Shown here: positions 1-64,000 of the stretch, piece by piece
How positions within the stretch are numbered: the first letter of the stretch is position 1
Layout of the letters: each line of letters starts with the position of its first letter
From: an uncultured bacterium
Lineage (GTDB): Bacteria; Patescibacteriota; Minisyncoccia; Moranbacterales; GWC2-37-73
Length of the DNA stretch: 64,000 nucleotides
Assembly: GCA_903851135.1 (NCBI GenBank)
Contig: CAINNK010000045.1
Span: forward strand, 28,289 to 92,288
Direction: 5' to 3'
Notes under the pieces: generated by a model
Seen by the model: the letters and a program-made list of their open reading frames with translations, nothing else
Database searches by the model: none
Told to the model about the DNA's origin: nothing
Position numbers and translations under genes: made by a program

Positions 1-133
1 TGTAAGTCAACTATATCAAGAATATAAATGGCTGTCTATTTGAAAAAAGAAATGAGACTCAAAACATATGACTTTGGATTTAAGGGTTTTCCCGCAGCGT
101 GCTTGAAACCTCAAAATGTGCTAAAATGGGGTA

Positions 134-1321
134 ATGGAAGAGAAAAAGGACAAAAAACTAAAAGTGGCCTTGCTGCACGATTTTTTGCTTTATCCGGGCG
201 GAGCAGAGCGGGTTTTGAAGGTGCTTTCCGAGATGTTTCCGGAGGCGCCGATTTACACGTTGCTGCATGATCAGGAAAAAATGGGCGAGATGTTTGCCGG
301 CAAGGACATCCGGCCTTCATATTTACAAAAATTCCCAAAGTTTTTGAAAAAACATTATCAATGGTTGATTTTGTTTTTTCCAGTGGTGCCGGAAACTTTT
401 GATTTGCGTGAATATGATTTGGTGATTTCTTCTTCCGGTGCTTGGATGAAAGGCATTGTGACGAAAATGAGCACCACGCACATTGCGTATCTGCACAGTC
501 CAATGCGTTTTGTTTGGGACTACAACGAAAGATATTTTCAAGAAAAAGGCAAAAGTCCATCATTGCTGAAAAGATTCGTGCTGAATTATCTGCGCATCTG
601 GGATCGAATGGCGGCTGACCGCCCAGATTTTTTGCTGGCCAATTCGGTTTACACTCAAAAAAGAATTGAAAAATATTATCGCCGGGATTCGGTTGTGATA
701 TATCCACCAATAGGAGAGGAAAAAGTTCACAGTTCACAGTCAATAGTTCACAGTCAAGATGCAATAGATGAAACTAACAAACTAAAAGCTAATGAAGCCA
801 AAAGCTATAAGCTAGGTGGGTATTTCCTTGTTGTTTCCCGTCTTTCTCCTTACAAAAAAGTTGACGTGGTGGTGGAAGCTTTCAACAAATTAGGGTTACC
901 CTTGGTCGTTATTGGGCAAGGTGAGCAAGAAAAACATCTCAAGAAAATTGCCAAGGAAAATGTTCAAATTTTGGGTTGGAAAGATGATGCCACAACCGAG
1001 CAATATTACAAAAATGCCAAAGCTTTTATTTTTCCAGCTGAAGATGATTTTGGCATGACGGCGGTGGAGGCGATGAATTTTGGCGTGCCAGTGATTGCTT
1101 TTCGCAAAGGCGGCGTTTTGGAAACGGTCCAGGAGGGAATTACCGGTGAATTTTTCGATGCGCAAACCCCGGAAGTCTTGGCCGACGGCGTGCGCAGATT
1201 TTTGGACAATGAGAAAAATTATGATAAAGAAGTGATTGGGAAAAGAGGAGGGCAATTTTCAAGGGAAAGGTTTGTTGATGATATGAGAAAATTTATTGAT
1301 GGTGTTGTGGAGAAAAAATAA
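134..1321 (+). CDS. Glycosyltransferase family 4 (GT-B fold, group 1)
   Basis: 395-aa ORF. The C-terminal region FPAEDDFGMTAVEAMNFGVPVIAFRKGGVLETV is typical of GT1/GT4 EX7E glycosyltransferases. Confidence 0.7.
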   Translation: MEEKKDKKLKVALLHDFLLYPGGAERVLKVLSEMFPEAPIYTLLHDQEKMGEMFAGKDIRPSYLQKFPKFLKKHYQWLILFFPVVPETFDLREYDLVISSSGAWMKGIVTKMSTTHIAYLHSPMRFVWDYNERYFQEKGKSPSLLKRFVLNYLRIWDRMAADRPDFLLANSVYTQKRIEKYYRRDSVVIYPPIGEEKVHSSQSIVHSQDAIDETNKLKANEAKSYKLGGYFLVVSRLSPYKKVDVVVEAFNKLGLPLVVIGQGEQEKHLKKIAKENVQILGWKDDATTEQYYKNAKAFIFPAEDDFGMTAVEAMNFGVPVIAFRKGGVLETVQEGITGEFFDAQTPEVLADGVRRFLDNEKNYDKEVIGKRGGQFSRERFVDDMRKFIDGVVEKK

Positions 1322-1340
1322 ATTATTTGATAAAATTTAA

Positions 1341-1516
1341 GGGTTAACTTTTCTTTTAGAAGAAAAGTTACAAAAGTCATCCAGAGGATGATCACCCTTT
1401 GGGTGAAAATCTCCCGACACGTGCTTGTTGCTGGGGCAAAGACTTCAATCTTCGCTAAAATTCCCGCTGCACTTTTTCTGCTGAAAAAGCTCGCTGAAAA
1501 TTTCTTAACGCTCATC
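1341..1516. repeat. Intergenic repeat family, copy 1 (hairpin block GGTTAACTTTTCTTTTAGAAGAAAAGTTACAAAAG plus ~64-bp block CGCTAAAATTCCCGCTGCACTTTTTCTGCTGAAAAAGCTCGCT...CGCTCATC)
   Basis: Both blocks recur nearly identically at 25254-25398. The region is non-coding; the overlapping ORFs on both strands look spurious. Confidence 0.6.
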
Positions 1517-1627
1517 ACTCGTCTTTTGCCTACGCACTGCGCAATGTGCGGAGAAAAAATGCAAAAATACAGAATTTCTTTTTCGTACATTTGTATATTT
1601 GTAATTCATTTGTAAATTTGTAGGTTT

Positions 1628-2530
1628 ATGGATTTTGTAGGTAACAAAAAAACAGTTTCATTTTTGCAGAAATCGCTTGAAAGAGGTGCACTTAATCATG
1701 CCTATATTTTTGCGGGACCGCAGGGGGTTGGGAAGACCACGTTGGCGAAAATGTTTGCGCAGGCGGCAATTGCCGGCAGGCAGCTTGATTTGGATGTTGC
1801 TTTTCAGGACAAAGAAGCACTGCTGGATTTGATTTTGATCGAGCCGGAAACGGTTGAGAAAAAAGGCGTGATCAAAACGCGGGACATTTCCATTGAAGCT
1901 GTCAGGGATGCTCAGCAAAAATTGAGTTTGTTTCCATATCATGGAAAATACAAAGTGCTGATTGTCAGAGATGCTCATCGATTGAACAACTCAGCGCAAA
2001 ATGCGCTGCTCAAATTGTTGGAAGAACCAAATCAGACTTCGATGTTGATTTTGGTCACCAGTGAATTGGACAAAATTTTGCCGACGGTGCAATCACGCTG
2101 CGAAAAAATAAGTTTTTCTTTGGTTACTCAAATTGAACTTTCTCTGGCTTTCAGCGGCGAGAAAAATTTTGCAACTGACATTCCCATCCTTGCGATGGGC
2201 AGGCCGGCTATTGCCAAGCTTATGTTGGAAAATGAAGAACAGTTGGAATTGCGCAGGCAGCAATGGCAACAATTGGAAAAACTCCGAAAAGGATCGCTTA
2301 ATGAAAAAATGCTCTTGGCGGAGGAATTTTCCAAAGATGTTCGTAAGGCACTAGACACTTTCAATGCTTGGATTTGGCTGTTGCGAACGGATGCGCTTTC
2401 AAATAGTGATGATGGTGTTCGAAACAAAACTTATGCAACAATCGAGAAAATTCAGCAAAGTATGACACTGCTAAAGAGCACTAATGCTAATAGTCGATTA
2501 CTGTTGGAAGTCTTGTTTATGGATATCTAA
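1628..2530 (+). CDS. holB: DNA polymerase III delta-prime subunit (AAA+ clamp-loader)
   Basis: Walker A GPQGVGKTT near the N-terminus and the NALLKLLEEP box characteristic of HolB/delta-prime. Size 300 aa. Confidence 0.7.
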   Translation: MDFVGNKKTVSFLQKSLERGALNHAYIFAGPQGVGKTTLAKMFAQAAIAGRQLDLDVAFQDKEALLDLILIEPETVEKKGVIKTRDISIEAVRDAQQKLSLFPYHGKYKVLIVRDAHRLNNSAQNALLKLLEEPNQTSMLILVTSELDKILPTVQSRCEKISFSLVTQIELSLAFSGEKNFATDIPILAMGRPAIAKLMLENEEQLELRRQQWQQLEKLRKGSLNEKMLLAEEFSKDVRKALDTFNAWIWLLRTDALSNSDDGVRNKTYATIEKIQQSMTLLKSTNANSRLLLEVLFMDI

Positions 2531-2682
2531 ATTTTCTACGAATTACGAACAAGTACGAATGTACGAAGAACCCACAAATCTACAAATCAATTACAAATCT
2601 ACAAATGTTAAATCAATGCTTTTTTTAGAGGTTAATATTTGTATATTTGTAGGTGGCATGAGAAATAAAACAAAAAAAATAT

Positions 2683-3597
2683 ATGTTAGCACGTAAAAAA
2701 ACATACATTCAAAATTGCACCGGCCCTCACCTTAGAAGAGGAGAAAGGGAAGCAAAAAGAAAAGTGAAAAGCGGGATTATTTCCAAAATCGTGTTTGGTT
2801 TTTTGTTGTTAGCTTTTATCGGCGTGACGGTTTATGTTTTGTTTTTTTCAACTTATTTGAAAATTTCCCAAATTAATATTAGTGGCAACGTAGAACTTAA
2901 CGCGGACGAAATCAAAAATGTCGTTGAAAGCAAGCAGCAAGGAAAATTATTCAAAACAATTCCTAAGGATAATTTTTTGTTGATTAGCGCAAAAGACATA
3001 GAAAATTCACTCGCTGGTCAGTTCAAGAAGATAAAGCAAGTCTCGGTAATGAAAAAATTTCCAGATACTATAAACGTGAGCTTGCAAGAAAGAACAGCTT
3101 TGTTAATTCTTTGTGAGGGAGAAAAATGTTTTTTGATTGATGAAGTTGGTAATGCATATAATGAAGCTGATTTTAGTTCTCCGGAACTTACGCAGAATCA
3201 TCTGATAAAAATTGTCGATAAAGGTTTAAGTCGCGTCAAAGTAGGGGATAATATTTTGGATCAACCCTATGTGCAATATGTATCTTCCTTAAAAGAGCAA
3301 CTTCAAAGTTTGGGACTATCAATTGAAGGTGAATATTGGACGCCAGCTTTGGCAGCTGATGAAATTAATGTAAAAGTGACAGGGGGCGAAGAGCTTTATT
3401 TTTCAACTTTATTTCCACTTAAAAGTGCAATTGAAACCTTGAATATTGTTTTGAAAAAGGAATTGTCAGGAAATCAACCGTCAGAAATTACCTACATTGA
3501 CCTGCGAACAGAGAATAAGGTTTTTTATAAGCTCAATGCTGCAGCTCCGCCAGTTGAAAATGTTGATAATCAAAACACAGATAAAAACAAGAAATAA
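2683..3597 (+). CDS. FtsQ/DivIB-like cell division protein (single N-terminal TM plus POTRA-like region)
   Basis: One TM helix (IVFGFLLLAFIGVTVYVLFF) followed by a soluble beta-rich domain. Sits after holB. True start may be an internal Met near 2760. Confidence 0.4.
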   Translation: MLARKKTYIQNCTGPHLRRGEREAKRKVKSGIISKIVFGFLLLAFIGVTVYVLFFSTYLKISQINISGNVELNADEIKNVVESKQQGKLFKTIPKDNFLLISAKDIENSLAGQFKKIKQVSVMKKFPDTINVSLQERTALLILCEGEKCFLIDEVGNAYNEADFSSPELTQNHLIKIVDKGLSRVKVGDNILDQPYVQYVSSLKEQLQSLGLSIEGEYWTPALAADEINVKVTGGEELYFSTLFPLKSAIETLNIVLKKELSGNQPSEITYIDLRTENKVFYKLNAAAPPVENVDNQNTDKNKK

Positions 3598-3661
3598 AAA
3601 TTATCATGTTTGATATGTTTGAAATTTTTTCGCTCACTAGGGATTACAAAAATAGCAAAAT

Positions 3662-3696
3662 AAAAAACCCTGCTTAATGTGAGCAGGGTTTTTATG
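3662..3696. terminator. Bidirectional rho-independent terminator (AACCCTGCT...GCAGGGTTTTTAT)
   Basis: Perfect GC-containing stem flanked by A-run and T-run, lying between the convergent genes 2683-3597 (+) and 3708-5609 (-). Confidence 0.6.
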
Positions 3697-3707
3697 AAGA
3701 AAGTTTT

Positions 3708-5609
3708 TTACTGCGCTATTGGACTAGTAATATGATAAATTAGGATTGATTTGCCAATTTGATCAACTGGTTTGTAATTTCTGGTCCAACTGTAAGTTTC
3801 ACTGGAGTCTCGTTTAGTGTCATAAATGCTGCCCATGAGATAATTTTCTGAAATAGCATACCAACCAGTTTCAATTGGGCGCTTGCTGTCAGACCAAGCG
3901 ACGTATTTGTTGCCTAAGACTAATTGCGGCACGCCACCCCCGAAATAGTCAACATGAATTTTTTCTATCACGCCGAAATCTCGATGCAAAATGCATTTTT
4001 TGATTGCGCTTTTTGAGCTTGTTAAGGTTGGGATGTCTCCAAATTGTGGACAATTATTGACGTCATCAATCCAAATTTTTAAGCGATTCAAATCTTGTCC
4101 CCAGTCAGTGTTGGAATCAGTCACGTATTGATAACCATTTTTTGAGCCCCCAATTGATTCATTGAAATAGGAGGTGTAGCTTGGATAGGCAAAAACGGCT
4201 GCACTGATTTGCCAAAAAATCAAAATAGCGACAATTATAGCCAAGCTGTGTCCGGATTTTATTTTTTTATCATGGATAAATTCAAAAACCTTTTTACTAA
4301 TCAAAAGATAAGCAAATGGCAAAATTGGAAACAAATGCCTGAAGCCGATGTTAAGTCCACCCTGAATACTGATGTATGCATAAAGGAAAATGAAGCCAAA
4401 CAAGGAATATTCCACGACAGAACTTCGTAGGAAATTGGTAATCTTCTTTTTCTTGGCAGAAAAGGCGGAAGCGATTATTTGTTTGAAGGTATAGCCAAGT
4501 GCAAAGACAGCTAGGAATAAAAACGGAATTGTTTCTTTGATCAGAAATACAATTGGAAAATAATTAAGAAAGCCATTACCAACCTTGCCCATGAAATAAG
4601 CACCATTGCCACCCACGACGCGTTTGACTGTCCAAGCTGGTCCAAAAGCGTAAGTTGCCCAAGGTCGGGTTAGGGCTGACTGGTTTAGACTGTGTAGCAA
4701 ATGATTAGTGACGGTGGCTTTTGCATTGCTGTCGTCGACTGCAAAGAAAAAATCAATGGTTTTGTCGAAAGTTTCTTTCGGCATAGCGTAGTTATTGACC
4801 TTATACACAATCCAAATCACCACAGCTGCTACCAGAAAAGCTGCAACGCCTTTTAATAAATATTGTCCCAGATTTTTGAAACGCGACTTCCAATCATTTT
4901 TTCCATCGCGATTGTTTTTAGCCAAACTATAGATGATTAAACTTAAGCCAAAAATTGGCAGCGCCAGGATGGAAGAAAATTTGCTGACTAGCAATAGCCC
5001 CAGGAAAAATCCACCCAAACCAACATTTTTCCAAGAAGGCGTTTTGATGAATTTCAAGAAATAATAAAAAGAAAAAGTTAGGAAAGCGGCTACGCCTAAA
5101 TCGGTGGTCACAAAATGATTGTGTCCCAAAATGTTTGGATCAAAAGCATACAAAATTAAAGCAAAAAGTCCGGCTGAAGTGCCCGCTAGTTCTTTGCCCC
5201 ATTTGAAAAGAAAGAGGCCAAGCAAAACTGAAAGCAAGATGATTGGTAGGCGTGACCAGAAAATTATCTGATCGGCATTGTTGCCAGCTTCATAAAGCAA
5301 ATGTTTGCCAGCAGCCCATTGACCTTCATCCCAAACACCGGGCAAGTCACCAGTCCAAAAAGGTTGCGTGGTGTCAAAGTTTAAATGGAGAAAAAGCAGG
5401 GGAAAGGCAGCCAAATCTTTAATAAGGGGTGGGTGTTCAGGGTTCAAGCGGGTGTCATGTTGGGAGAGATAACTGTAGCCGGCGGGAATGTGGGCAACTT
5501 CGTCAAAAATAGCACTGTCATTTTTGGCATTGAGCATTGAAACGATGATGAAAAATGCCATAATGCCCATAATAACAAACTCGTAGTTTTTGTTGATAAA
5601 TTTTTCCAT
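3708..5609 (-). CDS. Membrane glycosyltransferase, GT39/PMT_2 (ArnT-like) family
   Basis: Polytopic N-terminus carrying FDEVAHIPAGYSY...RLNPEHPPL, the DE-motif loop of lipid-carrier-dependent GT-C enzymes, followed by a soluble C-terminal domain. Confidence 0.6.
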   Translation of the reverse strand: MEKFINKNYEFVIMGIMAFFIIVSMLNAKNDSAIFDEVAHIPAGYSYLSQHDTRLNPEHPPLIKDLAAFPLLFLHLNFDTTQPFWTGDLPGVWDEGQWAAGKHLLYEAGNNADQIIFWSRLPIILLSVLLGLFLFKWGKELAGTSAGLFALILYAFDPNILGHNHFVTTDLGVAAFLTFSFYYFLKFIKTPSWKNVGLGGFFLGLLLVSKFSSILALPIFGLSLIIYSLAKNNRDGKNDWKSRFKNLGQYLLKGVAAFLVAAVVIWIVYKVNNYAMPKETFDKTIDFFFAVDDSNAKATVTNHLLHSLNQSALTRPWATYAFGPAWTVKRVVGGNGAYFMGKVGNGFLNYFPIVFLIKETIPFLFLAVFALGYTFKQIIASAFSAKKKKITNFLRSSVVEYSLFGFIFLYAYISIQGGLNIGFRHLFPILPFAYLLISKKVFEFIHDKKIKSGHSLAIIVAILIFWQISAAVFAYPSYTSYFNESIGGSKNGYQYVTDSNTDWGQDLNRLKIWIDDVNNCPQFGDIPTLTSSKSAIKKCILHRDFGVIEKIHVDYFGGGVPQLVLGNKYVAWSDSKRPIETGWYAISENYLMGSIYDTKRDSSETYSWTRNYKPVDQIGKSILIYHITSPIAQ

Positions 5610-5881
5610 TTACCCTGTTAAATAAGATTTGGTTCTTCTTGAAAAAGAGAAACAGCTTATTTGAAATAATTTTTATTTTTTTATTGCTTATGTCTTTAGT
5701 ATAAACCCAAACCTTAACTTTAAAAAATTATTACTTTTTTTAAAGTTATTTAATAGGGTAAGGTCTTTGTTTGTGAATTATTTTTATTTTATATTTATTA
5801 CAATTTGTTTTTTGTTTGCGTGCATCTTTCTTTTTTTATCTTAGTGAAAAAAGAAAAAAGCCTGTTTACCTTGGTTTGTTT

Positions 5882-7480
5882 TTAATACGCTAATGTGTAA
5901 AAAGTATCTCCAAATCTGTTAGTGTGCTGCTGGAAATTTATGTTTGGAAAACGATTGCGAGTTGCATTGATCGTTTCCCAATCCGCGTTAGTAAAGATAA
6001 TCACGGCCTTAGAATCAGGTCCAAAATTTATCGATTCTACTTGATCTGGATAAAAATAAGTAGTGTTTGGCAAGTTTTGATTTAGGAAGCCGATAGTTAG
6101 TCGTTGCATGCTGCCGGTGACGATGTTTTTCTGCGTTGCGCCGGGAAGCGTGCGGATATAGTTGGAAACTTCTTTGAGATTTCCTTCGAAGGCTCCGTGT
6201 TGGGCCGGACTGTTGGCAAAGAAAACAAAATATTTCACAGTGTCAAAAATTGCAATGAAGGTGAAAGCGGCAATAAGACCAGAAAGGACAAAAATTTTAA
6301 AGGAATGTCCGAAGGAATTTATTTTTTTGAAGATCCATAAAAACGGGAGCACGGCAATAATCATCACAACTGGCAAAGTCCCGATTGAGCGCAAGGCGTG
6401 GGGGTTTCCTTCATAAGCCAAAAACTCTGGAATCAGCAGCGCGAAAAACCAAATGAGCAAAAAAACATAAACATCTAGTTTTTGGTCGCGAACTTTGTTT
6501 TTAAAACGGATGTAAAGCAAGTGAAAAAACTTGCTGAAAATATAAATCAGTCCAATCAGAAAAGCTAAGCCAGTGATTGGATTGAGAATTGGATAGGGTG
6601 GATAATTTTGACGCATATTTTGATCGCCCCAAAAATTGTATTTGGCCAAAGATAGTCCAAAAGTTTTGGCCACAATTGGCAAAATGTGTCCTTGGTTGAC
6701 AGTTGGATTTAGGATGGAAATTTCACTGGTACGGGATGCGTAGTGCTGCGGGTTCCAATAGAAAAAATCCAGCAGCATCGGCGCCGAGGAAACAAACATG
6801 GCTACTGCAAAAATCAAAACATGCTGCCAATAATTTTTCAAAAACTTTTCTCTAGTAATTAAAAGGGAGATGAAGAGCACAATCAAAACCAAAGGCGAAA
6901 CCCGAAAGGCGATATAGGTATGCAATCCTAAGCCATAAATGAAACCGGCAAGAAGGAAGTCGTGCAGTTTTTTGGTGCGCAGACCGCGGAAAAGAAAATA
7001 AAAAGCGAAAGTCAAAATGAAAGGCAACATAATGGCGCGAAAACCGATACGGGAAAAATTAATCGCCCAATAAGAAAAAGTTGTCAGGTATGCTCCAATC
7101 AAACCTGCTAAATAGCTGCCGAAAAGTTCGCTGGAAAGCAAGAACACTCCCAGCACAGTCAAGGTTCCAAAGATGATGGATGGTAACTTAAGACCCAGGG
7201 TGGTGCTGCCAAGCATTTTGATTGACATAGCCTGAATGTTGATGAAAAGTCCTTCGCGACCGTTGTTGCTTTCATAAAAAAGTTTGTATTGACCGCTGGC
7301 GTTGGCATTTTGCGCATCGATTCCATTTTGCGCTTCATCCGGGAAGATGCTATAGGGGATGTTTTCAATGTTGGCAAATCTGAGCGTGAAAGCTGCCAAG
7401 AGAATTGCAAACAATAATCCGGCAACTAGGGTTCTGTCTTGATACCAAGGAGTTACTGCGCCTTTTTCTTCTTTTTTCAT
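5882..7480 (-). CDS. Membrane glycosyltransferase, GT39/ArnT-like family (paralog of 3708-5609)
   Basis: TM1 followed by the YSIFPDEAQNG DE-motif loop, then more than 10 TM helices. Confidence 0.6.
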   Translation of the reverse strand: MKKEEKGAVTPWYQDRTLVAGLLFAILLAAFTLRFANIENIPYSIFPDEAQNGIDAQNANASGQYKLFYESNNGREGLFINIQAMSIKMLGSTTLGLKLPSIIFGTLTVLGVFLLSSELFGSYLAGLIGAYLTTFSYWAINFSRIGFRAIMLPFILTFAFYFLFRGLRTKKLHDFLLAGFIYGLGLHTYIAFRVSPLVLIVLFISLLITREKFLKNYWQHVLIFAVAMFVSSAPMLLDFFYWNPQHYASRTSEISILNPTVNQGHILPIVAKTFGLSLAKYNFWGDQNMRQNYPPYPILNPITGLAFLIGLIYIFSKFFHLLYIRFKNKVRDQKLDVYVFLLIWFFALLIPEFLAYEGNPHALRSIGTLPVVMIIAVLPFLWIFKKINSFGHSFKIFVLSGLIAAFTFIAIFDTVKYFVFFANSPAQHGAFEGNLKEVSNYIRTLPGATQKNIVTGSMQRLTIGFLNQNLPNTTYFYPDQVESINFGPDSKAVIIFTNADWETINATRNRFPNINFQQHTNRFGDTFYTLAY

Positions 7481-7947
7481 TTTTATTTTTATTAAGATTA
7501 AGTTTTTTTAGATATTTTTAATATAGCATTTTTAAGAGTAGTTGGCTATATTATTTTACTTATCTTTATTGTTATACCCACAAATCTACAAAAACGAATA
7601 TTAGAATCTAGATTCTTGATTTTAGATCTTAGAATTTCGTATTTTTGTGTTTCTTGTCTGTAAATTGCGTGGGGGTACTAAGAATTAAAAAATTAATAGC
7701 ATTATCATTCCCGTAAAAATGGGAATCTGGTCCTACTTAATATCATTATTTATATTTTTTAACACGTAACCTGGATTCCCGCCTACGCGGGAATGACATA
7801 AAGGATATGGATAGTCTATTTTTGAATTATAAAATTAATTGTGGGCATACAATGACGGGGCAGCAGCTTCTTTTGATGGTAAAAAGCCTTAAATAAGCCG
7901 CATTCTAGCAATATAACAATATAACAATGTAGCAATTCTTTCCAAGA

Positions 7948-7976
7948 TTGACATTAGCCTATTTTTGTGCTACAAT
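7948..7976 (+). promoter_or_regulatory. Consensus sigma70 promoter: TTGACA -35 (7948-7953), 17-nt spacer, TACAAT -10 (7971-7976)
   Basis: Exact consensus hexamers with ideal spacing, ~110 nt upstream of the 8084 operon. An RBS (GAGGAGG) lies 6-12 nt before the ATG. Confidence 0.55.
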
Positions 7977-7983
7977 AGGATGT

Positions 7984-8002
7984 TACAGGATAGTCCTGTA
8001 AT
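7984..8002 (+). promoter_or_regulatory. Leader hairpin TTACAGGA-TAG-TCCTGTAA just downstream of the promoter
   Basis: Perfect 8-bp stem. A second hairpin (GGTCA-AATGAGA-TGACC) lies a few nt downstream. Confidence 0.3.
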
Positions 8003-8083
8003 GAGGTCAAATGAGATGACCCCGTGCAGGTACTTTGACAATTTTTTTATAACAACAAGCAATTCAAATGTGAGGAGGATATT

Positions 8084-8782
8084 ATGATTGGTCGTGCTAT
8101 AGGGGAAGTGCTCGGAGGTCTTAGTGGAGGAGCGGTGGTTGCTCTTTTGGGAAAGGCCTGGGGCTGGGCAGAGGGAATTTTCAAAACTTTAAATCTTGGG
8201 GATGATTTAAAGAGTAAAGTAACAGAGCATCTTTTTAACCCGAAAGGCTTTAAGGATGAGTTTTACTTTGCAAAATCTATTCAAGAAATTAGTGCGACAG
8301 TTCCGCAAAAGCAAATGTTTGCGGAGGTCATGGAAAAACTTGAGCAAGAGGACAAGTTAAATAAAACAAGGTATGCGAGCAATTTTCGCATAATTGTGAC
8401 CCTCAAAGACGAGGAACCTGTTCCTGTTGGCGGTGTTCGTCCAAGCGTGACTATTTTGCGGGACATTATGGTGAACTGCAAAAATCATGCAGAAATCCTG
8501 GCATGCATAGTTGCTGTTGGTTCTATGCAGGATACAAAAAAAATTATTGAGAAAGTTTTGACTTATGGTAAGGATGTTACCTGGCCAGCGGTTGAAAAAT
8601 TTCTCAAGGATGGCAAGGGGGCGATTACTGAAAATGCAAATGCTTTGGGGGATTATTTGATTGAGGATACTCGAATTTTTACAGAGGAACCCTCAGTTTG
8701 CCCTAATGCAAAAATATCAGAAAAGGTGGCCTCATCTGCCACCTCATGGCTTAAAAAATTCAGAAATTATACCGGAGTTTAA
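8084..8782 (+). CDS. Hypothetical protein (Gly-rich amphipathic N-terminus)
   Basis: 232-aa ORF with a strong RBS and no recognisable motif. Confidence 0.5.
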   Translation: MIGRAIGEVLGGLSGGAVVALLGKAWGWAEGIFKTLNLGDDLKSKVTEHLFNPKGFKDEFYFAKSIQEISATVPQKQMFAEVMEKLEQEDKLNKTRYASNFRIIVTLKDEEPVPVGGVRPSVTILRDIMVNCKNHAEILACIVAVGSMQDTKKIIEKVLTYGKDVTWPAVEKFLKDGKGAITENANALGDYLIEDTRIFTEEPSVCPNAKISEKVASSATSWLKKFRNYTGV

Positions 8783-8785
8783 AAA

Positions 8786-9577
8786 ATGGAAAAAATTGTT
8801 AATATTGGAAAGGGACAGTTTAAAGCTTGGTCCTTTGCTACAAAAAATGTTGTCTTCGCCACGATTATCGTGGCTGTTCTTATCCTTATTTTCAAACCAT
8901 CGATGGCAATTTGCGCCTGGATTTTGTTTCCAGCTTGGTTGCTTTCGGCAATGATGTTCTTTTCGCCGAAGCAAGTCTTTAAAGTTCATGTTTTCGGTGA
9001 AACGCTGGAAGGGTTGACCAGTCTTGGTCAAGGACTGGCCAAAAAAATCAACAAAGATGAACCTGATGGCGGCGAGCCGGCAACGAAAAAAAAGCCCACT
9101 GGCCCATTCAGTAATGCTACGACCGACGGATTTCTTTCACTGGTCAAGAATGTTTTCCTCTTTCAAACAGTGCTGTTCTTAGCACTTCCTCTGTACGTTA
9201 ATTATACAGAAGGCGGTTTGACACTGGGAATTTTTGTTCTTATGGTGGTTGTTGTTGTGGCCCTTGCTATGTGGAGGGTATTTGAATTTTTGTCGAAGAT
9301 TGGTATTGTTTTGTTGGTGCTACTTTATTCAGTCGGTATTTCTTCCGTGCTTTTCCCGCAAATTGGATTTTATTCTGGCAAGCTTTTTGGCGATACACAT
9401 CCAGTAGATCGTCGGGTTGCGAAAACAGAAAATGAAATTAAGGCGGTTAGTGAAGAAAACAAAACAGTCAGGCAGTTGGCTGCAAGAAATGCTGTCCTTG
9501 AAGAGTTAAAGACTAAAAAAATAACTCTTGAAGAACTTAAAAAACAATTAGAGGAGCAAGTAAAGTCGGGAAAATAA
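8786..9577 (+). CDS. Hypothetical polytopic membrane protein (~5 TM) with charged coiled-coil C-terminus
   Basis: Hydrophobic segments at residues ~20-40, 45-60, 120-140, 150-170 and 175-195. Starts 4 nt after the previous stop. Confidence 0.5.
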   Translation: MEKIVNIGKGQFKAWSFATKNVVFATIIVAVLILIFKPSMAICAWILFPAWLLSAMMFFSPKQVFKVHVFGETLEGLTSLGQGLAKKINKDEPDGGEPATKKKPTGPFSNATTDGFLSLVKNVFLFQTVLFLALPLYVNYTEGGLTLGIFVLMVVVVVALAMWRVFEFLSKIGIVLLVLLYSVGISSVLFPQIGFYSGKLFGDTHPVDRRVAKTENEIKAVSEENKTVRQLAARNAVLEELKTKKITLEELKKQLEEQVKSGK

Positions 9578-9588
9578 TCCCGCAAAAA

Positions 9589-9630
9589 TTAAAGGCATGT
9601 GAGATAATATTCTTGCATGCCTTTAAAAAT
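9589..9630 (+). terminator. Rho-independent terminator-like hairpin (AAAGGCATG...CATGCCTTTAAAAA)
   Basis: 9-bp stem. Probably a partial (leaky) terminator within the operon. Confidence 0.4.
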
Positions 9631-9717
9631 ATCCAAAAACCTTTTTATATGAATTGCTATTCTTGAAAATTGTTTTTTGTGCTATAATTTTTGTATAAAT
9701 AAAAATCAATTTTTACT

Positions 9718-11217
9718 ATGGCATTTTTCAATAAAATTTTTCCTGGAATTAATTTTGCAGATGAGCAAAATTCAAAAAAAGAAAATTTAGCAAAAACAAA
9801 AAATCCAAACTTGACGAAGAAAGTTCCAATCTTAATTACTGATGGCGGTAAAGCTGCTGCCGGAAAAGCTGCTCCGCAAAAGATTCAAAAAACTGATCCA
9901 GAAAAAATGGAAAAAGATTTGGCCAGGCTTGTTGAAGTTGCCAACACTTTCGCGGATGAATATGAAAATAGGATCAACAAGGTGCTTGACTCGAAAAATT
10001 TCAACGATGAGCAGCTTGCTGTTATTGAAGAAGAAATCAATCCAGTTTTTGACGCACTGTGGAATTTTGTTCAGCGTTATGATCAGGGTGAGCGATCGTC
10101 TGAAATTTTCAATGGGTTGCGAGATTGCATGCGCAATGCAGAAGCTTTTTTGTTGGAACTTTCACAGTTTCAAAATGAAGGCAAACAAATTATTTTAGAG
10201 GAGGAGAAAAAAAGTTCCAGTGAGGAATTGTTTCAGGTTTGTCGGACTATGGTGGTGGAAACTTTTCAATTGCTGGATGAAGAAATTGGCAGACTTTTGC
10301 CTGGGGAAGATGAGCTGCCGGAAGAAGCATATTTTTTGGACAAATTGAATGAGCTGGAATATGACAATCTGAGTGGTCAGGAAGAAGCTGAGATAGCTGA
10401 GATGCTGAGCATCTTGAAAGCGGAAATTTCCAAGAGTTGGTTGGTCAAGAAAAGGGAATTTGGCAACTATGAATTGGCATGGAAAGCTCAAAATGAAAAA
10501 AGAAGAATATCCGTCAAGGCAGAAATTGAAAATGAACAAACAATACGAGATAATGTTGAAGAAATCTCAGCGAAAAAAGAGGATGATGGTTTGATGCGAC
10601 TGAAAAACTTGGCTGAACAAATCAGAAATCGCGTGCACTACATTGACAAAAATGATTTTGCTAGAAAAGCTGTTTCAAGTAAAGACAAGGTTTATGATTT
10701 TGATTTGCGCAGGGACTTGGCTTATTTTTTGGCAAATAATCAGTTTTTGACGGAAGTGGAAGCGGGAGTTAAAATTGCAAAGACGGCGGCGGATTTTCAA
10801 AAGTTTGAAACTTTGATTTTGCAAGCAGCCGACAATGAAAATATCGGTTATGTGGTTTATGGCGAGCGAACATATATCGTGGATATTGTGGAAATTGAAA
10901 CGCAAAATGGACCCCGTGCTGCGACACAACAGCGGCAGCTGAAAACGGGCGCGGAATTCCCGATGGAATTGCTGAAGGATTTCAAAAAGACCGCCATTGT
11001 TTTTGCGGAAAATTTGAAAAAAGAATCGCAAGAGGAAGTCACGGACATCATCACACAAGAAGAGCAAACTGCTTTGATTAGAATTTTCACTAAGCGCTTT
11101 TTGCGAGAAGTGATTTCGGAGAAAGAAAATTTGCTGCAAGCAAAAATCTTTCAAAACAAAAATGAAAGGGAAAAATTTGTGGAATTTGTTTGTGAATCTA
11201 TTTTTAAGAAAGTTTAA
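9718..11217 (+). CDS. Hypothetical protein, acidic alpha-helical, 499 aa
   Basis: Preceded by a TG-extended -10 (gTGcTATAAT at 9680-9688). No recognisable domains. Confidence 0.5.
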   Translation: MAFFNKIFPGINFADEQNSKKENLAKTKNPNLTKKVPILITDGGKAAAGKAAPQKIQKTDPEKMEKDLARLVEVANTFADEYENRINKVLDSKNFNDEQLAVIEEEINPVFDALWNFVQRYDQGERSSEIFNGLRDCMRNAEAFLLELSQFQNEGKQIILEEEKKSSSEELFQVCRTMVVETFQLLDEEIGRLLPGEDELPEEAYFLDKLNELEYDNLSGQEEAEIAEMLSILKAEISKSWLVKKREFGNYELAWKAQNEKRRISVKAEIENEQTIRDNVEEISAKKEDDGLMRLKNLAEQIRNRVHYIDKNDFARKAVSSKDKVYDFDLRRDLAYFLANNQFLTEVEAGVKIAKTAADFQKFETLILQAADNENIGYVVYGERTYIVDIVEIETQNGPRAATQQRQLKTGAEFPMELLKDFKKTAIVFAENLKKESQEEVTDIITQEEQTALIRIFTKRFLREVISEKENLLQAKIFQNKNEREKFVEFVCESIFKKV

Positions 11218-11222
11218 ATATA

Positions 11223-14200
11223 TTGCTGAATAATATGGGCGAATTCAAAGGGCCACAAGCCTGGCAACAATATTTGGAAAATTCAAGCAAGAAAACCAAA
11301 GGCACTCCTGAGCAGGAGGCTGAGTTTGCAAGTGCTGAGAAAAAAACTATCGAAGAATTGTTTTCGGAAACGCAAAGTTTTGATGACATTGTGGCGGCGG
11401 CTGAAGCTGTTGGCGAAATTCAGGATGGCAAAAAAACTTATACGGCCGCAAATCTCGAAACAATTTTTGCAGCGGTAAAGAAAGATAAAAGTGCCTTGAT
11501 TAATGTGCCGGCAGTTTTCGGTTTGAGGGAGGCGGCCAGTAAAGCTTTGGAAGCAATTGCTCGATTGGAGTATGAACGAAACTTGGAAAATTTATTTGGA
11601 GAATTTAAAACCCTGTTTGAGGCTGATGATTTTACTGGAGTTTTTGAAGCAATGAAAGATAATACTGACTTTGATTTGAAAACAAAAAAAACTAAACTAG
11701 AAGATGAATATAAAAAAATAAGCAAAATATTTGAGCCTGAAAAACTGGCTAATCCTGGTGATGGAAAAACTTTAGGAGAAATTCGTGAAATTTCCGAGCA
11801 GGCAAAGGCAATGCTGGACGCCTATAAAACTAAAGCGGATAATGCTCTCGGAAATCAAGGAGTTAAAGAGTCAAAAGAAAAAATTGAGAAAAAATTTGAT
11901 CCGCAAAATATTGAACAATTATTAGCTAGAGGAGAAACCATTAAGGTTAAAATTGTAAGAGCCAATGGTCTTGAAGAGGATTGGTTGATTGATAATATAG
12001 TTGGTTCAGATGTAATTATTAGTAAAGTTGATGTTACCACGGGAAAGTCTTCAACATTAAATGAAAATCTTAGTAATCTGAAGAAGTATAATACCGATAC
12101 TTATAAGGCTAAGAAAGTAGTTGATCCAAAAGATGATGATGCAGAAAGAGCAAAAATTGAGGAGAAGGTCAAATTTGTAGAAAAATCTGAAGAGAAAAAT
12201 AAAGAGAAAAAAACTGAAAAGCAGAAACTAGAGGCTGAGCAAAGGCTGAAATTTGAATCAAAAAAAGCTGAGGTGGAAAAGAATAATGAAGGAAAAGTAA
12301 AACAGGAAAAAGACACTGAGTTAGTGGAGCGACACAAAAAAATTACTGAAACGATCAAAGAACTTGATGATTGCCGAAAAGTTTACTTGGAAAAAGATTA
12401 TGACAAAACGGCAAAATTGATCAAGATTGGAAAATTTTTCAAGGATGGTTTTGGCGAGAAAAAAGATGCTGCTCAAGAATTTAAAGACAACAGAGAAATC
12501 TCACAAAATGATAAGGAAAACAAGGATTATAAGAAGGAATATGACGATAAACTGAGAGAGCTTCAGGAATTGATTTTGGCTGATGCCAAAAAGCGAGATC
12601 TTTCAAATGAAGAATTGGCAAAACTTTATGCCAGTTTCAGAATTGAGCAAAGACTTACGCTCGCCGATGAACATGATAAAGTTAAGGTTGATAAAATAAC
12701 AGGGACTGGCTATGGTTGGGCGAAAAAGGGAATTAAAGATGTAGCTAATTGGTATCAGAAGTTGGATTGGAAATACAAACTTGCAATTGCTGGCGGACTT
12801 ATGGTAACTGGGGCTGGAGTTGCAGGTTTTACATTGGCTGGTGTCACGGTTGCAGGGGCGGGTGCTACTGCTTCATCTGTTTTTGCTGGGGTTTTGACAG
12901 GCAGAAGACTCTTTGGTGGAGTCGCGGCTGGAGTTGGTGCAAAGGGAGGACTCGAAGTTCGAGGGCAAGCGCGAGATCAAAAGGAAATTGAAAGAGAGCA
13001 AAAAAAAATCTTTGAAGAGTTGGAAAAAGTAAAAGAACAGGATAAAAAATATCAAGAACTTGCAGCTAAATTTGATGATATTATTACAAAAGAAGGGCCA
13101 GATGCTCTAAAAAAAATCAAAAATCAAGATCTTCGTCAAAATCTTTCTGCTGCTGCTACGGGGGTTTTTCTTGGATCTGGTTTAGCTGGAGAATTATTTA
13201 AAATGGGTTTTCATGGGGTTGTGGAATACTTTCAATTAGAACATGCATCTGTTGTTGGTGGCGCTAGTGCTCCTCCTTCAGCAGCAGAGCAACTAAAGGC
13301 CATAGAGGAACTTCAAGGAAAAGGAGGTGGAGCTTCATCAGGAAGTCCTGTTATTGAAAAATCTGGCATATTTTCCGGACACCATTCTATGGAAGCCCCA
13401 GCTGTCCCTGGTTCTAGTGAAACCCTGACAATCAACAAGGGTAGTAGTATTGAGGCTACTTTGAGAGATCATTTGGTGAAAAAATTCCCGGATGCGAAAA
13501 ATCAAGGAAAACTGGCGCACCAGATTTGGCATAATTATATGACTGCCAATAAAGTTTCCATTATTGAAAAAGTTGGTCAAGGTGAATATGACAAAATGCT
13601 CAAAGATGGAATGGTTAATGTTAAAGAAGGCACGAAATTGATTTTTGATGAAAGTGACCCTGGCAAATTAAAATTGGTTGATATTGGTGGAAAAATTTCT
13701 CATTTGAATGTGCATGAACACGTGGCTTCGCACGCAGACGCAGCAGCCCAGCCAATTGCGGAAGCAGCTGCTCCAGCAGTTGAGAACGTTGCCAATGATG
13801 CAGCAGGCTCAGTTCCGGTAGCTGACAGTACACCTTATAATATCGGAACAATTCCTTCAGAGCCGTATAATCCATTTGGAAATCCTGCTAGCTACGGAGA
13901 TCACTTAGCGGTGGGTAATGAAGTTGACCCTGAGATTGATACCGCGGGTTTGGTATATGCGGATGGTCATCAAAGAGTAATTAGTTCTACTGAAAAAATT
14001 ATTTTCGAGTTTGTAGATAAACGGCCATTTATTCAGAATAATCATCGAGAAGGTCTACACGCTGTTAGAAAAATATTTTTTCCAAATGCGAGGGAATATA
14101 ATTTACATAAGGGAGCAAATGTTTATGAGACAATGCAGCGTTACAAAGCAAGTTTGTCACCAAAAGGCAGAAGAATTGCGGAGGTACTTTTAAAATCAAA

Positions 14201-14276
14201 AGAATTTGCGCCTAGCGATAAAGACATTAATGTTGAGAAGTGGACAAGAGAAATAACTTCTAAACTAGCAGCTTAA
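11223..14276 (+). CDS. Large hypothetical protein (1017 aa): Lys/Glu-rich coiled coils with a central Gly/Ala-rich hydrophobic hairpin
   Basis: Long charged heptad-like stretches (KKAEVEKNNEGKVKQEKD...). The hydrophobic segment is LAIAGGLMVTGAGVAGFTLAGVTVAGAGATASSVFAGVL. Starts 6 nt after the previous gene. Confidence 0.5.
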   Translation: MLNNMGEFKGPQAWQQYLENSSKKTKGTPEQEAEFASAEKKTIEELFSETQSFDDIVAAAEAVGEIQDGKKTYTAANLETIFAAVKKDKSALINVPAVFGLREAASKALEAIARLEYERNLENLFGEFKTLFEADDFTGVFEAMKDNTDFDLKTKKTKLEDEYKKISKIFEPEKLANPGDGKTLGEIREISEQAKAMLDAYKTKADNALGNQGVKESKEKIEKKFDPQNIEQLLARGETIKVKIVRANGLEEDWLIDNIVGSDVIISKVDVTTGKSSTLNENLSNLKKYNTDTYKAKKVVDPKDDDAERAKIEEKVKFVEKSEEKNKEKKTEKQKLEAEQRLKFESKKAEVEKNNEGKVKQEKDTELVERHKKITETIKELDDCRKVYLEKDYDKTAKLIKIGKFFKDGFGEKKDAAQEFKDNREISQNDKENKDYKKEYDDKLRELQELILADAKKRDLSNEELAKLYASFRIEQRLTLADEHDKVKVDKITGTGYGWAKKGIKDVANWYQKLDWKYKLAIAGGLMVTGAGVAGFTLAGVTVAGAGATASSVFAGVLTGRRLFGGVAAGVGAKGGLEVRGQARDQKEIEREQKKIFEELEKVKEQDKKYQELAAKFDDIITKEGPDALKKIKNQDLRQNLSAAATGVFLGSGLAGELFKMGFHGVVEYFQLEHASVVGGASAPPSAAEQLKAIEELQGKGGGASSGSPVIEKSGIFSGHHSMEAPAVPGSSETLTINKGSSIEATLRDHLVKKFPDAKNQGKLAHQIWHNYMTANKVSIIEKVGQGEYDKMLKDGMVNVKEGTKLIFDESDPGKLKLVDIGGKISHLNVHEHVASHADAAAQPIAEAAAPAVENVANDAAGSVPVADSTPYNIGTIPSEPYNPFGNPASYGDHLAVGNEVDPEIDTAGLVYADGHQRVISSTEKIIFEFVDKRPFIQNNHREGLHAVRKIFFPNAREYNLHKGANVYETMQRYKASLSPKGRRIAEVLLKSKEFAPSDKDINVEKWTREITSKLAA

Positions 14277-14447
14277 AATAAATAATTTTAAAACAAACAT
14301 TCACCCTGTCAAATAATTTTAAAAAATTACTATTTTTTAAAATTAAGATTGGGGTTTATAATAAAAACGTGAAAACTGTTTAAAATAAAAATTATCACAA
14401 GTAAGTTGTGTCTCCCTGTTGAGACCCAATCTTATTTAACAGGGTAT

Positions 14448-14774
14448 ATGACCGATCAAAACGAAGAAATCAACAGTGCGCAGCAGCAGGCCCTTTCGCA
14501 ACTTATTAAGGATTTGGGAATTGACAGTCTGCCGCAGGACAAGCAAAATGAACTTGTCATTAAAATGACCGAAATCTTGCTCAAGCGGATTTTTCTGGAA
14601 ACTATGGATAAATTGGGCGAGCAAGGACGCGAGGAATATGAAAAAATGTCGCAAGGTGAAATTGAACCAGAGCAAGTAGCGGCTTTTTTCAAGGAAAGAA
14701 TCAATAATTACGACGGTCTAGTAGAAGCTATCGTCAAAGATTTTCGCGAAGAAATGTTGGGAGCAAATCAGTAA
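14448..14774 (+). CDS. Hypothetical small acidic protein (109 aa)
   Basis: The ORF track starts at TTG 14406. An in-frame ATG at 14448 (MTDQNEE...) is the more plausible start. Confidence 0.4.
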   Translation: MTDQNEEINSAQQQALSQLIKDLGIDSLPQDKQNELVIKMTEILLKRIFLETMDKLGEQGREEYEKMSQGEIEPEQVAAFFKERINNYDGLVEAIVKDFREEMLGANQ

Positions 14775-14818
14775 TTAGTAGCTAGTAATCAGTAACCAGT
14801 AATTCGGAAATTAAAAAT

Positions 14819-15253
14819 ATGAAAAGTAATTTGGAACCAATTGAAGATAACGACTTGGATTTTGAAGCAAGGTTTAGAAGACCAGCAAACGACAATTTTC
14901 AGGAGAAAGAGATTCCAATTCATGCGGCAGAAAAAGAAATGTCGACAGAGGTCAGTTCAGCTGAAAATGATTCAGCTTATGGCAAAATTCTTTCAAAAGT
15001 TCAGGCACAAACTGATGATGATGTTAATCAGGATGAACTTTCTCAGGATGCTCAAGCCTTGGCTCAAAAAACCGATGCACAATCGAGAGTCAGTTATCTG
15101 ATTGACATTGCTGGACAAAAGGGGGTTGTCTATGCAGTGAAAGTTGCCCGTCAAATGGAAGACAATTATGTTTTGGACAATTTTCATGACAAACTTTTGG
15201 GCAGTGAATTGCACGATGCTTTGGTGGCAAGGGGAATGATTAAAGAACTTTAA
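14819..15253 (+). CDS. Hypothetical acidic protein (144 aa)
   Basis: Open frame in operon context; no motifs. Confidence 0.4.
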   Translation: MKSNLEPIEDNDLDFEARFRRPANDNFQEKEIPIHAAEKEMSTEVSSAENDSAYGKILSKVQAQTDDDVNQDELSQDAQALAQKTDAQSRVSYLIDIAGQKGVVYAVKVARQMEDNYVLDNFHDKLLGSELHDALVARGMIKEL

Positions 15254-15387
15254 AAAGTTTCTGTAAAACTTTTTAAAGAATTTTTAATTTAAAATTTTTA
15301 ATTTAAAATGAAATCTAAATTCAAGAAATTCTGAAAATTAGGGAATTTAATTGATTTAAAATTTAGGCGTTTAAAATTTAATAAAAA

Positions 15388-15410
15388 TTTCAAATTTCAA
15401 ATTTCAAATT
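15388..15410. repeat. Tandem heptamer (CAAATTT)x3-4 in AT-rich spacer
   Basis: The same heptamer array recurs at 31768-31798 and in related form at 39561-39588. A (TTTTTAA)x4 array lies at 39450-39478. Confidence 0.6.
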
Positions 15411-15443
15411 GATTTTAAAATATAAAAAACAAAAATAATACAA

Positions 15444-17924
15444 ATGGACACTCTTGATCTGAATATTTTTATCGTTCCATTGATGTGGTTTTTCTCAATC
15501 GCAGTTTTTGGCAGTGGAATTTTTATGATTCTGCGCAGTTGGTTGAATTTTCGCGCACAGGTGAATCGTAGCATGAACATGGATTTGGAAGTTGTTAGGG
15601 TGACCAAAATTTTCAAAGATAAGAATGAAAAAGCTGGGGATAATCAATCCTGGAAGGAGGAAATTGGTGCGATGGAACAATTACTTGTGACGCTGGCTAG
15701 TATTAAAGAAAAAAAATCCATTCTGGGTCATCTTTTATATAGTGAGCCGTATCTTGCGCTTGAAATTGCCAATCCCTCTAGTAGTGAGGAAATCTTTTTC
15801 TATTTGGCTGTTCCACGCAAATTTCGTGAAAGTATTGAAAAGCAAGTACATAGTTATTTTCCAAACGCTTCGGTGGAAAAAGTTCCAGACTACACAATTT
15901 TCATGCCTGGCAGTTTCACGGCGGCAGCTTCACTGACTTTGAAGCGGGGTCATGCTCTGCCAATTACAACCTATGAGCACATGGACATTGATCCGCTTAA
16001 TGAAATTTCAAACGCTTTGAGCAAATTGGAAACTTTGGATGAAGGGGCGGTGATTCAACTGATCTTGCGACCAGCCGGTAAGGCTTGGCGAAGGCATGGC
16101 AAGGAAATTGCTCACAAAATGCAACAAGGTCAACAACTTAAGGACGCCAACAGTTCCTTGGCAATGGAGCTTGGCAAAGGCGCTATTCAAGTTTTTAGAA
16201 CTAGCAATAATTCGGAAAATCAATTTCAAAAAGGCACGGTTCAACTTACACCAGAAGAGCAAGAATTGCTCAAGAAAATTGAAACCAAATCCAACAAGGT
16301 TGGCTTTAGGGTGAACATTCGGTTGCTCGCCTCAGCCAGAACTCAACAGCGCGCTGATGAAGTGTTGGCTCACATTGAAAATTCCTTTGCTCAGTTTGAA
16401 AATCATGAAGTCAATCATTTTATTGTCAAAAAAAGATTAAAGGGCAAAAAGATTGCCTATGATTATATCTTTAGGAATTTTGACGAAGATAATTCAGTGA
16501 TTCTCTCTACGGAAGAGATTTCCAGTATTTTTCATTTTCCAATCTCTACCACAGAAACTCCGAAAATAAAATGGCTCAAATCCGGAGCGGCGCCACCGCC
16601 AATGAATATTCCCGAGACTGGAATTTTGCTGGGCTATAATGATTATCGGGGTGCAAGAACTGAAATAAGACTAAGCGACAATGATCGACGTCGGCATCTT
16701 TATGCTATTGGGCAAACTGGAACGGGAAAATCTAATTTTCTCCAAGAAATGGCCAAGCAAGATGCGAAAAATGGCAAAGGTTTTTGCTTTATTGATCCTC
16801 ATGGTGATGCGATTGAAGATATTCTGACTTCCATTCCCAAAGAGCGTGCGGAAGATGTGATCATTTTTGATCCTTCTGATATGGAACGCCCATTTGGACT
16901 AAATATGCTTGAATATGATCCGATGCATCCCGAACAAAAAACTTTTGTGATCAATGAAATGATTGGAATTTTCGATCAACTCTATGATTTGAAAGCCACT
17001 GGTGGTCCGATGTTTGAGCAATATGTGCGCAATGCGATGCTTTTGATTATGGAGGACCCGGAATCCGGCAGTACTTTGATGGAAATTTCCAAGGTGTTGG
17101 CTGATGAAGATTTTCGCAAGATGAAACTGACCAAATGCAAAAATCCCGTGGTGTCAGATTTTTGGATCAAGGAAGCTGAAAAGGCTGGAGGGGATGCAGC
17201 CCTGGCCAATATGGTGCCTTACATTACTTCAAAGCTTACAACTTTTGTTTCCAATGACATGATGCGCCCAATCATCGCACAGCAAAAAAGTACGCTCAAT
17301 TTTCGAGAAATCATGGATGATGGAAAAATTTTGTTGGTGAAGCTTTCCAAGGGAAAAATTGGCGAAATCAATGCGCATCTTTTGGGAATGGTGATTGTGG
17401 GGAAAATTTTGATGAACGCTTTGGCCCGTGGGGACATGCCGGAAGATCAAAGGCGAGATTTCTATCTTTATTTGGATGAATTTCAAAATGTCACCACAAA
17501 TTCAATTTCGCAAATTCTTTCTGAGGCGCGAAAATATCGTCTGTGTTTGGTGATTGCCCATCAATTTATTGGACAACTTAGTGAACCAATTTCTAAGGCG
17601 GTTTTCGGTAACGTTGGCTCAATGATTGCCTTGCGAGTCGGTCCGGAAGATGGGGAATTTTTGGAAAAACAATTTGCGCCAATTTTTTCAGCTAGCGACT
17701 TGGTTAATGTTGACAACTACAAAGGTTTTGCGCGGGTGCTGCTTAATGGCGAACTTTCCAAACCTTTTAATGTTAATTTTTATCCCCCAACGCGAGGCAA
17801 TCAGGAAATCGCAAATTATCTCAAGGAACTTTCTCGTCTCAAATATGGTCGCGACGCTGAAATCGTCAATCGTGAAATCATGGAACGCGCCAAATTTGCC
17901 CGACAAGCGAGTTCAGGTTTTTAG
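15444..17924 (+). CDS. Membrane-anchored P-loop ATPase of the FtsK/HerA/TraD-VirD4 clade (T4SS coupling-protein-like)
   Basis: N-terminal TM. Walker A LYAIGQTGTGKSNF, followed by the FIDPHGD box, then Walker B FYLYLDEFQN. Size 826 aa. Confidence 0.6.
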   Translation: MDTLDLNIFIVPLMWFFSIAVFGSGIFMILRSWLNFRAQVNRSMNMDLEVVRVTKIFKDKNEKAGDNQSWKEEIGAMEQLLVTLASIKEKKSILGHLLYSEPYLALEIANPSSSEEIFFYLAVPRKFRESIEKQVHSYFPNASVEKVPDYTIFMPGSFTAAASLTLKRGHALPITTYEHMDIDPLNEISNALSKLETLDEGAVIQLILRPAGKAWRRHGKEIAHKMQQGQQLKDANSSLAMELGKGAIQVFRTSNNSENQFQKGTVQLTPEEQELLKKIETKSNKVGFRVNIRLLASARTQQRADEVLAHIENSFAQFENHEVNHFIVKKRLKGKKIAYDYIFRNFDEDNSVILSTEEISSIFHFPISTTETPKIKWLKSGAAPPPMNIPETGILLGYNDYRGARTEIRLSDNDRRRHLYAIGQTGTGKSNFLQEMAKQDAKNGKGFCFIDPHGDAIEDILTSIPKERAEDVIIFDPSDMERPFGLNMLEYDPMHPEQKTFVINEMIGIFDQLYDLKATGGPMFEQYVRNAMLLIMEDPESGSTLMEISKVLADEDFRKMKLTKCKNPVVSDFWIKEAEKAGGDAALANMVPYITSKLTTFVSNDMMRPIIAQQKSTLNFREIMDDGKILLVKLSKGKIGEINAHLLGMVIVGKILMNALARGDMPEDQRRDFYLYLDEFQNVTTNSISQILSEARKYRLCLVIAHQFIGQLSEPISKAVFGNVGSMIALRVGPEDGEFLEKQFAPIFSASDLVNVDNYKGFARVLLNGELSKPFNVNFYPPTRGNQEIANYLKELSRLKYGRDAEIVNREIMERAKFARQASSGF

Positions 17925-18002
17925 CCCCAGTGGCGCTTGCCACGGGGTAAACGTTCTTAGCTTTTTGGTGGCATTGTTCTTTCTGTGTATTTATGCTAGA
18001 AT

Positions 18003-18425
18003 ATGGCTATGAAAGCGATAAATGAGGAAAAATTAAGAGAAATTGCCCAAAAGCACGAGTTGAAATTGTTGCTGGTTTTTGGTTCGCAGGCAAGTGGAAA
18101 AACGCATAAATTTAGCGATTATGATTTTGGTTTTTTGGCTAATGCTAAGCTTAATTATCAGCAGAAAAGTGAGCTTGAAAATGATTTGGCAAAATTGGTG
18201 GCCTGTCAATTCGTGGAAGTTGTTGATTTGAAAAAAGCCTCTCCTTTTATGCTGAAAGAGATTATTAAAAATAATCAGCTTCTTTTTGAACAGGAATTTG
18301 AATATGAAAATTTCTTTTCCTATGCGGTGCGAACTTATTTGGACGCTGAAAAATTGTTCAATTTGCAAGACCAGCTTTACACCCAGACAATTAAGAAATA
18401 TAAAGAAAAAATATATGCCCAATAA
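18003..18425 (+). CDS. MNT-type nucleotidyltransferase (antitoxin of an MNT/HepT pair)
   Basis: Minimal NTase motif GSQASGK...SDYDFGFL (GS...DxD). Confidence 0.55.
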   Translation: MAMKAINEEKLREIAQKHELKLLLVFGSQASGKTHKFSDYDFGFLANAKLNYQQKSELENDLAKLVACQFVEVVDLKKASPFMLKEIIKNNQLLFEQEFEYENFFSYAVRTYLDAEKLFNLQDQLYTQTIKKYKEKIYAQ

Positions 18426-18837
18426 AGAATTACTTAGGCGGAAAATTAATAAAATTGAAAACTATATTAAGGAAATCGAACCCTTATTAGTGCTAACTAG
18501 CAACGAAATTGTCAGTGATATTTTGAAGTTGCGAACGGTGGAGCGGAATTTTCAATTAATTGTTGACACAATGCTGGATATTAATACGCACATTATTTCT
18601 AGTGAAAATCTTAAAACTCCTGAAACCTTGCAAGAAACCTTTTTAATACTTGGTGATGGTGGTGTTTTGCCAGTTGATTTCGTCAAAAAGATTGCTCCTG
18701 TGGTTGGCCTGCGAAATATTGTGGTGCATGAATATGAAAAAGTGGATAACGAAAAAATGATGCAAGACCTCAAGGACGGAATTTCCCAGTTTGGCGAGTA
18801 TCTTATCAGTATTGATAATTTTTTGCAAAAAGCTTAG
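18415..18837 (+). CDS. HepT/DUF86 HEPN-family toxin
   Basis: Overlaps the MNT gene by 11 nt. C-terminal Rx4HxY motif RNIVVHEY. The in-frame start at 18415 (MPNKELL...) is preferred over the track start at 18286. Confidence 0.55.
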   Translation: MPNKELLRRKINKIENYIKEIEPLLVLTSNEIVSDILKLRTVERNFQLIVDTMLDINTHIISSENLKTPETLQETFLILGDGGVLPVDFVKKIAPVVGLRNIVVHEYEKVDNEKMMQDLKDGISQFGEYLISIDNFLQKA

Positions 18838-18870
18838 TCTTTTTTGGAATTCAAAATATAAAAACAAAAA

Positions 18871-18899
18871 AATCCCGCTTCTTTGGAAGCGGGATTTTT
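18871..18899. terminator. Bidirectional rho-independent terminator (AATCCCGCTTC-TTTG-GAAGCGGGATTTTTG)
   Basis: Perfect stem with flanking A-run and T-run, between the convergent genes. Confidence 0.6.
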
Positions 18900-18928
18900 G
18901 AAAATAAAATAAAGAAGATGAGGAGTAT

Positions 18929-19615
18929 TTATTTAGCGGGTCTCTTGATAATTAAATCTTGTGCTGGGTTGTCGGTTTTGAGATTATCGATAATTTTTTC
19001 AGCAACGTCATCAACTAGCATATATTCTTTGATATCATCGGGATATTTTTCTTGATAAATTTCAGTTTGCATTCCTCCCGGATAAATGGCGTATATTTTG
19101 ATGTCTTCTGAGACTTCTTTTCTGATTGATTCAGTCAGGCCCTTTATTGCAAATTTTGAGGAGCAATAGGCGCTTATCAATGGTTTTCCATCAAGACCAG
19201 CCGTTGAATCGACATTTATTATGGTCCCACTTTTCTGAGTTTTCATAATTTTTAAAGCTACTTGGCAACCATAAAAATAACCAAAAAAATTAATATCAAA
19301 CAATCTTTTTAGTTTAGCGATATTTACATCCTCGACTAAGCTAGGGGCAATTTGGATGCCAGCATTATTAATCCAAATATCAATCACACCATATTTACTG
19401 ATAACATAGGTGGCAAGATTTTCGAGGTCTTCTGACTTCGTTACATCAGCCAAAGAAAAGTCTGCTGATATTTCCTGGCTTACTTTTTTCAAATCTTCAA
19501 TGTTGTCACTTGAAACAATCACTCGGCAATTTTCTTTTTTAAAAAACTCAGCCAATGATTTTCCAAAGCCCTTACTTCCGCCAGTGATAATAACTACCTT
19601 ATTTGTTAGGTTCAT
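18929..19615 (-). CDS. Short-chain dehydrogenase/reductase (SDR)
   Basis: N-terminal TGGSKGFG Rossmann motif, NNAG motif and YxxxK motif (YCSSK). Confidence 0.75.
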   Translation of the reverse strand: MNLTNKVVIITGGSKGFGKSLAEFFKKENCRVIVSSDNIEDLKKVSQEISADFSLADVTKSEDLENLATYVISKYGVIDIWINNAGIQIAPSLVEDVNIAKLKRLFDINFFGYFYGCQVALKIMKTQKSGTIINVDSTAGLDGKPLISAYCSSKFAIKGLTESIRKEVSEDIKIYAIYPGGMQTEIYQEKYPDDIKEYMLVDDVAEKIIDNLKTDNPAQDLIIKRPAK

Positions 19616-19774
19616 AATTCTATAATTATGTTATTAATTAAGCCTTAATTAAGAATATCTAAAATAGTATTTTTCATTTGTAGATTTGTAGCCAATGTGT
19701 AGATTTATGGGTTCTTCGTAAATTCGTATCTGCTTCGCCTGCCTGCCGGTAGGCAGGTAATTCGTAGAGAATTC

Positions 19775-22294
19775 CTATTGAATCGCCATCGAAATCAACC
19801 CACTTAAAGTCACCACATAGGCGGTTTTATTTTTTTCATCAACGGCAAGAGCTGTGCCATTCTTAAGGTTTTCGCTATAAAATTGAGCGGTGATTGAGCC
19901 GCTGGCCTTGTCATATTGCACCAAGCGTGAATTTTTGGTATCCAATGCGTAGAGCGATTTCAAATCAATATTGGTAAATATTTTGTCAAATTGCACTGGT
20001 GTATTGGAGGTTTCTAATGTCAGGGCTTCCTGTTTGCCTTTGGAGAACTTGAGAACTTGGTTGTTTTTAACAATATAAACACTGTCGTCGATTGTCAGGT
20101 CGGAAGTGCTATCAAGGGTGACATTGTCCTTCAACCAGTTTATTTGATCTCCAAAACCACCGTCAGCTCTTGGATAGCGGGCAATTTGGTTGGCAGCCGG
20201 ATCAAGCACATAAAGATAAGTCAGATAAGTTCCAATCAAACTGGAAGCTGAAGCGTTGCCAAGATTGATTTTGTTTTCGGAAAATTTTGAGTTGGCTGGC
20301 GTAAAAGACGAAACTTTATTTTGGTCCGTAAGGAGTATCACGGTTGAAATTGAGGACATGTAGGTTGAAGTGACAATATTGCCAATGTTGCTTGGCAGCG
20401 GATATTCGAATTGTTGTCCATTTTTCAGGGTGATGACATTTTTGTCGGTCGTTGTGATAATGTTGCCGTCAGTCACTAGGACATTTTTAAGGTTGGTTTT
20501 GGAGAGCAAATTTGTTGTCTCGTTGTTGAAGCTGATGTTTTTTTCATTTGCTAATTTGGCAACTTGTGAAATTGGAGCAACCGGCAAATCTTTGATGGTG
20601 GCTGGTTTTGGTCGGTTGAGCCAGTTGGCGATAAAGATTGGCACAACGAAAATTATCACCAAAGATAATAAGGCATTTATTTTTTGCTGCGAAGTCATTT
20701 TTTGATAAAGCCCTTTTAATTTTGAAAGATGGGGAATAATCTTTGAATCTTTCAGGTTTAGTTTTTTGTTTTTTGTTTTTTGAAAAATAGCAGTAATCCA
20801 GTATGATAGTGGTCGTTGGATTTTTTGCAATGACTTAAAGCTCGCAATTATTTTTGCAGTTGCTTGGCCAAGAAAAAAATTCAATCTTTCAAATAAAAGT
20901 TTGAAGCGTTGTTGATTTTTAAAATCCGTTTGTTGATTAGTCTGCAGAGCTAATAACTCCTCATCTTCGGCACTGTTATTTTCCTCGTTTTCAAAATTTT
21001 CTTGTTGGGCAGCTGAAAATTCTTGAACAGATTGAGGTTTTTCTTTGAGGTTTATTATTTCAGCCAGTTTTCTTTTTGGGCTAGGGTTTGGTCTTGGTTG
21101 TTCTGTTGCTGGTTCTGGCTCACGCATGTCCTCTAGTATTTTCTCGGCTTGCGCTTGCTGCAGGAGGAGTTGTTCTTGTTCAAGCTGAAGTTCTTTTTCG
21201 GCCTGGACTTGTTGTTGGCGTAACTCGGCTTTGTTTTTGACTTGCTGGATTTTTTTTGCCAGTCGTTTTTTGAGTAAATTGGCATTTCTACCTAGGCTGT
21301 TTTTGGTAAAATTCCAACCGTCAGTCATTTTTTCAACGGTCAGTTCCCAATAATGTTGCGCCTGACTAATCTCTTCCGGTGGAGCTCCTCCTTGGACATA
21401 GATGTGGCCAGTTTTTTTGTCAGTATATTCTGTTGTTGGCGATTCTTCCTGCGTCTGATTCAAGTCGACAATCGTTGAAGAAATAACATTTTTTTCAGAA
21501 AAAGCCGTATTACTGAAAACGTTAATGCTTTCTTGTTCGAAATCATCATCAATGGTAGTTAGTTTTTTTGCGGCAGGAATTTTTTTGGCTTCTTCAAAAT
21601 CAGTCACAATGGTTGCGATCATCTCCAGTTCATTTGAAAGCGCTGTTTTCAAAAATTGCACGAATTGTTGCTTGGTTAGTCGCTCAAGATTTTTTTTGAG
21701 ATCTGACAACTTGAGAATATGAAAAATATCTTCACAGGTGATGATGAGGCGATCTTCTTTTTCAAGCCTACCACTGGAAACGTTGATAAAAGTCTTGAGT
21801 GGGTGTGGCGCGTTTTCATCTGAAGAGAGGCCTTCACCGATGTCGGTTAATATTTTTTTTCGGCTAAGGAAAATTTTTGCATTGCCGGCAACTGTAAAAT
21901 GAATAGAGTTCTTTTCAATGACGCAAATTGCTGCGTGCAGTTTTCCAATCCACTCCACGTTGCCGTGTTTGGCAACTTCTGATAAGGCTAAATTGACTTT
22001 GTGTAGGGCGCTGTCAAAACTTTCAGTAACAGATCTTCTGGGATTGGTGTAGTATTCTTTCTTTAAAACAGAAGTAAGGAAGTTCACAACGTAAGCTGAT
22101 TCTTCACTGTATTCCTTGATTTCAAAAAAACCAATCAGATTGCCCAGTGGTTTTTGATAAATGTTTTCTGGAGCATATTCAAAAAGCTCAATGTAGGGCT
22201 TGAGCGAGGAGTTGTTTATCACCAAAATAGGGGAAATGTTTTTTTGCAGTTCCTTGATGGAGTCTAATTTTTTTTCAGTATTCTTAGCGGGCAT
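19775..22294 (-). CDS. Large hypothetical single-pass membrane protein: N-terminal cytoplasmic domain, Gln/Glu-rich coiled coil, TM, C-terminal beta-rich extracellular domain
   Basis: 839-aa ORF with TM segment LLSLVIIFVVPIFIANWL near residue 540. The C-terminus has repeated strand-like segments. The N-terminal ~190 aa could be a degenerate PP2C/SpoIIE-like fold (weak). Confidence 0.45.
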   Translation of the reverse strand: MPAKNTEKKLDSIKELQKNISPILVINNSSLKPYIELFEYAPENIYQKPLGNLIGFFEIKEYSEESAYVVNFLTSVLKKEYYTNPRRSVTESFDSALHKVNLALSEVAKHGNVEWIGKLHAAICVIEKNSIHFTVAGNAKIFLSRKKILTDIGEGLSSDENAPHPLKTFINVSSGRLEKEDRLIITCEDIFHILKLSDLKKNLERLTKQQFVQFLKTALSNELEMIATIVTDFEEAKKIPAAKKLTTIDDDFEQESINVFSNTAFSEKNVISSTIVDLNQTQEESPTTEYTDKKTGHIYVQGGAPPEEISQAQHYWELTVEKMTDGWNFTKNSLGRNANLLKKRLAKKIQQVKNKAELRQQQVQAEKELQLEQEQLLLQQAQAEKILEDMREPEPATEQPRPNPSPKRKLAEIINLKEKPQSVQEFSAAQQENFENEENNSAEDEELLALQTNQQTDFKNQQRFKLLFERLNFFLGQATAKIIASFKSLQKIQRPLSYWITAIFQKTKNKKLNLKDSKIIPHLSKLKGLYQKMTSQQKINALLSLVIIFVVPIFIANWLNRPKPATIKDLPVAPISQVAKLANEKNISFNNETTNLLSKTNLKNVLVTDGNIITTTDKNVITLKNGQQFEYPLPSNIGNIVTSTYMSSISTVILLTDQNKVSSFTPANSKFSENKINLGNASASSLIGTYLTYLYVLDPAANQIARYPRADGGFGDQINWLKDNVTLDSTSDLTIDDSVYIVKNNQVLKFSKGKQEALTLETSNTPVQFDKIFTNIDLKSLYALDTKNSRLVQYDKASGSITAQFYSENLKNGTALAVDEKNKTAYVVTLSGLISMAIQ

Positions 22295-22405
22295 TTGTTT
22301 ATGATTATAACACAGTTGGTCGAAATAATCACTATCAGTATTCTTTTATAATAGCCCAAATTGACTTTGGTTGCAATTGGTTTTTTTGTATTTTTGCATA
22401 TAGGA

Positions 22406-22451
22406 GCACTTAGGGACTAAGTCCCCAATTGGGGACTTAGTCCCTAAGTGC
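22406..22451. repeat. Perfect 46-bp palindrome GCACTTAGGGACTAAGTCCCCAATTGGGGACTTAGTCCCTAAGTGC (REP-like), copy 1
   Basis: Exact reverse-complement symmetry, with nested GGGACT-A-AGTCCC sub-hairpins. Copies at 23884-23929 and 24406-24457, half copy at 24182-24200. Confidence 0.85.
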
Positions 22452-22506
22452 GAATTCAATATATAAACAAAATTATCTATAAAAACTCCATTTGACACAC
22501 TAAGCT

Positions 22507-22516
22507 GGGGGGGGGG
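22507..22516. repeat. Homopolymeric G10 tract
   Basis: CTGGGGGGGGGGTAAAA, ~100 nt upstream of the 22614 ORF. Confidence 0.8.
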
Positions 22517-22613
22517 TAAAATAAAAGCAAATAGGGGAACTTAATTAAAAAAATAATAAACCTAAACTTTTGGAAATTATTTTTTTTAAAAAATATTTTT
22601 CGAAAACAAAATT

Positions 22614-23621
22614 ATGGGAATCGAAGATGGAGGTTTTAACCTTCCGCAAAAAAAAGAGAAGAATTCTAAAGATGAGCGCAAAAAAGGAACAGGCGAATTT
22701 ACACCTGATGAAGGTAGCGAGCAAATTCCCTCTTTAATGGGAAAATGGAAAGTAAATGAGGGCGAGATAGAAGAACTTTTTTTGGAAAACAAAAAAAACG
22801 CTGAGTTGAAACGCGAGGAATGGGAACAAAAAGTTGAGTCAGTGGATTCTTTTGAAGAAAATCAAGTTGTTATTGAAGCTAAAGCCACTTTTGAAAAAGG
22901 AGAATGGGATATTCCAGGGCTTGAAAGTCCAAAATCAATTCAAAATGATCCAATGTTCAAAGACAGTGCGGTGGAGTTATTAAAAAATGGTTCTTTCAAT
23001 ATTTATGACGGTGTCGATTATAAAGATGCTGATTATATAAGTAATTATACATTTTGTTCTTCACCTTATCCAGCTGAATCATTTTTTTCTGCAGATGGAA
23101 AAAAAGTCGAGGTTGGTGGTGAAAAAGGATTTCTTTGGGCTCAGCATATTGGAAAAATTGGAAGACGTAATAATTCAAAACAATTAGAAGAATATTACAG
23201 ATATGAGGCGACGGAAAAAATAAGTGTGGGAGACTGGGAAAAGCTTAAAGAAAAATTTGGTTCAGTTGTTTTAGATCATGGATATAGAAATAAAGATGGT
23301 GAAATTGAAAAAGCAGAATATATAAAACTTTATGCACACAATGGTTATCCACTTTTGATAGTTCGAAAAAGTGAAGGAGATATTGAGGTAGTTGGTGGCA
23401 ATGAAGTTCAAGATCTTCAATTAAATGTGTCAAATGAATTTTCTTATGGCAGTGAATATAATGAACTTGCAGATAAAGAGGAGGATTCAGTTGTTGCGTA
23501 TAAGATAAGAGCGCATAAGATAAGCAAGAAAGAGAATGAGATTAGATCAAAGGAAATAGGTTCTCTCAAGAATGATTTTGAGAAGACAGTGTATTTAATT
23601 TCTGCTGTGTGGCAACATTAA
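22614..23621 (+). CDS. Hypothetical acidic protein (335 aa) carried between the palindromes
   Basis: No TnpB-like RuvC or zinc-finger motifs. Function unknown. Confidence 0.4.
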   Translation: MGIEDGGFNLPQKKEKNSKDERKKGTGEFTPDEGSEQIPSLMGKWKVNEGEIEELFLENKKNAELKREEWEQKVESVDSFEENQVVIEAKATFEKGEWDIPGLESPKSIQNDPMFKDSAVELLKNGSFNIYDGVDYKDADYISNYTFCSSPYPAESFFSADGKKVEVGGEKGFLWAQHIGKIGRRNNSKQLEEYYRYEATEKISVGDWEKLKEKFGSVVLDHGYRNKDGEIEKAEYIKLYAHNGYPLLIVRKSEGDIEVVGGNEVQDLQLNVSNEFSYGSEYNELADKEEDSVVAYKIRAHKISKKENEIRSKEIGSLKNDFEKTVYLISAVWQH

Positions 23622-23644
23622 TTTCTCTTTCTAGTAAGAAATAG

Positions 23645-24394
23645 TTGAGAAATTTCAATAAAATCCCCCAAGTTGAACCCTTGGGGGATTTTTGTTATGC
23701 TGGGGATATGCGGAAAACAACTTTTGCTAATGGTGAATTTTATCACATCTACAACCGTGGCGTCGACAAGCGCGAGGTATTTTTGGCTGAGGCAGACTAC
23801 GAAAGGTTCTTGATTTGTTTGCGAGAATTCAACCGCATCGAAGCGATTGGGAGTTTGTATGAAAAAAGTTTCAAAAAAGTAGAGCACTTAGGGACTAAGT
23901 CCCCACTTGGGGACTTAGTCCCTAAGTGCGAGCCCCTTGTTGAAATTGTTGCTTATTGTTTGAATCCAAATCATTTTCATTTAATTCTAAAACAAATTTC
24001 AGAAAAAGGAATTAGTAAATTCATGCTGAAGGTAAGTACTGGTCATACTACTTATTTCAACAAGAAGTATAAACGTAGTGGTTCATTGTTTCAAGGGCCA
24101 TTTAAGGCAATTCAAATCGATTCGAATGACTATCTGCTTTATCTTTCTGCCTATGTGAATAGAAACTATTTTATTCATAACTTGGGGACTAAGTCCCCAA
24201 GTGAAATCTCGCAAGGTGAATGGAAATATTGCAGTGCTTTGGATTATTTGGGAAAAAGAAATGGAAACCTTTGTAACAAAAGCGCAATCCTTGATCAATT
24301 TAGGAGTGTCAATGATTATGAAATATTTTTGAATGATAACGCTGTGTACTTAAAAGAGAAAAAAGAATTGGAGAAATATCTATTGGAGGAATAA
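23645..24394 (+). CDS. IS200/IS605-family Y1 (HUH) transposase, REP-associated tyrosine transposase (RAYT)-like, with in-frame palindrome insertions
   Basis: EFYHIYNRG...VFL N-terminal motif, HuH motif in AYCLNPNHFHLIL, GSLFQGPF, and catalytic-Tyr region LSAYVNRNYFIHN. At 249 aa it is longer than typical (~140-160 aa) because palindrome copies encode EHLGTKSPLGDLVPKCE and LGTKSPSEISQ. Confidence 0.6.
   Translation: MRNFNKIPQVEPLGDFCYAGDMRKTTFANGEFYHIYNRGVDKREVFLAEADYERFLICLREFNRIEAIGSLYEKSFKKVEHLGTKSPLGDLVPKCEPLVEIVAYCLNPNHFHLILKQISEKGISKFMLKVSTGHTTYFNKKYKRSGSLFQGPFKAIQIDSNDYLLYLSAYVNRNYFIHNLGTKSPSEISQGEWKYCSALDYLGKRNGNLCNKSAILDQFRSVNDYEIFLNDNAVYLKEKKELEKYLLEE
23884..23929. repeat. 46-bp palindrome copy 2 (one central mismatch, CACTTG instead of CAATTG), inside the transposase ORF
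   Basis: Same sequence as 22406-22451 apart from one base. Translated in frame. Confidence 0.85.
24182..24200. repeat. Half-palindrome TTGGGGACT-A-AGTCCCCAA inside the transposase ORF, directly after the YFIHN catalytic motif
   Basis: 9-bp perfect stem, identical to the inner arm of the 46-bp palindrome. Confidence 0.75.
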
Positions 24395-24405
24395 AACAGA
24401 AGAGA

Positions 24406-24457
24406 AAATTTCTTAGGGACTAAGTCCCCAATTGGGGACTTAGTCCCTAAGAAATTT
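24406..24457. repeat. Palindrome copy 3 (52 bp: AAATTTCTTAGGGACTAAGTCCCCAATTGGGGACTTAGTCCCTAAGAAATTT)
   Basis: Same 40-bp core with different outer arms. Lies 12 nt after the transposase stop. Confidence 0.85.
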
Positions 24458-24633
24458 GTTGCATTAACTTTAAATATGCCAAAAGGGCGGGTTGCTATTT
24501 GGCATGGGAGCTGTATAATAGAGGTAAAGTTGCTTGTCCAGGTTAGCGTTTTTTGCGTATATCCTAAGAGCTTAATTTAATTTAAATTTTTTTAAAGAAT
24601 TTTTTTGAGCAAGGCTCACTGAAATTCACATTA

Positions 24634-25245
24634 TTGGTTATGTCTGAAGTCCTTGAAATGCTTTTTGGTTCGAAAGCAAGAGTTAGGGTGTTGAGATTTT
24701 TTCTGCTTAATAGTGAAAATGAATATAGTGTTGAAGAGATTACCAAAAAAAACATGTTGACTTCGGCTGCTGTTCGTAAGGAAGTAAATTCTCTCAAAAA
24801 AATAGGTTTTGTTAAGGAAAAAACCAAAAAAGGTGTGAAAACATATTTGCTTGATTCTTCGTTTCATTTTTACTCAGAGCTGAAAAGTTTATTTTCAAAA
24901 TCAACCGCTTCTCCGGAAAGTAAAAGTCTTGCGCGGCTAAAAGGAATTGGGGACGTAAAGCTGGCGTTAGTGAGTGGGATTTTTTTGAACTATCCGAAAA
25001 GTAAGGTAGATATGGTGCTAGTGGTGAATAATGTGAGTCGTTCAAAGCTAAAAAATGTTATGAGTAGTCTTGAGGCTGAGATAGGCAAGGAGGTCAGTTT
25101 TGCACTCATGAACAGTGAAGAATTCAAATATCGCTTGGACATGTTGGATCGTTTTTTGTTGGATTTCCTGGAAGGTCCTCATACTGAACTGATAGATAAG
25201 ATTCCTGGACTCAAGAGATTTATTTTGGGATTGAAAAAATACTAA
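24634..25245 (+). CDS. Hypothetical protein with N-terminal winged-helix-like segment
   Basis: ARVRVLRFFLLNSENEYSVEEITKK...AAVRKEVNSLKKIGFV resembles ArsR/MarR-type wHTH. The rest is uncharacterised. Confidence 0.35.
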   Translation: MVMSEVLEMLFGSKARVRVLRFFLLNSENEYSVEEITKKNMLTSAAVRKEVNSLKKIGFVKEKTKKGVKTYLLDSSFHFYSELKSLFSKSTASPESKSLARLKGIGDVKLALVSGIFLNYPKSKVDMVLVVNNVSRSKLKNVMSSLEAEIGKEVSFALMNSEEFKYRLDMLDRFLLDFLEGPHTELIDKIPGLKRFILGLKKY

Positions 25246-25253
25246 AATTCAGG

Positions 25254-25398
25254 GGTTAACTTTTCTTTTTAGTAAAGAAAAGTTACAAAAGAAAATCGCG
25301 CCTATCTCGCGCTGTCAAAATTACTACGCTGCTTCGCTAAAAATTCCCGCTGCACTTTTTCTGCTGAAAAAGCTCGCTTGAAATTTTTTACGCTCATC
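25254..25398. repeat. Intergenic repeat family, copy 2
   Basis: Shares the GGTTAACTTTTCTTTT(T)AG...AAAGTTACAAAAG hairpin and the CGCTAAAAATTCCCGCTGCACTTTTTCTGCTGAAAAAGCTCGCTTGAAA...CGCTCATC block with 1341-1516. Confidence 0.6.
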
Positions 25399-25485
25399 CG
25401 CTTTTAATTTTGAAACGCGCTTCGTATGGCGCAGGGGAATGCGGAAATGCAAATTCTAAAATTTAAATTCTAAAATCAGTTTTTT

Positions 25486-26607
25486 ATGTCCTATCTTATT
25501 TTTATCATAGTTATCATCTTCCTAGCTGCTTTGCTGTGGTTGGTTTTTGATTTGAAGAAAAGAATTATTTCGGGTGCTAACGACAGGGAAGCGCGGGATC
25601 GAATGGTTTCTATGCAGCAATCATTGCAGCACATCGTGGAGGAAAATCGCGAGTTGCGAAAAGAAATTGATTCAAAACTTTCACAGACTCATCGCGCTGG
25701 TCAAGAGCAGATGACTCAAACAATTCGCACTGTGCAGGGGATCACGGAGCAATCGGCTAAGCTTATCAGTAATGTGACCGAAAAACTCACTAAACTTGAT
25801 GAGACCAATCGTCAGGTGGTGAATTTTTCAGCTCAATTGCAAAATTTGCAAGATATCTTGAAAAATCCGAAGCAGCGCGGAGTTTTGGGTGAATATTTTT
25901 TGGAAGAAACTCTCAAGAATGTGCTGGGGCCAAAATCGTATCAAATGCAATATAAGATGGGCAAGAGTGACAAAACTCAACAAGATTTGATTGTGGATGC
26001 GGTGGTTTTTGTGAAAGACAAAATTGTGCCAATTGATTCAAAGTTTTCTTTGGAAAATTATGAGCGAATTTTAAATTGCACTGATGGTGCCGAGCGAGAA
26101 AAATTCGAAAAACTTTTCAAGCAAGATTTGAAAAATCGAATAGATGAGACTTCAAAGTATATTCGTCCTGAGATGGGCACGATGGATTTTGCTTTTATGT
26201 TTATTCCCTCGGAAGCGATTTATTATGATTTACTGGTGAATAAAGTTGGGGCCGCTCAAATCAACACGCGCGACTTGATTGAATATGCTTTTCAAGAAAA
26301 GAAAGTTATTATTGTTTCGCCCACTTCTTTTTTGGCTTACTTGCAAACAGTGTTGCAAGGTCTGCGAGCTTTTCAAATTGAGGAAAATGCCAAGGAAATT
26401 TTGGCTAACGTGGAAAAACTTGGCAAACACATTGCGGCCTATGATGAATATTTCAAAAAATTAGGTAATAGCTTAGGCACCACGGTGAATCATTTCAACA
26501 CTGCCTATAAGGAACTTGGAAAAATTGACAAGGATGTTGCAAAAATAACCGACAAGGAAAAAGCTATTGAAGTTTTGGTAATTGAAAAACCGCATGAGTT
26601 AGTCTAA
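25486..26607 (+). CDS. rmuC: DNA recombination protein RmuC
   Basis: N-terminal TM, long coiled coil, then the conserved RmuC core DAVVFVKDKIVPIDSKF...FMFIPSEA. Confidence 0.65.
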   Translation: MSYLIFIIVIIFLAALLWLVFDLKKRIISGANDREARDRMVSMQQSLQHIVEENRELRKEIDSKLSQTHRAGQEQMTQTIRTVQGITEQSAKLISNVTEKLTKLDETNRQVVNFSAQLQNLQDILKNPKQRGVLGEYFLEETLKNVLGPKSYQMQYKMGKSDKTQQDLIVDAVVFVKDKIVPIDSKFSLENYERILNCTDGAEREKFEKLFKQDLKNRIDETSKYIRPEMGTMDFAFMFIPSEAIYYDLLVNKVGAAQINTRDLIEYAFQEKKVIIVSPTSFLAYLQTVLQGLRAFQIEENAKEILANVEKLGKHIAAYDEYFKKLGNSLGTTVNHFNTAYKELGKIDKDVAKITDKEKAIEVLVIEKPHELV

Positions 26608-26616
26608 ATATTTTAA

Positions 26617-27027
26617 GTGGGTGCAATAAATAATCAAATGCAGTTACTAAGGGGGGTAAAACTAAAGTTAAAAAAGTTTTTTTTGCAAGAATATTTTCAC
26701 AGTGGGCTTATTCAATGGGTGCTTATTGGTTCCCTTATTCTGAATGTTGCCAATTGGATTTTTATTGCTTTTTTCATCAGACCGGTTGATTTTCCAATCA
26801 TTCTGCATTATAATGTGTATTTCGGGGTGGATGTGATTGGCAGTTGGTGGCAAATGTACTTCATGCCACTCATCGGGCTGTTGATTTTGCTTGTAAATGC
26901 CTTTTTGGGCTATTTATTTTATCAGAAAAAAGAAAGGATTGCTGCGCACCTGTTGATGCTTGCGACTTTTGTCGTTCAAATAGGTCTTTCAGTTGCAGTG
27001 GCAAGTTTGCTTTTAATAAACTACTAG
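26617..27027 (+). CDS. Small polytopic membrane protein (4 TM), hypothetical
   Basis: Hydrophobic helices. Immediately upstream of, and 2 nt from, the GT2 gene. Confidence 0.4.
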   Translation: MGAINNQMQLLRGVKLKLKKFFLQEYFHSGLIQWVLIGSLILNVANWIFIAFFIRPVDFPIILHYNVYFGVDVIGSWWQMYFMPLIGLLILLVNAFLGYLFYQKKERIAAHLLMLATFVVQIGLSVAVASLLLINY

Positions 27028-27028
27028 T

Positions 27029-28720
27029 ATGGAACAATTTTTATTCCCAGATCCAAAAACCACCCAGCCGCGAGCTCGTTTTGCCCAAAGAACGATGGAG
27101 ATAATTCCTGGCATCCTCACTTGGACAACCTTGATTGGCATGGTGGTGCTTTCTTTTGCGCTACCAATTTGGATGGCAGTTTTCATTATTCTTTTTGATA
27201 TTTATTGGATTTTCAGAACTATTTTTATTACCTATTATTCGGTGGTTGCTTATCGACGTTTTCAAAGTGGAAAAAAACTTGATTGGTGGGAGCGTTGTCA
27301 GAATATTATTCATCCTTTGGCATACAAAGAGGATTTGGCTAAACGCATTATTATATTAAAAGATATCTTGAGTGAGATGACTGCTTTTGGTGATCGTCGA
27401 AAATTAAAGCAGGAAATTGTTAGACTTGTTGAATATAAAAAAGATGTGCAGCGGCTTATTTTGGCCGGACATGAAATTTGGGATTGGCGAAAAATCGTGC
27501 ATGTGGTGCTGCTTCCGACTGCCAATGAACCGGCCGAAGTCATTGAGCCAGCTATTCAAGCGGTGATGGACTGTAATTTTCCAAATCAACAGATCATTAT
27601 TTTACTGGCAACAGAAGAGCGCGAGCCGGAAAAACAGCGAACAGAAAAGATTGATTATTTGCAAGCCAAATTTAAAGGAGTTTTTAAGGATTTTTTGGTT
27701 ACGGTGCACGAGGTTTCTGACAATGAAATGAAATGCAAAGCTTCAAATGCAACCTATGCAGCCAAAAAATTAATGACCTACTTGAATGAAAATGAGATTG
27801 ATTATACGCGGGTGATTTTTTCGAATTTCGATTGTGATAGCGTTTGTCATCGACAATATTTTGCAGCACTAACTTATGCCTATATTACTGATCCAAAACG
27901 GTTGCAGCGTTCTTATCAACCCTTGCCGATGTACCATAATAATTTGTGGGACACTAATGCTTTTGTACGCGTGATTGTGACTGGTTCTTCTTTCTGGCAT
28001 ATGTTTCAAAGCACTCGTCAGCAAATGGTGACTTTTTCTTCGCATAGTGAACCTTTTGACACCTTGGTGCGGGTGAATTTTTGGCCACTTAATATGATTA
28101 GTGAAGACTCGATTATTTATTGGAAATGTTTCACTTATTACCACGGGGACTATAAAGTAAAGCCAATTTATTTGCCCGTATCTTTGGATGCGGTGTTGGC
28201 GGAAACTTATTGGAAGACTATCAAGAATCAATATAAGCAAAAAAGACGTTGGGCTTATGGGATTGAAAATTTTCCAGTTATTATGCGAGCGATTTGGCCT
28301 GACAAAAAAATCAAAACCAGAAAAAAGCTTTCAATTGCTTTTGAGATGCTGGAAGGTCATCACTCTTGGGCAACTTCTGCTTTTATCTTGGCGGTTTTGG
28401 GATGGCTGCCATTGATTTTTGGTGGCTCAGCTTTTAATGAAAGTGTGTTGGCGCATAACTTGCCATTCGTGACTCGTTATCTGATGACCTTGGCAATGGG
28501 CGGCTTGGTTATATCTATGTTTTTAAACTTTTTTCTCTTGCCGCCGCGACCGGCAAAATATTCCAAAAAAAGATATATCTATATGTTTTTGCAATGGTTT
28601 CTAGCTCCGATTATTGCGCCTACGCTTGGCGCTTTGCCAGCCATTGATAGCCAAACGAGAATTTTGTTTGGAAAATATTTTGGTGAATTTTGGGTGACAG
28701 AAAAAGTACGAAAAAAATAG
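27029..28720 (+). CDS. Membrane-embedded family-2 glycosyltransferase (processive synthase-like, QxxRW motif)
   Basis: N-terminal TM pair, DCD/DxD-like acidic motifs, QKRRW (QxxRW) motif near residue 405, and a C-terminal TM bundle. Confidence 0.5.
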   Translation: MEQFLFPDPKTTQPRARFAQRTMEIIPGILTWTTLIGMVVLSFALPIWMAVFIILFDIYWIFRTIFITYYSVVAYRRFQSGKKLDWWERCQNIIHPLAYKEDLAKRIIILKDILSEMTAFGDRRKLKQEIVRLVEYKKDVQRLILAGHEIWDWRKIVHVVLLPTANEPAEVIEPAIQAVMDCNFPNQQIIILLATEEREPEKQRTEKIDYLQAKFKGVFKDFLVTVHEVSDNEMKCKASNATYAAKKLMTYLNENEIDYTRVIFSNFDCDSVCHRQYFAALTYAYITDPKRLQRSYQPLPMYHNNLWDTNAFVRVIVTGSSFWHMFQSTRQQMVTFSSHSEPFDTLVRVNFWPLNMISEDSIIYWKCFTYYHGDYKVKPIYLPVSLDAVLAETYWKTIKNQYKQKRRWAYGIENFPVIMRAIWPDKKIKTRKKLSIAFEMLEGHHSWATSAFILAVLGWLPLIFGGSAFNESVLAHNLPFVTRYLMTLAMGGLVISMFLNFFLLPPRPAKYSKKRYIYMFLQWFLAPIIAPTLGALPAIDSQTRILFGKYFGEFWVTEKVRKK

Positions 28721-28880
28721 CGTATTTTTCGAATATCTAGATGTTTACGTATCTGCTCTCAAATTCCTAGAGTGTATTTTCTTGAGAAAATTTTCCCTGG
28801 TCTATTTTAAGTCTTTATCACTAAAAAACTGATTGTAGGTAATTTCAGATCAAATACATAAGTCCTAGAATAAATCTTTC

Positions 28881-29918
28881 ATGGAAAGCAATATTTTTTT
28901 GACACCTTTTTTACTTGCGTTTTCTGTTGCTTTTTTTTTGCTCTTGACGCTCGTGCGATTTTTTCAAAATTATCAATTTGCGAGCACAGGCAAAAGGATA
29001 TCATTACGACATATTCATAACGTGGGAATCTCTCGTTTTGGAGGCGTGGCGATAATTTTATCTTTTGCGGCTGCTTTGTTGCTGGATAAAAAATTAGTAA
29101 TTTCCAGTCAATTGCTTGGCGTGCTTTTTGCCAGTGTGGTCATTTTGATTTTCGGCATTCTTGATGATCTGTGGCAATTGTCATGGAAAAAGCAATTATT
29201 TTTTCAAACAGGTGTAGCGCTATTTGTTTTTTTGATTGGGATTAAATTGGAATACGTGACTAACCCTTTGGGCGGAATTTTTTTTCTAGATGGAGGTTTT
29301 GGGTCAGTGCTGAATTTAATATTGGTTGTCTCTTGGATCTTGTTGATTATTAATGCTATGAATTGGGTTGATGGGGTTGATGGGGTTAGTGGCGGGATTT
29401 CAGCCATCGGCGCCTTGGCAATCTTTTTTGTTAGTTTGCGACCGGAAGTTAATCAACCGCCGGTTGCGATAATCGCAGCAGCTTTGTTGGGCTCAATATT
29501 TGCTTTTCTTGTGTTCAATTTCAATCCGGCTAAAATATTAGCCGGGACAAGTGGTAGTGTCTTTATGGGATTTATTCTGGCCATTCTGGCCTTGTTTGCT
29601 GGCGCAAAAATTGCCACCACGCTGCTTGTTTTGGCTGTTCCAATCATTGATGCGCTTTGGGTTATCAAGCGGCGTTTCAGCTCCAGGGCAAGTGTTTTTA
29701 GAGCTGACAGGCGACATCTCCATTATCGTTTGCTTGAGTTGGGTTGGTCGCAAAGAAAAATTTGCCTTTTCTATTTGTTGATTACATCATTGATAGCAAT
29801 CATGGCTCTAAACACAAGAGCGGTGGGGAAGGCGATTATTTTCTTTACCGTCATTGTTTCAATGCTTTTTGTTTATATTTTTGTTGACAAAAAAGGGCAA
29901 TCAAATAGTAATCAATAA
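28881..29918 (+). CDS. Polyprenol-phosphate sugar-1-phosphate transferase (MraY/WecA family)
   Basis: ~10 TM helices. FGILDDL (DDxxD) and NAMNWVDGVDGVSGG motifs typical of MraY/WecA. Confidence 0.7.
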   Translation: MESNIFLTPFLLAFSVAFFLLLTLVRFFQNYQFASTGKRISLRHIHNVGISRFGGVAIILSFAAALLLDKKLVISSQLLGVLFASVVILIFGILDDLWQLSWKKQLFFQTGVALFVFLIGIKLEYVTNPLGGIFFLDGGFGSVLNLILVVSWILLIINAMNWVDGVDGVSGGISAIGALAIFFVSLRPEVNQPPVAIIAAALLGSIFAFLVFNFNPAKILAGTSGSVFMGFILAILALFAGAKIATTLLVLAVPIIDALWVIKRRFSSRASVFRADRRHLHYRLLELGWSQRKICLFYLLITSLIAIMALNTRAVGKAIIFFTVIVSMLFVYIFVDKKGQSNSNQ

Positions 29919-29967
29919 CTAGTAATTAGTAACTAGTAATTAGTAAAAAGTAGGCATTGATTTTGAT

Positions 29968-30429
29968 ATGACTAGGAATAATATTTTAAAATTGGTTGGC
30001 GTGATTACTTTAGTGGTTTTGTTGGTCGGATATTTTTTTTGGAAAAATAATTTTTCCGAGAATGGTCAGTTCAATCAAATTGTGATCCGGAGGCATGTTT
30101 TTAAAGCTGAAGTTATCACTACTCAAGAAAAAAAGGAAAAAGGTCTTGGGGGAAGAAAATCAATTTGCGGTGACTGTGGGATGCTTTTTGTTTTTGATAA
30201 AGCTGGAAAGTATGCTTTTTGGATGAAAGACATGCAATTTGCGCTTGATATTCTTTGGATTAAAGATGGCAAAATAAACTTCATTGAAAAAAACGTGCAA
30301 CCTTCATTTCCAGCGACAATGACACCATCAGAAAATTCCAATCAGGTTTTAGAATTTAACGCTGGAACTGTCGATAGGCTTGGGATCATAATTGGAGATG
30401 AAGTGCTTTGGACAGATTCTGGAAACTAG
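29968..30429 (+). CDS. DUF192-family protein
   Basis: CGMLFVFDKAG...FWMKDMQFALDILWIKDGKI matches the DUF192 (COG1430) core. N-terminal signal anchor. Confidence 0.55.
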   Translation: MTRNNILKLVGVITLVVLLVGYFFWKNNFSENGQFNQIVIRRHVFKAEVITTQEKKEKGLGGRKSICGDCGMLFVFDKAGKYAFWMKDMQFALDILWIKDGKINFIEKNVQPSFPATMTPSENSNQVLEFNAGTVDRLGIIIGDEVLWTDSGN

Positions 30430-30454
30430 ATTTCAGATTATAGAATTGAATAAC

Positions 30455-30484
30455 ACAAAACCCCGTATTTACGGGGTTTTGTGT
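30455..30484. terminator. Bidirectional rho-independent terminator (ACAAAACCCCGTA-TTT-ACGGGGTTTTGTGT)
   Basis: Strong GC stem with flanking runs, between convergent genes. Confidence 0.6.
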
Positions 30485-30549
30485 TTCAAAAGAAAAAAAT
30501 TCAATTGAAGAAAAGAACGATAATTTCAGTTTAAGTTTGTTGTAATAAC

Positions 30550-31194
30550 TTACAATGTAGAAACTCTTGCTGAATATTTCTGGAGATTTTTCAGCTGTTT
30601 ATCATTCAAGTTTTTAGATTGGCTGATAGCTTTCTGAATCAAATCTTTTGAAAATTCAACGGAGGTCCCAATATGAACTCCTCCTGAATGAGTGACATTT
30701 TTTCGAAGATAGTCTTCGACATAAATCTTGTGCTCCTTAGTCAAAGCTGAATCAGCATTCTTTTCAAGATAGTTTGCTGCTGCTTGTCTAGCTAGCGTTG
30801 TCAAACCATCTCCTTTGCCGGCAGTTTCAACGAATGAACTTTCAGTTTCTTGGCTTGATGAAGCAGTTGAAACTTTTGTAGTTGAAGTGCTGGTTGAAGC
30901 TGGTTTTGCGTCAGTGTTTGAAGTGTCAGTCGCAGCGTTTTGATCTTGCGCTGTTTGATCAGAACCTGAATCAGTTGCTGTGTCAGATGTTCCTCGGTTT
31001 GAATATGAGTATATTCCGCCTGCAATTGCAACAACTATGATAATACTGACGATAATGCGCAGATTATCTTGAAACCATCTTTTAATTTGTTGATTTTTTT
31101 CATCTTGTGATTGAGGGGTGTATTCTTCCATTTGGTTGTCACCTTCCTTTCTAGCTTGCCCCGGGTGATTAGGCTGCGGTTTTTGACGCAACAA
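30550..31194 (-). CDS. Hypothetical membrane-anchored protein with Ser/Thr/Asp-rich linker
   Basis: TM segment IIVSIIIVVAIAGGIYS, a low-complexity region and a globular C-terminus. Confidence 0.4.
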   Translation of the reverse strand: MLRQKPQPNHPGQARKEGDNQMEEYTPQSQDEKNQQIKRWFQDNLRIIVSIIIVVAIAGGIYSYSNRGTSDTATDSGSDQTAQDQNAATDTSNTDAKPASTSTSTTKVSTASSSQETESSFVETAGKGDGLTTLARQAAANYLEKNADSALTKEHKIYVEDYLRKNVTHSGGVHIGTSVEFSKDLIQKAISQSKNLNDKQLKNLQKYSARVSTL

Positions 31195-31767
31195 ACCGGT
31201 CAGGGCGTTTAAAGAGATTAATTGTCAAAGGTCGCTTTCGTTGAAGCTCCCAGCTCCTAGGAATTACATGTAAAAATGATTTCTTTACATTTTATCTTAC
31301 CAAATAATACAATTGGTAAAATAAAGAACAAATATTCGAAATTCAAAAGGGCTGGCTTCTTTCCTTTAGTCTATATATTGTAACTTAGCGATTTTTGAGC
31401 GTCAACTAGACAAATACTGCCTTTTTGGGCGTAATAAAAGGCCGAAAGTGTGCAATAGCGATTGTAAAAATTAAAAATTTATAATGTTTATTTTTTAATT
31501 TGAAATACATAAAATATGAAATATAAATTTTAATTTTTAAGCTTGAAATTTATATTTGAGAATGAAGTTAAAAAATTTTTAAAAAATAATTAAATATTTT
31601 TTTTTGGATTAAATTGATTGTCTCGGATTTTGTTTTTAAAATTAAAAATATTTTTTTTGGAAAAAATAAAAAATTTGTAGAAAAACTTTTCTTTTTTAAA
31701 CTTAAAAATAAAAAGAAGATAATTTGTTGTGTATGATATAATGCAGTAATAATGGGGTTAAGAAATA

Positions 31768-31798
31768 ATTTCAAATTTCAAATTTCAAATTTCAAATT
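31768..31798. repeat. Tandem heptamer (CAAATTT)x4
   Basis: Same array as 15388-15410. Confidence 0.6.
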
Positions 31799-31807
31799 TT
31801 TTGTGAC

Positions 31808-31816
31808 TGTGGATAA
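31808..31816. promoter_or_regulatory. Perfect DnaA-box 9-mer TGTGGATAA (TTATCCACA on the other strand)
   Basis: Exact consensus R-box, but only a single copy, in the 0.9-kb AT-rich gap. Confidence 0.25.
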
Positions 31817-31968
31817 CTTTTTTGCATTGCTTTTTGAAAAATATGTATTATAATTAAACGAGTAAGAGAAAGTTTTTGATGTCATTTTCAATTAGAAAAA
31901 CATCAAGAGAAAAATAAAAATTAAAAATATTTGTTTGGATAAAAGTATGTAGTTTCAAAGATTTATTC

Positions 31969-32032
31969 TCGCACCGTTTCTTGAGATCATTCAAAAGTTT
32001 GGATGTAAAAAGAGAAACGGTGCGAGAAAAAA
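31969..32032 (+). promoter_or_regulatory. Long leader hairpin TCTCGCACCGTTTCT...AGAAACGGTGCGAGA (15-bp perfect stem), with an alternative small hairpin GCGAGA-AAAAAGA-TCTCGC
   Basis: Directly upstream of the Lys/Ala-rich gene. Mutually exclusive pairings suggest an attenuator or riboswitch-like element. Confidence 0.35.
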
Positions 32033-32088
32033 GATCTCGCTTCATGCTTGAAGAAAAAAACAAATTATTGAAAAGGAGGTGACTTAAC

Positions 32089-32259
32089 ATGGCAGTAAAA
32101 AAAGTAGCAAAAAAAGCAGTTAAGAAGGCAGCTCCTAAGAAAGTTGCAAAGAAAGCTGTAAAAAAAGCTGTAAAGAAAGCAACAAAAACTGTAAAAAAGG
32201 CAGTTAAAAAAGCAGCTCCAAAGAAAAAAGTTGCAAAAAAAGTTTCAAAGAAAAAATAA
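32089..32259 (+). CDS. Histone H1-like Lys/Ala-rich basic protein (56 aa)
   Basis: MAVKKVAKKAVKKAAPKKVAKKAVKKAVKKATKTVKKAVKKAAPKKKVAKKVSKKK. Strong RBS AAAGGAGGTGA 8 nt upstream. Below the ORF-track size cutoff. Confidence 0.55.
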   Translation: MAVKKVAKKAVKKAAPKKVAKKAVKKAVKKATKTVKKAVKKAAPKKKVAKKVSKKK

Positions 32260-32311
32260 GTTAGTTTTTGATACTTTCGTTGTTTTTTCCGATTTCATTG
32301 TAAATTGGAAT

Positions 32312-32364
32312 GCATCAACAAACTAAAGACCCTCTAATCTGGAGGGTTTTTAGTTTGTTGATGC
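32312..32364. terminator. Nested-palindrome rho-independent terminator (GCATCAACAAACTAAAG-ACCCTC-TAATCT-GGAGGGTTTTTAGTTTGTTGATGC)
   Basis: 16-bp outer stem plus inner GC stem and a T-run. Directly after the small basic gene. Confidence 0.6.
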
Positions 32365-32583
32365 ATGAGACTAGGTGGGTATATACAAATTGTTGTCTTC
32401 AGGAGCTAAGTTAGAAATTTTTACTTCCCTTATTTCCTTTTTGGGACACGCACCTTGGCTAGGAACTATAGCCAAGGGCTCAGAGTCGCTGTCACTCCTA
32501 TGGTCTAAAAAGCAAATAAGCTCGTAAAAATTCAAAGGTAAATTTCTGTCAGAATTATATATTGCGCATAATTCAGTATGAAC

Positions 32584-33492
32584 TTATGAAATTTCTATTT
32601 TACAGACCCGCCATTTGTTGGCCAAGTCTTTCAAAAATGTTACTTCCTTTGCAAAGCTGAAAATTTTTGTCATTTCTTTTTTCTGAACATGACCTATTTC
32701 GCAGAATGCTGTTATTGGGAAGTTTTTTTGTTGCAAAATATTTTTCAATTGAAAGGCTAATTCGCGATATGCATCCAGTCCATCAACTCCGGAATAGAGT
32801 GCGATATGTGGTTCATATTTCAATCCTTTCGTTTCCGTGCTTTTGAGTAAATTTTTCCATTCAAGATCCAGATAAGGAAGATTGGCGACAATAATCAGCT
32901 TTTCAGGCATTAGCTTTTTAGCTTGTAGTTTCGTAAATTCGGGGAAAAAAGGTGATAGCAAATTTCCGTGGAGGAATTTTATTTTTTTCTCGATGCCATG
33001 CAGCTTGGCATTTTTCTTGGCAAGCTTGAGCGCCTCCTTGCTAATGTCAGTCGCGTAGAAGTTCCTAGTCGTTAGTTTATGGTTCACGGTCTGTTGCAGG
33101 GTTTTAGCTATTGAAGTAATTATACATCCTGAACCTGTACCAATATCTATGATAGAAACATTTTGATTGTCTGTGAGCTGTAAGCTGTGAGCTACGCAAT
33201 CTACTAGCATTTCCGTTTCCGGTCGTGGCACTAGGGTATGTTTGCTGACAATAAAATCCAAGCCGTAAAATTCTTTGTGGCCAATCAAATAGGCAATCGG
33301 CTCACCTTTGATTCTTCTTTTGATTAACTTACTGATCACCAGTGACTGGTTGCTGGTTACTTGTTTTTCGTCGTGTATTAAAACAAACTCCCTTGTTTTA
33401 TCAAGAGAGTGAGCCAGGATAAGTTCAATGTCTAGCCGGTCGAGCTTATTTGAATATTTTTTAATAATTTCCTTGATAGTCATGAACGACAA
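32584..33492 (-). CDS. prmC: Release factor glutamine N5-methyltransferase PrmC/HemK
   Basis: SAM motif DIGTGSGCI, ANLPY (NPPY-class) motif, and position immediately downstream of prfA. Confidence 0.7.
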   Translation of the reverse strand: MSFMTIKEIIKKYSNKLDRLDIELILAHSLDKTREFVLIHDEKQVTSNQSLVISKLIKRRIKGEPIAYLIGHKEFYGLDFIVSKHTLVPRPETEMLVDCVAHSLQLTDNQNVSIIDIGTGSGCIITSIAKTLQQTVNHKLTTRNFYATDISKEALKLAKKNAKLHGIEKKIKFLHGNLLSPFFPEFTKLQAKKLMPEKLIIVANLPYLDLEWKNLLKSTETKGLKYEPHIALYSGVDGLDAYRELAFQLKNILQQKNFPITAFCEIGHVQKKEMTKIFSFAKEVTFLKDLANKWRVCKIEIS

Positions 33493-33504
33493 TTTTAAAT
33501 TAGC

Positions 33505-34587
33505 TTACGCTGTTGCTTCAACCATTTTTAATTTCGTGTCTTCTTCTTGGATAGCTGAAATAATCGGGTCAAGATCACCAGCCAAAATTCCTTCAATATT
33601 GCTCCAAGATTGCTTGATGCGGTGATCAGTAATGCGGTCTTGGGGATAATTGTAAGTTCGGATTTTTTCACTGCGATCGCCAGTGCCGATTTGGCTTTTG
33701 CGAGCATCGCCAAGTTCTTTGGCGATTTTTTCTTCTTGAGTTTGCAGCAAACGGGAGCGCAAAACTTTTAAAGCTTTGTCTTTGTTTTTCATTTGAGATT
33801 TCTCATCTTGACAAGAAACAATCACGCCAGTTGGAATGTGCGTGATACGAACAGCACTTTTGGTGGTGTTGACAGATTGTCCACCGGGACCAGATGAACA
33901 GAAGGTATCGATGCGTAAATCATTGTCATTAATAACTAGATCAACTTCTTCGGCTTCAGGTAGTACCGCTACAGTAGCGGTGGAAGTGTGAATGCGACCT
34001 TGTTTTTCAGTTTCAGGAATTCTTTGCACGCGGTGCACACCGGATTCAAATTTCATTTTGGCAAAAACCGGATTATCCTCTCTGCCATTGATTTCAAAAA
34101 CAATTTCTTTGAAACCGCCAACTTCGGTTTGATTGGAATTTAAAATTGAAATCTGCCAACGATTTTTTTCGGCGAATTTGCCATACATGCGAAAAAGACT
34201 GGCCGCAAAAAGGCTCGATTCATCGCCGCCAGCTCCACCACGAATTTCCACAATGACATTTTTGTGATCATTGGGATCTTTCGGCAGCAGCATCATTTCA
34301 ATTTCTTTTTCAATTTCTGCTTTGCGCCCGGCCAACTGAATATTTTCTTCCATAGCCATTTGTTTCATTTCTGGATCTTCCTCGGCTGCGTTGATCATTT
34401 CAGCATTTTCTTTCATGCTCTTGCTGATCTTTTCCAATTCATTGATTTTGCCAACCATTTCTGAAAGTTCGGATTGTCTTTTTCCGAGGGTGGCCATCTT
34501 TTTCGAGTCAGCCAAAATCTCCGGAGTGCTAAGTTCGGCTGTGATATCTTCGTATTCTTTTTTAATTGTGTTTAGTTTTTCATTCAT
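33505..34587 (-). CDS. prfA: Peptide chain release factor 1
   Basis: GGQ motif (SGPGGQSVNTT), RF1-type tripeptide region IPETEKQGRIHTS, coiled-coil N-terminus. Confidence 0.85.
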   Translation of the reverse strand: MNEKLNTIKKEYEDITAELSTPEILADSKKMATLGKRQSELSEMVGKINELEKISKSMKENAEMINAAEEDPEMKQMAMEENIQLAGRKAEIEKEIEMMLLPKDPNDHKNVIVEIRGGAGGDESSLFAASLFRMYGKFAEKNRWQISILNSNQTEVGGFKEIVFEINGREDNPVFAKMKFESGVHRVQRIPETEKQGRIHTSTATVAVLPEAEEVDLVINDNDLRIDTFCSSGPGGQSVNTTKSAVRITHIPTGVIVSCQDEKSQMKNKDKALKVLRSRLLQTQEEKIAKELGDARKSQIGTGDRSEKIRTYNYPQDRITDHRIKQSWSNIEGILAGDLDPIISAIQEEDTKLKMVEATA

Positions 34588-34823
34588 CTCGGTAGTAGAA
34601 ATTCAAATGAGTTACGCTCAATTAAACCTCCTTGCTACTAAAAACTTTAATATAAAACAGGTATTTTTTGTTTTTTGAAAATACTCGATTGTTTTTGAAT
34701 TCTCACTACCGAGCATAGTCACTTGATTATAGCCGATTTAAAGCCAGTTGTAAAGGCTAAAAATATAAAACAAAAACTCGCCAGAGGTCGTTAGACATGG
34801 CGAGTGAAAAGGTTATTTAGTGA

Positions 34824-35549
34824 CTAAAACTTTTGCACAAAAAACACAGAAAGAGATTCGCAGTACTTTTTGAACGCCGAATTTCTGTATACATGCTCCC
34901 ATTCGGGCTCAATGATAATGGTTGCAATCTTTTCATTGGAAACTTCTGTCGCGGTTAGATATTCATTGGATCTGAAGGGCAGACGATTTCGCATGTGATG
35001 TAGTTCAATAACCTCTTCATCTGTTGGTAACCGCCATTCATTGAAACCAGTTTTCTTATCAATTTCTTTGCCTATTTCGAGTATGCTATCGAAATTGTGT
35101 TTAATACCACTGGTAAATGGCTGAAGAAAATAAGTAAGCAACCCTCCTGGGTGTTCGCGAGTGTATCCAGCGTTGTAGCCTACAGTGTTTGGCTGATAGA
35201 AAAAAGAGACAATCCCTCCGCGATAAATATCTCCAATTTTTAAATTATTTTCTGTATCAGTTATGAGCTTTATTCTGTCGGCATGTTTTCTAATTAGCTC
35301 ATCCTTTAGTCGATGGTTGTAATCTCGTAGCCAACACGCTGGATAGATGCAATTTGGCCATGGAAGAGTCTCCATTTCAGGAGTTGATATCATAAAATCA
35401 TCTCCAATAAGTCTGACTGCGTATCCCTGTTGAAGAACGCTCTCTAGGTCTGCTTTGTTTTCAATGAGGCCTTCTCGCTTCATCCCTTGTTGGATTATTT
35501 TTTCCCAGTCTTTCATTGTGGTAGCTCCTTTTGGAATTTTATTTTTCAT
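34824..35549 (-). CDS. Hypothetical protein (241 aa)
   Basis: No recognisable motif. Confidence 0.35.
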   Translation of the reverse strand: MKNKIPKGATTMKDWEKIIQQGMKREGLIENKADLESVLQQGYAVRLIGDDFMISTPEMETLPWPNCIYPACWLRDYNHRLKDELIRKHADRIKLITDTENNLKIGDIYRGGIVSFFYQPNTVGYNAGYTREHPGGLLTYFLQPFTSGIKHNFDSILEIGKEIDKKTGFNEWRLPTDEEVIELHHMRNRLPFRSNEYLTATEVSNEKIATIIIEPEWEHVYRNSAFKKYCESLSVFFVQKF

Positions 35550-35751
35550 TAAACAGGATAAAACTTTTTTAAATGGAAATTTGGGTTGTTTTTTAAAAAA
35601 TTTTAAAGACCTTCTTTTGGTAAGATTTTTATCCTACGAAAAGACCTACTACTTTAAGACACTTTTGACAAAAAGTCAATGGATTGGTTTTTTACAAAGG
35701 CAAGGATGCAAATAAAAGGCTATTGTAAGCCTTTTGTGAATAAAGTATTTT

Positions 35752-36270
35752 TTAATTCTCAAGTTTGAATTTTTCGTGCAGGGCGGCTAGGTCTTGGTGA
35801 TCACTTTCCTTAAAACTGCGCTTAGTGATATCGTGAGTTTTAAGTAGCTGTTTGAGGCTCGCACATTGAACAGGAATTCCATTGATAATTCCTAAACCTG
35901 TGAGAGAATCTTTTTCATATCCATTCCAATATTTTTCTTCGATTACGTTTCCATTTTTATCAAAATCAAAAGCGTGCACGTCAATTTCGTGTCCTTCATC
36001 GTCACTCAAAACAAAATCCCATTTTTTGTCTTCAGCTCTTTCGACTTCTTCAAAACCTTGTGATTTTAAATATACTCTAAACTCGAGCACGTTTTTATGC
36101 TCAATGGCAATGTCTAAATCTTTATGCGGGCGAGTTTGTTTGCCAAGCAATGCGTCCACGGCCCAGCCCCCATCAAGCCAAATTTTGATTCTTAGTTTTT
36201 CTAATTCGGTATATATATTGACAACATTTTCCGAACTCATTTCATTGATTTGTTGTGATTCTGCTGGCAT
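35752..36270 (-). CDS. ANT(2'')/Lnu-family nucleotidyltransferase (aminoglycoside/lincosamide adenylyltransferase-like)
   Basis: WLDGGWAVDALLGKQTRPHKDLDIAIE closely parallels the ANT(2'')-Ia WIGGGWAIDARLGRVTRKHDDIDL NTase core. Size 172 aa fits. Confidence 0.55.
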   Translation of the reverse strand: MPAESQQINEMSSENVVNIYTELEKLRIKIWLDGGWAVDALLGKQTRPHKDLDIAIEHKNVLEFRVYLKSQGFEEVERAEDKKWDFVLSDDEGHEIDVHAFDFDKNGNVIEEKYWNGYEKDSLTGLGIINGIPVQCASLKQLLKTHDITKRSFKESDHQDLAALHEKFKLEN

Positions 36271-36387
36271 ATTTTTCTGATAATTTGAAAATAAAATTAG
36301 CCTGCTTGTTTGCTTATGTTAGCATTAAGATAAAATTTATTCAATTGTGACTTATTTTCATCTTCATGATAAAATAAACTGACTTTA

Positions 36388-36858
36388 TTGCATCTAATAT
36401 TTTTTATGGATAACGAAGCAGAATTTTTATTTGGTTTATATGAAAAGCATATCAAGGGTACACCTGCGAAAGCTATTGTTGCGGATGTGACTATTTTTCT
36501 GTGTCACCTAACAAATTCAGTTTCAAAAACATTAGAAGCAATTCCGACGACAAAAGTTTATATCAATACCAGAGTAGTGAAACATCTTTATGACAAGAAG
36601 CCAGCCGAAGAATTTGATTTCGTTGTTCGCTATTTGCACAAAATAGTGAAATATCCTGACTGTGTTTACCAGAATAAAAACCCCAAGCGGGGGCATTTTG
36701 CTTTTTTGAAAAAAATAAAAAGCGACAATTACTTGTGCTCGCTTGAAATTTCTGAAGAAGAAATTTTTGTGGTAACGGCTTTTAGGGTTCGAAAAGAAAA
36801 TTATTTGAAAGAATATGAGCTTTTAGGGAGTTGGAAGGGCGACATTCCTTCATCGTAG
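36388..36858 (+). CDS. Hypothetical protein (156 aa)
   Basis: ORF only. Real start may be the internal Met at 36409. Confidence 0.3.
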   Translation: MHLIFFMDNEAEFLFGLYEKHIKGTPAKAIVADVTIFLCHLTNSVSKTLEAIPTTKVYINTRVVKHLYDKKPAEEFDFVVRYLHKIVKYPDCVYQNKNPKRGHFAFLKKIKSDNYLCSLEISEEEIFVVTAFRVRKENYLKEYELLGSWKGDIPSS

Positions 36859-37099
36859 TATTTTCGTTACCAGCAAGCTGGACTAGTTATACTCCGCAGT
36901 AGAGCCTTTCTGCTTTTCAACCCCTTAAAAACTCACATCTTCTATTACGCAATTACATGATAGCATATTTCAGCCAGCTTGGCACTAGTTGTGGATGATT
37001 AAAGAATATAGCATCCACTTATTGCGCTGTCAAGCCAAGGCTTTAATGAAAAAAGCATGCTATAATTATACACGTAGACAAAGCTAACATAAAAAACAT

Positions 37100-37696
37100 A
37101 TGAAAAACGATAAGGATTTGGAAAAGATTGCTGATTTTTTGTTCGAAGCTGGAATGCTGGCTAAGACACCGCGAAGCGGATTTTATTTTCTGGGCAGTGG
37201 TGAGCAAAGTGTAGCTGAGCATGTTAACCGAGTTTGCTATGTTGGTTATGTGCTTGCACAGTTGGCTGGCGACGTGGATGAATCTGAAATTTTGAAAATG
37301 TGTTTGTTTCATGATTTCGCTGAAACGCGCGTTTCTGATTTGAACTATGTTCATCAAAAATATACTTCGCGACATGAACATCAGGCAATCGATGATTTGG
37401 CAGCTAGTTTGCCGTTTGGTCAAAAAATCAAGCAGATTATTGGCAGCTATGAAGAATGCACAAGCAAAGAAGCATTGCTGGCAAAGGATGCTGACAACAT
37501 TGAATTTATTTTGGCCTTAAAAGAGCAATGTGATATTGGAAACGAAAGAGCGCAATCCTGGATTAATGCTGCTATGAAAAGACTTAAAACTAAAGAAGGG
37601 AAAATGCTGGCTGACAAAATTATTCAAATTGATTCTGATCGTTGGTGGTTTGGAGACAAGGATGATCAATGGTGGGTCACAAGAAACAAGGAATAA
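37100..37696 (+). CDS. HD-domain phosphohydrolase (YfbR-like)
   Basis: H...HD motif (HVNRV...CLFHDFAETRVSD). Confidence 0.6.
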   Translation: MKNDKDLEKIADFLFEAGMLAKTPRSGFYFLGSGEQSVAEHVNRVCYVGYVLAQLAGDVDESEILKMCLFHDFAETRVSDLNYVHQKYTSRHEHQAIDDLAASLPFGQKIKQIIGSYEECTSKEALLAKDADNIEFILALKEQCDIGNERAQSWINAAMKRLKTKEGKMLADKIIQIDSDRWWFGDKDDQWWVTRNKE

Positions 37697-37715
37697 TTTT
37701 AACTGAAAAATTTAA

Positions 37716-37967
37716 ATGAAAAAAGAAAAAATATTTGACTCGGTAACGCAATTTGCAATTCCAATTCTCACTATAGGTTCGCAAATAATAATTTCACTCA
37801 AGTTTCCAAAATGGGGTCTTGTTGTTGTGCTCCTGGCTCAGCCTTTCTGGCTATACTCCACTTGGAAATCTTACAAGCAAGTCGGGCAAATCGGCATGTT
37901 TATCAACACCGTGGCTTTTACTGCCATAACTATTGTTGGGCTAGTAAACTACTGGATATTAAAATAG
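37716..37967 (+). CDS. Small membrane protein (83 aa, 2-3 TM), hypothetical
   Basis: Hydrophobic ORF. Confidence 0.35.
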   Translation: MKKEKIFDSVTQFAIPILTIGSQIIISLKFPKWGLVVVLLAQPFWLYSTWKSYKQVGQIGMFINTVAFTAITIVGLVNYWILK

Positions 37968-37990
37968 CAGCTTGTATTTTATATATCACA

Positions 37991-38020
37991 AAAAAAGAAG
38001 CTCTTATGAGCTTCTTTTTG
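37991..38020. terminator. Bidirectional terminator (AAAAAAGAAGCTC-TTAT-GAGCTTCTTTTTG)
   Basis: Perfect stem between convergent genes. Confidence 0.6.
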
Positions 38021-38039
38021 AATATATTTTTTGAGAAAA

Positions 38040-38324
38040 CTATTTTTTGATCACGTTTTTCTTTTCAGCTTTTGCTTTGACAACCTTGACTGGTTTGGCT
38101 TTGATAGCTTCTTTTTTGACAGCAGCCTTTTCAGAAAGTTTCTTGAAGCGATCAACGCGACCGGTGGTGTCAATCATTTTTTTCTTGCCAGTGTAGAAAG
38201 GATGGCAAGCGCTGCAGATTTCCGTGTTCATTTCAGCTTGAGTTGAGCCAGTGGTCAAAACTGCGCCACAAGAACAAGTGATAGTTGCAGTGGGATAATA
38301 AGTTGGGTGAATTGTTTTTTTCAT
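38040..38324 (-). CDS. rpmE: 50S ribosomal protein L31 with Lys-rich C-terminal extension
   Basis: [10 protein letters not shown]...CSCG...[13 protein letters not shown]...GRVDRF matches the L31 zinc-ribbon signature. A ~30-aa KA-rich tail follows. Confidence 0.8.
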
Positions 38325-38665
38325 AGATGTCTTATGGATTTAGCCGTCTTCAATAGCGGAAAAATCCACTTGCTGGTGAGAGGCGGGCAAATAACATTAA
38401 AATAGATAAATTGAGTACTCAACTACCGTAGCATGGATGCGCAGAATTGACAAGGGGGCTGGTTCTGTTATACTTGGTCTTGTACTCACTATTTAACAAA
38501 TACATACTTTCCTTGACCTCTTCCTGTCCCGATTTTATTGGGATTGAGGCCGAAAAAAGGGAAAAGTAGGTGATTGCACCGCCGACAAGGCGGACAGTAA
38601 TAATTAAGGAATAAGCTCGGTTTGATTTGCTGCCACAAGGCAGAATTTCAGCAGGGCAAACAAAC

Positions 38666-39445
38666 ATGGTAGAAAAAAATGCGCAAACAGCTGCTCCTCA
38701 GGCGGTTGTGGCAAAAAAAATGGTTGAGCGAGAAAGCTATTTCGCTTCTCTTGATGCGTCCAAAATTGAATTTACACTCGAAGAAATGATGAAAAATGGA
38801 GTTCATTTTGGTCATCAAAAAGCTCGTCGCAATCCAAAGATGGATGAATATATTTTCACCACTCGCAAGGGTATTAACATTATCGACTTGCAAAAGACGC
38901 AGGAAAAAATGCAAGAAGCGATTGATTTTATTAAAGCTTTGAAAAAAAGCGGTAAAAGCGTTCTTTTCGTGGGAACTAAGATTCAAGCCAAGGACTTGAT
39001 TCGCGATGTGGCTCAAGTCAGTGGGATGCCGTTTGTGACCGAAAGATGGCTTGGCGGAACTTTCACAAATTTCAAAATTATTCGCGGGCGAACTCGCTAC
39101 TTGGTAGAATCACAAGATAAACTTGCTCGCAACGAATACAAGAAATACACCAAGTTTGAACAGATGAAAAAGATTGAAGAGCTTGAAAAAATGGAAAAAC
39201 GCATGGGCGGAATTAAATTCATGACTGAACTTCCAGGTGCAATTTTTGCAGCTAGCATTAAAGAAGATAACTTGGCTATTATTGAAGCTCGTAAAATGGG
39301 CGTGCCAGTAATTGCTATCGCTGACACCAACACTGATCCGACTAAAATAGATTTCCCAATTCCAGCTAACGACGATGCAATTTCTTCACTGCGACTTATT
39401 CTTTCTTATGTCTTTAAGGCAATTGTAGAAGCGCAAAATAAATAG
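38666..39445 (+). CDS. rpsB: 30S ribosomal protein S2
   Basis: GVHFGHQKARRNPKM and following S2 core. Has an N-terminal extension. Start uncertain (38627 or 38666). Confidence 0.8.
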   Translation: MVEKNAQTAAPQAVVAKKMVERESYFASLDASKIEFTLEEMMKNGVHFGHQKARRNPKMDEYIFTTRKGINIIDLQKTQEKMQEAIDFIKALKKSGKSVLFVGTKIQAKDLIRDVAQVSGMPFVTERWLGGTFTNFKIIRGRTRYLVESQDKLARNEYKKYTKFEQMKKIEELEKMEKRMGGIKFMTELPGAIFAASIKEDNLAIIEARKMGVPVIAIADTNTDPTKIDFPIPANDDAISSLRLILSYVFKAIVEAQNK

Positions 39446-39449
39446 ATAA

Positions 39450-39478
39450 ATTTTTAATTTTTAATTTTTAATTTTTAA
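39450..39478. repeat. Tandem heptamer (TTTTTAA)x4
   Basis: Direct repeats in the rpsB-tsf spacer. A related CAAATTT-type array lies at 39561-39588. Confidence 0.6.
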
Positions 39479-39599
39479 TCAAATCTGAATGCTTTAATGT
39501 TTTAATTATTAGGACATTGAATAATTTCCGCCAAAGGCGGATCAGCCTAGAGCTGACATTTCAAATTTTAAATTTAAAATTTCAAATTAATGTATTGAC

Positions 39600-40178
39600 A
39601 TGTTGGAATTGATCAAAAAAATAAGAGAAAAAACTGGGGCTGGCATGGTGGCAGTCAAAAAAGCTATTGACGAAGCTGGTGGAAACGAAGAAAAGGCGAT
39701 TGAAATCTTGCGAAAGCAAGGCGCTGGCAAGGCGCTAAAGCGAGCTGAAAAAGAAGCCAAGGAGGGTGTGATAGTTTCTTATATCCACTCAAATAACAAA
39801 GTTGGAACTTTGATTAAACTGCTTTGTGAAACTGATTTTGTGGCTCGCAATGATGAATTTCAACAACTAGCCAAAGACATCGCGATGCATGTGACAGCGC
39901 TTAATCCGAAGTTTATCAAGCCAGAGGATGTTTCAATTGAAATTATTGAAAAAGAAAAAGAAATTTGGGCAGCTCAGTTGGCTCAAGAGGGGAAACCCGC
40001 TGAAATGCTTGAAAAGATTATGGCTGGTAAGGAAAAGAAATTTCGAGAAGAGTCAGCGCTTTTGACCCAAGCTTTCGTGAAAGATCCACAGAAGACAGTA
40101 GGCGACTTGATTGTGGAAAATGTTGGCAAGATGGGCGAGAACATCCAGATTGGCGAAATGGTTCGTTTTGAGTTATAG
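39600..40178 (+). CDS. tsf: Elongation factor Ts (short form)
   Basis: N-terminal LIKKIREKTGAGMVAVKKAIDEAGGNEEKAIEILR UBA-like signature of EF-Ts, and position after rpsB. Confidence 0.85.
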   Translation: MLELIKKIREKTGAGMVAVKKAIDEAGGNEEKAIEILRKQGAGKALKRAEKEAKEGVIVSYIHSNNKVGTLIKLLCETDFVARNDEFQQLAKDIAMHVTALNPKFIKPEDVSIEIIEKEKEIWAAQLAQEGKPAEMLEKIMAGKEKKFREESALLTQAFVKDPQKTVGDLIVENVGKMGENIQIGEMVRFEL

Positions 40179-40221
40179 GCTGTTGTAGTAAAATTCAAAG
40201 ATTAATCTAGGGTTAAAAAAT

Positions 40222-40998
40222 ATGTATACATATGCAGTCCGTGTTTATAGTTGGGAGCCTGCTCGAAAGTGTTTGAGCGAGCTTGAACTTGTTGATGGTG
40301 ACATGGTGGTGGTCAAAGATGATGCAGGACTTGAAATAGGTTTGATTGAAAGAAATGATAAACTGGTCAAAGACGAAAGAAACACCTCAATTATTCGCAA
40401 GGCTTCTGCTAGAGATATTGAGACCTATGAAAAGAACAAAGAGAAAAAGGTGGAAATTTTAAAATTGAGTAAAAGTGAAATCAAACGGCTTGATTTGAAT
40501 ATGAAGCTGGTTGATGCTCACATCAGTCTGGATGGGAACAGTGCAATCGTGTTGTTTACTTCAGATGAGCGAGTTGATTTTAGGGATTTGGTGAAAAATC
40601 TTTCTAGAATTTTTCATCGCAGTGTGCGGATGCATCAAGTTGGCTCACGGGATGAGGCTAGGAAATTGGGTGGTTGTGGTGTTTGTGGCCGAGATCTTTG
40701 TTGCCTGCGTTTTCCAGGGAGTTTGCCAAGCATTTCAATTGATATGGCCAGAGTTCAGCAAGTTGCGCATCGTGGAAGTGAAAGAATTTCTGGCGTATGT
40801 GGCCGTCTGATGTGTTGCCTCTCCTATGAAGCTGGTCAATATCAACAAATGCTAGCAGGAATGCCTGAAGTGCATAGCAGTGTGCGGTTGAAAGAAGGAA
40901 AAGGTGAAGTTATTGAGCTTAATGCGCTTACTTGTGACATTAAAGTTCGTCTGACTGACGGAACAATTGTGTTGGTGAAAAAAGAAGAATTGCTCTGA
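40222..40998 (+). CDS. PSP1 C-terminal domain protein (RicT/YaaT-like)
   Basis: Paired Cys motifs CGVCGRDLCC and CGRLMCCLSYE characteristic of PSP1/YaaT. Confidence 0.6.
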   Translation: MYTYAVRVYSWEPARKCLSELELVDGDMVVVKDDAGLEIGLIERNDKLVKDERNTSIIRKASARDIETYEKNKEKKVEILKLSKSEIKRLDLNMKLVDAHISLDGNSAIVLFTSDERVDFRDLVKNLSRIFHRSVRMHQVGSRDEARKLGGCGVCGRDLCCLRFPGSLPSISIDMARVQQVAHRGSERISGVCGRLMCCLSYEAGQYQQMLAGMPEVHSSVRLKEGKGEVIELNALTCDIKVRLTDGTIVLVKKEELL

Positions 40999-41024
40999 TA
41001 TTTTGCAAACTAATTACACGTCAA

Positions 41025-41678
41025 ATGTTATATTATATTTTACCACCATTTATTATCGTTATCAGCGCCGGCGCCTTGGTGATGTTTTTGTTTCGCAAAA
41101 TGGAAAACGTTGCTGAGGATGAAATTTCGAGTCCAGTTTCACTGCAAAAAGCAACTGGCAAATTTGAGTCTTTCAAATCTTGGCTAAGTCAGTTTGGATT
41201 GAAAATGTTGGAAAAATTAATGCACAGAGCAAAATTGTTTGCCTTGAAATTTCACAATTCTAGTAATGAGCTCTTTCATTCAATCAAAGAAAAAAGGGAG
41301 AAAAAAATGAAAGTTATGCAAGAAGCAAAACAACAAGAACCTGAAGTTTTGCAGCAAATCAGTCAGGTTTTGCAAGCATCGGATGATGATCGCCCAAGAG
41401 TAAAAGAAATGGTGCATCCTTCGAGTCATCAAGTTCCAGCCAATGCAACTCAAAAAGCGAAGGCGAGAGCAGCTAAAGACAAGTTGGAAGAAGCGCTTAT
41501 TAGGCGAATCGCCATTAATCCTCGCGACATCGAAGCGTATGAGCGGTTGGGTGATTATTATATGGAAAGAGAAAATTATCGTGATTCATTGGAGTGCTTT
41601 AAACAAGTTTTGAAATTGAGCCCAGCTCATCACAAGGCTAGAACCCGAATCCGAAAATTGGAAAGTCTCTTGAAATAA
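41025..41678 (+). CDS. Hypothetical membrane-anchored protein with C-terminal TPR-like helical repeats
   Basis: N-terminal TM. C-terminal AYERLGDYYMERENYRDSLECFKQVLKLSP resembles a TPR unit. Confidence 0.4.
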   Translation: MLYYILPPFIIVISAGALVMFLFRKMENVAEDEISSPVSLQKATGKFESFKSWLSQFGLKMLEKLMHRAKLFALKFHNSSNELFHSIKEKREKKMKVMQEAKQQEPEVLQQISQVLQASDDDRPRVKEMVHPSSHQVPANATQKAKARAAKDKLEEALIRRIAINPRDIEAYERLGDYYMERENYRDSLECFKQVLKLSPAHHKARTRIRKLESLLK

Positions 41679-41738
41679 GGAAAAAAACAGAAATACTTGT
41701 CTTTTGTTGAAATTTGTTTATAATGGATAGAATGTAGT

Positions 41739-41810
41739 GCCACCCTAGCTCAACGGTAGAGCTACTGTTTTGTAAACAGTAGGTTATCGGTTCAAATCCG
41801 GTGGGTGGCT
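41739..41810 (+). tRNA. tRNA-Thr (anticodon UGU)
   Basis: Hand-folded cloverleaf: acceptor GCCACCC/GGGTGGC, D arm GCTC-AACGGTA-GAGC, anticodon arm ACTGT-TTTGTAA-ACAGT, T arm AGGTT..TTCAAAT..CCGGT wait-checked as GGTTATCGG/TTCAAAT/CCGG. No encoded CCA. Confidence 0.7.
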
Positions 41811-41923
41811 CAAGGAGATGTAGAATGTATTATGTAGAAATGTATGATGTATTTTGTAGTATGTATAATGTATGTGATTTAATGCATGATACTTTATACA
41901 AAATACATAATACTTGAGCCCAG

Positions 41924-42006
41924 GGGTAGATACCAAAGTGGTCAACTGGATCTGGCTGTAAACCAGACGGCTTACGCCTTCGGGGGTTCGAATCCCTCTC
42001 TGCCCA
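41924..42006 (+). tRNA. tRNA-Tyr (anticodon GUA), long variable arm
   Basis: Acceptor GGGTAGA/TCTGCCC (one G-U pair), anticodon arm TCTGG-CTGTAAA-CCAGA, long variable arm, T arm GGGGG-TTCGAAT-CCCTC. Confidence 0.75.
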
Positions 42007-42021
42007 CAAAATTTAAAACAA

Positions 42022-42046
42022 ATGCCCCTCAAGGCATTGGTTTTTA
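42022..42046 (+). terminator. Hairpin AATGCC-CCTCAAG-GCATTGG followed by a T-run
   Basis: Stem plus TTTTT directly after tRNA-Tyr. Confidence 0.4.
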
Positions 42047-42244
42047 ATTTTGTATGATAGTGAAAAGGGATTCGAACCGGCAGCAGTGAGCTAGAAATTT
42101 TTCAGTAGGAAAATTTCGCAGCGAACGCCGACAAATGCGGATGAGCATTTGGCGCTGCCGCGGACAAGGAGTTTGTGAGTGTCGACGAACAAACGATGCG
42201 ACGCTTATTTCTTAACCCAGTTCTTATCACTACCAAATTGTATT

Positions 42245-42317
42245 GCCGTTGTAGCTCAGTTGGTAGAGCACATCCTTGGTAGGGATGAGGTCTGCGGTCC
42301 GATTCCGCACAACGGCT
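42245..42317 (+). tRNA. tRNA-Thr (anticodon GGU)
   Basis: Acceptor GCCGTTG/CAACGGC perfect; D arm GCTC-AGTTGGTA-GAGC; anticodon arm CATCC-TTGGTAG-GGATG; T arm TGCGG-TCCGATT-CCGCA. Confidence 0.75.
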
Positions 42318-42491
42318 CAGGAAATTTAAAAGGTATGGCGCCCCAGCACCAAATTCCGAAAAGAATTTGAGGTTGGATAAAATTTTCTTCACGGAAACGC
42401 CTCCGGCTTAGGTTAGTAATAATTGTAAATTTTAATAAAGAATTGGTGCGGGACGCTCATATTTGTAGCTGTTCGTACCTCACAGACAAAT

Positions 42492-42656
42492 ATGGCGACA
42501 AAGACAAAGGAAAATTTGGTGAAACTGAAATGTAGTGAATGCAAAAACATCACCTATTACACTTCACGCAACAAGAAAATTATCAAGGAAAAACTTGAGC
42601 TCAGCAAGTATTGCAAATTCTGCCGCAAGCACACAAACCACAAGGAAATGAAGTAG
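42492..42656 (+). CDS. rpmG: 50S ribosomal protein L33
   Basis: MATKTKENLVKLKCSECKNITYYTSRNKK...KLELSKYCKFCRKHTNHKEMK matches the L33 zinc-ribbon pattern (C-x2-C...C-x2-C). 54 aa, below the ORF-track cutoff. Confidence 0.8.
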   Translation: MATKTKENLVKLKCSECKNITYYTSRNKKIIKEKLELSKYCKFCRKHTNHKEMK

Positions 42657-42691
42657 TTTATATTGGGCGGGCTTTGCCCGTCTTTATATTT

Positions 42692-42762
42692 GCGGGTGTC
42701 GTATAGTGGTAGTACGTCGGTCTCCAAAACCGTTGGCGGGAGTTCGATTCTCTCCACCCGTG
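42692..42762 (+). tRNA. tRNA-Trp (anticodon CCA)
   Basis: Near-collinear with E. coli tRNA-Trp: anticodon arm TCGGT-CTCCAAA-ACCGT, T arm GGGAG-TTCGATT-CTCTC, acceptor GCGGGTG/CACCCGT (G1-U72 wobble). Follows rpmG. Confidence 0.75.
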
Positions 42763-42823
42763 CAAACTTACAAGGTTCTCAAAAGACCGGTTACCCATGC
42801 TGGGAAAGGCCTTGAAAACCCAG

Positions 42824-42857
42824 AAAACACGACTTTTCAATAGGTCGTGTTTTTTGT
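42824..42857 (+). terminator. Rho-independent terminator (GAAAACACGAC-TTTTCAATAG-GTCGTGTTTTTTG)
   Basis: 11-bp stem plus T6 after the tRNA-Trp/rpmG unit. Confidence 0.55.
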
Positions 42858-43009
42858 ATTTCAGTGGTGTCTAACCACCTCCTAGTAGTTGGAATCGAAC
42901 TTGTTTTTTATTAGTCCATCTCTTATTTAAATTCCTTGAGTTAACGCCTATTAAGTGATACCATAAAAACACAGAAAAACATTAAAAATAGCTAAATTTG
43001 TCTTAATAA

Positions 43010-44587
43010 ATGGAAATTAATTTTATGTCAAAAGAAACAAAAACAACCAACAATAAATCTCTTGAGCAGTGGATCTGGGATTCGGCTTGTGCTATTCGTG
43101 GCGCCAAGGATGCAGGAAAATTCAAGGATTATATTTTGCCACTTATTTTTGTAAAAAGGCTTTGTGATGTTTTTGATGACGAAATAAACAGAATTGCTAA
43201 AGGTGGATCAAGAATTGAAGCACTAAAACGCATTGACGCCGATCATTCACGCGTTCGTTTTTATATCCCAATTCGTCCAAAAAATTCAGAAACGGAAGAT
43301 TCTTGGAATGCAATTCGTTCACTTTCAAGCAATATTGGTGAAGAACTCACGCGCATTATTCGAGAAATTGCTTCGCATAATTCAATTCTTGATGGCGTTA
43401 TTGATACTGTTGATTATAACGCCACCACTCGCGGACAAAGAGAAATCGACGACGATCGTCTTTCAAATCTTATTGAAGCCATAAGTCAAAAAAGACTTGG
43501 ACTTCATGATGTTGAACCCGACATCATTGGTCGCAGTTATGAATATTTGATTCGCAAATTTGCAGAAGGATCAGGACAATCAGCTGGCGAATTCTACACT
43601 CCTCGCGAAGTCGGAATGATCATGGCAAGTATAATGGATGCTGAACCAGGCATGGATGTTTATGATCCAACTTGCGGATCAGCCGGACTTCTTATCAAAT
43701 GCGAATTAGCACTCAAGGAAAAACAAGAAAAGCTAGGCACAAAAACTTTTGCTCCACTTCATCTTTATGGTCAGGAATATACTCCGACAAGTTGGGCTAT
43801 GGCAAAAATGAATATGATTATTCATGACATGGAGGGAGATGTTGAACTTGGCGACACATTCAATAATCCAAAATTCAAAGATGCCACTGGCCACGGAATC
43901 AAAAAGTTTGATTTAGCAGTTGCAAATCCGATGTGGAATCAATCGGGATTTAATGAAGAAATTTATACAAATGACGCCTATCATCGTTTTCCTGCTGGAA
44001 ATCCGGGTGGAAAAGCCGATTGGGGATGGGTGCAACATATTTTTTCAAGCCTAAAAGACAGTGGACGAGCTGCAGTTGTCTTGGACACTGGCGCTGCTTC
44101 GCGTGGCAGTGGCAACGCAAACACCAACAAAGAAAAAGATGTGCGCAAATGGTTCATTGAACAAGATTTGATTGAAGGGATTTTATATCTTCCAGAAAAT
44201 TTGTTCTACAACACCACCGCTCCGGGAATTATTGTTTTCATTAACAAAAACAAATCTGCAAAATTGAAAGATAAAATTTTCCTTATAAATGCTGGTAAAG
44301 AATTCATCAAAGGTGATCCAAAAAATTATGTTTCTGATGAGCAGATGAAAAAAATTGTTGAAGCATATAGCACTAAAAGGGTTATTGATAATTTTAGCGT
44401 GTTTGTCGGCAAAGATGAAATTATTAAAAATGATTATAATATTTCACCTTCACGATATATCCATATTGGCGATGTTGCAGAATATGAAACAGTTGAAAAT
44501 ATTTTAAGTAAACTTGCGGAAGTTGAATTGAAAGCTAAAGCGGCAGATAAAAATTTACAAAAAGTTTTGAAGGAACTTGGATTTTAA
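43010..44587 (+). CDS. hsdM: Type I restriction-modification system, DNA methyltransferase subunit M
   Basis: HsdM N-terminal domain (WIWDSACAIRGAKD...YILPLIFVKRL), SAM motif VYDPTCGSAGLL, catalytic NPxW-type motif VANPMW. Confidence 0.85.
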   Translation: MEINFMSKETKTTNNKSLEQWIWDSACAIRGAKDAGKFKDYILPLIFVKRLCDVFDDEINRIAKGGSRIEALKRIDADHSRVRFYIPIRPKNSETEDSWNAIRSLSSNIGEELTRIIREIASHNSILDGVIDTVDYNATTRGQREIDDDRLSNLIEAISQKRLGLHDVEPDIIGRSYEYLIRKFAEGSGQSAGEFYTPREVGMIMASIMDAEPGMDVYDPTCGSAGLLIKCELALKEKQEKLGTKTFAPLHLYGQEYTPTSWAMAKMNMIIHDMEGDVELGDTFNNPKFKDATGHGIKKFDLAVANPMWNQSGFNEEIYTNDAYHRFPAGNPGGKADWGWVQHIFSSLKDSGRAAVVLDTGAASRGSGNANTNKEKDVRKWFIEQDLIEGILYLPENLFYNTTAPGIIVFINKNKSAKLKDKIFLINAGKEFIKGDPKNYVSDEQMKKIVEAYSTKRVIDNFSVFVGKDEIIKNDYNISPSRYIHIGDVAEYETVENILSKLAEVELKAKAADKNLQKVLKELGF

Positions 44588-45251
44588 ACATATGAACATA
44601 ATTGATCAAAAAATTATAGAAAGAATTGCACAATTGGAAGAAAAGGCCATGAGAGTAAAATCAACTCACACGCCAAATCCTTCAAATGTTATTGGATTTC
44701 CAACTTTGGATAGTGGCTCCTTAAATGAATGGAAGGTGAGCGCTGAGAATTTAATAATTAAAGTTGCCGGAAAAGAAAGCTCATATTATGAAAATTTTAT
44801 CAGAGCAGTTAAAGGTGGCTATCAGAGCAGTGTTGATTCAGGAGTAGGAATTCTTAGAGGTTTAAAAGATGATATTGAACAGGGATTTCTTGTCTCTGTG
44901 CAGGATTTGGTGAAAGCTGAGGTCTTTGCTGATTTTTTGGAGATAGCAGGACATCTGCTTGATAATAATTATAAGGATCCAGCAGCCTCTTTGATTGGAG
45001 CCACTCTTGAAAAAAGTTTAAAAGATATTGCTACAAAAAACTGCATTGCTTTTTCAAAAAGAGACGGCATTGATGATTTGAACAAAAAATTAGCCCAAAG
45101 CAACACCTATAATGCTTTAGTTCAAAAGCAAATAGATGTTTGGCGAACGATTAGAAATTCTGCAGATCATGGAAAATTCAATGATTATACAATTGACGAT
45201 GTTAAAAATATGAAAGCCGGAATTGAAAGCTTTTTAGCTAATTATTTATGA
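44577..45251 (+). CDS. HEPN-domain protein embedded in the type I RM operon
   Basis: 224 aa, overlaps the hsdM stop by 11 nt. C-terminal Rx4H motif IRNSADHG typical of HEPN RNases. Confidence 0.45.
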   Translation: MDFKHMNIIDQKIIERIAQLEEKAMRVKSTHTPNPSNVIGFPTLDSGSLNEWKVSAENLIIKVAGKESSYYENFIRAVKGGYQSSVDSGVGILRGLKDDIEQGFLVSVQDLVKAEVFADFLEIAGHLLDNNYKDPAASLIGATLEKSLKDIATKNCIAFSKRDGIDDLNKKLAQSNTYNALVQKQIDVWRTIRNSADHGKFNDYTIDDVKNMKAGIESFLANYL

Positions 45252-46501
45252 CAGTAAAAAAAGATACAACTAAAGCTTGGAATAAAGTCAAAATTAAAGA
45301 TTTTGGTACTGTTTCTACTGGCACAACTCCAAGTACAAAAAAAGAAGAATACTATGGGGGAGCCTATAAGCTAATATCCCCATCTGATCTTACTGATTCA
45401 AAATATATAACCACGGCACATAAATTCATCTCAGATGAGGGTTTAAAAGTTTCTCGAACTTTGCCGAAAAATTCAGTTTTGGTTGGATGTATTGGAAATG
45501 TTGGAAAAATAGGAATAACAACAGATGAAATTTCAACTTTCAATCAACAAATCAATGCAGTAGTTTGCAATGATAATTTTGATGCAGACTTTGTTTATTA
45601 TTTACTTAGATATAATCGACCATTATTAGAAAGTAAAGCGGCTAAAGTAACTTTGCCAATTTTAAACAAAAACAATTTTGAGAATATAGAATTTGATGTT
45701 CCTGAATTATCAGAACAAAAATTAATAGCAAAAACTCTTTCATCTGTTCAAGATGCAATTATGGGGCAAGAAGAGTTGATTGCCAAACTCAAAGATTTGA
45801 AACAATGCATGATGCAACAGCTTTTTACTCATGGCACAAAAGGTGAAAAAACAAAGATAACTGAAATTGGTGAAATCCCTGAAAGTTGGAAACTTGTGGA
45901 ATTAAAAGAAATCATAAGTTCACTTGCAGCTGGAGTCAGTGTTAATTCATATGATAGGGCTATTAAAGATGGTGAATATGGAATATTAAAAACAAGTTGT
46001 GTTACACTTGGTATTTTTGATTCACGTCAAAATAAAGCCGTCATCGAGAAAGAGGTTGCTAGATTAGCAACACCTCTCAAGTCGGATACTATAGTCATAA
46101 GCAGAATGAATACTCCCGAACTTGTTGGAGCGAATGCATATGTAAAAAATGGTAATCCGTTATTATTTCTCCCTGATCGCTTATGGCAAATAGAATTAAA
46201 AGATTATAATAAACATTCTATGCGCTGGATAGCGTATTATCTGCAGTTGATGTGGCAAAAAGGTATATTTGCAGATATTTCTTCGGGCACGAGTGCAAGT
46301 ATGAAAAATATCACCAAAGCACGATTACTTGGTCTTACTGTGGGCGTAGCTTCTTTTGATGAGCAAAGTTCTATTGCGTTAAGATTGGAGGCAATTGATG
46401 TAAGACTTGAGGTTGTTCAAGAAAAACTATCGAATTATCAAAATCTTTTTAAAACTTTGCTTCATGAATTGCTGAGCCGTAAAAGAAAAATAGCCAAATA
46501 A
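45248..46501 (+). CDS. hsdS: Type I RM specificity subunit S (two target-recognition domains)
   Basis: Duplicated TRD architecture with conserved central and C-terminal helical repeats (LEVVQEKLSNYQNLFKTLLHELLS). Overlaps the upstream gene by 4 nt. Confidence 0.8.
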   Translation: MTVKKDTTKAWNKVKIKDFGTVSTGTTPSTKKEEYYGGAYKLISPSDLTDSKYITTAHKFISDEGLKVSRTLPKNSVLVGCIGNVGKIGITTDEISTFNQQINAVVCNDNFDADFVYYLLRYNRPLLESKAAKVTLPILNKNNFENIEFDVPELSEQKLIAKTLSSVQDAIMGQEELIAKLKDLKQCMMQQLFTHGTKGEKTKITEIGEIPESWKLVELKEIISSLAAGVSVNSYDRAIKDGEYGILKTSCVTLGIFDSRQNKAVIEKEVARLATPLKSDTIVISRMNTPELVGANAYVKNGNPLLFLPDRLWQIELKDYNKHSMRWIAYYLQLMWQKGIFADISSGTSASMKNITKARLLGLTVGVASFDEQSSIALRLEAIDVRLEVVQEKLSNYQNLFKTLLHELLSRKRKIAK

Positions 46502-46502
46502 T

Positions 46503-47204
46503 ATGCCTAATATTTTTCACGAGTTTATATTGCAAATTAGTGGAGTTGCCAATGATACAGCAATTTCCAGAACTGCGCTTTGGACAGCAGGTCTTTTCGT
46601 GGCAACAATATTACTATGGTGGATCGCTAAGGGTCAATTGAGTGGCATAAATAAAACAACAAAGGCGGACTTCATAAAGAAGTTTACTGATGATTTTTTT
46701 AATGAAACTACGAGAGAAATTATTATGCTTTTCGATTATAAAGCACTAAATTTTAGAAGTTCAGAGATAGAATATGGTAAAGACATTTCGACAAAACCAT
46801 TTCCTTATTTCATGATAGACGAAAATATTGTAAAACAATTAAAAATTGACCTCAAAAAGCGAAAAGGAATATTGGATAAGGAATGCTATTCGTCTTTTGA
46901 AATAGATGATTGCTTACTTGGTTTTTTTGAAGATCTTGGTTCTTATGAGAAAAAAGGATTAATTGATATTGAGGGTGTTTATGATGGATTTGATTGGTAT
47001 ATTGATATTATTTGGAATAATTGTGAAATAAAAAATTATGCAAGGAGTCAAGCTGACGATGAAAAAGATGGTGATGATATTTATGAAAATTTTAAATATA
47101 TTTACGAAAAATGCGATTCATATGGCAAAGCAAAGCTAGCTGGTCAATGGATATGGTGGTGGAAAATAAAATGGTGGATTGATAAAATTTTTTTTAAAAT
47201 ATAG
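46503..47204 (+). CDS. Hypothetical single-pass membrane protein with Trp-rich amphipathic C-terminus, embedded between hsdS and hsdR
   Basis: TM segment LWTAGLFVATILLWWIA. C-terminal 20 aa is QWIWWWKIKWWIDKIFFKI. Starts 2 nt after the hsdS stop. Confidence 0.45.
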   Translation: MPNIFHEFILQISGVANDTAISRTALWTAGLFVATILLWWIAKGQLSGINKTTKADFIKKFTDDFFNETTREIIMLFDYKALNFRSSEIEYGKDISTKPFPYFMIDENIVKQLKIDLKKRKGILDKECYSSFEIDDCLLGFFEDLGSYEKKGLIDIEGVYDGFDWYIDIIWNNCEIKNYARSQADDEKDGDDIYENFKYIYEKCDSYGKAKLAGQWIWWWKIKWWIDKIFFKI

Positions 47205-47215
47205 ACAAAAATAAT

Positions 47216-50089
47216 ATGAAACCAACAGAATCAAAATCAGTCCAAGCTAGAATCATAAAATATGCCACTGAAATTGGCTGGCAATATGTTTCGCGAGAGG
47301 AAGTGGAAAAAAGACGTGCTGGAAATCTGCATTTCATTGATGTTTTTCATGAAGAATTATACAAGAAAAATCCTTGGCTTGCCGCAAGTTCAAAAGGTGG
47401 CAATGTTTATACTTTCCCAAATTTTACTTCAAACATTTCAGGCAATCGTGATTTTCTGCTTTTCCTGCGAGGAAGTAGCACAGCTTTTGATAATGTTGAA
47501 AATAGAGAAAAAAATGTTCAGATCATTGATTTCAAAAATCCGCAAAGAAATGTTTTTGAGATTACCGATGAATTTTCATTTTCAAACGGCAGATACACAA
47601 ACAGACAAGACATTGTTTTCTTGATCAATGGCATTCCGGTTATAATGCTTGAATGTAAAAATCTCACAACGAAAGAAGGAATCGAAAAAGCAATTGATCA
47701 AATCAGGAGATACCACAGAGAATCGCCAGAACTATTGGCAGTTGAACAAAGTTTTCTTGCAAGTGAAGGCATGCGTTTGGAATATGGCGTGACTTGGAGC
47801 ACGGTGCGAAGAAATATTTTTTCATGGAAGGGTGACAAAGTTGGAGAATTGGAAAACAAAGTCAAAACATTTTTTAATATTCCCCATGTTCTCAATTTGA
47901 TTGAGAAATATATTATGTTTATTGAAAAAGATGAACAGTTGGTCAAGCTTGTTTTGCGCGAACATCAAGCCAATGCGGTTGAAGCTGTCTTGGGTCGCGC
48001 ACTTGATGAAAACGCCACGCGTGGGCTAGTTTGGCACACGCAAGGCTCTGGCAAAACATTCACAATGATCAAGACTGCGGAGCTTCTTTTTCGCTCAAAT
48101 GAAGCCGACAAACCGACAGTCATCATGATGCTTGATCGCAATGAACTTGAGGGGCAAATGGAGGCCAATTTGACCGCCACGGGGCTCAAGAATGTTCGCA
48201 AAGCCGGAAGTATTAGTGAGCTCGTGGAAATTTTGCGTTCTGACTATCGTGGTATTGTTATCACGATGATTCACAAATTTCGAGGATTGCCAGCTGATTT
48301 GAATTTGCGCAAAAACATTTTTGTTTTAATTGATGAGGCACATCGCACCACTGGCGGAGATTTGGGAACTTTTGTCATGGCAGCTTTGCCAAATGCTACT
48401 TTCATTGGATACACAGGAACACCAGTTGATAAAATTCAGCATGGCAAAGGAACCTTTAAAACCTTTGGAATTCATGATGCCAAAGGTTATCTGCATAAAT
48501 ATTCTATTTCTGAAAGCATTGAAGATGGCACAACTTTGCCGCTATATTATTCTCTTGCGCCTAATGAAATGTTGGTACCAAAGGAAACATTGGAGCGAGA
48601 ATTTTTGAATTTGGCTGATCAACATGGCATTACGGATATTGAAGAACTTAATGCAATTTTGGAGCGAGCAGTGAACACTAGAAATTTTTTAAAAGGACAG
48701 GGCAGAATTGAAAAGGTTGCCAAATTCGTTGCAGAGCATTTCAAGGAGCATATTGAGCCAATGAATTACAAGGCATTTTTGGTAGCAGTTGATCGTGAAG
48801 CCTGCGCGCTTTATAAAAAAGAACTGGATAAATATTTGCCAACCGAGTGGAGCGAAGTTGTTTATACTGGAAATAATAATGATTCTGAACTACTCAAGGA
48901 ATTCACACATGACGAACAAAAAGAAAAAGAAATTCGTCGTGATTTTGCCAAATTCGGAACAACTCCAAAAATTTTGATTGTCACGGAAAAATTACTGACT
49001 GGCTATGACGCACCAATTTTATATTGCATGTATTTGGACAAACCACTTCGCGATCATACACTCCTACAAACAATCGCACGCGTTAATCGTCCATATGAAA
49101 ATGAGGAAATGAAAATGGTAAAACCTCACGGCTTTGTTTTGGATTTTGTGGGTATTTTCGACAAACTTGAAAAAGCGCTGGCATTTGATAGTGATGAAAT
49201 AAATGCCATCGTCAAAGATTTAGCACTATTGAAAGATCGCTTTGTTAAAAAGTTGACTGTGGATGCCAAACAATATTCTGATTTACTTGTCGGACCATTT
49301 GATGATCGACTTGCTGGAATTTTGATTGAATATTTCCGCGATGAAGAGAAGCGCAAAGAATTTTTTAAACTCTACAATGAAATCGAAATGCTCTATGAGA
49401 TTATTTCACCAGATGCATTTCTTCGTCCATATGTTGATGGATTCACAACGCTTTCAGTCATGTTTCAAGTTATAAGAAATGCATATGCAAAGCAAATTTC
49501 AATTGATCGTGAATTTCAAAGAAAAACAGCTGAATTGGTTCAGGAACATATACAAAGCAGTCCTATAAAATTAGGCGCTGAACTGATTAAACTTGATGAG
49601 AAAGGCATTGAAATTATCAAAGAGAAAAACCAACCCGATGAAGTCAAAATCATCAATCTTATCAAGAGTATTCAAAAACTTGCTGAAGAAAAATCAGGTG
49701 ACCCAGTTCTTATCTCCGTCAAAGAAAGAGCAGAAGATATTATGGACGCTTTTTCAAATCGCCAATTAACCACGCAAGAGGCATTGAAAGCTCTTTTGGA
49801 AGTTGCGGATCAGGAAACAAAAAGAATGCAAGAACAAGAAAAAGAAGGAATTTCTAGCACGGCTTGGTTTATACGCGATGTCTTAACAGCTGAAAATATT
49901 ATTGATCAGGATGCAGTGAAAGACATCGAGTCAATAATTGTTCAATATCCAGAATTTGCTTTCAGCGAAAAATTGACTCGCGATATGCGCAATGATATTT
50001 ATGATCGACTTGATTCACTTGGAATTTCACTTGATGATCAGAAGAAAATTACTGACAAAATTATTGCAACACTAGCACAAACAAAATAA
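47216..50089 (+). CDS. hsdR: Type I RM restriction subunit R (nuclease plus SF2 helicase)
   Basis: N-terminal nuclease motif INGIPVIMLECKN, helicase motif I TQGSGKT, motif II LIDEAHR, plus a C-terminal helical domain. Confidence 0.85.
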   Translation: MKPTESKSVQARIIKYATEIGWQYVSREEVEKRRAGNLHFIDVFHEELYKKNPWLAASSKGGNVYTFPNFTSNISGNRDFLLFLRGSSTAFDNVENREKNVQIIDFKNPQRNVFEITDEFSFSNGRYTNRQDIVFLINGIPVIMLECKNLTTKEGIEKAIDQIRRYHRESPELLAVEQSFLASEGMRLEYGVTWSTVRRNIFSWKGDKVGELENKVKTFFNIPHVLNLIEKYIMFIEKDEQLVKLVLREHQANAVEAVLGRALDENATRGLVWHTQGSGKTFTMIKTAELLFRSNEADKPTVIMMLDRNELEGQMEANLTATGLKNVRKAGSISELVEILRSDYRGIVITMIHKFRGLPADLNLRKNIFVLIDEAHRTTGGDLGTFVMAALPNATFIGYTGTPVDKIQHGKGTFKTFGIHDAKGYLHKYSISESIEDGTTLPLYYSLAPNEMLVPKETLEREFLNLADQHGITDIEELNAILERAVNTRNFLKGQGRIEKVAKFVAEHFKEHIEPMNYKAFLVAVDREACALYKKELDKYLPTEWSEVVYTGNNNDSELLKEFTHDEQKEKEIRRDFAKFGTTPKILIVTEKLLTGYDAPILYCMYLDKPLRDHTLLQTIARVNRPYENEEMKMVKPHGFVLDFVGIFDKLEKALAFDSDEINAIVKDLALLKDRFVKKLTVDAKQYSDLLVGPFDDRLAGILIEYFRDEEKRKEFFKLYNEIEMLYEIISPDAFLRPYVDGFTTLSVMFQVIRNAYAKQISIDREFQRKTAELVQEHIQSSPIKLGAELIKLDEKGIEIIKEKNQPDEVKIINLIKSIQKLAEEKSGDPVLISVKERAEDIMDAFSNRQLTTQEALKALLEVADQETKRMQEQEKEGISSTAWFIRDVLTAENIIDQDAVKDIESIIVQYPEFAFSEKLTRDMRNDIYDRLDSLGISLDDQKKITDKIIATLAQTK

Positions 50090-50412
50090 TGAAAAAACAA
50101 AAAATAAAAACGTGGGAATCAAAAAAGGACTTCAAGGAAGAAGTGTATTTGGTTGCAAATAAAGTCAAAGTTAAAATCAAACAAATCACCATTCGCCCAA
50201 TGACGCGCAAATGGGCTAGTTGTTCAACAACTGGATATTTTTCTTTTAATTTGGAACTTCTAGGAATGGATCGCTCACTTGGCGAATATGTGATTTTACA
50301 TGAACTTTTGCATTATTATGTCCCAAATCATAGTAAACTTTGGAAAAGTTTAATGGAGGCTCATATGCCTGATCATGAAAAAAGAAAAGAGAAATTAAAA
50401 AGTTTGAATTAG
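50089..50412 (+). CDS. DUF45/SprT-like zinc metallopeptidase-motif protein (short form)
   Basis: HELLHYYVPNH (HExxH). Overlaps the hsdR stop. YgjP-like genes commonly trail hsdR. Confidence 0.45.
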   Translation: MKKQKIKTWESKKDFKEEVYLVANKVKVKIKQITIRPMTRKWASCSTTGYFSFNLELLGMDRSLGEYVILHELLHYYVPNHSKLWKSLMEAHMPDHEKRKEKLKSLN

Positions 50413-50441
50413 GTAAATTTGTAAGGGATTTTATGAGTGCG

Positions 50442-51776
50442 CTAAACGACTAAGCTTATCTTTTGATCTTTCAAATATAATTTAGTTTTTAAATATGACA
50501 AAATCTCTCTTTTTTCCTGCATGGTTCCCTCGATCAATACATGCTTGGCATAGTTTTTTAGATCTACTTTCGGGAGTATTACGGTGTCAGCCTTGTCTTG
50601 CCCGAGCATCCTATATGTGAGGTTTTGGTATCGCTCCACCTCTTTTTGCATCTTTTCCCTCGCCCCGATCTTATCAATGGAAACTTTATCTAGTATGCTG
50701 AGTAGCTGATCTAATAAGTCCTCTTCGCGAATGTATGGTTCCTTGCAATCCCTGTTGGCTCCTCGTGTGCAATGGTAGTATACATATCTCCTTACAGTTC
50801 CATTCTTGAATCTTTTGAATTTTTCTTCTGCAGTTATCCCTGAATGGCATGATCCGCATCTGACTATTTTCGTGAAGCTGAATTCTTTAGTTCCTGGTTT
50901 GGATTTTGGTATTCTTGAAATTTGAATTTGAGCTTCTTCAAAAATTTCTTCTGTTAATATTGATTCGTGTTTAGCTTTAAACCAGTTGCCACTTCTTTTG
51001 GGGAATTCAAATTTTCCACAGTAGTATGGATTTGCAAGAATGTTGTAGATGCTGCTAAGCACAATTCTTTTTCCACTCCGAGTTGTGAAATTCATTTCAA
51101 AGCTTAACCATCGAAGTAGCATCCTTCCGCTGTAACCCTGATAGGCAAACTTTTCAAACATTTCTTTTATTATTGGAGCACGCTCAGGATCAAGGTATAT
51201 TTGTTTTTCTCCTTGCACGGATATTCTGTCATTGAGATATCCTAGGGGTGCTTGCCCTGGTCTGATTCCCATGGCGCACTTGGAGCGAAGCCCTCGTTTC
51301 ACGTTGATGCTTCGATTATCATTTTCCAGTTTTGCTTGAGAGCCTAAAATCATCAGGAGAAATTTCTCATTTGGGGAATTGGTGAATACCTGTCCATGCG
51401 TGCGTATTTCAATCAGCGCCCCCTGGTCCATGAGGTCTACAAGAGAGCCTAGATCGCCCGCATTGCGACTCAAGCGATCCGGCGACCATGTAAGGACGCT
51501 ATTGAACATCCCACTGCGGATATCCTTGATTATGCGGTTGAACTCCGGACGCTCCCCGGAAGATTTAGCGCTATGACTTTCTCTGCGAATATCTGTAATA
51601 TTGACGCCATCGCGCTTGGCTTGCTCCAACATTTCATCTACCTGAGAATCGATGGAAAGCGCCTGTTTTTCATCGCTCTCACTCGATTTTCGAGCGTATA
51701 GGCAGCAGCGTATTTCTTGGCTTTTTATGGTCTCCATAGGCTTTATTTTATTGCTTATATCTTCTACAAGCAACAC
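50442..51776 (-). CDS. Large serine recombinase (resolvase catalytic domain plus recombinase domain plus zinc ribbon)
   Basis: N-terminal catalytic region CCLYARKSSESDEKQALSIDSQ (Ser nucleophile context), recombinase domain, C-terminal CGSCH...C zinc ribbon and coiled coil. Confidence 0.7.
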   Translation of the reverse strand: MLLVEDISNKIKPMETIKSQEIRCCLYARKSSESDEKQALSIDSQVDEMLEQAKRDGVNITDIRRESHSAKSSGERPEFNRIIKDIRSGMFNSVLTWSPDRLSRNAGDLGSLVDLMDQGALIEIRTHGQVFTNSPNEKFLLMILGSQAKLENDNRSINVKRGLRSKCAMGIRPGQAPLGYLNDRISVQGEKQIYLDPERAPIIKEMFEKFAYQGYSGRMLLRWLSFEMNFTTRSGKRIVLSSIYNILANPYYCGKFEFPKRSGNWFKAKHESILTEEIFEEAQIQISRIPKSKPGTKEFSFTKIVRCGSCHSGITAEEKFKRFKNGTVRRYVYYHCTRGANRDCKEPYIREEDLLDQLLSILDKVSIDKIGAREKMQKEVERYQNLTYRMLGQDKADTVILPKVDLKNYAKHVLIEGTMQEKREILSYLKTKLYLKDQKISLVV

Positions 51777-51799
51777 AATACCGCTACGGTTGGGGAAGT

Positions 51800-52267
51800 C
51801 TAGGCCTCGGGAGTTGATAACTTTGGCTCCTCGGAATTGTCCTTAGTTATCTCATTTTTTCGATATTTCCCAGTAAATTGTTTTATCGTTGCCCTTAGCT
51901 GGTCAATTAAGTTATTCCTCTCCCCTTTGTAGAGCGCATCAGGCCTATATCTGTATGTATCATGATTATGTGACAAATAAAGTTTTTGCGCTGGCACGCT
52001 TCCTCCGACTGCGCTTTTGATAGTACTTGATTCCACTAAATCGTTGGTAGCTTCTCTGCCTATACTTCTTGCTTCCTCTACTTTTATTGTATACTCCTCA
52101 TTCTTTACCCATCGGGTATAAGTCATTCTACTAATTCCAGCTCTGCTACAAGCGACTCCAATAAGATGAATCTCGCGAAATTTTTCAAGCAAAAGCTCCT
52201 GCTCCTTTTTTTGGCGCATTTCAATAGTATTCTGCCTCTTTGTTTTTTTAACGACAGAATTTTCCAT
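51800..52267 (-). CDS. Hypothetical HTH-containing protein (terminase-small-subunit or transposase-HTH-like)
   Basis: IGVACSRAGISRMTYTRWVKNEE helix-turn-helix. Confidence 0.35.
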   Translation of the reverse strand: MENSVVKKTKRQNTIEMRQKKEQELLLEKFREIHLIGVACSRAGISRMTYTRWVKNEEYTIKVEEARSIGREATNDLVESSTIKSAVGGSVPAQKLYLSHNHDTYRYRPDALYKGERNNLIDQLRATIKQFTGKYRKNEITKDNSEEPKLSTPEA

Positions 52268-52271
52268 AAAA

Positions 52272-53018
52272 TTAATTAACTATTTCGCTCTTTATCCCAG
52301 TCAGTTTCTCAAATCTTGAAATTATTGTATTACAATAACTTTCATCAAGCTCGATCATGTAGCATCTCCGACCAGTCTGCTCGGCTGCTATCAGTGTGCT
52401 ACCAGATCCACCAAATGGATCAAAAATATTTTCGCCTATTTTGCAACTATTGAGAATCATCCTACGTAAAAGCCCGATAGGCTTCATGGTGGGATGTAAA
52501 GTATTTTTTCTTGTTCCGGGATACACCAGTATGCTTTTGTCTTTTGAGCGCATGAATTTATGACTGCCAAACCAGCCATAGGCAATAAGCTCATTTTGTG
52601 GCAAGTAATCTAGCCTCCCAATAATGGAATGCGTTTTTGCCCATACTAATAGCTGTGCGAAATGGCATCCGCAGTCAATCATTCCATCATGGAGTGCGAA
52701 TATTTTTTTGTCGCAGTTGAATATGTACATAGAGTTTTTCTTAGCTAGGTGCGGTTTGAGTATGTTTATCCAGTCGCTGGTGAATTTGCGATATTCTTCG
52801 TCGCTTTGTTCATGGTCGTTTTCAATTGGTTTAAATGTATTTTTATTTCCTGAAAATCCTGAGGTAGTCAATGAAATCGAGTAGGGTGGGTCGCAAAGAA
52901 CGAGATTTATTTTTTCCTCGCCCATCAATTTTTTTACAAGCTCAGGATCGCGGGCGTCGCCCCGAGCAAGGTAGTGATTTCCGAGTTTAATAATTGTTCC
53001 CATTTTTATTTCTTCCAT
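52272..53018 (-). CDS. DNA methyltransferase (N6-adenine/N4-cytosine, DPPY class)
   Basis: LVLCDPPYSI catalytic motif and FDPFGGSGSTLIAAE SAM motif. Start may be the Met at 53003. Confidence 0.75.
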   Translation of the reverse strand: MEEIKMGTIIKLGNHYLARGDARDPELVKKLMGEEKINLVLCDPPYSISLTTSGFSGNKNTFKPIENDHEQSDEEYRKFTSDWINILKPHLAKKNSMYIFNCDKKIFALHDGMIDCGCHFAQLLVWAKTHSIIGRLDYLPQNELIAYGWFGSHKFMRSKDKSILVYPGTRKNTLHPTMKPIGLLRRMILNSCKIGENIFDPFGGSGSTLIAAEQTGRRCYMIELDESYCNTIISRFEKLTGIKSEIVN

Positions 53019-53027
53019 ATTATTTTT

Positions 53028-54329
53028 TTATTTTCTAATTAATTGAGCCTTCTCTCCTGTCAAAGTCTCCCATCTTTTCACAATGAGATCGCAAAAGACA
53101 GGAGAAATTTCCACCGCAAGACATCTGCGTTTCATTTGTTCGCAAGCAATAATAGAGACTCCTGATCCGCAGAACAAATCTAAAATCACGTCATTTATTT
53201 TTGTGCATCTTCTGATTGGTTTTTCTAATAAATCAAGGGGTTTTTCGCAGGGGTGCGTGTAATCTTTTCCGGTCACTCTTTTCGCGATCCATATATCAAG
53301 CATGTCCATAATTTCATCCACCGCATTGTTCCCAGATCCCACAGATTTATTTAAAATCTCATTAAGATTTTTATCTGAATTTGAAAGATAAGGTGAACCT
53401 ATCGTCCCATAGCAACAACTTTCGGTCGCTTTGTTAAAAGCCACGCGAGGAGTCATAGAAAAATTATTCTTAATCCAGATTAAGGTTCTTCTGTTTTTTA
53501 TTCCAAGTTCGCGAAAAATATCCTGAACAACTGAGGTTCCGCACTGATCGCTCCATTCAAAAACGTGTACATCCTCTTTTGCGAGAGTAAGTCCATTGGA
53601 GATTACTTTTTTTAAAAACGCTTTGTAATCTTCTGGCGATCTATTGTCATCAACTTTACCTCCATATTTGCCTGCAGTTGAAATACCGTTATTGTAGTCC
53701 AAGTTAATGTTGTAATTAGCATCTAGATATAGCATGGAAACTTCTTTGGCCTTGGTAAGCTCGGCGACAACGGCAAGATCTGAGGAATCATTGCAGATTA
53801 GGACGTGCCTACCAAGGATATATTTATCTCCGAGTTTTGTTTTTGGCTCAACTATTTTCTTGATTTCACGTTCGACCTGAAATTCATCATCGTTTATTTC
53901 CAGCTCGCTGTCCCAAATGCTAGATAAATCGCCGTCGTCAAAACCAGTCTCTAGAAGAAAAGATGTATCAAATTCTCTTAAAAGCTCATAACTCCAATCG
54001 CCATTTACACGATTCAATCGGAGATTTAAAGCCTTTTCCTTTTCGATGTCTGGAATATTAAGGTAAATAGCTGGAACCCTGGTTATTCCCATTTTCTTGG
54101 CAACGTGAGTTCTAAACGAGCCCCCAATAATTATATTTCTACGACTCTTAGCGCTGTTGAGCAAAACTGGATCAGAAAATCCATGTTCCTCTAGGCTTTT
54201 TCGTAAATTATTTTCGGCAGCTGTGTCCCAATGTCTAGGGTTATAGGATGGGGACTTGATCGTGGTAATATCCACATACTCAATGCGCAAGTCTTCACTT
54301 GCGACTTTTTCTTCTGTGACGTTTGTCAT
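53028..54329 (-). CDS. ParB-like N-terminal domain fused to DNA methyltransferase
   Basis: ParB/Srx-like N-terminus (PRHWD, GGSFRTH) and C-terminal SAM motif LDLFCGSGVSIIACE. Confidence 0.7.
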   Translation of the reverse strand: MTNVTEEKVASEDLRIEYVDITTIKSPSYNPRHWDTAAENNLRKSLEEHGFSDPVLLNSAKSRRNIIIGGSFRTHVAKKMGITRVPAIYLNIPDIEKEKALNLRLNRVNGDWSYELLREFDTSFLLETGFDDGDLSSIWDSELEINDDEFQVEREIKKIVEPKTKLGDKYILGRHVLICNDSSDLAVVAELTKAKEVSMLYLDANYNINLDYNNGISTAGKYGGKVDDNRSPEDYKAFLKKVISNGLTLAKEDVHVFEWSDQCGTSVVQDIFRELGIKNRRTLIWIKNNFSMTPRVAFNKATESCCYGTIGSPYLSNSDKNLNEILNKSVGSGNNAVDEIMDMLDIWIAKRVTGKDYTHPCEKPLDLLEKPIRRCTKINDVILDLFCGSGVSIIACEQMKRRCLAVEISPVFCDLIVKRWETLTGEKAQLIRK

Positions 54330-54436
54330 AGTTTTTTACTTAAAATTAATTAATTGCTTCCGCGCCAAAAAATGGAGACGCTTTTGGCATCTCCATTAAA
54401 TCATGCTATTTTTTTGTACTACACGGTTTTATGACA

Positions 54437-55279
54437 CTATAAAACCGTAAACCTTTTTTGCCTTAAATCCTTCAAATTTCTCTTTATTTTTGGAATCTCA
54501 TTTTCCCTTTTTGCGCTTCCTAAAATTCTTTCGGCTATATCCCTATTGGTTAATTTGTACGATGTATTATCAGCGTAATCGTATTCTATTTCGCCAGATA
54601 ATTTTTCAATCCCTATTCCAGTTTCAATGTTAGCTGTATTTTTGTATGAAGGTAGCTTCTTGCCAAAAATATTATTAACATCTTCCTTAATTAGGCATAG
54701 ATCTCCATCTGTAAGTTTTGTATAAATATGCAAAGTGACAAATTTAGCATCCTGTATTTTGGTTGATGCGTCAGTGACGATGGCATAATTTGATCCTTGC
54801 GAAACCAACTTGTCATAAAAGAGATATTGATGGATAGAAAAAGCGTAGTTAGCTGGCAGATTAAATTTTTTGATAATGTCCTCTTTCCCTTGGGCTAATA
54901 AATTTGCTGGAATTTTGAGGTGTAATTTTTTCAAAAGAGCCATTGCTTCGAAACGTGATATTTTTTTAGCTTTCTGCTTTTCGCTTATATCTCTTAATTC
55001 TTTAATGAAATATCTGTTTTGACTAGCTTCGTCTGATTTTTTTAAAAATTCACCATACCATTTAGCATGGTCTTGATAGGTATTGTCACCAATAAATCCT
55101 TCGGCTGGCATGTCTAATGCAATTCGCAGTTTCTGTATTTCCTTTTTAAATTTAGGATATGAAACAAGAAGACTGAGATTGTCTCTATTTTTAATAATAG
55201 AATCTTGCAAATATGCCGGAATTGATTCTTTCAGTTTGTTGGATTTTTTAGGTTTTCTTACTTTACTTTTGGTTTTCAT
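54437..55279 (-). CDS. Hypothetical protein (280 aa), basic N-terminus
   Basis: ORF with downstream terminator hairpins at 54370-54400 and 54405-54440 on the minus strand. Confidence 0.4.
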   Translation of the reverse strand: MKTKSKVRKPKKSNKLKESIPAYLQDSIIKNRDNLSLLVSYPKFKKEIQKLRIALDMPAEGFIGDNTYQDHAKWYGEFLKKSDEASQNRYFIKELRDISEKQKAKKISRFEAMALLKKLHLKIPANLLAQGKEDIIKKFNLPANYAFSIHQYLFYDKLVSQGSNYAIVTDASTKIQDAKFVTLHIYTKLTDGDLCLIKEDVNNIFGKKLPSYKNTANIETGIGIEKLSGEIEYDYADNTSYKLTNRDIAERILGSAKRENEIPKIKRNLKDLRQKRFTVL

Positions 55280-55308
55280 AGAGGTAGATTGATAATAGGC
55301 TAAAATGG

Positions 55309-56313
55309 ATGAAAAATCAATTTAATAGTATGAGTACAAAAATAAGAATTGGCATAATCATAGGTGCAGGTTTGCTTTTTATTGCAGGCTTATTCATAGT
55401 TTATTGGTTATTTTTTTCTGCGCCTCAATCTCAAGCGGAAAAGAAAGTTTTCATTGTCAGTCGAAATCAAACTGAACTTGAGACTTTGGATAAATTGACA
55501 GCTCAAGGTTTAATAAGAAATGAAAGTGCTTTTAATCTCATCCGTTCTTTTAAACACGGAGATATCGCTCCTGGTGGTTATTACATATATACAAACATGA
55601 ATGCGTGGCAAGTCGCTAATAAGCTTGCAGGCACTCCAGACATGAAATGGGTTGTGATTCCTGAAGGTTGGAGAAAAGAACAAATAGGAGAGCTTTTGGC
55701 AAAAACCTTCAATTGGAACGGCGACGAATTGAATAAGTGGAATACGATTTATACTAAAATGAAAAGTGGTTACACCGAAGGAACATATTTTCCAGACACG
55801 TATCTTATTCCAGTTGATGAAAGCGGATTGGATATGGCCAATCGTATGACAATGAACTTTGATCAAAAATTTGCACCTTATCTTTCTCAGTTTGCTCAGC
55901 AAAATATCAAATGGACAACCGGACTTACTTTGGCATCAATTATTCAGAGGGAGGCAGCAGGATCTGCTGACATGCCTCTCATTGCCGGAATTTTATGGAA
56001 TAGACTTAATCAGGGAATGAACTTGCAAATTGATGCTACTGTTCAGTATGCCAGAGGGAACACAGGTGCGGGATGGTGGGCGCCTATTGCGGCTGATGAC
56101 ATTAAAAATATTGATTCACCCTATAACACATATGAAAATAAGGGATTGCCTCCAACTCCTATCGGTAATCCTGGAATAGCTGCGATAGAAGCCGTTCTTA
56201 ATCCTGCTCAAACTGACTGCCTGTATTATCTCCATGATAGTAATCGCCAAATTCATTGCGCTAAAACTTATGAGGAACATCAGGTAAATATTGATCAATA
56301 TTTGAAAAATTAA
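55309..56313 (+). CDS. mltG: Endolytic murein transglycosylase MltG (YceG-like)
   Basis: N-terminal TM, YceG-like core (WVVIPEGWRKEQIGELL...GLPPTPIGNPG). Confidence 0.7.
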   Translation: MKNQFNSMSTKIRIGIIIGAGLLFIAGLFIVYWLFFSAPQSQAEKKVFIVSRNQTELETLDKLTAQGLIRNESAFNLIRSFKHGDIAPGGYYIYTNMNAWQVANKLAGTPDMKWVVIPEGWRKEQIGELLAKTFNWNGDELNKWNTIYTKMKSGYTEGTYFPDTYLIPVDESGLDMANRMTMNFDQKFAPYLSQFAQQNIKWTTGLTLASIIQREAAGSADMPLIAGILWNRLNQGMNLQIDATVQYARGNTGAGWWAPIAADDIKNIDSPYNTYENKGLPPTPIGNPGIAAIEAVLNPAQTDCLYYLHDSNRQIHCAKTYEEHQVNIDQYLKN

Positions 56314-56407
56314 ATGGAAAAATCTCCAAGATAACTTAAAAAGAAAGCCGAGTTTGTTATTGTAGTATAGCAAAGAGTTGGTTTAATTCATTAAAATTCA
56401 TATATTT

Positions 56408-56986
56408 ATGGAAGTCCTATTTACAAAAACCACAACAGCATTAGTCGTCATTGATTTACAAAAAGGTATAACTGCTATGCCCACTCAGCCTTATGAGGCT
56501 AAGTCTATTATTGGTAATGCTGCGGAATTGGCAGAGGCTTTTCGCAAAAATAAAATGCCTGTATTTTTAGTTAGGGTTGCAACTTCGTCAGATAGTAAAG
56601 ATAGATTGCAGCCCATTATTGACGGCGAAAATTCTTGGGGAAAAATGCAGATGCCCTCTGATTGGAGCGAAATAGTTCCAGAACTTGGTTCTAGCAAGGG
56701 AGATATCATCATTACCAAAAAACAATGGGGAGCTTTCTATGGAACAGAACTAGATTTGCAACTACGTCGCCGAAAAATCGAAACAATTGTTTTGTGTGGG
56801 ATTTCAACTAATATTGGCGTGGAAAGCACTGCGCGGTTTGCTTTTGAATATGGATACCAACAAATTTTTGTCGAAGATGCAATGAGTGCTCGCAGCGCAG
56901 CAGAGCATGAACACACAGTGCAATCAACTTTTCCAAGAATGGGAAGGGTGCGCTTGGCCAAGGATATATTGGCTGCGTTAGAATAA
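56408..56986 (+). CDS. Isochorismatase-family cysteine hydrolase
   Basis: VLCGISTNIGVESTARFAFEYGY with catalytic Cys, conserved Asp near the N-terminus and a Lys in KKQWGAFYGT. Confidence 0.65.
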   Translation: MEVLFTKTTTALVVIDLQKGITAMPTQPYEAKSIIGNAAELAEAFRKNKMPVFLVRVATSSDSKDRLQPIIDGENSWGKMQMPSDWSEIVPELGSSKGDIIITKKQWGAFYGTELDLQLRRRKIETIVLCGISTNIGVESTARFAFEYGYQQIFVEDAMSARSAAEHEHTVQSTFPRMGRVRLAKDILAALE

Positions 56987-57011
56987 AATTAAATTTACAA
57001 TGCAATATTAA

Positions 57012-57043
57012 AAAAGAGCGACCGATTTCGGAAGCTCTTTTTC
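57012..57043. terminator. Bidirectional terminator (AAAGAGC-GACCGATTTCGGA-AGCTCTTTTT, nested)
   Basis: Between convergent genes. Confidence 0.5.
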
Positions 57044-57064
57044 GCTCTGTTCGTTGACATTGCA

Positions 57065-57307
57065 TTAGCCATTTGGCTGTTGTTGATGCAAGGAAAAAGC
57101 CGTATTAATTTCTTCGTGAAGCACGGCCTTATTTGCACATAAATCAGGACTTATTTCTTCGATGAGGTTACGCAGCGCTCCCTTACTTATTTCCCCTTGT
57201 TTAGCGATGGTGTGAATGTCTTTAGTGAAATCTGCAGTTTTTGGCATGTGAAACTTCTCCTTTTTATAAGATATGGGCAACAGCCCTAAAGAACAATGAT
57301 GTGACAC
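57065..57307 (-). CDS. Hypothetical small protein
   Basis: ORF only. Likely start is the internal Met (MPKTADF...). Confidence 0.3.
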   Translation of the reverse strand: MSHHCSLGLLPISYKKEKFHMPKTADFTKDIHTIAKQGEISKGALRNLIEEISPDLCANKAVLHEEINTAFSLHQQQPNG

Positions 57308-57429
57308 GATCCAGTATGTTACACTTTGTCTTATACGTGATTAAATTTGAATATCTTTCAGCTATATTAAAAGCGTATCATTGATGATACGCTTTCTAAT
57401 AATATTTAACGCACTAATATTTTTTTAAC

Positions 57430-57957
57430 TTAGTTTGTTGGCTGGCTATTTCTCATGCCTAATCCACGTCCTCCCATGCGCCCGAATCCACCGAAAAGAT
57501 ATTGCACATCTATGCCATTTTGCTTGGCCCAGTCTGTCAGATCCTGCTTATTTTTTTGCATAGCAGCTTGTCTTTGCGCCTGTGTCATGGCTTTGAAATT
57601 AGCCATTTGTGCGGCGCGATTGGTTGCTAGTTCTTGATGTTTGTTAATAATAAGTGTTTCTTGCGCGGCTGTAATTTTTCCAGCTGTGACATCTTGATCA
57701 AGCTTGGTTTTAAATTGAGCTTCCATTTGAGTTTGGCGATCTTGACGATATTGATCAACAACTGATTGAACATCACTTTGATTCAAGTTGAATTTTTGAG
57801 CGATCATTTGAACCAGAGTTGTTTTCGAACTAGTGTCAGCAAAAGCCTTGCCTATTCCTAGTGCAGTGACCCCAGAAACAGCAGTGATGGCTAGAGTAGC
57901 CATAATCAACTTCTTTCTATTGGTTAAAGTTTTCTTTAATGTATTTTTTGTAAACAT
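57430..57957 (-). CDS. Secreted helical hypothetical protein (Spy/CpxP-like character)
   Basis: Signal/TM at N-terminus, Gln-rich helical body, Gly/Arg-rich C-terminus. Confidence 0.4.
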   Translation of the reverse strand: MFTKNTLKKTLTNRKKLIMATLAITAVSGVTALGIGKAFADTSSKTTLVQMIAQKFNLNQSDVQSVVDQYRQDRQTQMEAQFKTKLDQDVTAGKITAAQETLIINKHQELATNRAAQMANFKAMTQAQRQAAMQKNKQDLTDWAKQNGIDVQYLFGGFGRMGGRGLGMRNSQPTN

Positions 57958-58134
57958 ATTTTTTTGGTAATTTAAGTAATTATATTTTTGTGTCGACTCG
58001 GTGGATATTTAATAAATAAAATATCCAGCACAACTATCTTAAAAAAATTATAGCTAAAGCAGTTTATGCTTCTGCTACTTATTACGATTCCGTTGGAATT
58101 CTAGGTGCAAAAAATAATATTAGTTGCATTGAAA

Positions 58135-58170
58135 ATAAAAAACACTCCTTAATAAAAAGGAGTGTTAGTA
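58135..58170 (-). terminator. Rho-independent terminator (AACACTCCTT-AATAAAA-AGGAGTGTT, T-run on minus strand)
   Basis: 3' of the 58181-58366 minus-strand gene. Confidence 0.5.
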
Positions 58171-58180
58171 ATCTCTCTTA

Positions 58181-58366
58181 TTATTCCTCCTCCTTTTCCG
58201 CAGGGGATTTTTCTATAAGTTTTTTAATTTCACGGACGAATTCCAATTTAGCCTCTAACATGCTTTCTTTCATTTTTAGATGAGCTAATTTAAATTCTTT
58301 TCCGCATTTTTTGTGCATTTCCATGCCACAAGAGCCTTCCATACCTTCACTTTTTTCATTAAACAT
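58181..58366 (-). CDS. Small Cys/His-containing hypothetical protein (61 aa)
   Basis: ORF with promoter-like upstream motif and terminator. Confidence 0.3.
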   Translation of the reverse strand: MFNEKSEGMEGSCGMEMHKKCGKEFKLAHLKMKESMLEAKLEFVREIKKLIEKSPAEKEEE

Positions 58367-58529
58367 ATTTTTATTGTAAATAAAGAAATTATAATTTTGT
58401 GTCGACCACTAATGTCTACTACGGGTAGAAAATAATTTTCTTGCATAGGAGTTCATGTGTCAGAAGTTGCACCCAATGATTTATGCAATTCGTATTAAAT
58501 ATATGTAATAAAAATAAAATAAAAACCTT

Positions 58530-59183
58530 ATGACGCATAAAAATAAATTGTATGCTGCAGGGACTGCTATTTGTGTGGTAGCTATAGGAGCTGTTGTTTT
58601 TTATTTGATAAAAAACAATTCAGGCAGTAAGACCGCTTCTGCTGATCAAGCCAATCTAGCACAAAACGATACTAGTCAAAATTTACAAAATCAGCCGAGT
58701 GAGAACCCAGTTAATGATTCTGCTACGCCTATTGCGCCATCTTCAGATAATTCAACCGCCGACTCAAATAGTCCTTCTGATACGACAAATTCCACTTCAA
58801 ATCCTGCCACAAGTGGCGCGCCAGGTCGCGGGCCAATGGCGAATATCCCAGCTGGTTCAAAGCCAATTTTTGGACAAGTCACTTCAGTGAGTGGTTCTCA
58901 AATTGTTGTTACCACTATGGGCAGACGAGGTAACCCCGCTACTTCCAGTGGCACTGCAACGGACTCAACAACAACTCCAACAAAAACTACAATTAATGTG
59001 ACAATTACTAGTAGCACAATCTTTAGCGGGGGCACTAAAGATGCAATAGTAGTTGGAACAAGGATATTTGGTTATGGAGTTGCTAATGCTGATGGTAGTA
59101 TTAATGCCACCAATATTCAGATAAACCCAACTAGACCATCAGGCGGTGGATTTAATCGAGGAGGGCAAAATCAAGGTCAATAA
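58530..59183 (+). CDS. Secreted Ser/Thr/Asn-rich low-complexity protein
   Basis: Signal anchor then S/T/N/P-rich repeats. Terminator hairpin 59194-59217. Confidence 0.45.
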   Translation: MTHKNKLYAAGTAICVVAIGAVVFYLIKNNSGSKTASADQANLAQNDTSQNLQNQPSENPVNDSATPIAPSSDNSTADSNSPSDTTNSTSNPATSGAPGRGPMANIPAGSKPIFGQVTSVSGSQIVVTTMGRRGNPATSSGTATDSTTTPTKTTINVTITSSTIFSGGTKDAIVVGTRIFGYGVANADGSINATNIQINPTRPSGGGFNRGGQNQGQ

Positions 59184-59262
59184 ATTGAAAAAACAAACTG
59201 CCAGTGGTGGCAGTTTTAGGTTTGTTTATCTGATTTAGTTATTGGTGCTATAATGTAGTCAT

Positions 59263-60090
59263 ATGCTTACCAAAAATGGTGTAAAATTAAATAGTATTAT
59301 CAAGGTCGAAAATCTTACCAAGAAATTTGGAGATTTTGTGGCTCTTGACTCAGTTTCTTTTGATGTAAAGAAAGGTGAGATTTTTGCATTTCTTGGTCCT
59401 AATGGCGCCGGAAAAAGTACAATGATAAAAATATTGATTACACTGCTTTCATCCACTGATGGCAGTGGTATTATTAATGGTTTTAGTCTTATTGAAAATC
59501 CTGCACAGGTTCGTAAATCTATTGGCTATGTCCCACAAATGATTTCGGTGGATGGGGCTCTAACTGCCTATGAAAATATGATGCTTATGGCTTCATTATA
59601 TGATGTTCCAAGAAAAGAGAGGCAAAAAAGAATAAGAGAAATTTTAGTGTTTCTTAAGCTGGAAAAATTTGAGAAAACCTTAGTAAAGAATTTTTCTGGT
59701 GGCATGATTAGGAAATTGGAAATAGGGCAAGCCATGCTTCATCATCCGCCCGTTCTTTTTTTAGATGAACCGACCACAGGGCTTGACCCAATTGGAAGAC
59801 AAGATGTGTGGGAGCATTTATTAGAACTGCGTGATAAGTTCAATACTACTATTTTTTTCACTACTCACTATATGGAGGAAGCGGAGGACGTGAGTGACCG
59901 AATTGCCATAATGAATCAGGGAAAGCTGGCTGTTATTGGCACAGTATCCGAACTTAAGAAGAAAACAAAAAAAGCTAACGCAACTCTGGATGACGCTTTC
60001 ATCTTTTTTACTGGAGGAGAATTGTCTGAAGATAGAAGTAATTTTCGTGATATAAAAAGAGGAAGAGCGATGGAAAGAAAGTTAGGATAA
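59263..60090 (+). CDS. ABC transporter ATP-binding protein
   Basis: Walker A GPNGAGKST, signature SGGMIRKLEIG, Walker B LFLDEPT, H-loop. Confidence 0.8.
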   Translation: MLTKNGVKLNSIIKVENLTKKFGDFVALDSVSFDVKKGEIFAFLGPNGAGKSTMIKILITLLSSTDGSGIINGFSLIENPAQVRKSIGYVPQMISVDGALTAYENMMLMASLYDVPRKERQKRIREILVFLKLEKFEKTLVKNFSGGMIRKLEIGQAMLHHPPVLFLDEPTTGLDPIGRQDVWEHLLELRDKFNTTIFFTTHYMEEAEDVSDRIAIMNQGKLAVIGTVSELKKKTKKANATLDDAFIFFTGGELSEDRSNFRDIKRGRAMERKLG

Positions 60091-60097
60091 ACAAAAT

Positions 60098-60874
60098 ATG
60101 TTGAATTACATTCTACAAACAATTACAAAATCATATATCATGGCTAAAATGGAAATAGTCAAGCTTTTACATGATCCGACAGAACTTATTACAAGGGCGG
60201 TGCAGCCAATTCTTTGGCTAGGAATTTTTGGAGAAGCGCTCAGTAAGGTCAGAGCTATACCTACTGGCGATTATACTTATCTTCAATTCATTACTCCTGG
60301 TATCCTGACCCAATCTGTCGTATTTGTGGCAATTTTCTATGGCTTATCGGTTATTTGGGAGCGAGATACTGGAATTTTGCAAAAAATTCTTGTCACTCCA
60401 ACACCCAGGCTGGCCTTGGTTTGGGGAAAAATGATTTCCGCTAGTGTCCGCGGCTTGGCGCAAGCCGTGATTATTTTTCTTTTTGCTATTATTTTGCGCA
60501 TCAACCTCAATCTTACATTTATATCAGTTGCGGGCGTAGTATTGATTGTGCTGCTTGGAGCTTCTTTTTTCACAGGACTTTCTATGATTATCGCTTCAAT
60601 AGTGAAAACTAGGGAGAGGTTTATGGGAATAGGGCAGGTCATAACTCTTCCACTTTTCTTTGCTTCTAATGCTATTTATCCGATTAGTATAATGCCGGAA
60701 TGGCTTCAAATTGTCGCGAAAGTGAATCCGTTGAGCTATATGGTAGACGGCCTAAGAGCGCTTATTGTTTCGGGAAATTATTCTAGTTTGCCTTTGGATA
60801 TATTCGTGCTATTTTTTGCCACTTTTTTCATTTCACTTTTGAGTACCTATATGTATCCTAAAGTTGTTATATAG
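60098..60874 (+). CDS. ABC-2 type transporter permease
   Basis: Six TM helices and position after the ATPase. Confidence 0.7.
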   Translation: MLNYILQTITKSYIMAKMEIVKLLHDPTELITRAVQPILWLGIFGEALSKVRAIPTGDYTYLQFITPGILTQSVVFVAIFYGLSVIWERDTGILQKILVTPTPRLALVWGKMISASVRGLAQAVIIFLFAIILRINLNLTFISVAGVVLIVLLGASFFTGLSMIIASIVKTRERFMGIGQVITLPLFFASNAIYPISIMPEWLQIVAKVNPLSYMVDGLRALIVSGNYSSLPLDIFVLFFATFFISLLSTYMYPKVVI

Positions 60875-60907
60875 AAAACTAACATTAAAATAATTCAAAA
60901 TAAAAAA

Positions 60908-61258
60908 ATGAATATAAAAAATGATACGCGGCCCTGGGGATTTTTCCGTCAATTTACTGAAAATGAACCTTCCACGATAAAAATAATAAGTGTGGATGCT
61001 GGTCATAGACTTAGTCTGCAATATCACAATAAGCGCGATGAATTTTGGGTTGTTCTTTCTGGTAATCCTGTTATTAGGATAGGCGAAACAGTCACTCACG
61101 CTATTGCCGGAGAAGAGTTTTCTATTCCAAAAAAGACAAATCATAGAATAGAAGCGTTAGAAAATAATGTGCAAGTGCTTGAAATCGCTTTTGGAGATTT
61201 TGATGAAAATGACATTGTCAGAATTGAAGATGCTTATGGGAGAATTCCTCAAAAATAA
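60908..61258 (+). CDS. Cupin-domain protein (mannose-6-phosphate isomerase type II C-terminal-like)
   Basis: DAGHRLSLQYHNKRDEFWVVLSG...NHRIEAL cupin motifs G(X)5HXH..E and G(X)5PXG..H. Confidence 0.55.
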   Translation: MNIKNDTRPWGFFRQFTENEPSTIKIISVDAGHRLSLQYHNKRDEFWVVLSGNPVIRIGETVTHAIAGEEFSIPKKTNHRIEALENNVQVLEIAFGDFDENDIVRIEDAYGRIPQK

Positions 61259-61279
61259 AAAGTTATTTAAGTTTTCATT

Positions 61280-63106
61280 TTGAAAAAAGAAACAACAAAA
61301 AAACAAAAAATAATACATCCTCTTGCAGTTACGGAATTTCAAGGGAAAGTCGTATTTTTTTGTGTTGAGCATGACCGGGAAAGCGCCGAACTTTTTTTGT
61401 ATGAAAATATTGGAGAAAAATTCAAAGAAATAAATTCTTTGCAAATTTTTTCCGAAAAAGGCAAAAAGAAACATCTGACAAATTGTCGTAACTTTCATTT
61501 TTTTCAATGTGATAATATTTGGTATTTGACCTATTCTCAAGAGCACACAAAACTCTTTAAGAAAAAGATGCGCACAGTTATTGCAAAATCTGTCGATCTG
61601 GAGCGCTTTGATATTGAGGATGAATTGGATGGCGAGTTTCCAGAGGCGTTTTCTGTTGTTTCGAGCCATCTTCACAGAAAAAATTTTCTGGCTTATTTTG
61701 GAAAAAGATCTATTTATGCAGCGGCATCAAAGAACTTGGAAGACTGGCATGTTTCTGGCGAGATCCTAGCGCCACGCAAAGGATTTTTTGATGATGAGAG
61801 ACTTTATTTTTTGGATGCGATAAAAACAGACCGTGGAATATTGGTTATCTATGAATCGAAAAAAAATTCCAAAAGAGGTCAACAAATAATGATAGGAGCT
61901 GCCTTGTTTGCCCTGGATCAACCGTACAAAATTTTATGGAGATCCAACGAACCTATTTGGATAAAGACCTTACAAGAAAAAGAATATCCATTGAGATATT
62001 TAGGTTTAATTATTACCAATGGCATATTGCATATCTATTGGGTGACAAACAAAAATGAAATAAGTTCAGAAGCCATCAAGCCTGCCATTGTTGGAATTGG
62101 AAGTTTGCAAAAAAGGCCTAGTCATCTCAGTAGGCATCATAGTAATCCAATACTTGAGCCGAATCAGAAAAATATTTGGGAATATGACGCAACATTTAAT
62201 CCAGCAGCTCTGCACTTGGAAAACAAAATTCATTTAATTTATCGAGCAATTGGGGAAAGTGGCGTATCAGTATTTGGCTATGCTTCCTCGCAGGATGGAT
62301 TAAAAATAGATGAGCGACTTGAAAGTCCAGCATTCGCCGCAATGTTATTTCATGGTGATCCAAAAAAGACAGAACTACTTCTTTCTCCACAATATGTTTC
62401 AGGTGGAAGTTGGGTTGGTTGCGAGGATCCACGTTTGACGCAAATTGGCGATCGTATCTATATGACATATGTTGCATTTGATGGATGTAATCCTCCGGGT
62501 GTGGCGTTGACGTCCATAAGTGTGCATGATTTTCTGCATAAAAATTGGAAATGGAAAAAACCAGTGCTCATTTCAAAGGCTGGAGAAATACAAAAAAACT
62601 GGATGTTATTTCCAGAAAAAATAAATGGCAAATATGCAATTTTGCACAGTATTACCCCGCACATTGCAGTGGCATATGTTGATGATTTGAATGAGGAAGG
62701 GTTGGTAATTCATAGTGGCAAAAAACCCGGAGAAGATAATCATAGGTGGGATAATATTGTTCGAGGTGCTGGCGCTCCACCAATTAAAACAGATTACGGC
62801 TGGCTGGTTTTGTATCATGCTATGGACAAAAAAGATCCTGACAAATATAAAGTTGGTGCAATGATTTTGGATCGCAGTGATCCGACAAAAATTTTATATC
62901 GCGCATCTCACCCAATATTGGAACCTTCTGAAACTTATGAAAACAATGGAGCCAAATCAGGAGTAGTTTATGTCTGTGGGGCAGTTATAAAAGAAGATAT
63001 ACTGTTTGTATATTATGGTGGAGCTGATAGTGTTGTATGTGTGGCTACGGCAAATATACATGAATTTTTGCGTGATATAATGAGAGAGGCTATTACTGGC
63101 ATGTAG
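61280..63106 (+). CDS. GH130-like (DUF377 beta-propeller) glycoside phosphorylase/hydrolase, two-domain (608 aa)
   Basis: C-terminal half carries GCEDPRLTQIGDRIYMTYVAFDG and GAGAPPIKTDYGWLVLYHA, hallmarks of the GH130/GH43-like beta-propeller. N-terminal half is divergent. Confidence 0.55.
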   Translation: MKKETTKKQKIIHPLAVTEFQGKVVFFCVEHDRESAELFLYENIGEKFKEINSLQIFSEKGKKKHLTNCRNFHFFQCDNIWYLTYSQEHTKLFKKKMRTVIAKSVDLERFDIEDELDGEFPEAFSVVSSHLHRKNFLAYFGKRSIYAAASKNLEDWHVSGEILAPRKGFFDDERLYFLDAIKTDRGILVIYESKKNSKRGQQIMIGAALFALDQPYKILWRSNEPIWIKTLQEKEYPLRYLGLIITNGILHIYWVTNKNEISSEAIKPAIVGIGSLQKRPSHLSRHHSNPILEPNQKNIWEYDATFNPAALHLENKIHLIYRAIGESGVSVFGYASSQDGLKIDERLESPAFAAMLFHGDPKKTELLLSPQYVSGGSWVGCEDPRLTQIGDRIYMTYVAFDGCNPPGVALTSISVHDFLHKNWKWKKPVLISKAGEIQKNWMLFPEKINGKYAILHSITPHIAVAYVDDLNEEGLVIHSGKKPGEDNHRWDNIVRGAGAPPIKTDYGWLVLYHAMDKKDPDKYKVGAMILDRSDPTKILYRASHPILEPSETYENNGAKSGVVYVCGAVIKEDILFVYYGGADSVVCVATANIHEFLRDIMREAITGM

Positions 63107-63133
63107 CTGTGAGAAATAATTAATGAAAAAAAT

Positions 63134-64000
63134 ATGTTTGTAGTTAGAAAATCAACGCACAATCCTTTGCTCAAGCCCGTAGCTGATCATTCTTGGGAAT
63201 CTTTTGCAGCTTTCAATTGGTGTCCTGTTCAAGACAAACACAAAGTTCATTGTGTATACAGAGCCGAATCCGGGGTGGAATATATTCATGGGAAGGAACT
63301 GCGCGTTTCAACTATTGGCTGGGCGCAAAGCTCTGATGGTCATCATTTTGACAAACGCAGACAACTTATTGTGCCTGAGCATGATTGGGAACAATTTGGG
63401 TGTGAGGATCCACGAGTTACAAAAATTGGCAACACTTATTATATTTTTTATACTGCTCTTTCAACTTTTCCATTTTCTGCAGATGGCATCAAGATTGCTG
63501 TGGCAACAACTAAGGATTTTAAAAAAATTCATGAAAAACATCTTGTTACGCCATTTAATGCAAAAGCCATGGTGCTCTTTCCAGAAAAAATAAACGGAAA
63601 ATATGTGGCTATGTTAAGCGCCCATACCGATAGGCCGCCAGTAATCACAGCAATAGCTGAGTTTGATAGTCTTGATCAATTGTGGTCGGAGCAATATTGG
63701 AAGCAGTGGCACGACAATATTGAAGAGCATAGGATCGTGCTTCGAAGAAATGAGAATGATCAAGTAGAAATTGGATCAGCGCCAATCAAGACAAAAGATG
63801 GTTGGCTTCTCATTTATTCACACATTCAAAATTATTTTTCTGATCGCAAAATTTTTGGCATTGAAGCTTTGCTTCTTGATTTGAAAAATCCGTCAAAAAT
63901 TATTGCACGTACGGATGGCCCACTTCTGGTGCCGGAGGAAATATATGAGGAATTCGGTCAGGTGCCGAATGTGATTTTTCCTTCCGGCGCTTTCGTGCAC
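63134..64000 (+). CDS. GH130-family protein (partial, runs off window end)
   Basis: GCEDPRVTKIGNTYYIFYTA and SAPIKTKDGWLLIYSH motifs. Frame open from ATG 63134 to the window end. Not in the ORF track because no stop lies in the window. Confidence 0.6.
   Translation, partial: MFVVRKSTHNPLLKPVADHSWESFAAFNWCPVQDKHKVHCVYRAESGVEYIHGKELRVSTIGWAQSSDGHHFDKRRQLIVPEHDWEQFGCEDPRVTKIGNTYYIFYTALSTFPFSADGIKIAVATTKDFKKIHEKHLVTPFNAKAMVLFPEKINGKYVAMLSAHTDRPPVITAIAEFDSLDQLWSEQYWKQWHDNIEEHRIVLRRNENDQVEIGSAPIKTKDGWLLIYSHIQNYFSDRKIFGIEALLLDLKNPSKIIARTDGPLLVPEEIYEEFGQVPNVIFPSGAFVH

Follow-up and report, generated by a model that had tools for sequence, protein, structure and literature searches.

What function does a membrane-anchored, translocase-type ATPase serve when it closes a run of otherwise unclassifiable genes in a bacterial chromosome? 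The window (the whole stretch of 64,000 nucleotides analysed here) belongs to the chromosome of a Candidatus Moranbacteria organism (CPR/Patescibacteria) and contains seven plus-strand genes at positions 8084–17924. A sequence-only reading had described this segment as a same-strand operon of eight genes with gaps of 4–140 nt. Its ORFs and coordinates were reproduced, but the number of genes is seven, as many as the sizes it listed, and the gaps range from 3 to 190 nt. By ORF calling, the genes encode proteins of 232 aa (8084–8782), 263 aa (8786–9577), 499 aa (9718–11217), 1017 aa from a TTG codon (11223–14276; 1013 aa from the ATG at 11235, the start in public gene calls), 122 aa from a TTG codon (the DUF5663 protein, 14406–14774; 108 aa from the ATG at 14448, as in 108-aa homologues), 144 aa (14819–15253) and 826 aa (the ATPase, 15444–17924). 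The successive gaps are 3, 140, 5, 129 (171 from the ATG at 14448), 44 and 190 nt. None of the three longer gaps fully contains a plus-strand ORF of 20 aa or more, and the single gap ORF found (37 aa, 9677–9790) overlaps the start of the 499-aa gene. The GC content of the window is about 37% and about 7% of random codons are stops; by our own arithmetic, an open frame of at least 232 codons arises by chance with a probability of about 1e-7. Homologues or positional equivalents of all seven genes occur elsewhere.

A consensus scan located a near-consensus sigma-70-like site (TTGACA-17-TACAAT with a TG extension, 11/12) on the plus strand at 7948–7976, approximately 108 nt upstream of the first gene, which is a candidate operon promoter. 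The same scan indicated no convincing terminator inside the cluster. The earliest convincing one on the 3' side is a strong, bidirectional terminator-like hairpin with a 14 bp stem at 18868–18899, beyond an MNT/HepT toxin–antitoxin pair (Pfam) that directly follows the cluster. This pair is a strain-specific insertion and is missing in the related loci L001, L002 and L089.

In the 826-aa protein, an N-terminal transmembrane (TM) helix is followed by a DUF8128 domain and then by a P-loop domain like that of TrwB/VirD4. Hydropathy placed the single hydrophobic anchor at aa 6–30 (15459–15533, plus strand), and DUF8128, with an alpha/beta fold resembling the N-terminal domain of VirB4, spans aa 36–392 (15549–16619, plus strand). 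All three motifs read earlier from the letters are present: Walker A GQTGTGKS (aa 423–430; 16710–16733, plus strand), the FIDPHGD box (aa 449–455) and Walker B LYLDEFQ (aa 675–681; 17466–17486, plus strand). The Walker A G, G and K and the Walker B D678 and E679 are invariant across 38 homologues, down to 29% identity. The Pfam profile search that had been proposed gave matches to TrwB_AAD_bind (34 bits, cutoff 20.5) and TraG-D_C (24.3 bits, cutoff 22). The family profile matched TrwB (1.3e-8) and DotL (8e-6) in the PDB, with no match to VirB4 or FtsK. The full-length model compared by Foldseek was that of a homologue 44% identical to the 826-aa protein; it gave a target-normalised TM-score of 0.61–0.68 to TrwB and also matched Cag-beta. 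The earlier assignment to an N-terminally anchored P-loop ATPase of the VirD4/VirB4/HerA/FtsK superfamily is thus borne out by Pfam, the PDB profile and the anchor. Specifically, the ATPase is a hybrid of two type IV secretion system (T4SS) motor families, the VirB4 and VirD4 types. It links a VirB3-like single TM anchor and the VirB4-N-terminal-domain fold of DUF8128 to a nucleotide-binding domain of the TrwB/VirD4 type that has a helical insert, and its P-loop half resembles the coupling proteins TrwB and DotL.

This ATPase is not lineage-specific, as had been supposed. Its family is very large (5,515 clusters at 50% identity, E<=1e-30) and already annotated, as DUF8128 in Pfam and as "TraM recognition / T4SS DNA-binding domain protein". 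Each of the 80 species-level loci retrieved has a Patescibacteria genome context; some record titles name other taxa and are probably mislabelled. The gene is chromosomal in every locus examined, on contigs up to complete chromosomes, and is syntenic with holB/ftsQ, SecY-Adk-Map, CysRS and CorA. Its commonest neighbour is the holB (DNA polymerase III delta-prime) family, at 21 loci from two ATPase subgroups, while ftsQ adjoins it in Moranbacteria. The housekeeping synteny shared by many species and a GC content like that of the surroundings indicate vertical inheritance, not an island; ATPase identity across Moranbacteria is 70–99%. Neither the window nor the neighbourhoods of up to 10 kb around the ATPase at the 80 loci yielded a VirB4, PrgI, VirB6-like or Replic_Relax gene. 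In agreement with the sequence-only reading, no VirB4 or relaxase was detected by Pfam among 39 window ORFs, namely the 9 of the cluster and 30 others including every non-overlapped ORF of at least 249 aa; a pilin might still be encoded by one of the shorter ORFs elsewhere in the window. Such ATPases have been counted as orphan type IV coupling proteins (T4CPs) in the literature. VirD4-like T4CPs are encoded by 2,918 of 3,035 Patescibacteria genomes and VirB4 by 2,417, only 148 of 5,713 T4CPs lie near virB4, and in Southlakia a T4CP homologue (of the DUF8128 type or another) is dispensable while the T4SS is essential (PMC12102498). We read the Patescibacteria ATPase, encoded apart from virB4 and with no relaxase-like gene nearby, as a domesticated one.

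The 144-aa protein has a disordered acidic N-terminus and a conserved C-terminal helical domain with the motif KGV..AV.VA....D.Y.LD.FHD.L. The family is unannotated and had no Pfam or PDB match. Among 66 informative loci, it is encoded directly upstream of the ATPase in 25 (-3 to 172 nt) and fused to the ATPase N-terminus in 21, and another small protein occupies the slot in 15; a small partner is therefore upstream of or fused to the ATPase in 61 of the 66. The stand-alone family and the fused N-termini were aligned by hhalign with a probability of 98% (E 1.8e-13). The TM anchor is missing in all 21 partner-fused ATPases and present in 39 of the 40 unfused ones. From adjacency and fusion, the 144-aa protein probably binds the ATPase. 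The conserved functional unit across diverse Patescibacteria lineages is this two-gene module of the 144-aa protein and the ATPase. The proposal that the whole cluster forms one operon module, and the neighbourhood survey suggested with it, therefore held for this pair, which is broadly co-conserved, but not for the rest: the 1017-aa family and DUF5663 do not extend beyond Moranbacteria-like lineages, and the first three genes are variable.

As anticipated, none of the upstream proteins matched a characterised family. The 232-aa protein has a Gly-rich amphipathic or hydrophobic N-terminal segment (aa 5–23, by hydropathy) and had no match in Pfam, NCBIfam, PADLOC, PHROG or PDB. It is 35% identical to its L002 equivalent and has no BLAST match to the same-slot genes (225 and 232 aa) of L089/L090. 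The 263-aa protein, likewise of no matched family, has about five TM segments and a charged, coiled-coil-like C-terminal tail by hydropathy, as described before; it is 34% identical to its L002 equivalent, and in L089/L090 its slot is taken by 4-TM proteins without detectable similarity. The 499-aa protein is acidic and soluble, with a variable part in its N-terminal half. Its C-terminal core is common to the 312- and 279-aa proteins of L089/L090 (45–48% identity over 210–258 aa), with no homologue in L002. The 1017-aa protein is Lys/Glu-rich and helical and has two Gly/Ala-rich hydrophobic segments, the central one noticed earlier (aa 519–560) and another at aa 641–663. Its C-terminal domain begins with a LysM-like "TI.KGSSIE", although the LysM match is weak (E 0.01, one member). 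Only 6 homologues exist in 5.8e9 proteins. By family profile, this family, which includes a 313-aa short form, lies upstream of DUF5663 in every Moran-type locus with that stretch on the contig. The DUF5663 (PF18908) assignment is based on a Pfam match of E 5e-5 (24.2 bits, cutoff 23.7). This small acidic protein is 75–83% identical in relatives and occurs in 13 of 83 loci, never more than a few kb from the ATPase but in varying gene order. The net charges of the DUF5663 and 144-aa proteins are -12 and -13.

A seven-slot layout (about 230 aa; polytopic, about 250 aa; acidic; large TM-hairpin; DUF5663; 144-aa; ATPase) recurs in L002, L089 and L090 (of L089 and L090, only L089 carries the ATPase itself), while in L001 four genes are collapsed into a single 313-aa gene. 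The upstream proteins are 29–48% identical or undetectable between these genomes, compared with 82–87% for the ATPases (87% for that of L089) and 74–80% for PMT and holB. The first three genes are hypervariable cassettes, replaced or hyper-diverged. In Moranbacteria-like lineages the two-gene module is apparently co-transcribed with the genes for DUF5663 and for the large protein with coiled coil and TM hairpin, and with the three hypervariable genes. We read the products of these upstream genes as envelope or contact proteins that evolve fast and do not make up a fixed secretion channel.

Far relatives of the ATPase are encoded in T4SS clusters of monoderm plasmids, serving as the coupling ATPase in conjugation systems of the monoderm type; others occur on archaeal plasmids and in Bacillus phages. 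On an Embleya plasmid, genes for a TrbL-like protein, PrgI, a VirB4-type ATPase, a relative of the present ATPase, Replic_Relax and NlpC/P60 stand in a row; the SPO1-like Bacillus phage Goe9 and phage Thrax3 have ParM, the relative and Replic_Relax. In all three bacterial-host contexts inspected (one plasmid, two phages), a gene for the DNA-processing protein Replic_Relax adjoins the relative.

These observations bear on four alternative functions. Structural channel components are normally conserved together with their motor. The sequence-only reading took the seven genes for one self-contained, lineage-specific machine, in which the 263- and 1017-aa proteins would make up a channel or scaffold powered by the ATPase. 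The shared strand, short gaps, single upstream promoter-like site, lack of a convincing terminator inside the cluster and recurring seven-slot layout agree with this, as does L059, where a large Gly-zipper protein and DUF5663 are linked to the ATPase in another gene order. Such a machine is nevertheless rather improbable, given the loss of detectable similarity in slots 1–3 beside 82–87% identical ATPases, the L001 collapse and the absence of the upstream genes beside the ATPase in most lineages; nor did the upstream proteins match VirB6, VirB8, VirB10 or pilin families (Pfam) or any T4SS protein encoded by the Embleya plasmid. A housekeeping role as an FtsK-like DNA pump, in cell division or in segregating the chromosome, would explain the common superfamily, the near-universal chromosomal occurrence, the holB and ftsQ neighbours and the ParM-like actins beside the phage relatives. 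We consider it distinctly improbable: no FtsK_SpoIIIE or FtsK-gamma match was obtained in Pfam at E<=0.1, and by sequence and by fold the top matches are to T4CP and VirB4 instead of FtsK. Furthermore, FtsK has a multi-TM N-terminal domain, whereas the ATPase has one TM helix or, when fused, none, and the anchorless forms are hard to square with a septal pump. Very improbable is an anti-phage defence ATPase (HerA- or MADS mad8-like) or the remnant of a decayed integrated conjugative element or prophage. PADLOC matched mad8 (E 3e-13) and HerA weakly, but only in the generic P-loop region, and a nuclease, Sir2 or methylase partner is lacking. The full-length match to PHROG 5156 (E 1e-86), the plasmid and phage homologues and the adjacent MNT/HepT pair also speak for this reading; against it, the mobile-element homologues are only 20–28% identical, the pair is strain-specific, and the conserved synteny, high identity and ambient GC of the ATPase point to vertical descent.

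The remaining alternative is that the ATPase recruits proteins instead of DNA, with DUF5663 and the 144-aa protein as chaperones or adaptors and the 232-, 499- and 1017-aa proteins as effectors for export or as surface proteins, employed against or on a host cell. A small acidic protein beside a T4CP is the classic chaperone/adaptor layout (IcmS/W-DotL, VirE1-VirE2), and here two lie directly upstream of a T4CP-type ATPase. The upstream proteins evolve far faster than their neighbours and have no N-terminal signal peptide by inspection and simple hydropathy. In Patescibacteria, relaxases are nearly absent and protein export has been suggested as a role of the T4SS (PMC12102498, PMC10633639), which also favours this explanation. 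Residues 17–101 of the 499-aa protein match a Bartonella BID domain (4yk2), but this match is weak and unconfirmed (E 0.0044) and lies in a Lys-rich, poorly conserved segment; the chaperone fold of the small acidic proteins is likewise only putative. DUF5663 and the putative substrates are limited to Moranbacteria-like lineages. The ATPase–partner pair, by contrast, occurs throughout Patescibacteria, set among housekeeping genes, and its ancestral function therefore cannot depend on DUF5663 or these substrates. Protein export is accordingly somewhat unlikely as the function of the module, even though a chaperone-plus-effector arrangement fits the small acidic and the hypervariable, signal-peptide-less proteins of the same unit about as well.

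We take the module for a part of a DNA-transfer machine that has been domesticated, and not for a whole new secretion system, and we tentatively favour an orphan coupling-type translocase with its adaptor, acting on DNA as the most probable substrate. The ATPase would act as a hexamer associated with the membrane, a translocase or coupling motor driven by ATP; its small partner may serve as adaptor or regulator, and the substrate would be passed on to an envelope apparatus whose genes lie elsewhere. DNA is chosen only by ancestry and analogy, since in most lineages the module has no linked gene for a substrate, DNA-binding partner, relaxase or channel. The small partner can be likened to CagZ on Cag-beta, IcmS/W on DotL and TraM on TraD. 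In its action, the ATPase module would be similar to CedD, an orphan VirD4-like protein that serves the Ced DNA-import system of Sulfolobales.

The cluster at 8084–17924 contains seven genes and not the eight counted in the sequence-only reading: the open reading frames of 232, 263, 499, 1017, 122, 144, and 826 aa are all present on the plus strand, and no further plus-strand ORF lies in any of the three longer gaps. Read from the ATG, the 122-aa ORF encodes 108 aa, and the 1017-aa ORF encodes 1013 aa when its first ATG is taken as the start. The intergenic gaps range from 3 to 190 nt; apart from one gap figure and the gene count, the earlier description of the cluster is essentially correct. 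The membrane features described for the cluster proteins are backed by simple hydropathy, and the Walker A, FIDPHGD, and Walker B motifs of the ATPase are at the positions claimed. A sequence scan located a near-consensus promoter-like site upstream of the cluster (7948–7976) and the first strong terminator-like hairpin downstream of it (18868–18899). No convincing terminator was found by the scan between these two sites, and the layout is compatible with one transcription unit. The 190-nt spacer preceding the ATPase gene (15254–15443) is extremely AT-rich and carries three tandem copies of AAATTTC followed by AAATTG (repeat at 15385–15411); transcription of the ATPase gene could start internally or be regulated here. 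The setting is chromosomal, with holB, ftsQ, glycosyltransferases, RmuC, RF-1, ribosomal protein S2, and tRNAs encoded in the window. A Pfam scan of 39 window ORFs, including every non-overlapped ORF of at least 249 aa, detected no VirB4, relaxase, or other T4SS gene, which bears out the reported absence of a classical T4SS.

The last gene of the cluster (15444–17924, plus strand) had been described as a TraD/VirD4/HerA-type membrane ATPase, and rightly so, as its sequence is closest to the coupling proteins. In Pfam, it passes TrwB_AAD_bind (34.0 bits, cutoff 20.5) and TraG-D_C (24.3 bits, cutoff 22), falls below the cutoff of T4SS-DNA_transf (15 bits, cutoff 20.1), and barely passes DUF87 over aa 412–483 only (24.4 bits, cutoff 23.2). 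A profile of 38 ATPase sequences matched TrwB (1.3e-8), DotL (8e-6), and HerA (1e-3) in the PDB, and neither VirB4 nor FtsK was among its hits. The protein is not a housekeeping FtsK: FtsK_SpoIIIE and FtsK-gamma gave no Pfam match at E ≤ 0.1, and a single TM helix is predicted instead of the multi-TM N-terminal domain and gamma domain of FtsK/SpoIIIE. At the same threshold, no match was obtained to the VirB4 families CagE_TrbE_VirB (PF03135), AAA_10, P-loop_TraG, and TraC_F_IV. The scores lie far under every cutoff of the NCBIfam equivalogs (TraD, CD1115, CedD, HerA, and others), with 15–17 bits against cutoffs of 800–850 for the HerA models and 20.8 bits against a cutoff of 600 for CedD (NF053655). 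The modelled N-terminal domain is VirB4-like and not a HAS barrel as in HerA, and no NurA- or Sir2-type neighbor is present. The catalytic site is intact, and its residues are invariant in 38 homologues down to 29% identity.

Hydropathy analysis placed the hydrophobic anchor in one segment (aa 6–30). Between the anchor and the ATPase domain, PF26449 (labelled DUF8128) is annotated in all 120 listed homologues, one of which is 99% identical; from this precomputed annotation, the window ATPase almost certainly belongs to the same Pfam family. The DUF8128 region alone (aa 36–392) was modelled with a pLDDT of 82 and a pTM of 0.83, and the full-length AF2 model of a 44%-identical homologue has a pLDDT of 83.5. 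The best Foldseek hit of this full-length model is TrwK, which is collinear with it over ~880 columns (E 5e-15): a VirB4 N-terminal domain fold is followed by a C-terminal ATPase domain. The ATPase half of the homologue model superposes on TrwB with target-normalised TM-scores of 0.61–0.68 over 410–470 columns (Foldseek). In the same model, which is of the homologue and not of the window protein, six helices (aa 587–691) lie between Walker A and Walker B. Since the sequence matches are to coupling proteins, the model is collinear with TrwK, and its ATPase half superposes on TrwB, the protein is, as modelled, a VirB3-like anchor joined to a VirB4-like N-terminal domain and a VirD4-like motor. 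To our knowledge this architecture is undescribed; the genes themselves have been annotated and counted, and no published description of such a VirB4/VirD4 hybrid was found in the literature. No papers on DUF8128 or DUF5663 came up in a literature search.

Candidatus Moranbacteria and other Patescibacteria (CPR) supply the closest homologues of the ATPase, which are encoded on contigs of up to 484 kb and on complete chromosomes. The family comprises 21,355 clusters of 50% identity at E ≤ 1e-3 and 5,515 at E ≤ 1e-30. When one genome per species was scanned, more than 600 stretches matched, at least 596 of which encode an ATPase relative; the best 80 of these stretches read as Patescibacteria genome context, and some of their records are named for other taxa, probably by mislabelling. 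The family thus spans the Patescibacteria, and the module is not lineage-specific as had been proposed. VirD4-like T4CPs were counted in 2,918 of 3,035 Patescibacteria genomes, and VirB4 in 2,417 genomes, but only 148 of 5,713 T4CPs were near virB4 (PMC12102498). VirB4, PrgI, VirB6-like proteins, relaxases, and Replic_Relax were found neither in the 64-kb window nor within 10 kb of the ATPase in the 80 species-level loci, and phmmer searches with Replic_Relax, PrgI, VirB4, and TrbL-like queries returned nothing from the loci or the window. The possibility of a displaced Replic_Relax among the downstream genes conserved in other lineages was rejected, as inspection identified these genes as encoding NDK, MetAP, an RNase-J-like MBL protein, CysRS, CorA, and a methyltransferase. 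A defence-system role, raised by mad8 and HerA hits, was rejected on the synteny and vertical inheritance of the ATPase.

The most frequent non-partner neighbor of the ATPase is a holB-like gene (DNA polymerase III delta-prime), present at 21 loci from two ATPase subgroups (L015, L017, L018, L020, L023, L024, L026, L028, L029, L058, L068, L073, L076, L081, and the loci of Moranbacteria-like lineages). It encodes 300 aa and lies upstream in Moranbacteria; elsewhere it encodes 500–609 aa, and in one group it lies downstream, often after a conserved protein of ~220 aa that has no Pfam match. Some long family members (P0176–P0195; 1,267–2,006 aa) contain the whole ATPase at the N-terminus, followed by a C-terminal extension of 500–1,200 aa.

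Co-conservation was examined by calling ORFs in 83 loci, clustering them, and building profiles; 66 loci had enough upstream sequence. This neighborhood survey found broad co-conservation for the 144-aa protein and the ATPase, and the other cluster genes did not share it. The 144-aa protein is encoded immediately upstream of the ATPase (–3 to 172 nt) in 25 of the 66 loci, and its domain is fused to the ATPase N-terminus in 21, giving fused ATPases of 908–968 aa. Many of the fused-form loci adjoin SecY-Adk-Map, and most carry Paceibacteria-type record names. The fused N-termini match the profile of stand-alone partners with E-values down to 4e-11 (hhalign probability 98%, E 1.8e-13). The hydrophobic anchor is missing from all 21 fused ATPases and is present in 39 of 40 unfused ones. 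A fusion that goes together with anchor loss is strong genomic evidence that the small protein would be a physical partner of the ATPase. The same slot is occupied in 15 further loci (Falkow-, Uhr-, Magasanik-, and Komeilibacteria-type) by an unrelated protein of ~165 aa; that it might be a divergent 144-aa homologue was rejected for the Falkow-, Uhr-, and Magasanikbacteria-type protein (hhalign probability 0.1%), which is a different family at the same position. An apparent internal duplication, in which the 144-aa family HMM reached aa 250–335 of the ATPase, was also rejected as profile contamination, as a profile built only from stand-alone proteins gave E > 100. Searches of Pfam, NCBIfam, PADLOC, PHROGs, and PDB sequences with the six non-ATPase cluster proteins yielded nothing except DUF5663.

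The 108/122-aa protein matches DUF5663 (PF18908) over 83 of 84 profile positions, narrowly above the cutoff (24.2 versus 23.7 bits, E 5e-5), and the domain is also annotated in L001, L002, L089, and L090. Of the 83 loci, 13 have it, in each case close to the ATPase but in varying gene orders. Only six homologues of the 1017-aa protein were found among 5.8 billion proteins; two subfamilies are linked by hhalign at 98.9%, and a family profile detected a member upstream of DUF5663 in every Moranbacteria-type locus with that stretch on the contig. The short form of this family is 313 aa, and in L001 a single 313-aa gene replaces four genes. In L059, DUF5663 lies downstream of the ATPase and follows a 1045-aa protein of similar architecture. 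The window proteins were compared with their relatives in L089, L090, and L002, of which L090 ends after DUF5663 and contains neither the 144-aa nor the ATPase gene. The ATPase is 87% identical in L089 and 82% in L002; DUF5663 is 83% (L089), 79% (L090), and 75% (L002) identical, the 144-aa partner 62% (L089) and 57% (L002), and the neighboring PMT and holB products 74–80% in L089/L090, with 66% for PMT in L002. The 1017-aa family is 42–43% identical in L089/L090 and 29% in L002. The 499-aa protein aligns partially at 45–48% in L089/L090 and has no homologue in L002, while the 232- and 263-aa proteins are 34–35% identical in L002 and gave no BLAST match in L089/L090, where their slots are filled by genes of equal size and membrane character. 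Slots 1–3 (the 232-, 263-, and 499-aa genes) are hypervariable: the layout is conserved and the sequences are not, a pattern that speaks for envelope, contact, or cargo proteins under diversification and against channel subunits of fixed form. The upstream proteins had no Pfam or NCBIfam match to VirB6/TrbL, VirB8, VirB10, or VirB2 pilin at E ≤ 0.1, and no sequence similarity to the TrbL-like protein and PrgI of an Embleya plasmid. Two weak leads were obtained. One is a LysM-like motif in one member of the 1017-aa family (E 0.01). The other is a match of aa 17–101 of the 499-aa protein (9766–10020) to a Bartonella effector BID domain (phmmer E 0.0044, 19.6 bits); BID is a signal domain recognised by VirD4 coupling proteins. 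The L089/L090 homologues do not conserve this Lys-rich segment, so the match may be compositional. The cluster described as an operon is a composite, in which variable accessory genes accompany a conserved core of two genes.

Downstream of the ATPase, a minus-strand gene at 19775–22294 encodes an 839-aa protein with one predicted TM helix (aa 541–559) and no match in Pfam, PADLOC, or PHROG. It is the convergent downstream neighbor of the ATPase in 11 of 11 Moranbacteria-type loci (45–57% identity), and its product may belong with the ATPase module. In the window, the two genes are separated by overlapping ORFs of an MNT/HepT toxin-antitoxin pair (MNT, a Polbeta nucleotidyltransferase, E 8e-17; HepT, E 8e-25) and a minus-strand gene for a 228-aa short-chain-dehydrogenase-like protein (18003–18837 and 18929–19615). 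In L001, L002, and L089, the 839-aa gene directly follows the ATPase with no intervening genes, so the toxin-antitoxin pair and the 228-aa gene look like strain-specific insertions. On a haloarchaeal plasmid that encodes a homologous ATPase, an NTase/DUF86 pair also lies within a few kb. In the window, the 839-aa gene and the conserved 203-aa/RmuC genes are separated by genes for a very acidic 335-aa protein without a Pfam match and an IS200-like Y1 transposase (E 4.5e-7) at 22614–24394, both absent from this position in L001 and L002. At 41739–54329, a cluster of four tRNAs (Thr, Tyr, Thr, Trp) precedes a type I restriction-modification system that is complete (HsdM, a DUF4145 protein, HsdS, a 233-aa unknown protein, and HsdR). 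Next come a fragment of a YgjP-like peptidase, a large serine recombinase, and two DNA methylases, of which one is fused to ParB-N; this segment looks like an integrated mobile or defence island beside tRNA genes.

Relatives of the ATPase are also found on phages and plasmids. PHROG 5156 matches it over the full length (E 1e-86), and tblastn returned 92 phage records, almost all of Bacillus, of which 55 encode relatives with 20–23% identity covering at least 80% of the ATPase; phage G gp156 shares the DUF8128 fold. In the SPO1-like phage Goe9 (L084, gp27.9–gp27.3) and phage Thrax3 (L085), a conserved block consists of ParM/actin-like and small membrane proteins, a DUF8128-type ATPase, and Replic_Relax, with the ATPase gene between the ParM/actin-like and Replic_Relax genes. 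No published function for this block was found in the literature; it may be a DNA segregation or transfer device. The plasmid matches amount to 292 records from Streptomyces, Bacillus, Clostridium, haloarchaea, and Sulfolobus. The Embleya plasmid encodes a complete monoderm-type T4SS set: TrbL-like, PrgI, VirB4-type ATPase, DUF8128-type ATPase, Replic_Relax, and NlpC/P60. Its VirB4-type ATPase matches the VirB4 Pfam models and resembles the DUF8128-type family only marginally (E 5e-5 or weaker), and the presence of both ATPases side by side points to two distinct paralogous roles. In haloarchaea, DUF8128 is a separate ORF: on a Natrinema plasmid (L087, 7737–11931), a 382-aa DUF8128 ORF lies directly upstream of, and overlaps, a gene for a 1018-aa T4CP-like ATPase. 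In this pair the architecture is naturally divided over two ORFs, whereas Patescibacteria have it as one fused protein. A Replic_Relax gene adjoins the ATPase in all three bacterial-host contexts inspected (the two Bacillus phages and the Embleya plasmid), and none is annotated in the inspected haloarchaeal plasmid locus. These contexts indicate that the ancestral setting was a conjugation-type coupling ATPase paired with a DNA-processing protein, and that the Patescibacteria ATPase is no longer linked to a T4SS or paired with Replic_Relax.

From these results, the ATPase would be a hexameric, membrane-associated, ATP-driven translocase or coupling motor, with the small partner acting as an adaptor or regulator. 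By analogy, DNA is favored as the substrate because of the ancestry in Replic_Relax-linked coupling ATPases, the TrwB-like nucleotide-binding domain, the precedent of CedD in DNA import (PMC11823120), and the dispensability of the T4CP homologue in Southlakia, which comEC shares; the paper that reports the T4CP as dispensable (PMC12102498) states that exaptation “cannot be ruled out”. An effector-plus-chaperone model fits nearly as well in the particular case of the Moranbacteria cluster, but it cannot account for the phylum-wide core of ATPase and partner. A more far-reaching proposal is that the DUF8128 ATPase and its partner form a VirB4-independent, Patescibacteria-wide motor, an intermediate or chimera of VirB4 and VirD4, which in Moranbacteria would export, or insert into the membrane, the hypervariable proteins with coiled coils and TM hairpins that are encoded upstream; in the episymbiotic lifestyle, these would act in host contact or target the host membrane. 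We consider this proposal improbable; if true, the cluster would be an unrecognised minimal secretion system with its own fast-diversifying cargo.

Much of bacterial diversity belongs to the Patescibacteria, which live attached to host cells, and the movement of DNA and protein across their envelope is largely unexplained. The literature has left open the role of their orphan VirD4-like coupling proteins, to which the present analysis adds an anatomy: ancestry among coupling ATPases of monoderm and archaeal conjugation, and an obligate small partner that in one large group (mostly Paceibacteria-type records) is fused in place of the anchor. The main value lies in the modelled VirB4/VirD4 hybrid architecture, this anchor-replacing fusion, and the hypervariable Moranbacteria envelope-gene cassette, a candidate host-interaction locus. 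The ATPase offers a possible view of how VirB4 and VirD4 diverged, and with its partner it makes a well-defined unit of two proteins that genetics in cultivable Saccharibacteria could test.

Among known systems, the T4CPs (VirD4/TraG/TraD; TrwB of R388, PDB 1E9R; DotL; Cag-beta) share with the window ATPase the P-loop domain, the helical insert between Walker A and Walker B, and the N-terminal membrane anchor; the Pfam T4CP models TrwB_AAD_bind and TraG-D_C pass, and TrwB is the best PDB match. In contrast, the window ATPase has one TM helix and canonical T4CPs have two, and its DUF8128 region of ~350 aa, resembling the VirB4 N-terminal domain, is not covered by the solved T4CP hits. We know of no canonical T4CP with such a domain between the anchor and the ATPase domain. 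The window ATPase is also unlinked to virB4, a relaxase, or any T4SS gene, and has its own small partner, which is sometimes fused. VirB4/TraC/TrbE proteins (TrwK of R388, PDB 7O42/8RTD) have the same two-domain architecture of N-terminal and C-terminal ATPase domains, and the N-terminal TM helix mimics VirB3–VirB4 fusions; however, the window ATPase has no VirB4-family sequence match, and VirB4 is not among the profile–PDB hits.

The DUF8128-type “T4CPs” of plasmids and phages (Embleya WP_331738717, Goe9 gp27.4, phage G gp156, PHROG 5156) possess the full-length DUF8128 and TrwB-like ATPase but are only 20–28% identical to the window ATPase. On the two inspected Bacillus phages they are joined by ParM, and on the Embleya plasmid by a full T4SS set, whereas the Patescibacteria genes are chromosomal, lack Replic_Relax, and have gained either the 144-aa partner or, in some classes, the unrelated ~165-aa protein. 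The orphan VirD4-like T4CPs of Patescibacteria, near-universal and rarely near virB4 like the window ATPase, are probably the same genes (Quinonero-Coronel et al., 2025; PMC12102498). That study counts the genes; the VirB4-like domain, the partner in its conserved or fused form, the association of fusion with anchor loss, the Moranbacteria accessory genes, and the lost Replic_Relax link are not described in it. CedD/TedD of Sulfolobales and Thermoproteales are likewise chromosomal VirD4-like ATPases encoded apart from T4SS-derived machinery, with or without a membrane anchor depending on the species, and have a domesticated, non-conjugative function (PMC11823120). The role of CedD has been demonstrated experimentally: DNA import in Sulfolobales requires this orphan ATPase, whose orthologues may be without the TM anchor (PMC11823120), whereas the window ATPase is known here from its sequence and models. 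Judged by these likenesses, CedD is the best functional analogue of the window ATPase, and not its orthologue.

Follow-up and report, generated by a model that had tools for sequence, protein, structure and literature searches.

Canonical RAYTs recognise the GT[AG]G foot of the REP. A different kind of repeat, the Rickettsia palindromic elements (RPEs), was reportedly described by Ogata and colleagues in 2000. Among the closest known systems are the RAYT of E. coli (TnpAREP, PDB 4ER8) and the REP/REPIN systems (Nunvar 2010; Bertels and Rainey 2011; Ton-Hoang 2012; Messing 2012). REPs that lie in frame inside their own tnpAREP gene have been described in subclass 2.4 (Quentin, Siguier, Chandler and Fichant, 2018, BMC Genomics 19:475, PMC6006769), where intragenic REPs are called unique to this subclass. 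Its members come from Cyanobacteria and Bacteroidetes, carry the motifs NH[IFV]H, WQ and YIxNNP and have long or double-foot GT[AG]G REPs; the tyrosine motif of class 2 is given as Y---NP, and subclass 2.1 is described as being without REPs (PMC6006769). Intragenic REPs have also been reported from other bacteria (Di Nocera et al., 2013, PMC3733652). The first-pass annotation of the locus considered here spoke of an unusual palindrome-transposase relationship, which is overstated given the in-frame REPs already in PMC6006769. In-frame REPs in their own tnpAREP gene are thus known, and what is new is the lineage, the insertion sites and REPs without a GTAG foot.

The locus lies in a 64-kb window, by which we mean the whole stretch of DNA that was analysed, and comprises the following features.

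22406..22451, no strand assigned: REPIN-like perfect 46-bp palindrome of type A, made of two inverted ~21-nt hairpin units; it lies in the intergenic region from which an 839-aa ORF (minus strand) and ORF335 (plus strand) diverge, with tnpA 1.26 kb downstream.
22614..23621, plus strand: ORF335, a lineage-specific ORFan neighbour gene of 335 aa, outside the element.
23660..23692, plus strand: hairpin with a T-run behind it, occupying the canonical 'UP' site 16 nt upstream of the tnpA start.
23708..24394, plus strand (likely extent): tnpA, coding for a Y1 HUH endonuclease of 228 aa from a RAYT-like family of the Candidate Phyla Radiation (CPR, Patescibacteria).
23884..23929, plus strand: S1, an intragenic type A REPIN doublet, in frame as (E)HLGTKSPLGDLVPKC(E).
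24180..24202, plus strand: S2, an intragenic single REP unit with a perfect 11-bp stem, in frame as NLGTKSPS.
24406..24457, no strand assigned: DOWN, a type A REPIN doublet and perfect 52-bp palindrome that has a 40-bp core in common with the other long copies.

The type A palindrome family has four copies, at 22406, 23884, 24180 and 24406, and no further copy in the 64 kb. The perfect 46-bp palindrome that the first-pass annotation placed at 22406 and its one-mismatch copy at 23884 are both present: 23884-23929 is the 46-bp palindrome with one central mismatch relative to 22406-22451, and the identity of the two actually spans 50 nt (22404-22453 versus 23882-23931, including the mismatch). 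A 19-bp half copy had been noted at 24182; the copy exists, but it is a perfect 23-nt hairpin (24180-24202, ACTTGGGGACTAAGTCCCCAAGT) rather than a half. The 52-bp copy at 24406 with its common core was correctly seen, except that it begins 11 nt and not 12 nt past the tnpA stop (TAA, 24392-24394). We also recovered the in-frame translations of the intragenic copies, EHLGTKSPLGDLVPKCE for S1 and NLGTKSPSEISQ for S2, and agree that these copies are the same REP-like element as the flanking ones. The REP unit is a 23-nt hairpin, ACTTGG-N11-CCAAGT, which occurs singly or as inverted REPIN-like doublets. Its foot is symmetric, (C)ACTTGG...CCAAGT(G), with CTTAGG in the window; the GT[AG]G tetranucleotide is absent from it, and there is no GTAG or CGTC tag. 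Within the window, the motif GGGACTWAGTCCC is found at 7 places, all of them in 22413-24447, while shuffles yield 0 to 0.3 occurrences. When folded as single-stranded DNA, the long copies have energies between -25 and -26 kcal/mol, with z-scores of roughly -10 to -12. An Rfam search of 21800-25200 returned only sub-threshold matches resembling generic hairpins, and no known RNA family. Since the remaining 62 kb of the window hold zero copies, 'dispersal' is weak compared with classical REPs.

All homologues of the protein begin with MRKT, so that translation likely starts at the ATG at 23708 (23708-24394, 228 aa) rather than at the TTG of the 249-aa ORF that had been proposed. The reading frame is intact, as are the HUH and Tyr residues. 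The HUH motif, H89-F-H91, lies at 23972-23980, and the conserved tyrosine, encoded at 24152-24154, is Y149 of SAYVNRN, at which point the match to Pfam Y1_Tnp stops; the earlier choice of YFIHN as the catalytic motif was a misassignment. The histidines are invariant in alignments of 27 and 120 sequences, while Y149 is invariant in the former and at least 90% conserved in the latter. The tyrosine motif of the window protein reads Y149-V-N-R-N153-Y, in which the Asn is conserved and a Pro is missing family-wide (consensus YVNKNN or YVNLNx); its motifs overall are NHFH, LFQG and YVNRNY, and the protein has a C-terminal extension of about 70 aa. That the gene encodes a RAYT/IS200-like Y1 HUH enzyme, as first annotated, is upheld by Pfam and by the fold. 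Pfam PF01797 Y1_Tnp matches with 30.4 bits (cutoff 23), although at profile positions 41-120 only, since the N-terminal part is split by the S1 insert. The score against NCBIfam NF047646 REP_Tyr_transpos, 18.6 bits, is below the equivalog cutoff of 80, and a sequence-profile search of the tnpA family against all PDB chains gave nothing at E <= 0.01. For an AlphaFold2 (AF2) model of TnpA (pLDDT 86.5, pTM 0.84), the best Foldseek match is 4er8_A, the REP-bound RAYT of E. coli (E 4.7e-5, TM 0.67 relative to target), followed by the IS608 and ISDra2 TnpA structures. Whether the inserts fall in loops had been raised as a question, and in the AF2 model they do, low pLDDT being confined to residues 63-71 and 161-170. 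S1 (residues about 59-74, pLDDT < 50 at 63-71) comes after a helix (residues 50-59) and ahead of the beta-strand preceding the HUH motif, and S2 (residues 158-165, mean pLDDT 57 across residues 161-170) comes after the conserved His157, just past the catalytic-Tyr helix. The predicted structure shows S1 and S2 as the sole length-variable, low-confidence loops, bracketing an intact catalytic core. One copy of tnpA is present in the 64-kb window and no tnpB partner is found at the locus.

Two syntenic relatives, L202 (P0128) and L205 (P0122), were compared with the window, and the neighbourhood kept in relatives consists of adh_short, an ~830-aa ORF, a small ORF, tnpA, an ~201-aa HTH protein and RmuC. 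ORF335 had been regarded as a passenger of the unit. Its protein matches only itself in a collection of 5.8 billion proteins and has no match in Pfam or NCBIfam, and only when its DNA is aligned with that of L202 does a shared start become apparent. At the orthologous position, L202 has an ORF of 178 aa that begins alike (MGIEDG), and L205 has one of 120 aa; this synteny, with a variable ORF at the same position, led us to drop the cargo idea, and ORF335 is a fast-evolving neighbour gene, neither passenger nor mobile-unit cargo. The hairpin at 23660 is conserved in L202 and lies outside the type A family. It was considered as a REP of another class and rejected as such, since its A-run/stem/T-run form matches other terminator-like hairpins in the window; by that form it is more probably an ordinary intrinsic terminator, that of ORF335.

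The in-frame hairpins are, as judged by comparing sequences, common to the whole tnpA family rather than the mark of a one-off invasion. About 3,900 homologues were found, with 55-72% identity across the entire length. Family proteins measure 212-250 aa even with the shortest loops, so that the 'unusually long TnpA' of the first-pass annotation is of ordinary size. The 212-aa homologues are not insert-free forms, as they contain a single S1 hairpin encoding, for example, LGHPVSKL. In 79 related Patescibacteria loci with 83 genes, surveyed with a detection rule of at least 9 perfect base pairs, hairpins occupy four shared positions: UP before the start codon (48/83), S1 (53/83), S2 (25/83) and DOWN after the stop (54/83); eight of the 83 genes have no site occupied at the threshold used. 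UP and S1 are about 230 nt apart, S1 and S2 about 292 nt, and S2 and DOWN about 208 nt. Hairpins differ at a median of 0/23 positions within a gene versus 10/23 between genes, and each of the four Watson-Crick pair types is represented at stem positions 7-10, with the proviso that pairing percentages carry an ascertainment bias owing to the detection rule. Per 10 kb, there are 14.2 hairpins within genes, 0.7 in flanks up to 2 kb away and about 0.1 at a distance of 6-10 kb; across 943 kb of flanks of the related loci there are 28 distant copies, whose density falls with distance. Among single intragenic hairpins, 36 of 37 use one reading frame, while 68 of 74 alternative frames are stop-free. 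UP and DOWN have the same relative orientation in 13 loci and are inverted in 17, and a consistent left-end/right-end orientation was not found among the family loci. The presence of S2 varies even between close relatives (P0003 versus P0128, for example), paralogues in one genome each own a hairpin type (L011, L035), and one locus (L200) mixes palindrome types.

The relatives also reveal how palindromes and gene change over time. Diverged relatives, with 70% protein identity, have the gene at the orthologous site. In L202, a syntenic orthologue, perfect palindromes of type B stand at exactly the three positions that hold type A in the window, including those of the 22406 copy and DOWN; the palindromes are 46-58% identical, whereas their flanks are 70-100% identical, and the S2 hairpin is kept with one mismatch. 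This comparison shows that the palindrome type is replaceable at fixed positions between orthologues. L205 has lost the part of tnpA that runs exactly from S1 to DOWN, the junction falling within the palindrome, and the leftover upstream type A copy is degenerate, with five changes that break the palindrome. At the P0125 locus, only 249 nt separate the upstream gene from a 123-aa C-terminal stub, where a deletion between the 22406 copy and S1 would predict about 250 nt, and L063 contains an N-terminal fragment of tnpA, 8 kb from the full gene, in which homology ends at the 3' edge of an S1 hairpin. The alignments show palindromes as the breakpoints of gene-destroying deletions in sister genomes. 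The first-pass annotation had left a choice between domestication of the palindrome and inactivation of the enzyme. A tolerated or domesticated in-frame linker fits the window copy, given its intact HUH and Tyr residues and the family-wide hairpins; inactivation does not apply to this copy but does occur in sister genomes, by deletion between palindromes.

Palindromes are also found away from tnpA. They lie in frame in housekeeping genes, namely those of LysRS, LigA, GatB, an Elp3-like radical SAM protein, Pol III delta', a Mur ligase and a class V aminotransferase, with full-length Pfam matches around the insert; the LigA and Elp3-like inserts were seen in two genomes each. Orthologous genes (LigA, Elp3-like, tnpA) have different palindrome types at the same site in different genomes. 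At least 20 further metagenomic contigs contain the same 32-nt core as the window, and the stretches retrieved from them show no tnpA homologue. As a metagenome scan with the 15-mer GGGACTAAGTCCCCA gave mostly single matches, possibly due to chance, contigs were accepted only with a doublet, that is two motifs 19-20 nt apart.

We think it probable that the locus is a REPtron, in which a vertically inherited RAYT-like Y1 HUH gene is accompanied by its own cognate palindromes, the enzyme seeding and homogenising the copies and the intragenic ones being tolerated passengers. TnpA would bind hairpins formed in single-stranded DNA and, by analogy with the E. coli RAYT acting on REPs, would cut and rejoin at the conserved hairpin foot. 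This activity may seed new palindrome copies, mostly nearby, and may keep existing ones homogeneous by overwriting or converting them in place. Intragenic copies would persist only where the extra 8-17 residues do no harm; since they would survive only in harmless places, the peptides that they encode (LGTKSP..., generally LGxxxxK) would be passengers and not functional linkers. Against the REPtron stand REPs without a GT[AG]G foot, an NCBIfam RAYT score far below the cutoff and the low copy number, and homogenisation could instead result from ordinary gene conversion. Nor do local hopping and tolerance easily explain an intragenic excess of ~20-fold over adjacent intergenic DNA or the use of a single frame in 36/37 cases. 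Density and frame bias may indicate that integration is site-specific, that copies are replaced in place or that the intragenic copies have a function. In another, doubtful scenario, the four-hairpin architecture results from a site-specific 'cassette replacement' and not from passive tolerance: the enzyme would cut the ACTTGG/CCAAGT foot at either end of a resident 23-nt hairpin and ligate in the active type, so that sites stay fixed while their sequence is overwritten. It is also possible, but unlikely, that the hairpins are functional cis-elements of tnpA which autoregulate or throttle its expression via TnpA binding (to ssDNA or mRNA), ribosome stalling or RNase III, selection keeping their positions. 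Such a role would fit positions and spacing that are strongly conserved over a deeply diverged family, hairpins that remain perfect despite their coding location, the one reading frame in 36/37 and a density about 20-fold above nearby flanks. However, occupancy is patchy (S1 53/83, S2 25/83, none 8/83, with P0003 and P0128 differing in S2), orientation is variable and there is no Rfam match; moreover, regulation at the RNA level needs no common sequence across all four hairpins, and identical copies in other genes and intergenic regions are left unexplained.

The deletions in sister genomes raise the question of whether the hairpins serve as alternative transposon ends, pairs of which would excise or move modules made up of their own gene and neighbours, the intragenic copies being a self-limiting device or rearrangement switch. 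We consider this quite improbable. The deletion in L205 does run exactly from S1 to DOWN with its junction within the palindrome, homology in the L063 fragment stops at the 3' edge of an S1 hairpin, 22404-22453 and 23882-23931 are identical over 50 nt, and P0125 has 249 nt where a deletion from 22406 to S1 predicts about 250 nt. However, the same deletions would arise without a transposase through recombination, of the RecA or replication-slippage type, between repeats or palindromes of 40-50 bp, no excised module turned up intact at another place, and the agreement for P0125 may be a coincidence, as the upstream gene measures 862 versus 839 aa. Since the deletions destroy the gene, they look like a cost and not a selected function. 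Finally, the palindromes could be autonomous selfish elements like RPEs, or palindrome-prone by-products of replication, that are unrelated to TnpA activity and gather in tolerant loops and spacers. The same palindromes do occur in frame in unrelated housekeeping genes, and intragenic REPs are known from other bacteria (PMC3733652). Yet an independent origin is very improbable in view of the extreme concentration at tnpA, where most of the 79 loci have four sites in about 0.75 kb and density decays with distance, the hairpin type that each paralogue owns (L011, L035), the concerted type switch at three sites of one locus (L202) and the decay of the leftover copy where the gene has been lost (L205).

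On the REPtron reading, in-frame REPs in their own RAYT gene would extend beyond one subclass of Cyanobacteria and Bacteroidetes and be the rule in a large Patescibacteria family (about 3,900 proteins in our search). To our knowledge, the small genomes of Patescibacteria are not usually regarded as REP/RAYT hosts. Three relatives form a natural series, intact with type A, intact with type B at the same sites, and deleted with a decaying orphan, which provides direct comparative evidence that enzyme and palindromes turn over together and that intragenic copies are costly. The constant 23-nt unit, conserved foot and fixed frame offer a concrete substrate for studying hairpin recognition without a GTAG guide. 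If cassette replacement were true, it would represent a new mode of concerted evolution inside coding sequence, in which the REP sites in tnpA and in essential genes such as LigA and Elp3 would long have stayed fixed in position and frame while their sequence was repeatedly overwritten. In-frame palindromes in essential genes also bear on CPR genome annotation and protein-family alignments. The palindromes break short-read assemblies as well.

How does the locus relate to the systems described? As in subclass 2.4, a Y1 HUH gene is flanked by cognate REPs with the same REP also inside the gene, intragenic copies keep the frame and sit in a variable region at the periphery, REPs are found as dimers and in collapsed 'double-foot' form, and there are few copies per genome. 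However, the window family comes from Patescibacteria (CPR) and not from Cyanobacteria or Bacteroidetes, and its motifs are NH[YF]H, FQ, YVN[KLR]N and SS instead of NH[IFV]H, WQ and YIxNNP; in the window itself, NHFH fits NH[IFV]H, while LFQG replaces WQ and YVNRNY replaces YIxNNP. The foot is ACTTGG...CCAAGT and not GT[AG]G...C[TC]AC, and the insertion sites differ as well, S1 lying before HUH (89-91) and S2 after Y149. By its motifs, the family is nearest to subclass 2.1 of PMC6006769. RPEs and intragenic REPs resemble the present elements as in-frame palindromes in functional genes, including those for replication and repair, that add 8-30 residues in tolerated regions. Unlike RPEs, the elements are shorter here (23-52 nt), their families are tied to a neighbouring Y1 enzyme gene, and orthologous sites (LigA, Elp3-like, tnpA) bear differing palindrome types across genomes.

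With IS200/IS605 elements (IS608, ISDra2 TnpA), the locus shares the HUH/Y1 fold and gene-flanking hairpins, but the Tyr motif of the window TnpA is Y---N rather than Y---Q, the palindromes are symmetric and have no fixed left-end/right-end orientation, and a single copy without tnpB occupies a syntenic chromosomal site in the window. Several near-identical copies and empty orthologous sites, as expected of IS200/IS605, contrast with one copy in 64 kb and an occupied orthologous site. Vertical inheritance at a fixed locus and low copy number, as expected of a REPtron, are borne out by the one window copy and its conserved neighbours. Compared with E. coli RAYT systems, the sequences are too dissimilar to be picked up by an HMM search of PDB chains or by the NCBIfam RAYT model, there is no GTAG guide tetranucleotide, a ~70-aa C-terminal extension is present, copies lie inside the gene, and copy number is far lower, with copies locally concentrated. 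Nevertheless, these systems provide the best structural match and share cognate hairpins that flank the gene, REP singlets and inverted doublets (REPINs), one REP type per paralogue, vertical inheritance at a fixed locus and REP decay after gene loss.

Four members of one palindrome family lie within the 64-kb window, as the first-pass annotation had observed:

22406-22451, perfect palindrome of 46 bp
23884-23929, the same 46-bp palindrome with one central mismatch, with 50 nt of identity to the 22406 copy
24180-24202, perfect hairpin of 23 nt
24406-24457, perfect palindrome of 52 bp, with a 40-bp core common to the 46-bp copies

All seven occurrences of the core motif GGGACTWAGTCCC fall within 22413-24447, and the remaining 62 kb of the window lack it; shuffled sequence gives 0 to 0.3 matches. 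The unit of this family (type A) reads CTTRGGGACTWAGTCCCYAAG; each long copy combines two such hairpin units of about 21 nt as an inverted doublet. As single-stranded DNA these long copies fold at about -25.5 kcal/mol (z of about -10 to -12). The 24180 copy is a single unit, perfected, and the 22406 palindrome, in the next intergenic region, is best explained as a copy that dispersed there. Elsewhere between genes, symmetric A-run/stem/T-run hairpins (3663-3693, 18868-18899, 30452-30485 and 37992-38019) look like ordinary bidirectional intrinsic terminators that do not belong to the palindrome family. Public short-read assemblies of the same organism end inside the 22406 palindrome and at a hairpin at 23692, as in L201 (a contig equivalent to about 22421-23693 of the window) and other short contigs carrying the homologous proteins P0121 or P0001. 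The palindromes fragment assemblies, and they are probably behind split or truncated gene calls.

The ORF holding the copies at 23884 and 24180 matches Pfam Y1_Tnp (30.4 bits, cutoff 23) over profile positions 41-120 only, and its score with the NCBIfam RAYT model (18.6 bits) falls far under the cutoff of 80. Protein searching yielded about 3,900 relatives. The best of them match over full length at 55-72% identity, measure 212-250 aa and belong to Moraniibacteriota, Parcubacteria and other Patescibacteria. Since these all start at MRKT, the real tnpA start is the ATG at 23708, giving a protein of 228 aa. H89 and H91 are invariant in alignments of 27 and 120 sequences, and Y149, within SAYVNRN, is invariant in the smaller and at least 90% conserved in the larger. 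Because these are the family-conserved residues, the YFIHN motif at first taken as catalytic was misassigned, and the conserved tyrosine is Y149. An AlphaFold2 model based on the alignment of 120 sequences (pLDDT 86.5, pTM 0.84) is confident everywhere but in two stretches, residues 63-71 and block 161-170, and these coincide exactly with the segments that the palindromes encode. A sequence profile found zero relatives in the PDB; the best fold match there is 4er8_A, the E. coli REP-associated tyrosine transposase with a bound REP hairpin, followed by IS608 and ISDra2 TnpA. The first-pass observation holds, and its interpretation finds partial support; its YFIHN assignment and its passenger gene fall away.

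That supposed passenger, a 335-aa ORF upstream of tnpA (ORF335), has no domain match in Pfam or NCBIfam and no homologue besides itself in the protein collection. The neighbourhood of adh_short, an 839-aa ORF (minus strand), ORF335, tnpA, an HTH protein of about 201 aa and RmuC recurs in relatives, and the interval between the 839-aa gene and tnpA holds:

window 22614-23621, plus strand, ORF of 335 aa
L202 (relative's locus) 2388-2924, ORF of 178 aa with the same start
L205 (relative's locus) 2568-2930, ORF of 120 aa

Likeness between ORF335 and its L202 counterpart is limited to the first residues. ORF335 is a very fast-evolving ORFan and a neighbour gene. Upstream of it, an intergenic G10 homopolymer (22507-22516) and the TAAAATAAAAG that follows are conserved in both syntenic relatives; the tract could be slippage-prone or promoter-associated. 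Further along, the window carries a cluster of four tRNA genes (41739-42763; Thr-TGT, Tyr-GTA, Thr-GGT, Trp-CCA).

We scanned 79 genomic loci with tnpA homologues (83 genes) for hairpins of at least 9 perfect base pairs, and found four recurrent positions:

UP, 7-50 nt before the ATG, occupied in 48/83 genes
S1, in frame, reference residues 57-77, occupied in 53/83 genes
S2, in frame, reference residues 156-176, occupied in 25/83 genes
DOWN, -4 to +35 nt from the stop, occupied in 54/83 genes

Several genes scored as empty hold decayed hairpin peptides at the canonical positions. Spacing is tight (UP-S1 about 230 nt, S1-S2 about 292 nt, S2-DOWN about 208 nt), and hairpins differ at a median of 0/23 positions within a gene versus about 10/23 between genes. 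All four Watson-Crick pair types are in use in the upper stem across loci; base pairing is biased by the selection of perfect hairpins, whereas the contrast within versus between loci is unbiased. The common unit has a constant 23-nt form, ACTTGG-N11-CCAAGT, with no fixed orientation across loci, and 36/37 single intragenic units share one reading frame (CTT GGx ... AAG, translated as LGxxxxK), although 68/74 alternative frames are stop-free. Where paralogues share a locus (L011, L035), each has its own hairpin type.

The palindrome type has been replaced at fixed sites. L202, whose protein P0128 clusters at 90% identity with P0003 (itself 70% identical to the protein of the window), is alignable to the window across the region and carries perfect palindromes of another type (type B), TGGAGGCTCAACCTCCA..., at three places that hold type A in the window:

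L202 2199-2247, intergenic
L202 3197-3247, S1
L202 3719-3767, DOWN

These palindromes are 46-58% identical between the two loci and their flanks 70-100%; at S2, L202 has a type A unit that deviates by a single mismatch. In another relative (L200), type A occupies S1 and S2 and another type lies downstream. Similarity between the tnpA genes of L202 and the window is mosaic, at 78% in the 5' part and about 70% from S1 to the middle, with 100% over the 49 nt before S2 and 96% at S2 itself (window 24131-24202), which suggests a recombination or conversion tract around S2.

Palindrome-mediated deletions also occur. L205 (GCA_037138835.1) lacks the gene from S1 to DOWN, leaving a 63-aa stub and the junction GAGCACTTAGGGACT|TAGTCCCTAAGAATTT; its upstream intergenic type A copy has five changes that break the palindrome. 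At the locus encoding P0125, just 249 nt separate the upstream gene from a 123-aa C-terminal stub; loss of the stretch from the 22406 copy to S1 would leave a gap of about this size, and the locus is consistent with such a deletion. In L063, a truncated N-terminal tnpA fragment (14728-14952) lies 8 kb away from the full gene, with which it shares about 85% identity, and its homology runs exactly to the 3' edge of an S1-type hairpin; this hairpin is 30/31 identical to the gene's own S1, and a flipped loop base creates a stop codon. L187 carries a decayed tnpA fragment (3369-3508) of about 29 codons, including an in-frame TGA, which follows a double hairpin of its own, GGCGGTCCAACCCCCGACATGGGGGTTGGACCGCC; an intact paralogue 2 kb away has a different hairpin type.

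Outside tnpA, locus-cognate hairpins number 28 copies in 943 kb of flanks, and their density falls from 14.2 per 10 kb in the gene to 0.7 within 2 kb and about 0.1 at 6-10 kb. At least 20 other metagenomic contigs carry the window's 32-nt core in doublet form, and their fetched stretches contain no tnpA homologue. Several copies of in-frame REP or REPIN (inverted REP doublet) palindromes lie in housekeeping genes as well (LysRS, class V aminotransferase, LigA, GatB, Elp3-like radical SAM, Pol III delta' and Mur ligase), which are essential genes of these Candidate Phyla Radiation (CPR) bacteria. Locus-cognate cases are:

L087 1320-2822
L109 696-2021
L160 3867-6152, LigA
L066 1265-3325, LigA
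L037 14467-15912
L057 2979-4661, Elp3-like
L008 7285-8955, minus strand, Elp3-like
L105 1272-2297, minus strand
L117 3827-5257, minus strand

Within the LigA pair, and likewise within the Elp3-like pair, the two genomes share the site but differ in the palindrome type that it carries.

The best explanation, and in our view a fairly probable one, is that the locus is a REPtron, a RAYT-like Y1 HUH gene with its cognate REP palindromes, of a CPR-specific enzyme. Such an enzyme would bind, cleave and rejoin its own hairpins in single-stranded DNA, and this cleavage and rejoining would seed and homogenise them, with the in-frame hairpin-encoded peptides as presumed passengers. Gene and hairpins co-vary. 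That the palindromes are selfish elements independent of the enzyme is the least probable reading, and a very doubtful one. It is unlikely that the hairpins serve as autoregulatory cis-elements, and somewhat less likely again that they are alternative transposon ends. Within the REPtron reading, local hopping plus tolerance falls short of a full account of the constant frame, the constant sites and the very high hairpin density inside the gene; replacement in place at the conserved foot, or some function of the copies within the gene, may also be involved.

The concept of REPs inside genes is already known, since Quentin et al. (PMC6006769) describe in-frame REPs inside the tnpAREP gene as unique to subclass 2.4, and Di Nocera et al. 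2013 (PMC3733652) describe intragenic REPs in other genes. In the literature library searched, no account of a RAYT/REP system from CPR bacteria turned up. Unlike subclass 2.4, the CPR family belongs to another lineage, carries its inserts ahead of HUH and beyond Y, and has a REP foot without GT[AG]G. Its motifs (NH[YF]H, FQ, YVN[KLR]N, SS) also differ from those of subclass 2.4 and come closest to subclass 2.1, which Quentin et al. (PMC6006769) report without REPs.

Follow-up and report, generated by a model that had tools for sequence, protein, structure and literature searches.

Positions 43010 to 50412 of the window, by which we mean the whole 64,000-nucleotide stretch of DNA analysed, hold six tightly packed genes on the + strand: hsdM, a gene for a HEPN protein that we name HEPN219, hsdS, a gene for a 233-aa membrane protein, hsdR and a 107-aa gene that we call mini-DUF45. 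A sequence-only reading of this DNA had listed the same six open reading frames, and their positions, order and strand hold. It had also described every junction as overlapping or within 12 nt, in agreement with the measured distances: there are gaps of 4 nt between hsdM and HEPN219, 1 nt between hsdS and the membrane-protein gene and 11 nt between the latter and hsdR, and overlaps of 4 nt between HEPN219 and hsdS and of 1 nt between hsdR and mini-DUF45.

Across the operon we found no convincing internal terminator, and promoter-like sites occur within it no more often than in shuffled sequence. Judging from the tight junctions and the lack of internal terminators, the operon is most likely intact and co-transcribed. 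An assembly artefact is ruled out, since the locus recurs on 18 contigs from several samples.

The centre of the operon, from HEPN219 through hsdS to the membrane-protein gene, is lower in G+C (30-34%) than hsdM and hsdR (37.5%); this contrast is modest and points only weakly to a swapped cassette. The surroundings, a stretch of about 12.5 kb from tRNA-Trp to yceG, are island-like, with a large serine recombinase and phage-type methyltransferases adjoining the operon. When we searched for att-type direct repeats at the edges of the putative island, and for repeats on either side of the cargo, the matches stayed at chance level.

Backbone proteins and sister operons

The methyltransferase subunit HsdM (43025..44587, +; 520 aa) contains the Pfam domains HsdM_N (PF12161, E=1e-18) and N6_Mtase (PF02384, E=7e-89), and matches PADLOC MTase_I with E=5e-162. 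An in-frame ATG upstream, at 43010, would give 525 aa; homologues and gene callers place the start at 43025. The specificity subunit HsdS (45248..46501, +; 417 aa) has two target-recognition domains, seen as two Methylase_S stretches (PF01420, E=5e-32), and gives full-length PADLOC Specificity_I matches. HsdR (47216..50089, +; 957 aa), the restriction and translocase subunit, combines the N-terminal nuclease domain HSDR_N (PF04313), an SF2 translocase (SWI2_SNF2 and ResIII; PF18766/PF04851) and a T1R_D3-like region (PF22679); it scores 482 bits against TIGR00348, whose cut-off is 284.55. [quoted passage not shown]

The last gene, mini-DUF45 (50089..50412, +; 107 aa), encodes an HExxH protein of the YgjP/DUF45 family, with the motif HELLH. 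It matches the Pfam YgjP-like profile with 93.9 bits (cut-off 26) over profile positions 103-206 of 207, that is, in the C-terminal half of the family only. Literature on DUF45 together with RM is essentially empty.

We compared the operon with 80 sister loci, whose HsdM is 61-84% identical to that of the window. Their gene order is M-[0-3 genes]-S-[0-5 genes]-R-DUF45. A DUF45 homologue of about 105 aa lies directly 3' of hsdR in 22 of the 23 sister loci with a complete hsdR, and the three proteins diverge together, the identities of M, R and DUF45 running from 84, 80 and 80% down to about 62, 55 and 54%. Mini-DUF45 is a constant part of the backbone of this RM clade and not cargo. HsdS is only 24-55% identical to its sister-operon counterparts, as expected for a specificity subunit.

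The junctions between these genes are filled with unrelated cargo. Of 61 loci, 20 have cargo at the M|S junction; at S|R the figure is 22 of 30, and in 10 of 30 both slots are filled at once; 65 cargo proteins fall into 45 clusters. Cargo already differs among the four closest sisters, and five sisters with a complete or near-complete M-S-R backbone carry none. Both junctions are hot spots, whose guests are embedded and replaced far faster than the backbone diverges. Known defence genes dominate the sister cargo (AbiLi/AbiL, AriA, GajA-like, OLD, SIR2, NACHT, KAP, RhuM, GmrSD_N, SMODS and HerA), accompanied by the candidates HEC-01A, PDC-S02, PDC-M05A and PDC-S05 of Payne et al. and by some IS200-type transposases (Y1_Tnp). 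HEPN219 and the membrane protein are both absent from all 80 sister operons. The sequence-only reading had allowed that the two genes might prove to be conserved type I subunits; this survey of neighbourhoods shows that neither is.

The two guest proteins

HEPN219, the cargo of the M|S junction (44592..45251, +; 219 aa), consists of a helical N-terminal domain (about 100 aa) and a C-terminal HEPN domain. Homologues and gene callers start it at the ATG at 44592; a 224-aa form from a TTG at 44577 is probably not used. The 44577-45251 frame contains the stretch IRNSADHG. The Rx4H motif corresponds to R188-H193 and the Ex3K motif to E140-K144; in an alignment of 49 family sequences (28-76% identity), R188, H193 and E140 are invariant and Ex3[KR] is kept. 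Rx4-6H together with Ex3[KR] is the catalytic signature of HEPN (PMC3710099), and HEPN219 has the four-helix up-down HEPN fold. Going by its fold and motifs, HEPN219 is a genuine and probably catalytic HEPN protein. The fold and the invariant motifs bear out the HEPN identity and the Rx4H motif that the sequence-only reading had proposed, if not its length of 224 aa. The protein is all-helical, with no P-loop domain and no ATPase match; the ABC-ATPase of PrrC is absent, as had been noted.

Known profiles recognize this family poorly. The window protein falls under the threshold of every Pfam HEPN model; its DUF4145 (PF13643) score is 20.0-20.2 bits, below the gathering cut-off of 23.1, and only 5/49 family members match DUF4145 at E<=0.01. 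Its N-terminal domain matches no named AbiJ-NTD-type domain in a Pfam scan. In Pfam, NCBIfam, PADLOC and PHROGs there are just sub-threshold DUF4145/HEPN matches, and a weak match is seen to the N-terminus of an HsdR model (NF008521, E=0.023). A profile search of PDB sequences with the family gave nothing meaningful. PADLOC-DB v2.0.0, including the HEC and PDC candidates, has no match at E<=1 for either guest; the library does hold HEC and PDC models, since the sister cargo matches them.

The family comprises 249 loci among species genomes. In the best 80 of these, relatives adjoin hsdM in 5; the remaining RM-adjacent ones adjoin mod-res, and the others are mostly solitary. RM adjacency is found in about 10/17 loci at 45% identity or more, and in only 3/63 below 45%. 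Where HEPN219 is linked to RM it always lies directly beside the methyltransferase gene: its gene comes after hsdM in the window and five other loci, and before mod in three. Clustering of the genes within ±4 positions in 78 loci revealed no recurrent partner or antitoxin. A HEPN-MNT toxin-antitoxin pair is likewise not seen: the operon encodes no NTase, and the 78 loci have no recurrent neighbour.

The cargo of the S|R junction is a DUF4760-like membrane protein (46503..47204, +; 233 aa). Its single TM helix lies at the N-terminus (approximately residues 24-42). The helical domain is acidic and contains the conserved motif EIDDxLLGxFED, and the C-terminal tail (approximately residues 213-233), a trait of the close subfamily, is conserved, cationic and rich in Trp; the anchor and the Trp-rich tail had both been recognized in the sequence-only reading. 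There are 15 close homologues, and a profile search extends the family to 481 cluster representatives. Among 94 distant relatives detected by profile, 37 match DUF4760 (PF15956), with a best E of 2.4e-6; relatives share with DUF4760 a TM helix at the N-terminus and a helical domain after it. The window protein itself stays under every Pfam threshold, with no match to DUF4760 even at E<=10. Direct matches in Pfam, NCBIfam, PADLOC and PHROG are lacking, and we found only one passing mention of DUF4760 in the literature open to searching.

An AF2 model of the protein (pLDDT 79) gave no convincing fold match, and no catalytic or sensor fold can be recognised in its soluble domain. The profile search of PDB sequences returned nothing meaningful, and a BFVD search a single unnamed phage protein (E=3.6e-4), which is uninformative.

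Of nine genomic contexts of the membrane family only three are type I operons, and type I genes are absent from six; the other contexts are type III-like, type II-MTase/GmrSD, mobile elements and housekeeping. One homologue sits amid housekeeping genes, and others lie beside a rolling-circle Rep and inside an integrase-bearing island. The gene immediately precedes hsdR in the window and in locus L007, and lies one gene away from it in L003; in these two operons the M|S slot is occupied by Ymh (L007) and HEPN_Cthe2314 (L003). Neither guest family is specific to type I RM; members of each are found by other RM types, in islands or alone. A phage origin of the guests is not supported, since scans of viral contigs gave only 9 distant HEPN219 loci and no relatives of the membrane family.

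Possible roles of the guests

Arrangements of this kind have precedents. Genes nested in type I RM have been mined systematically and found to be frequent, diverse and mostly defence-related, and such genes are also encountered elsewhere without embedding (Payne et al. 2024, bioRxiv 10.1101/2024.01.29.577857). TgvAB of V. cholerae VPI-2 is a further type I RM-embedded case (PMC11411939), and so are the rlo genes in C. jejuni hsd loci, as cited in that work. HEPN genes in R-M operons had already been proposed to provide a 'multi-pronged defense' by analogy to PrrC, in families that include DUF4145, Ymh, Abi2/AbiD/F, AbiU2, AbiJ and ApeA (Anantharaman et al. 2013, PMC3710099). Two statements of the sequence-only reading are overtaken by this work: that canonical type I operons hold R, M and S only is too strong, embedded genes being frequent both generally and in this clade, and the arrangement as such had been described, with HEPN in R-M operons proposed in 2013 and type I-embedded genes mined in 2024. 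The arrangement is not new in kind; the two guest families are its new passengers.

Like the operons of Payne et al., this one has same-strand genes between its hsd genes, and its clade carries diverse, mostly defence-related cargo, some of it their own candidates. It differs in that the window guests match no PADLOC model and in that the clade has two often co-filled slots and a constant mini-DUF45. HEPN219 resembles the R-M-linked HEPN families in its Rx4-6H and Ex3[KR] motifs and in being encoded inside an R-M operon; unlike them, it lies under the Pfam HEPN thresholds and its N-terminal domain is not of a named AbiJ-NTD type. The single-gene HEPN defence HEC-08, which is found embedded in Hma systems, needs its Rx4-6H histidine (Payne et al. 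2024). It differs from HEPN219 by an N-terminal DUF3644 HEPN and C-terminal zinc-ribbon-like domains, and HEPN219 does not match the PADLOC HEC-08 models.

We consider it probable, with some reserve, that this is a type I RM operon of a slot-bearing clade whose two guests are autonomous, co-transcribed candidates for second-line defence. The constant backbone hsdM - hsdS - hsdR - mini-DUF45 receives unrelated guests at its M|S and S|R junctions. HEPN219, a predicted metal-independent endoRNase, would act as an autonomous single-gene second line of the abortive-infection type, its N-terminal helical domain being a putative regulatory or sensing part. The DUF4760-like protein, anchored by its N-terminal helix and with its cationic Trp-rich tail presumably in the membrane interface, most likely represents a further independent candidate for defence or exclusion. 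Embedding would secure co-transfer and co-expression of the guests with the RM genes, and physical control by HsdMSR would not be required.

A defence role for both guests is reasonable because known defence genes fill the same slots in the sisters; this much of the sequence-only reading we retain, while its specific RM-guarded latent toxin is not upheld. Such guilt-by-embedding is statistical and proves nothing for any single gene. We infer, then, an RNase activity for HEPN219 and a defence function and autonomy for the two guests. Autonomy is favoured by the 249 HEPN219 loci without a recurrent neighbour and by the several unrelated contexts of the membrane family; against it, for HEPN219, a solitary active HEPN RNase needs restraint, and none was found nearby. 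For the membrane protein, the soluble domain without a recognisable fold and the homologue amid housekeeping genes weigh against a defence role.

That restraint could come from the RM complex itself, as the sequence-only reading had proposed. HEPN219, and perhaps the membrane protein, would be kept latent by contact with HsdMS(R) until a phage anti-restriction factor frees the toxin, after the precedent of PrrC, which is encoded within a type Ic operon and switched on by Stp of phage T4. The place of RM-linked HEPN219 beside the methyltransferase gene, the RM adjacency of its close relatives and the absence of any antitoxin or other regulator encoded near it speak for such a guard, as do fusions of DUF4145-type HEPN to REase/SF2-helicase proteins (PMC3710099), alongside the weak NF008521 match of HEPN219. 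PrrC/EcoprrI resembles the window locus in that a type I hsd operon contains a gene for a HEPN-type RNase. Yet HEPN219 has neither the N-terminal ABC-type ATPase fusion that regulates PrrC and RloC nor the near-exclusive type I embedding of PrrC (Payne et al. 2024); it occupies M|S, PrrC S|R; and its family extends beyond type I RM, with the more distant relatives rarely near any RM genes. A specific protein-protein latch is made less likely by the pairing of the family with two or more unrelated RM architectures, and the RM system for its part is independent of HEPN219, as no sister operon has it. With only 5 of the best 80 of 249 loci adjoining hsdM, the distribution disfavours this mechanism, which we find unsupported and think unlikely. 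Some functional coupling of HEPN219 to RM may nevertheless exist, because RM genes adjoin about 10 of its 17 close relatives. There is a slim chance that the close subfamily is a minimal, ATPase-less 'restriction guardian' serving more than one RM architecture, within a three-layer immune module: its N-terminal helical domain may sense an anti-restriction protein, or else that the methyltransferase or restriction function has been lost, whereupon the RNase fires, and the Trp-tailed DUF4760-like protein may be a new membrane-perturbing abortive-infection effector.

The guests might also have no immune role, being selfish or hitch-hiking genes (an addiction-type toxin stabilising the island, mobile-element cargo) in permissive junctions of a mobile RM operon. 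This would suit the island-like surroundings with their recombinase and phage-type methyltransferases, the Y1_Tnp among sister cargo, the Rep- and integrase-associated membrane homologues and the lower G+C of cargo and hsdS. But the identifiable cargo of these slots consists for the most part of bona fide defence genes, mobility-associated genes make up only a few per cent of embedded genes (3.1% in Hma systems; Payne et al. 2024), and an addiction module would here be without its cognate antitoxin. The strict same-strand, overlapping arrangement favours selected co-expression over hitch-hiking, an explanation that we hold to be rather improbable. Very doubtful, finally, is a role as accessory factors, in which the membrane protein would attach the type I complex to the membrane where DNA comes in, HEPN219 would be RNA-binding or regulatory and the DUF45 peptidase would control HsdR. 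Membrane association has been reported for the EcoKI enzyme, the membrane protein is encoded at or near hsdR in the window, L007 and L003, and mini-DUF45 is the constant partner of hsdR. Against this stand the absence of either guest from all 80 sisters, the five cargo-free M-S-R operons and the six of nine membrane-family contexts without type I genes; the invariant catalytic HEPN motifs point to an enzyme rather than a passive partner.

On the reading of autonomous second-line guests, the locus contributes two compact single-gene candidates that are widely distributed (249 HEPN219 loci; 481 DUF4760-like cluster representatives) and absent from current defence catalogues. If RM status did regulate HEPN219 without an ATPase domain, the PrrC paradigm would be extended. 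The RM clade itself, whose M|S and S|R slots are unusually rich (45 protein clusters in about 40 loci), is a focused place for defence-gene mining and is useful for studying cassette exchange between conserved hsdM and hsdR arms.

The operon and its setting

All six open reading frames put forward in the sequence-only reading were found on the plus strand, where it had placed them, within positions 43010-50412 of the window. The hsdM gene (43010-44587; start at 43025 in homologues and public gene calls) encodes Pfam HsdM_N and N6_Mtase domains, hsdS (45248-46501) has two Methylase_S stretches, and hsdR (47216-50089) combines HSDR_N, SWI2_SNF2/ResIII and T1R_D3-like domains and scores 482 bits with NCBIfam hsdR. 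Each of the three matches a PADLOC type I model. The last gene, mini-DUF45 (50089-50412), carries a HELLH motif and covers only positions 103-206 of the 207 in the Pfam YgjP-like (DUF45) profile. Two cargo genes are embedded among these: HEPN219 in the hsdM-hsdS junction (M|S) and a gene for a DUF4760-like membrane protein in the hsdS-hsdR junction (S|R). The former is indeed present, with a length of 219 aa from the ATG at 44592 according to homologues and public gene calls, not the 224 aa first proposed. The genes are as tightly packed as had been claimed, overlapping or within 12 nt: hsdM and HEPN219 are 4 nt apart, HEPN219 overlaps hsdS by 4 nt, the membrane-protein gene lies 1 nt from hsdS and 11 nt from hsdR, and hsdR overlaps mini-DUF45 by 1 nt. 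A search for terminators inside the operon gave no convincing candidate, and promoter-like sites were no more frequent than in shuffled sequence. The same locus recurs on 18 contigs, which come from several samples.

Upstream, at 41739-42763, are tRNA genes for Thr, Tyr, Thr and Trp, four in all. Downstream, the minus strand of 50442-55279 encodes a large serine recombinase (phrog_95 integrase), an HTH protein resembling a small terminase, two N6/N4 DNA methyltransferases of phage type, one of them ParB_N-fused, and an unknown protein of 280 aa; yceG comes next. The ~12.5-kb stretch in which the RM operon lies resembles a genomic island or the remnant of an element; a search for att repeats around it was negative. 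A motif of about 12 nt, AAATTAATTTTA, is common to 43015-43033, 52260-52286 and 54334-54360 (repeat families D7 and I19); each copy immediately precedes a start codon, that of hsdM in one case and those of minus-strand island genes in the other two. It may act as a promoter or translation-initiation element for all three, or be an AT-rich match by chance. Some 6 kb before the operon, public gene calls on the same contig place a gene with PBECR2/PBECR3 domains, a Barnase/EndoU/colicin-like nuclease family (to ~36858), and an HD_3 phosphohydrolase gene (37100-37696).

Two cargo proteins

Family-level evidence strongly indicates that cargo 1 belongs to HEPN, as had been proposed. By itself the window protein stays below threshold in Pfam (DUF4145 scores 20 bits where 23.1 are required; HEPN gives E=0.016); the assignment is supported by the family alignment and by the Pfam matches of its relatives. 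A sequence search returned 108 homologues. Across 49 aligned sequences (28-76% identity), R188, A191, H193 and E140 are invariant and make up the motifs Rx4H and Ex3[KR], the two signatures that a 2013 HEPN survey (Anantharaman et al., PMC3710099) ties to metal-independent RNase catalysis. Pfam HEPN is matched by 22 of these 49 members, and RiboL-PSP-HEPN, DUF4145 or AbiV by some others. The AlphaFold model is confident (pLDDT 93) and includes a helical N-terminal domain of about 100 residues, for which no named family was matched.

Cargo 2 has no direct match in Pfam, NCBIfam, PADLOC or PHROGs. A word-indexed search gave 15 homologues and an exhaustive profile search 481 cluster representatives (E<=1e-3); PF15956 (DUF4760) is matched by 37 of 94 profile-found relatives, which points to a diverged DUF4760-like membrane protein. 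Effectively no literature on DUF4760 was found, and no solved structure is convincingly similar. The description as a Trp-tailed membrane protein agrees with a single N-terminal TM helix (residues ~24-42) and a conserved tail at the C-terminus, where the last 28 residues include 3-6 Trp and 6-10 Lys/Arg. Interfacial partitioning of the tail is very favourable (-9.6 kcal/mol on the Wimley-White scale), and it is too polar for a bilayer span. The helical domain is acidic, lacks His and has a conserved EIDDxLLGxFED stretch.

Cargo slots and the distribution of the guests

We annotated gene order in 80 metagenomic sister loci, in which HsdM has 61-84% identity to that of the window. They have M-S-R as backbone, with a DUF45 gene of ~105 aa directly after it in 22 of the 23 complete cases. 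M, R and DUF45 diverge together, from 84/80/80% down to about 62/55/54% identity; given this and its constant place after hsdR, mini-DUF45 belongs to the backbone and is not cargo. HsdS identity to the window ranges from 24 to 55%. Extra same-strand genes occupy M|S in 20 of 61 loci and S|R in 22 of 30; among the 30 that contain all three hsd genes, 10 have cargo in both slots and 8 in neither. The cargo amounts to 65 proteins in 45 clusters and differs in each of the four closest sisters. It includes OLD-family ATPase-TOPRIM proteins, a T5orf172/GIY-YIG-like domain, DUF3800 with WYL, an SDH-protease and Mrr pair, a PHP-ABC ATPase, AbiLi, AriA, GajA-like proteins, SIR2, NACHT, KAP, RhuM, GmrSD_N, SMODS, HerA, MNT and Fic, as well as matches to the published candidates HEC-01A, PDC-S02, PDC-M05A and PDC-S05. 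The two junctions thus act like miniature defence islands. Neither HEPN219 nor a DUF4760-like protein is among the 65. The commonest M|S cargo, a protein of ~433-522 aa, occurs at six loci (L122, L123, L127, L130, L155, L157); its 522-aa representative from L123 has DUF4062, HATPase_c_4 and Fic-like_C, with weak PADLOC SIR2-pAgo-associated matches.

HEPN219 occurs at 249 loci in GTDB species representatives, which span many phyla and include one archaeon. Type I hsdM adjoins it in only 5 of the best 80 of these loci, and in type I systems it sits directly after hsdM. Linkage to RM genes varies with relatedness: one lies within four genes at 9 of 17 loci with at least 45% identity (10 of 17 with L014, missed by the ORF caller) and at 3 of 63 below 45%. 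When 143 directly adjacent genes were scanned in bulk against Pfam, RM domains were a minority (N6_N4_Mtase 6, N6_Mtase 4, Mrr_cat 2, ResIII 2, Methylase_S 2) among housekeeping genes, transposases and others, and gene clustering within ±4 positions gave no recurrent partner. In several Patescibacteria (L016, L017, L018 and L026, ~8001-12700 each) a homologue lies directly upstream of an N6_N4_Mtase and ResIII/endonuclease pair, which is not a type I system but a further RM architecture. At another locus (L013, 8001-13106), a homologue 55% identical to HEPN219 is two genes away from a 793-aa ABC-type ATPase of AAA_13 (E=9e-129), the family to which the ATPases of PrrC/RloC-type proteins belong; the two may form a split arrangement or be neighbours by coincidence.

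The membrane family appears in nine distinct contexts. Three are type I operons (the window, L003 and L007), always in S|R; in the others it is found behind a mod-res pair accompanied by DUF2130 and DUF2726, after an EcoRI-type methylase near GmrSD, in an island of small ORFs with an integrase, adjoining a rolling-circle Rep and UvrD helicase, as a distant relative flanked by a caspase-like peptidase and DUF4062, and among housekeeping genes. In both other type I operons, M|S holds a HEPN-type gene that belongs to another family than HEPN219: Ymh in L007, and HEPN_Cthe2314, with NYN, in L003. The latter operon (1862-12574) is an extreme of slot loading, its eight embedded genes being NYN, three small unknowns and HEPN_Cthe2314 in M|S, and DUF6650, the DUF4760-like protein and a 233-aa unknown in S|R. 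Viral and phage-protein searches showed neither guest family to be phage-typical.

Probable reading: guests of a working RM system

The likeliest reading is that the operon is probably a working type I RM system with two autonomous, co-expressed guests. The first would be an Abi-type HEPN RNase with a regulatory N-terminal domain, the second a membrane-associated protein. A PrrC-like guard, in which the RNase is kept latent by the RM complex and freed on anti-restriction by phage, would fit two observations: in RM-linked loci HEPN219 consistently neighbours a methyltransferase gene, and its close relatives are enriched near RM genes. We nevertheless regard it as doubtful, as HEPN219 lacks an ATPase, its family uses two RM architectures and has many solitary members, and it is missing from all 80 sister loci. 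That the guests are selfish or hitch-hiking seems improbable, and a role as dedicated RM-accessory factors more improbable still.

The sequence-only interpretation is borne out in part: it stands for the identities of the HEPN and membrane cargo, and falls where it recognised no described system in the arrangement. Defence genes embedded in RM operons are already published, so that the window arrangement is of a known kind. For HEPN genes inside R-M operons, the 2013 survey (PMC3710099) proposed multi-pronged defence strategies with PrrC-PrrI as analogy. Payne et al. 2024 (bioRxiv 10.1101/2024.01.29.577857) found embedded genes to be frequent in type I RM, BREX, DISARM and Hma, and reduced 17,432 non-redundant embedded genes to 145 candidates, several of them validated; one of these, HEC-08, is a single-gene HEPN defence that needs the Rx4-6H histidine. 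The authors also remark that PrrC is unusual in being nearly always embedded. TgvAB of V. cholerae, proven by experiment, lies inside a type I RM cluster and is active without HsdR activity (PMC11411939). Neither cargo protein matched a model in PADLOC, a library that includes the HEC and PDC sets. What is new in the operon is the identity of its two passengers, and its main use lies in offering two testable defence candidates and a clearly defined RM clade with cargo slots.
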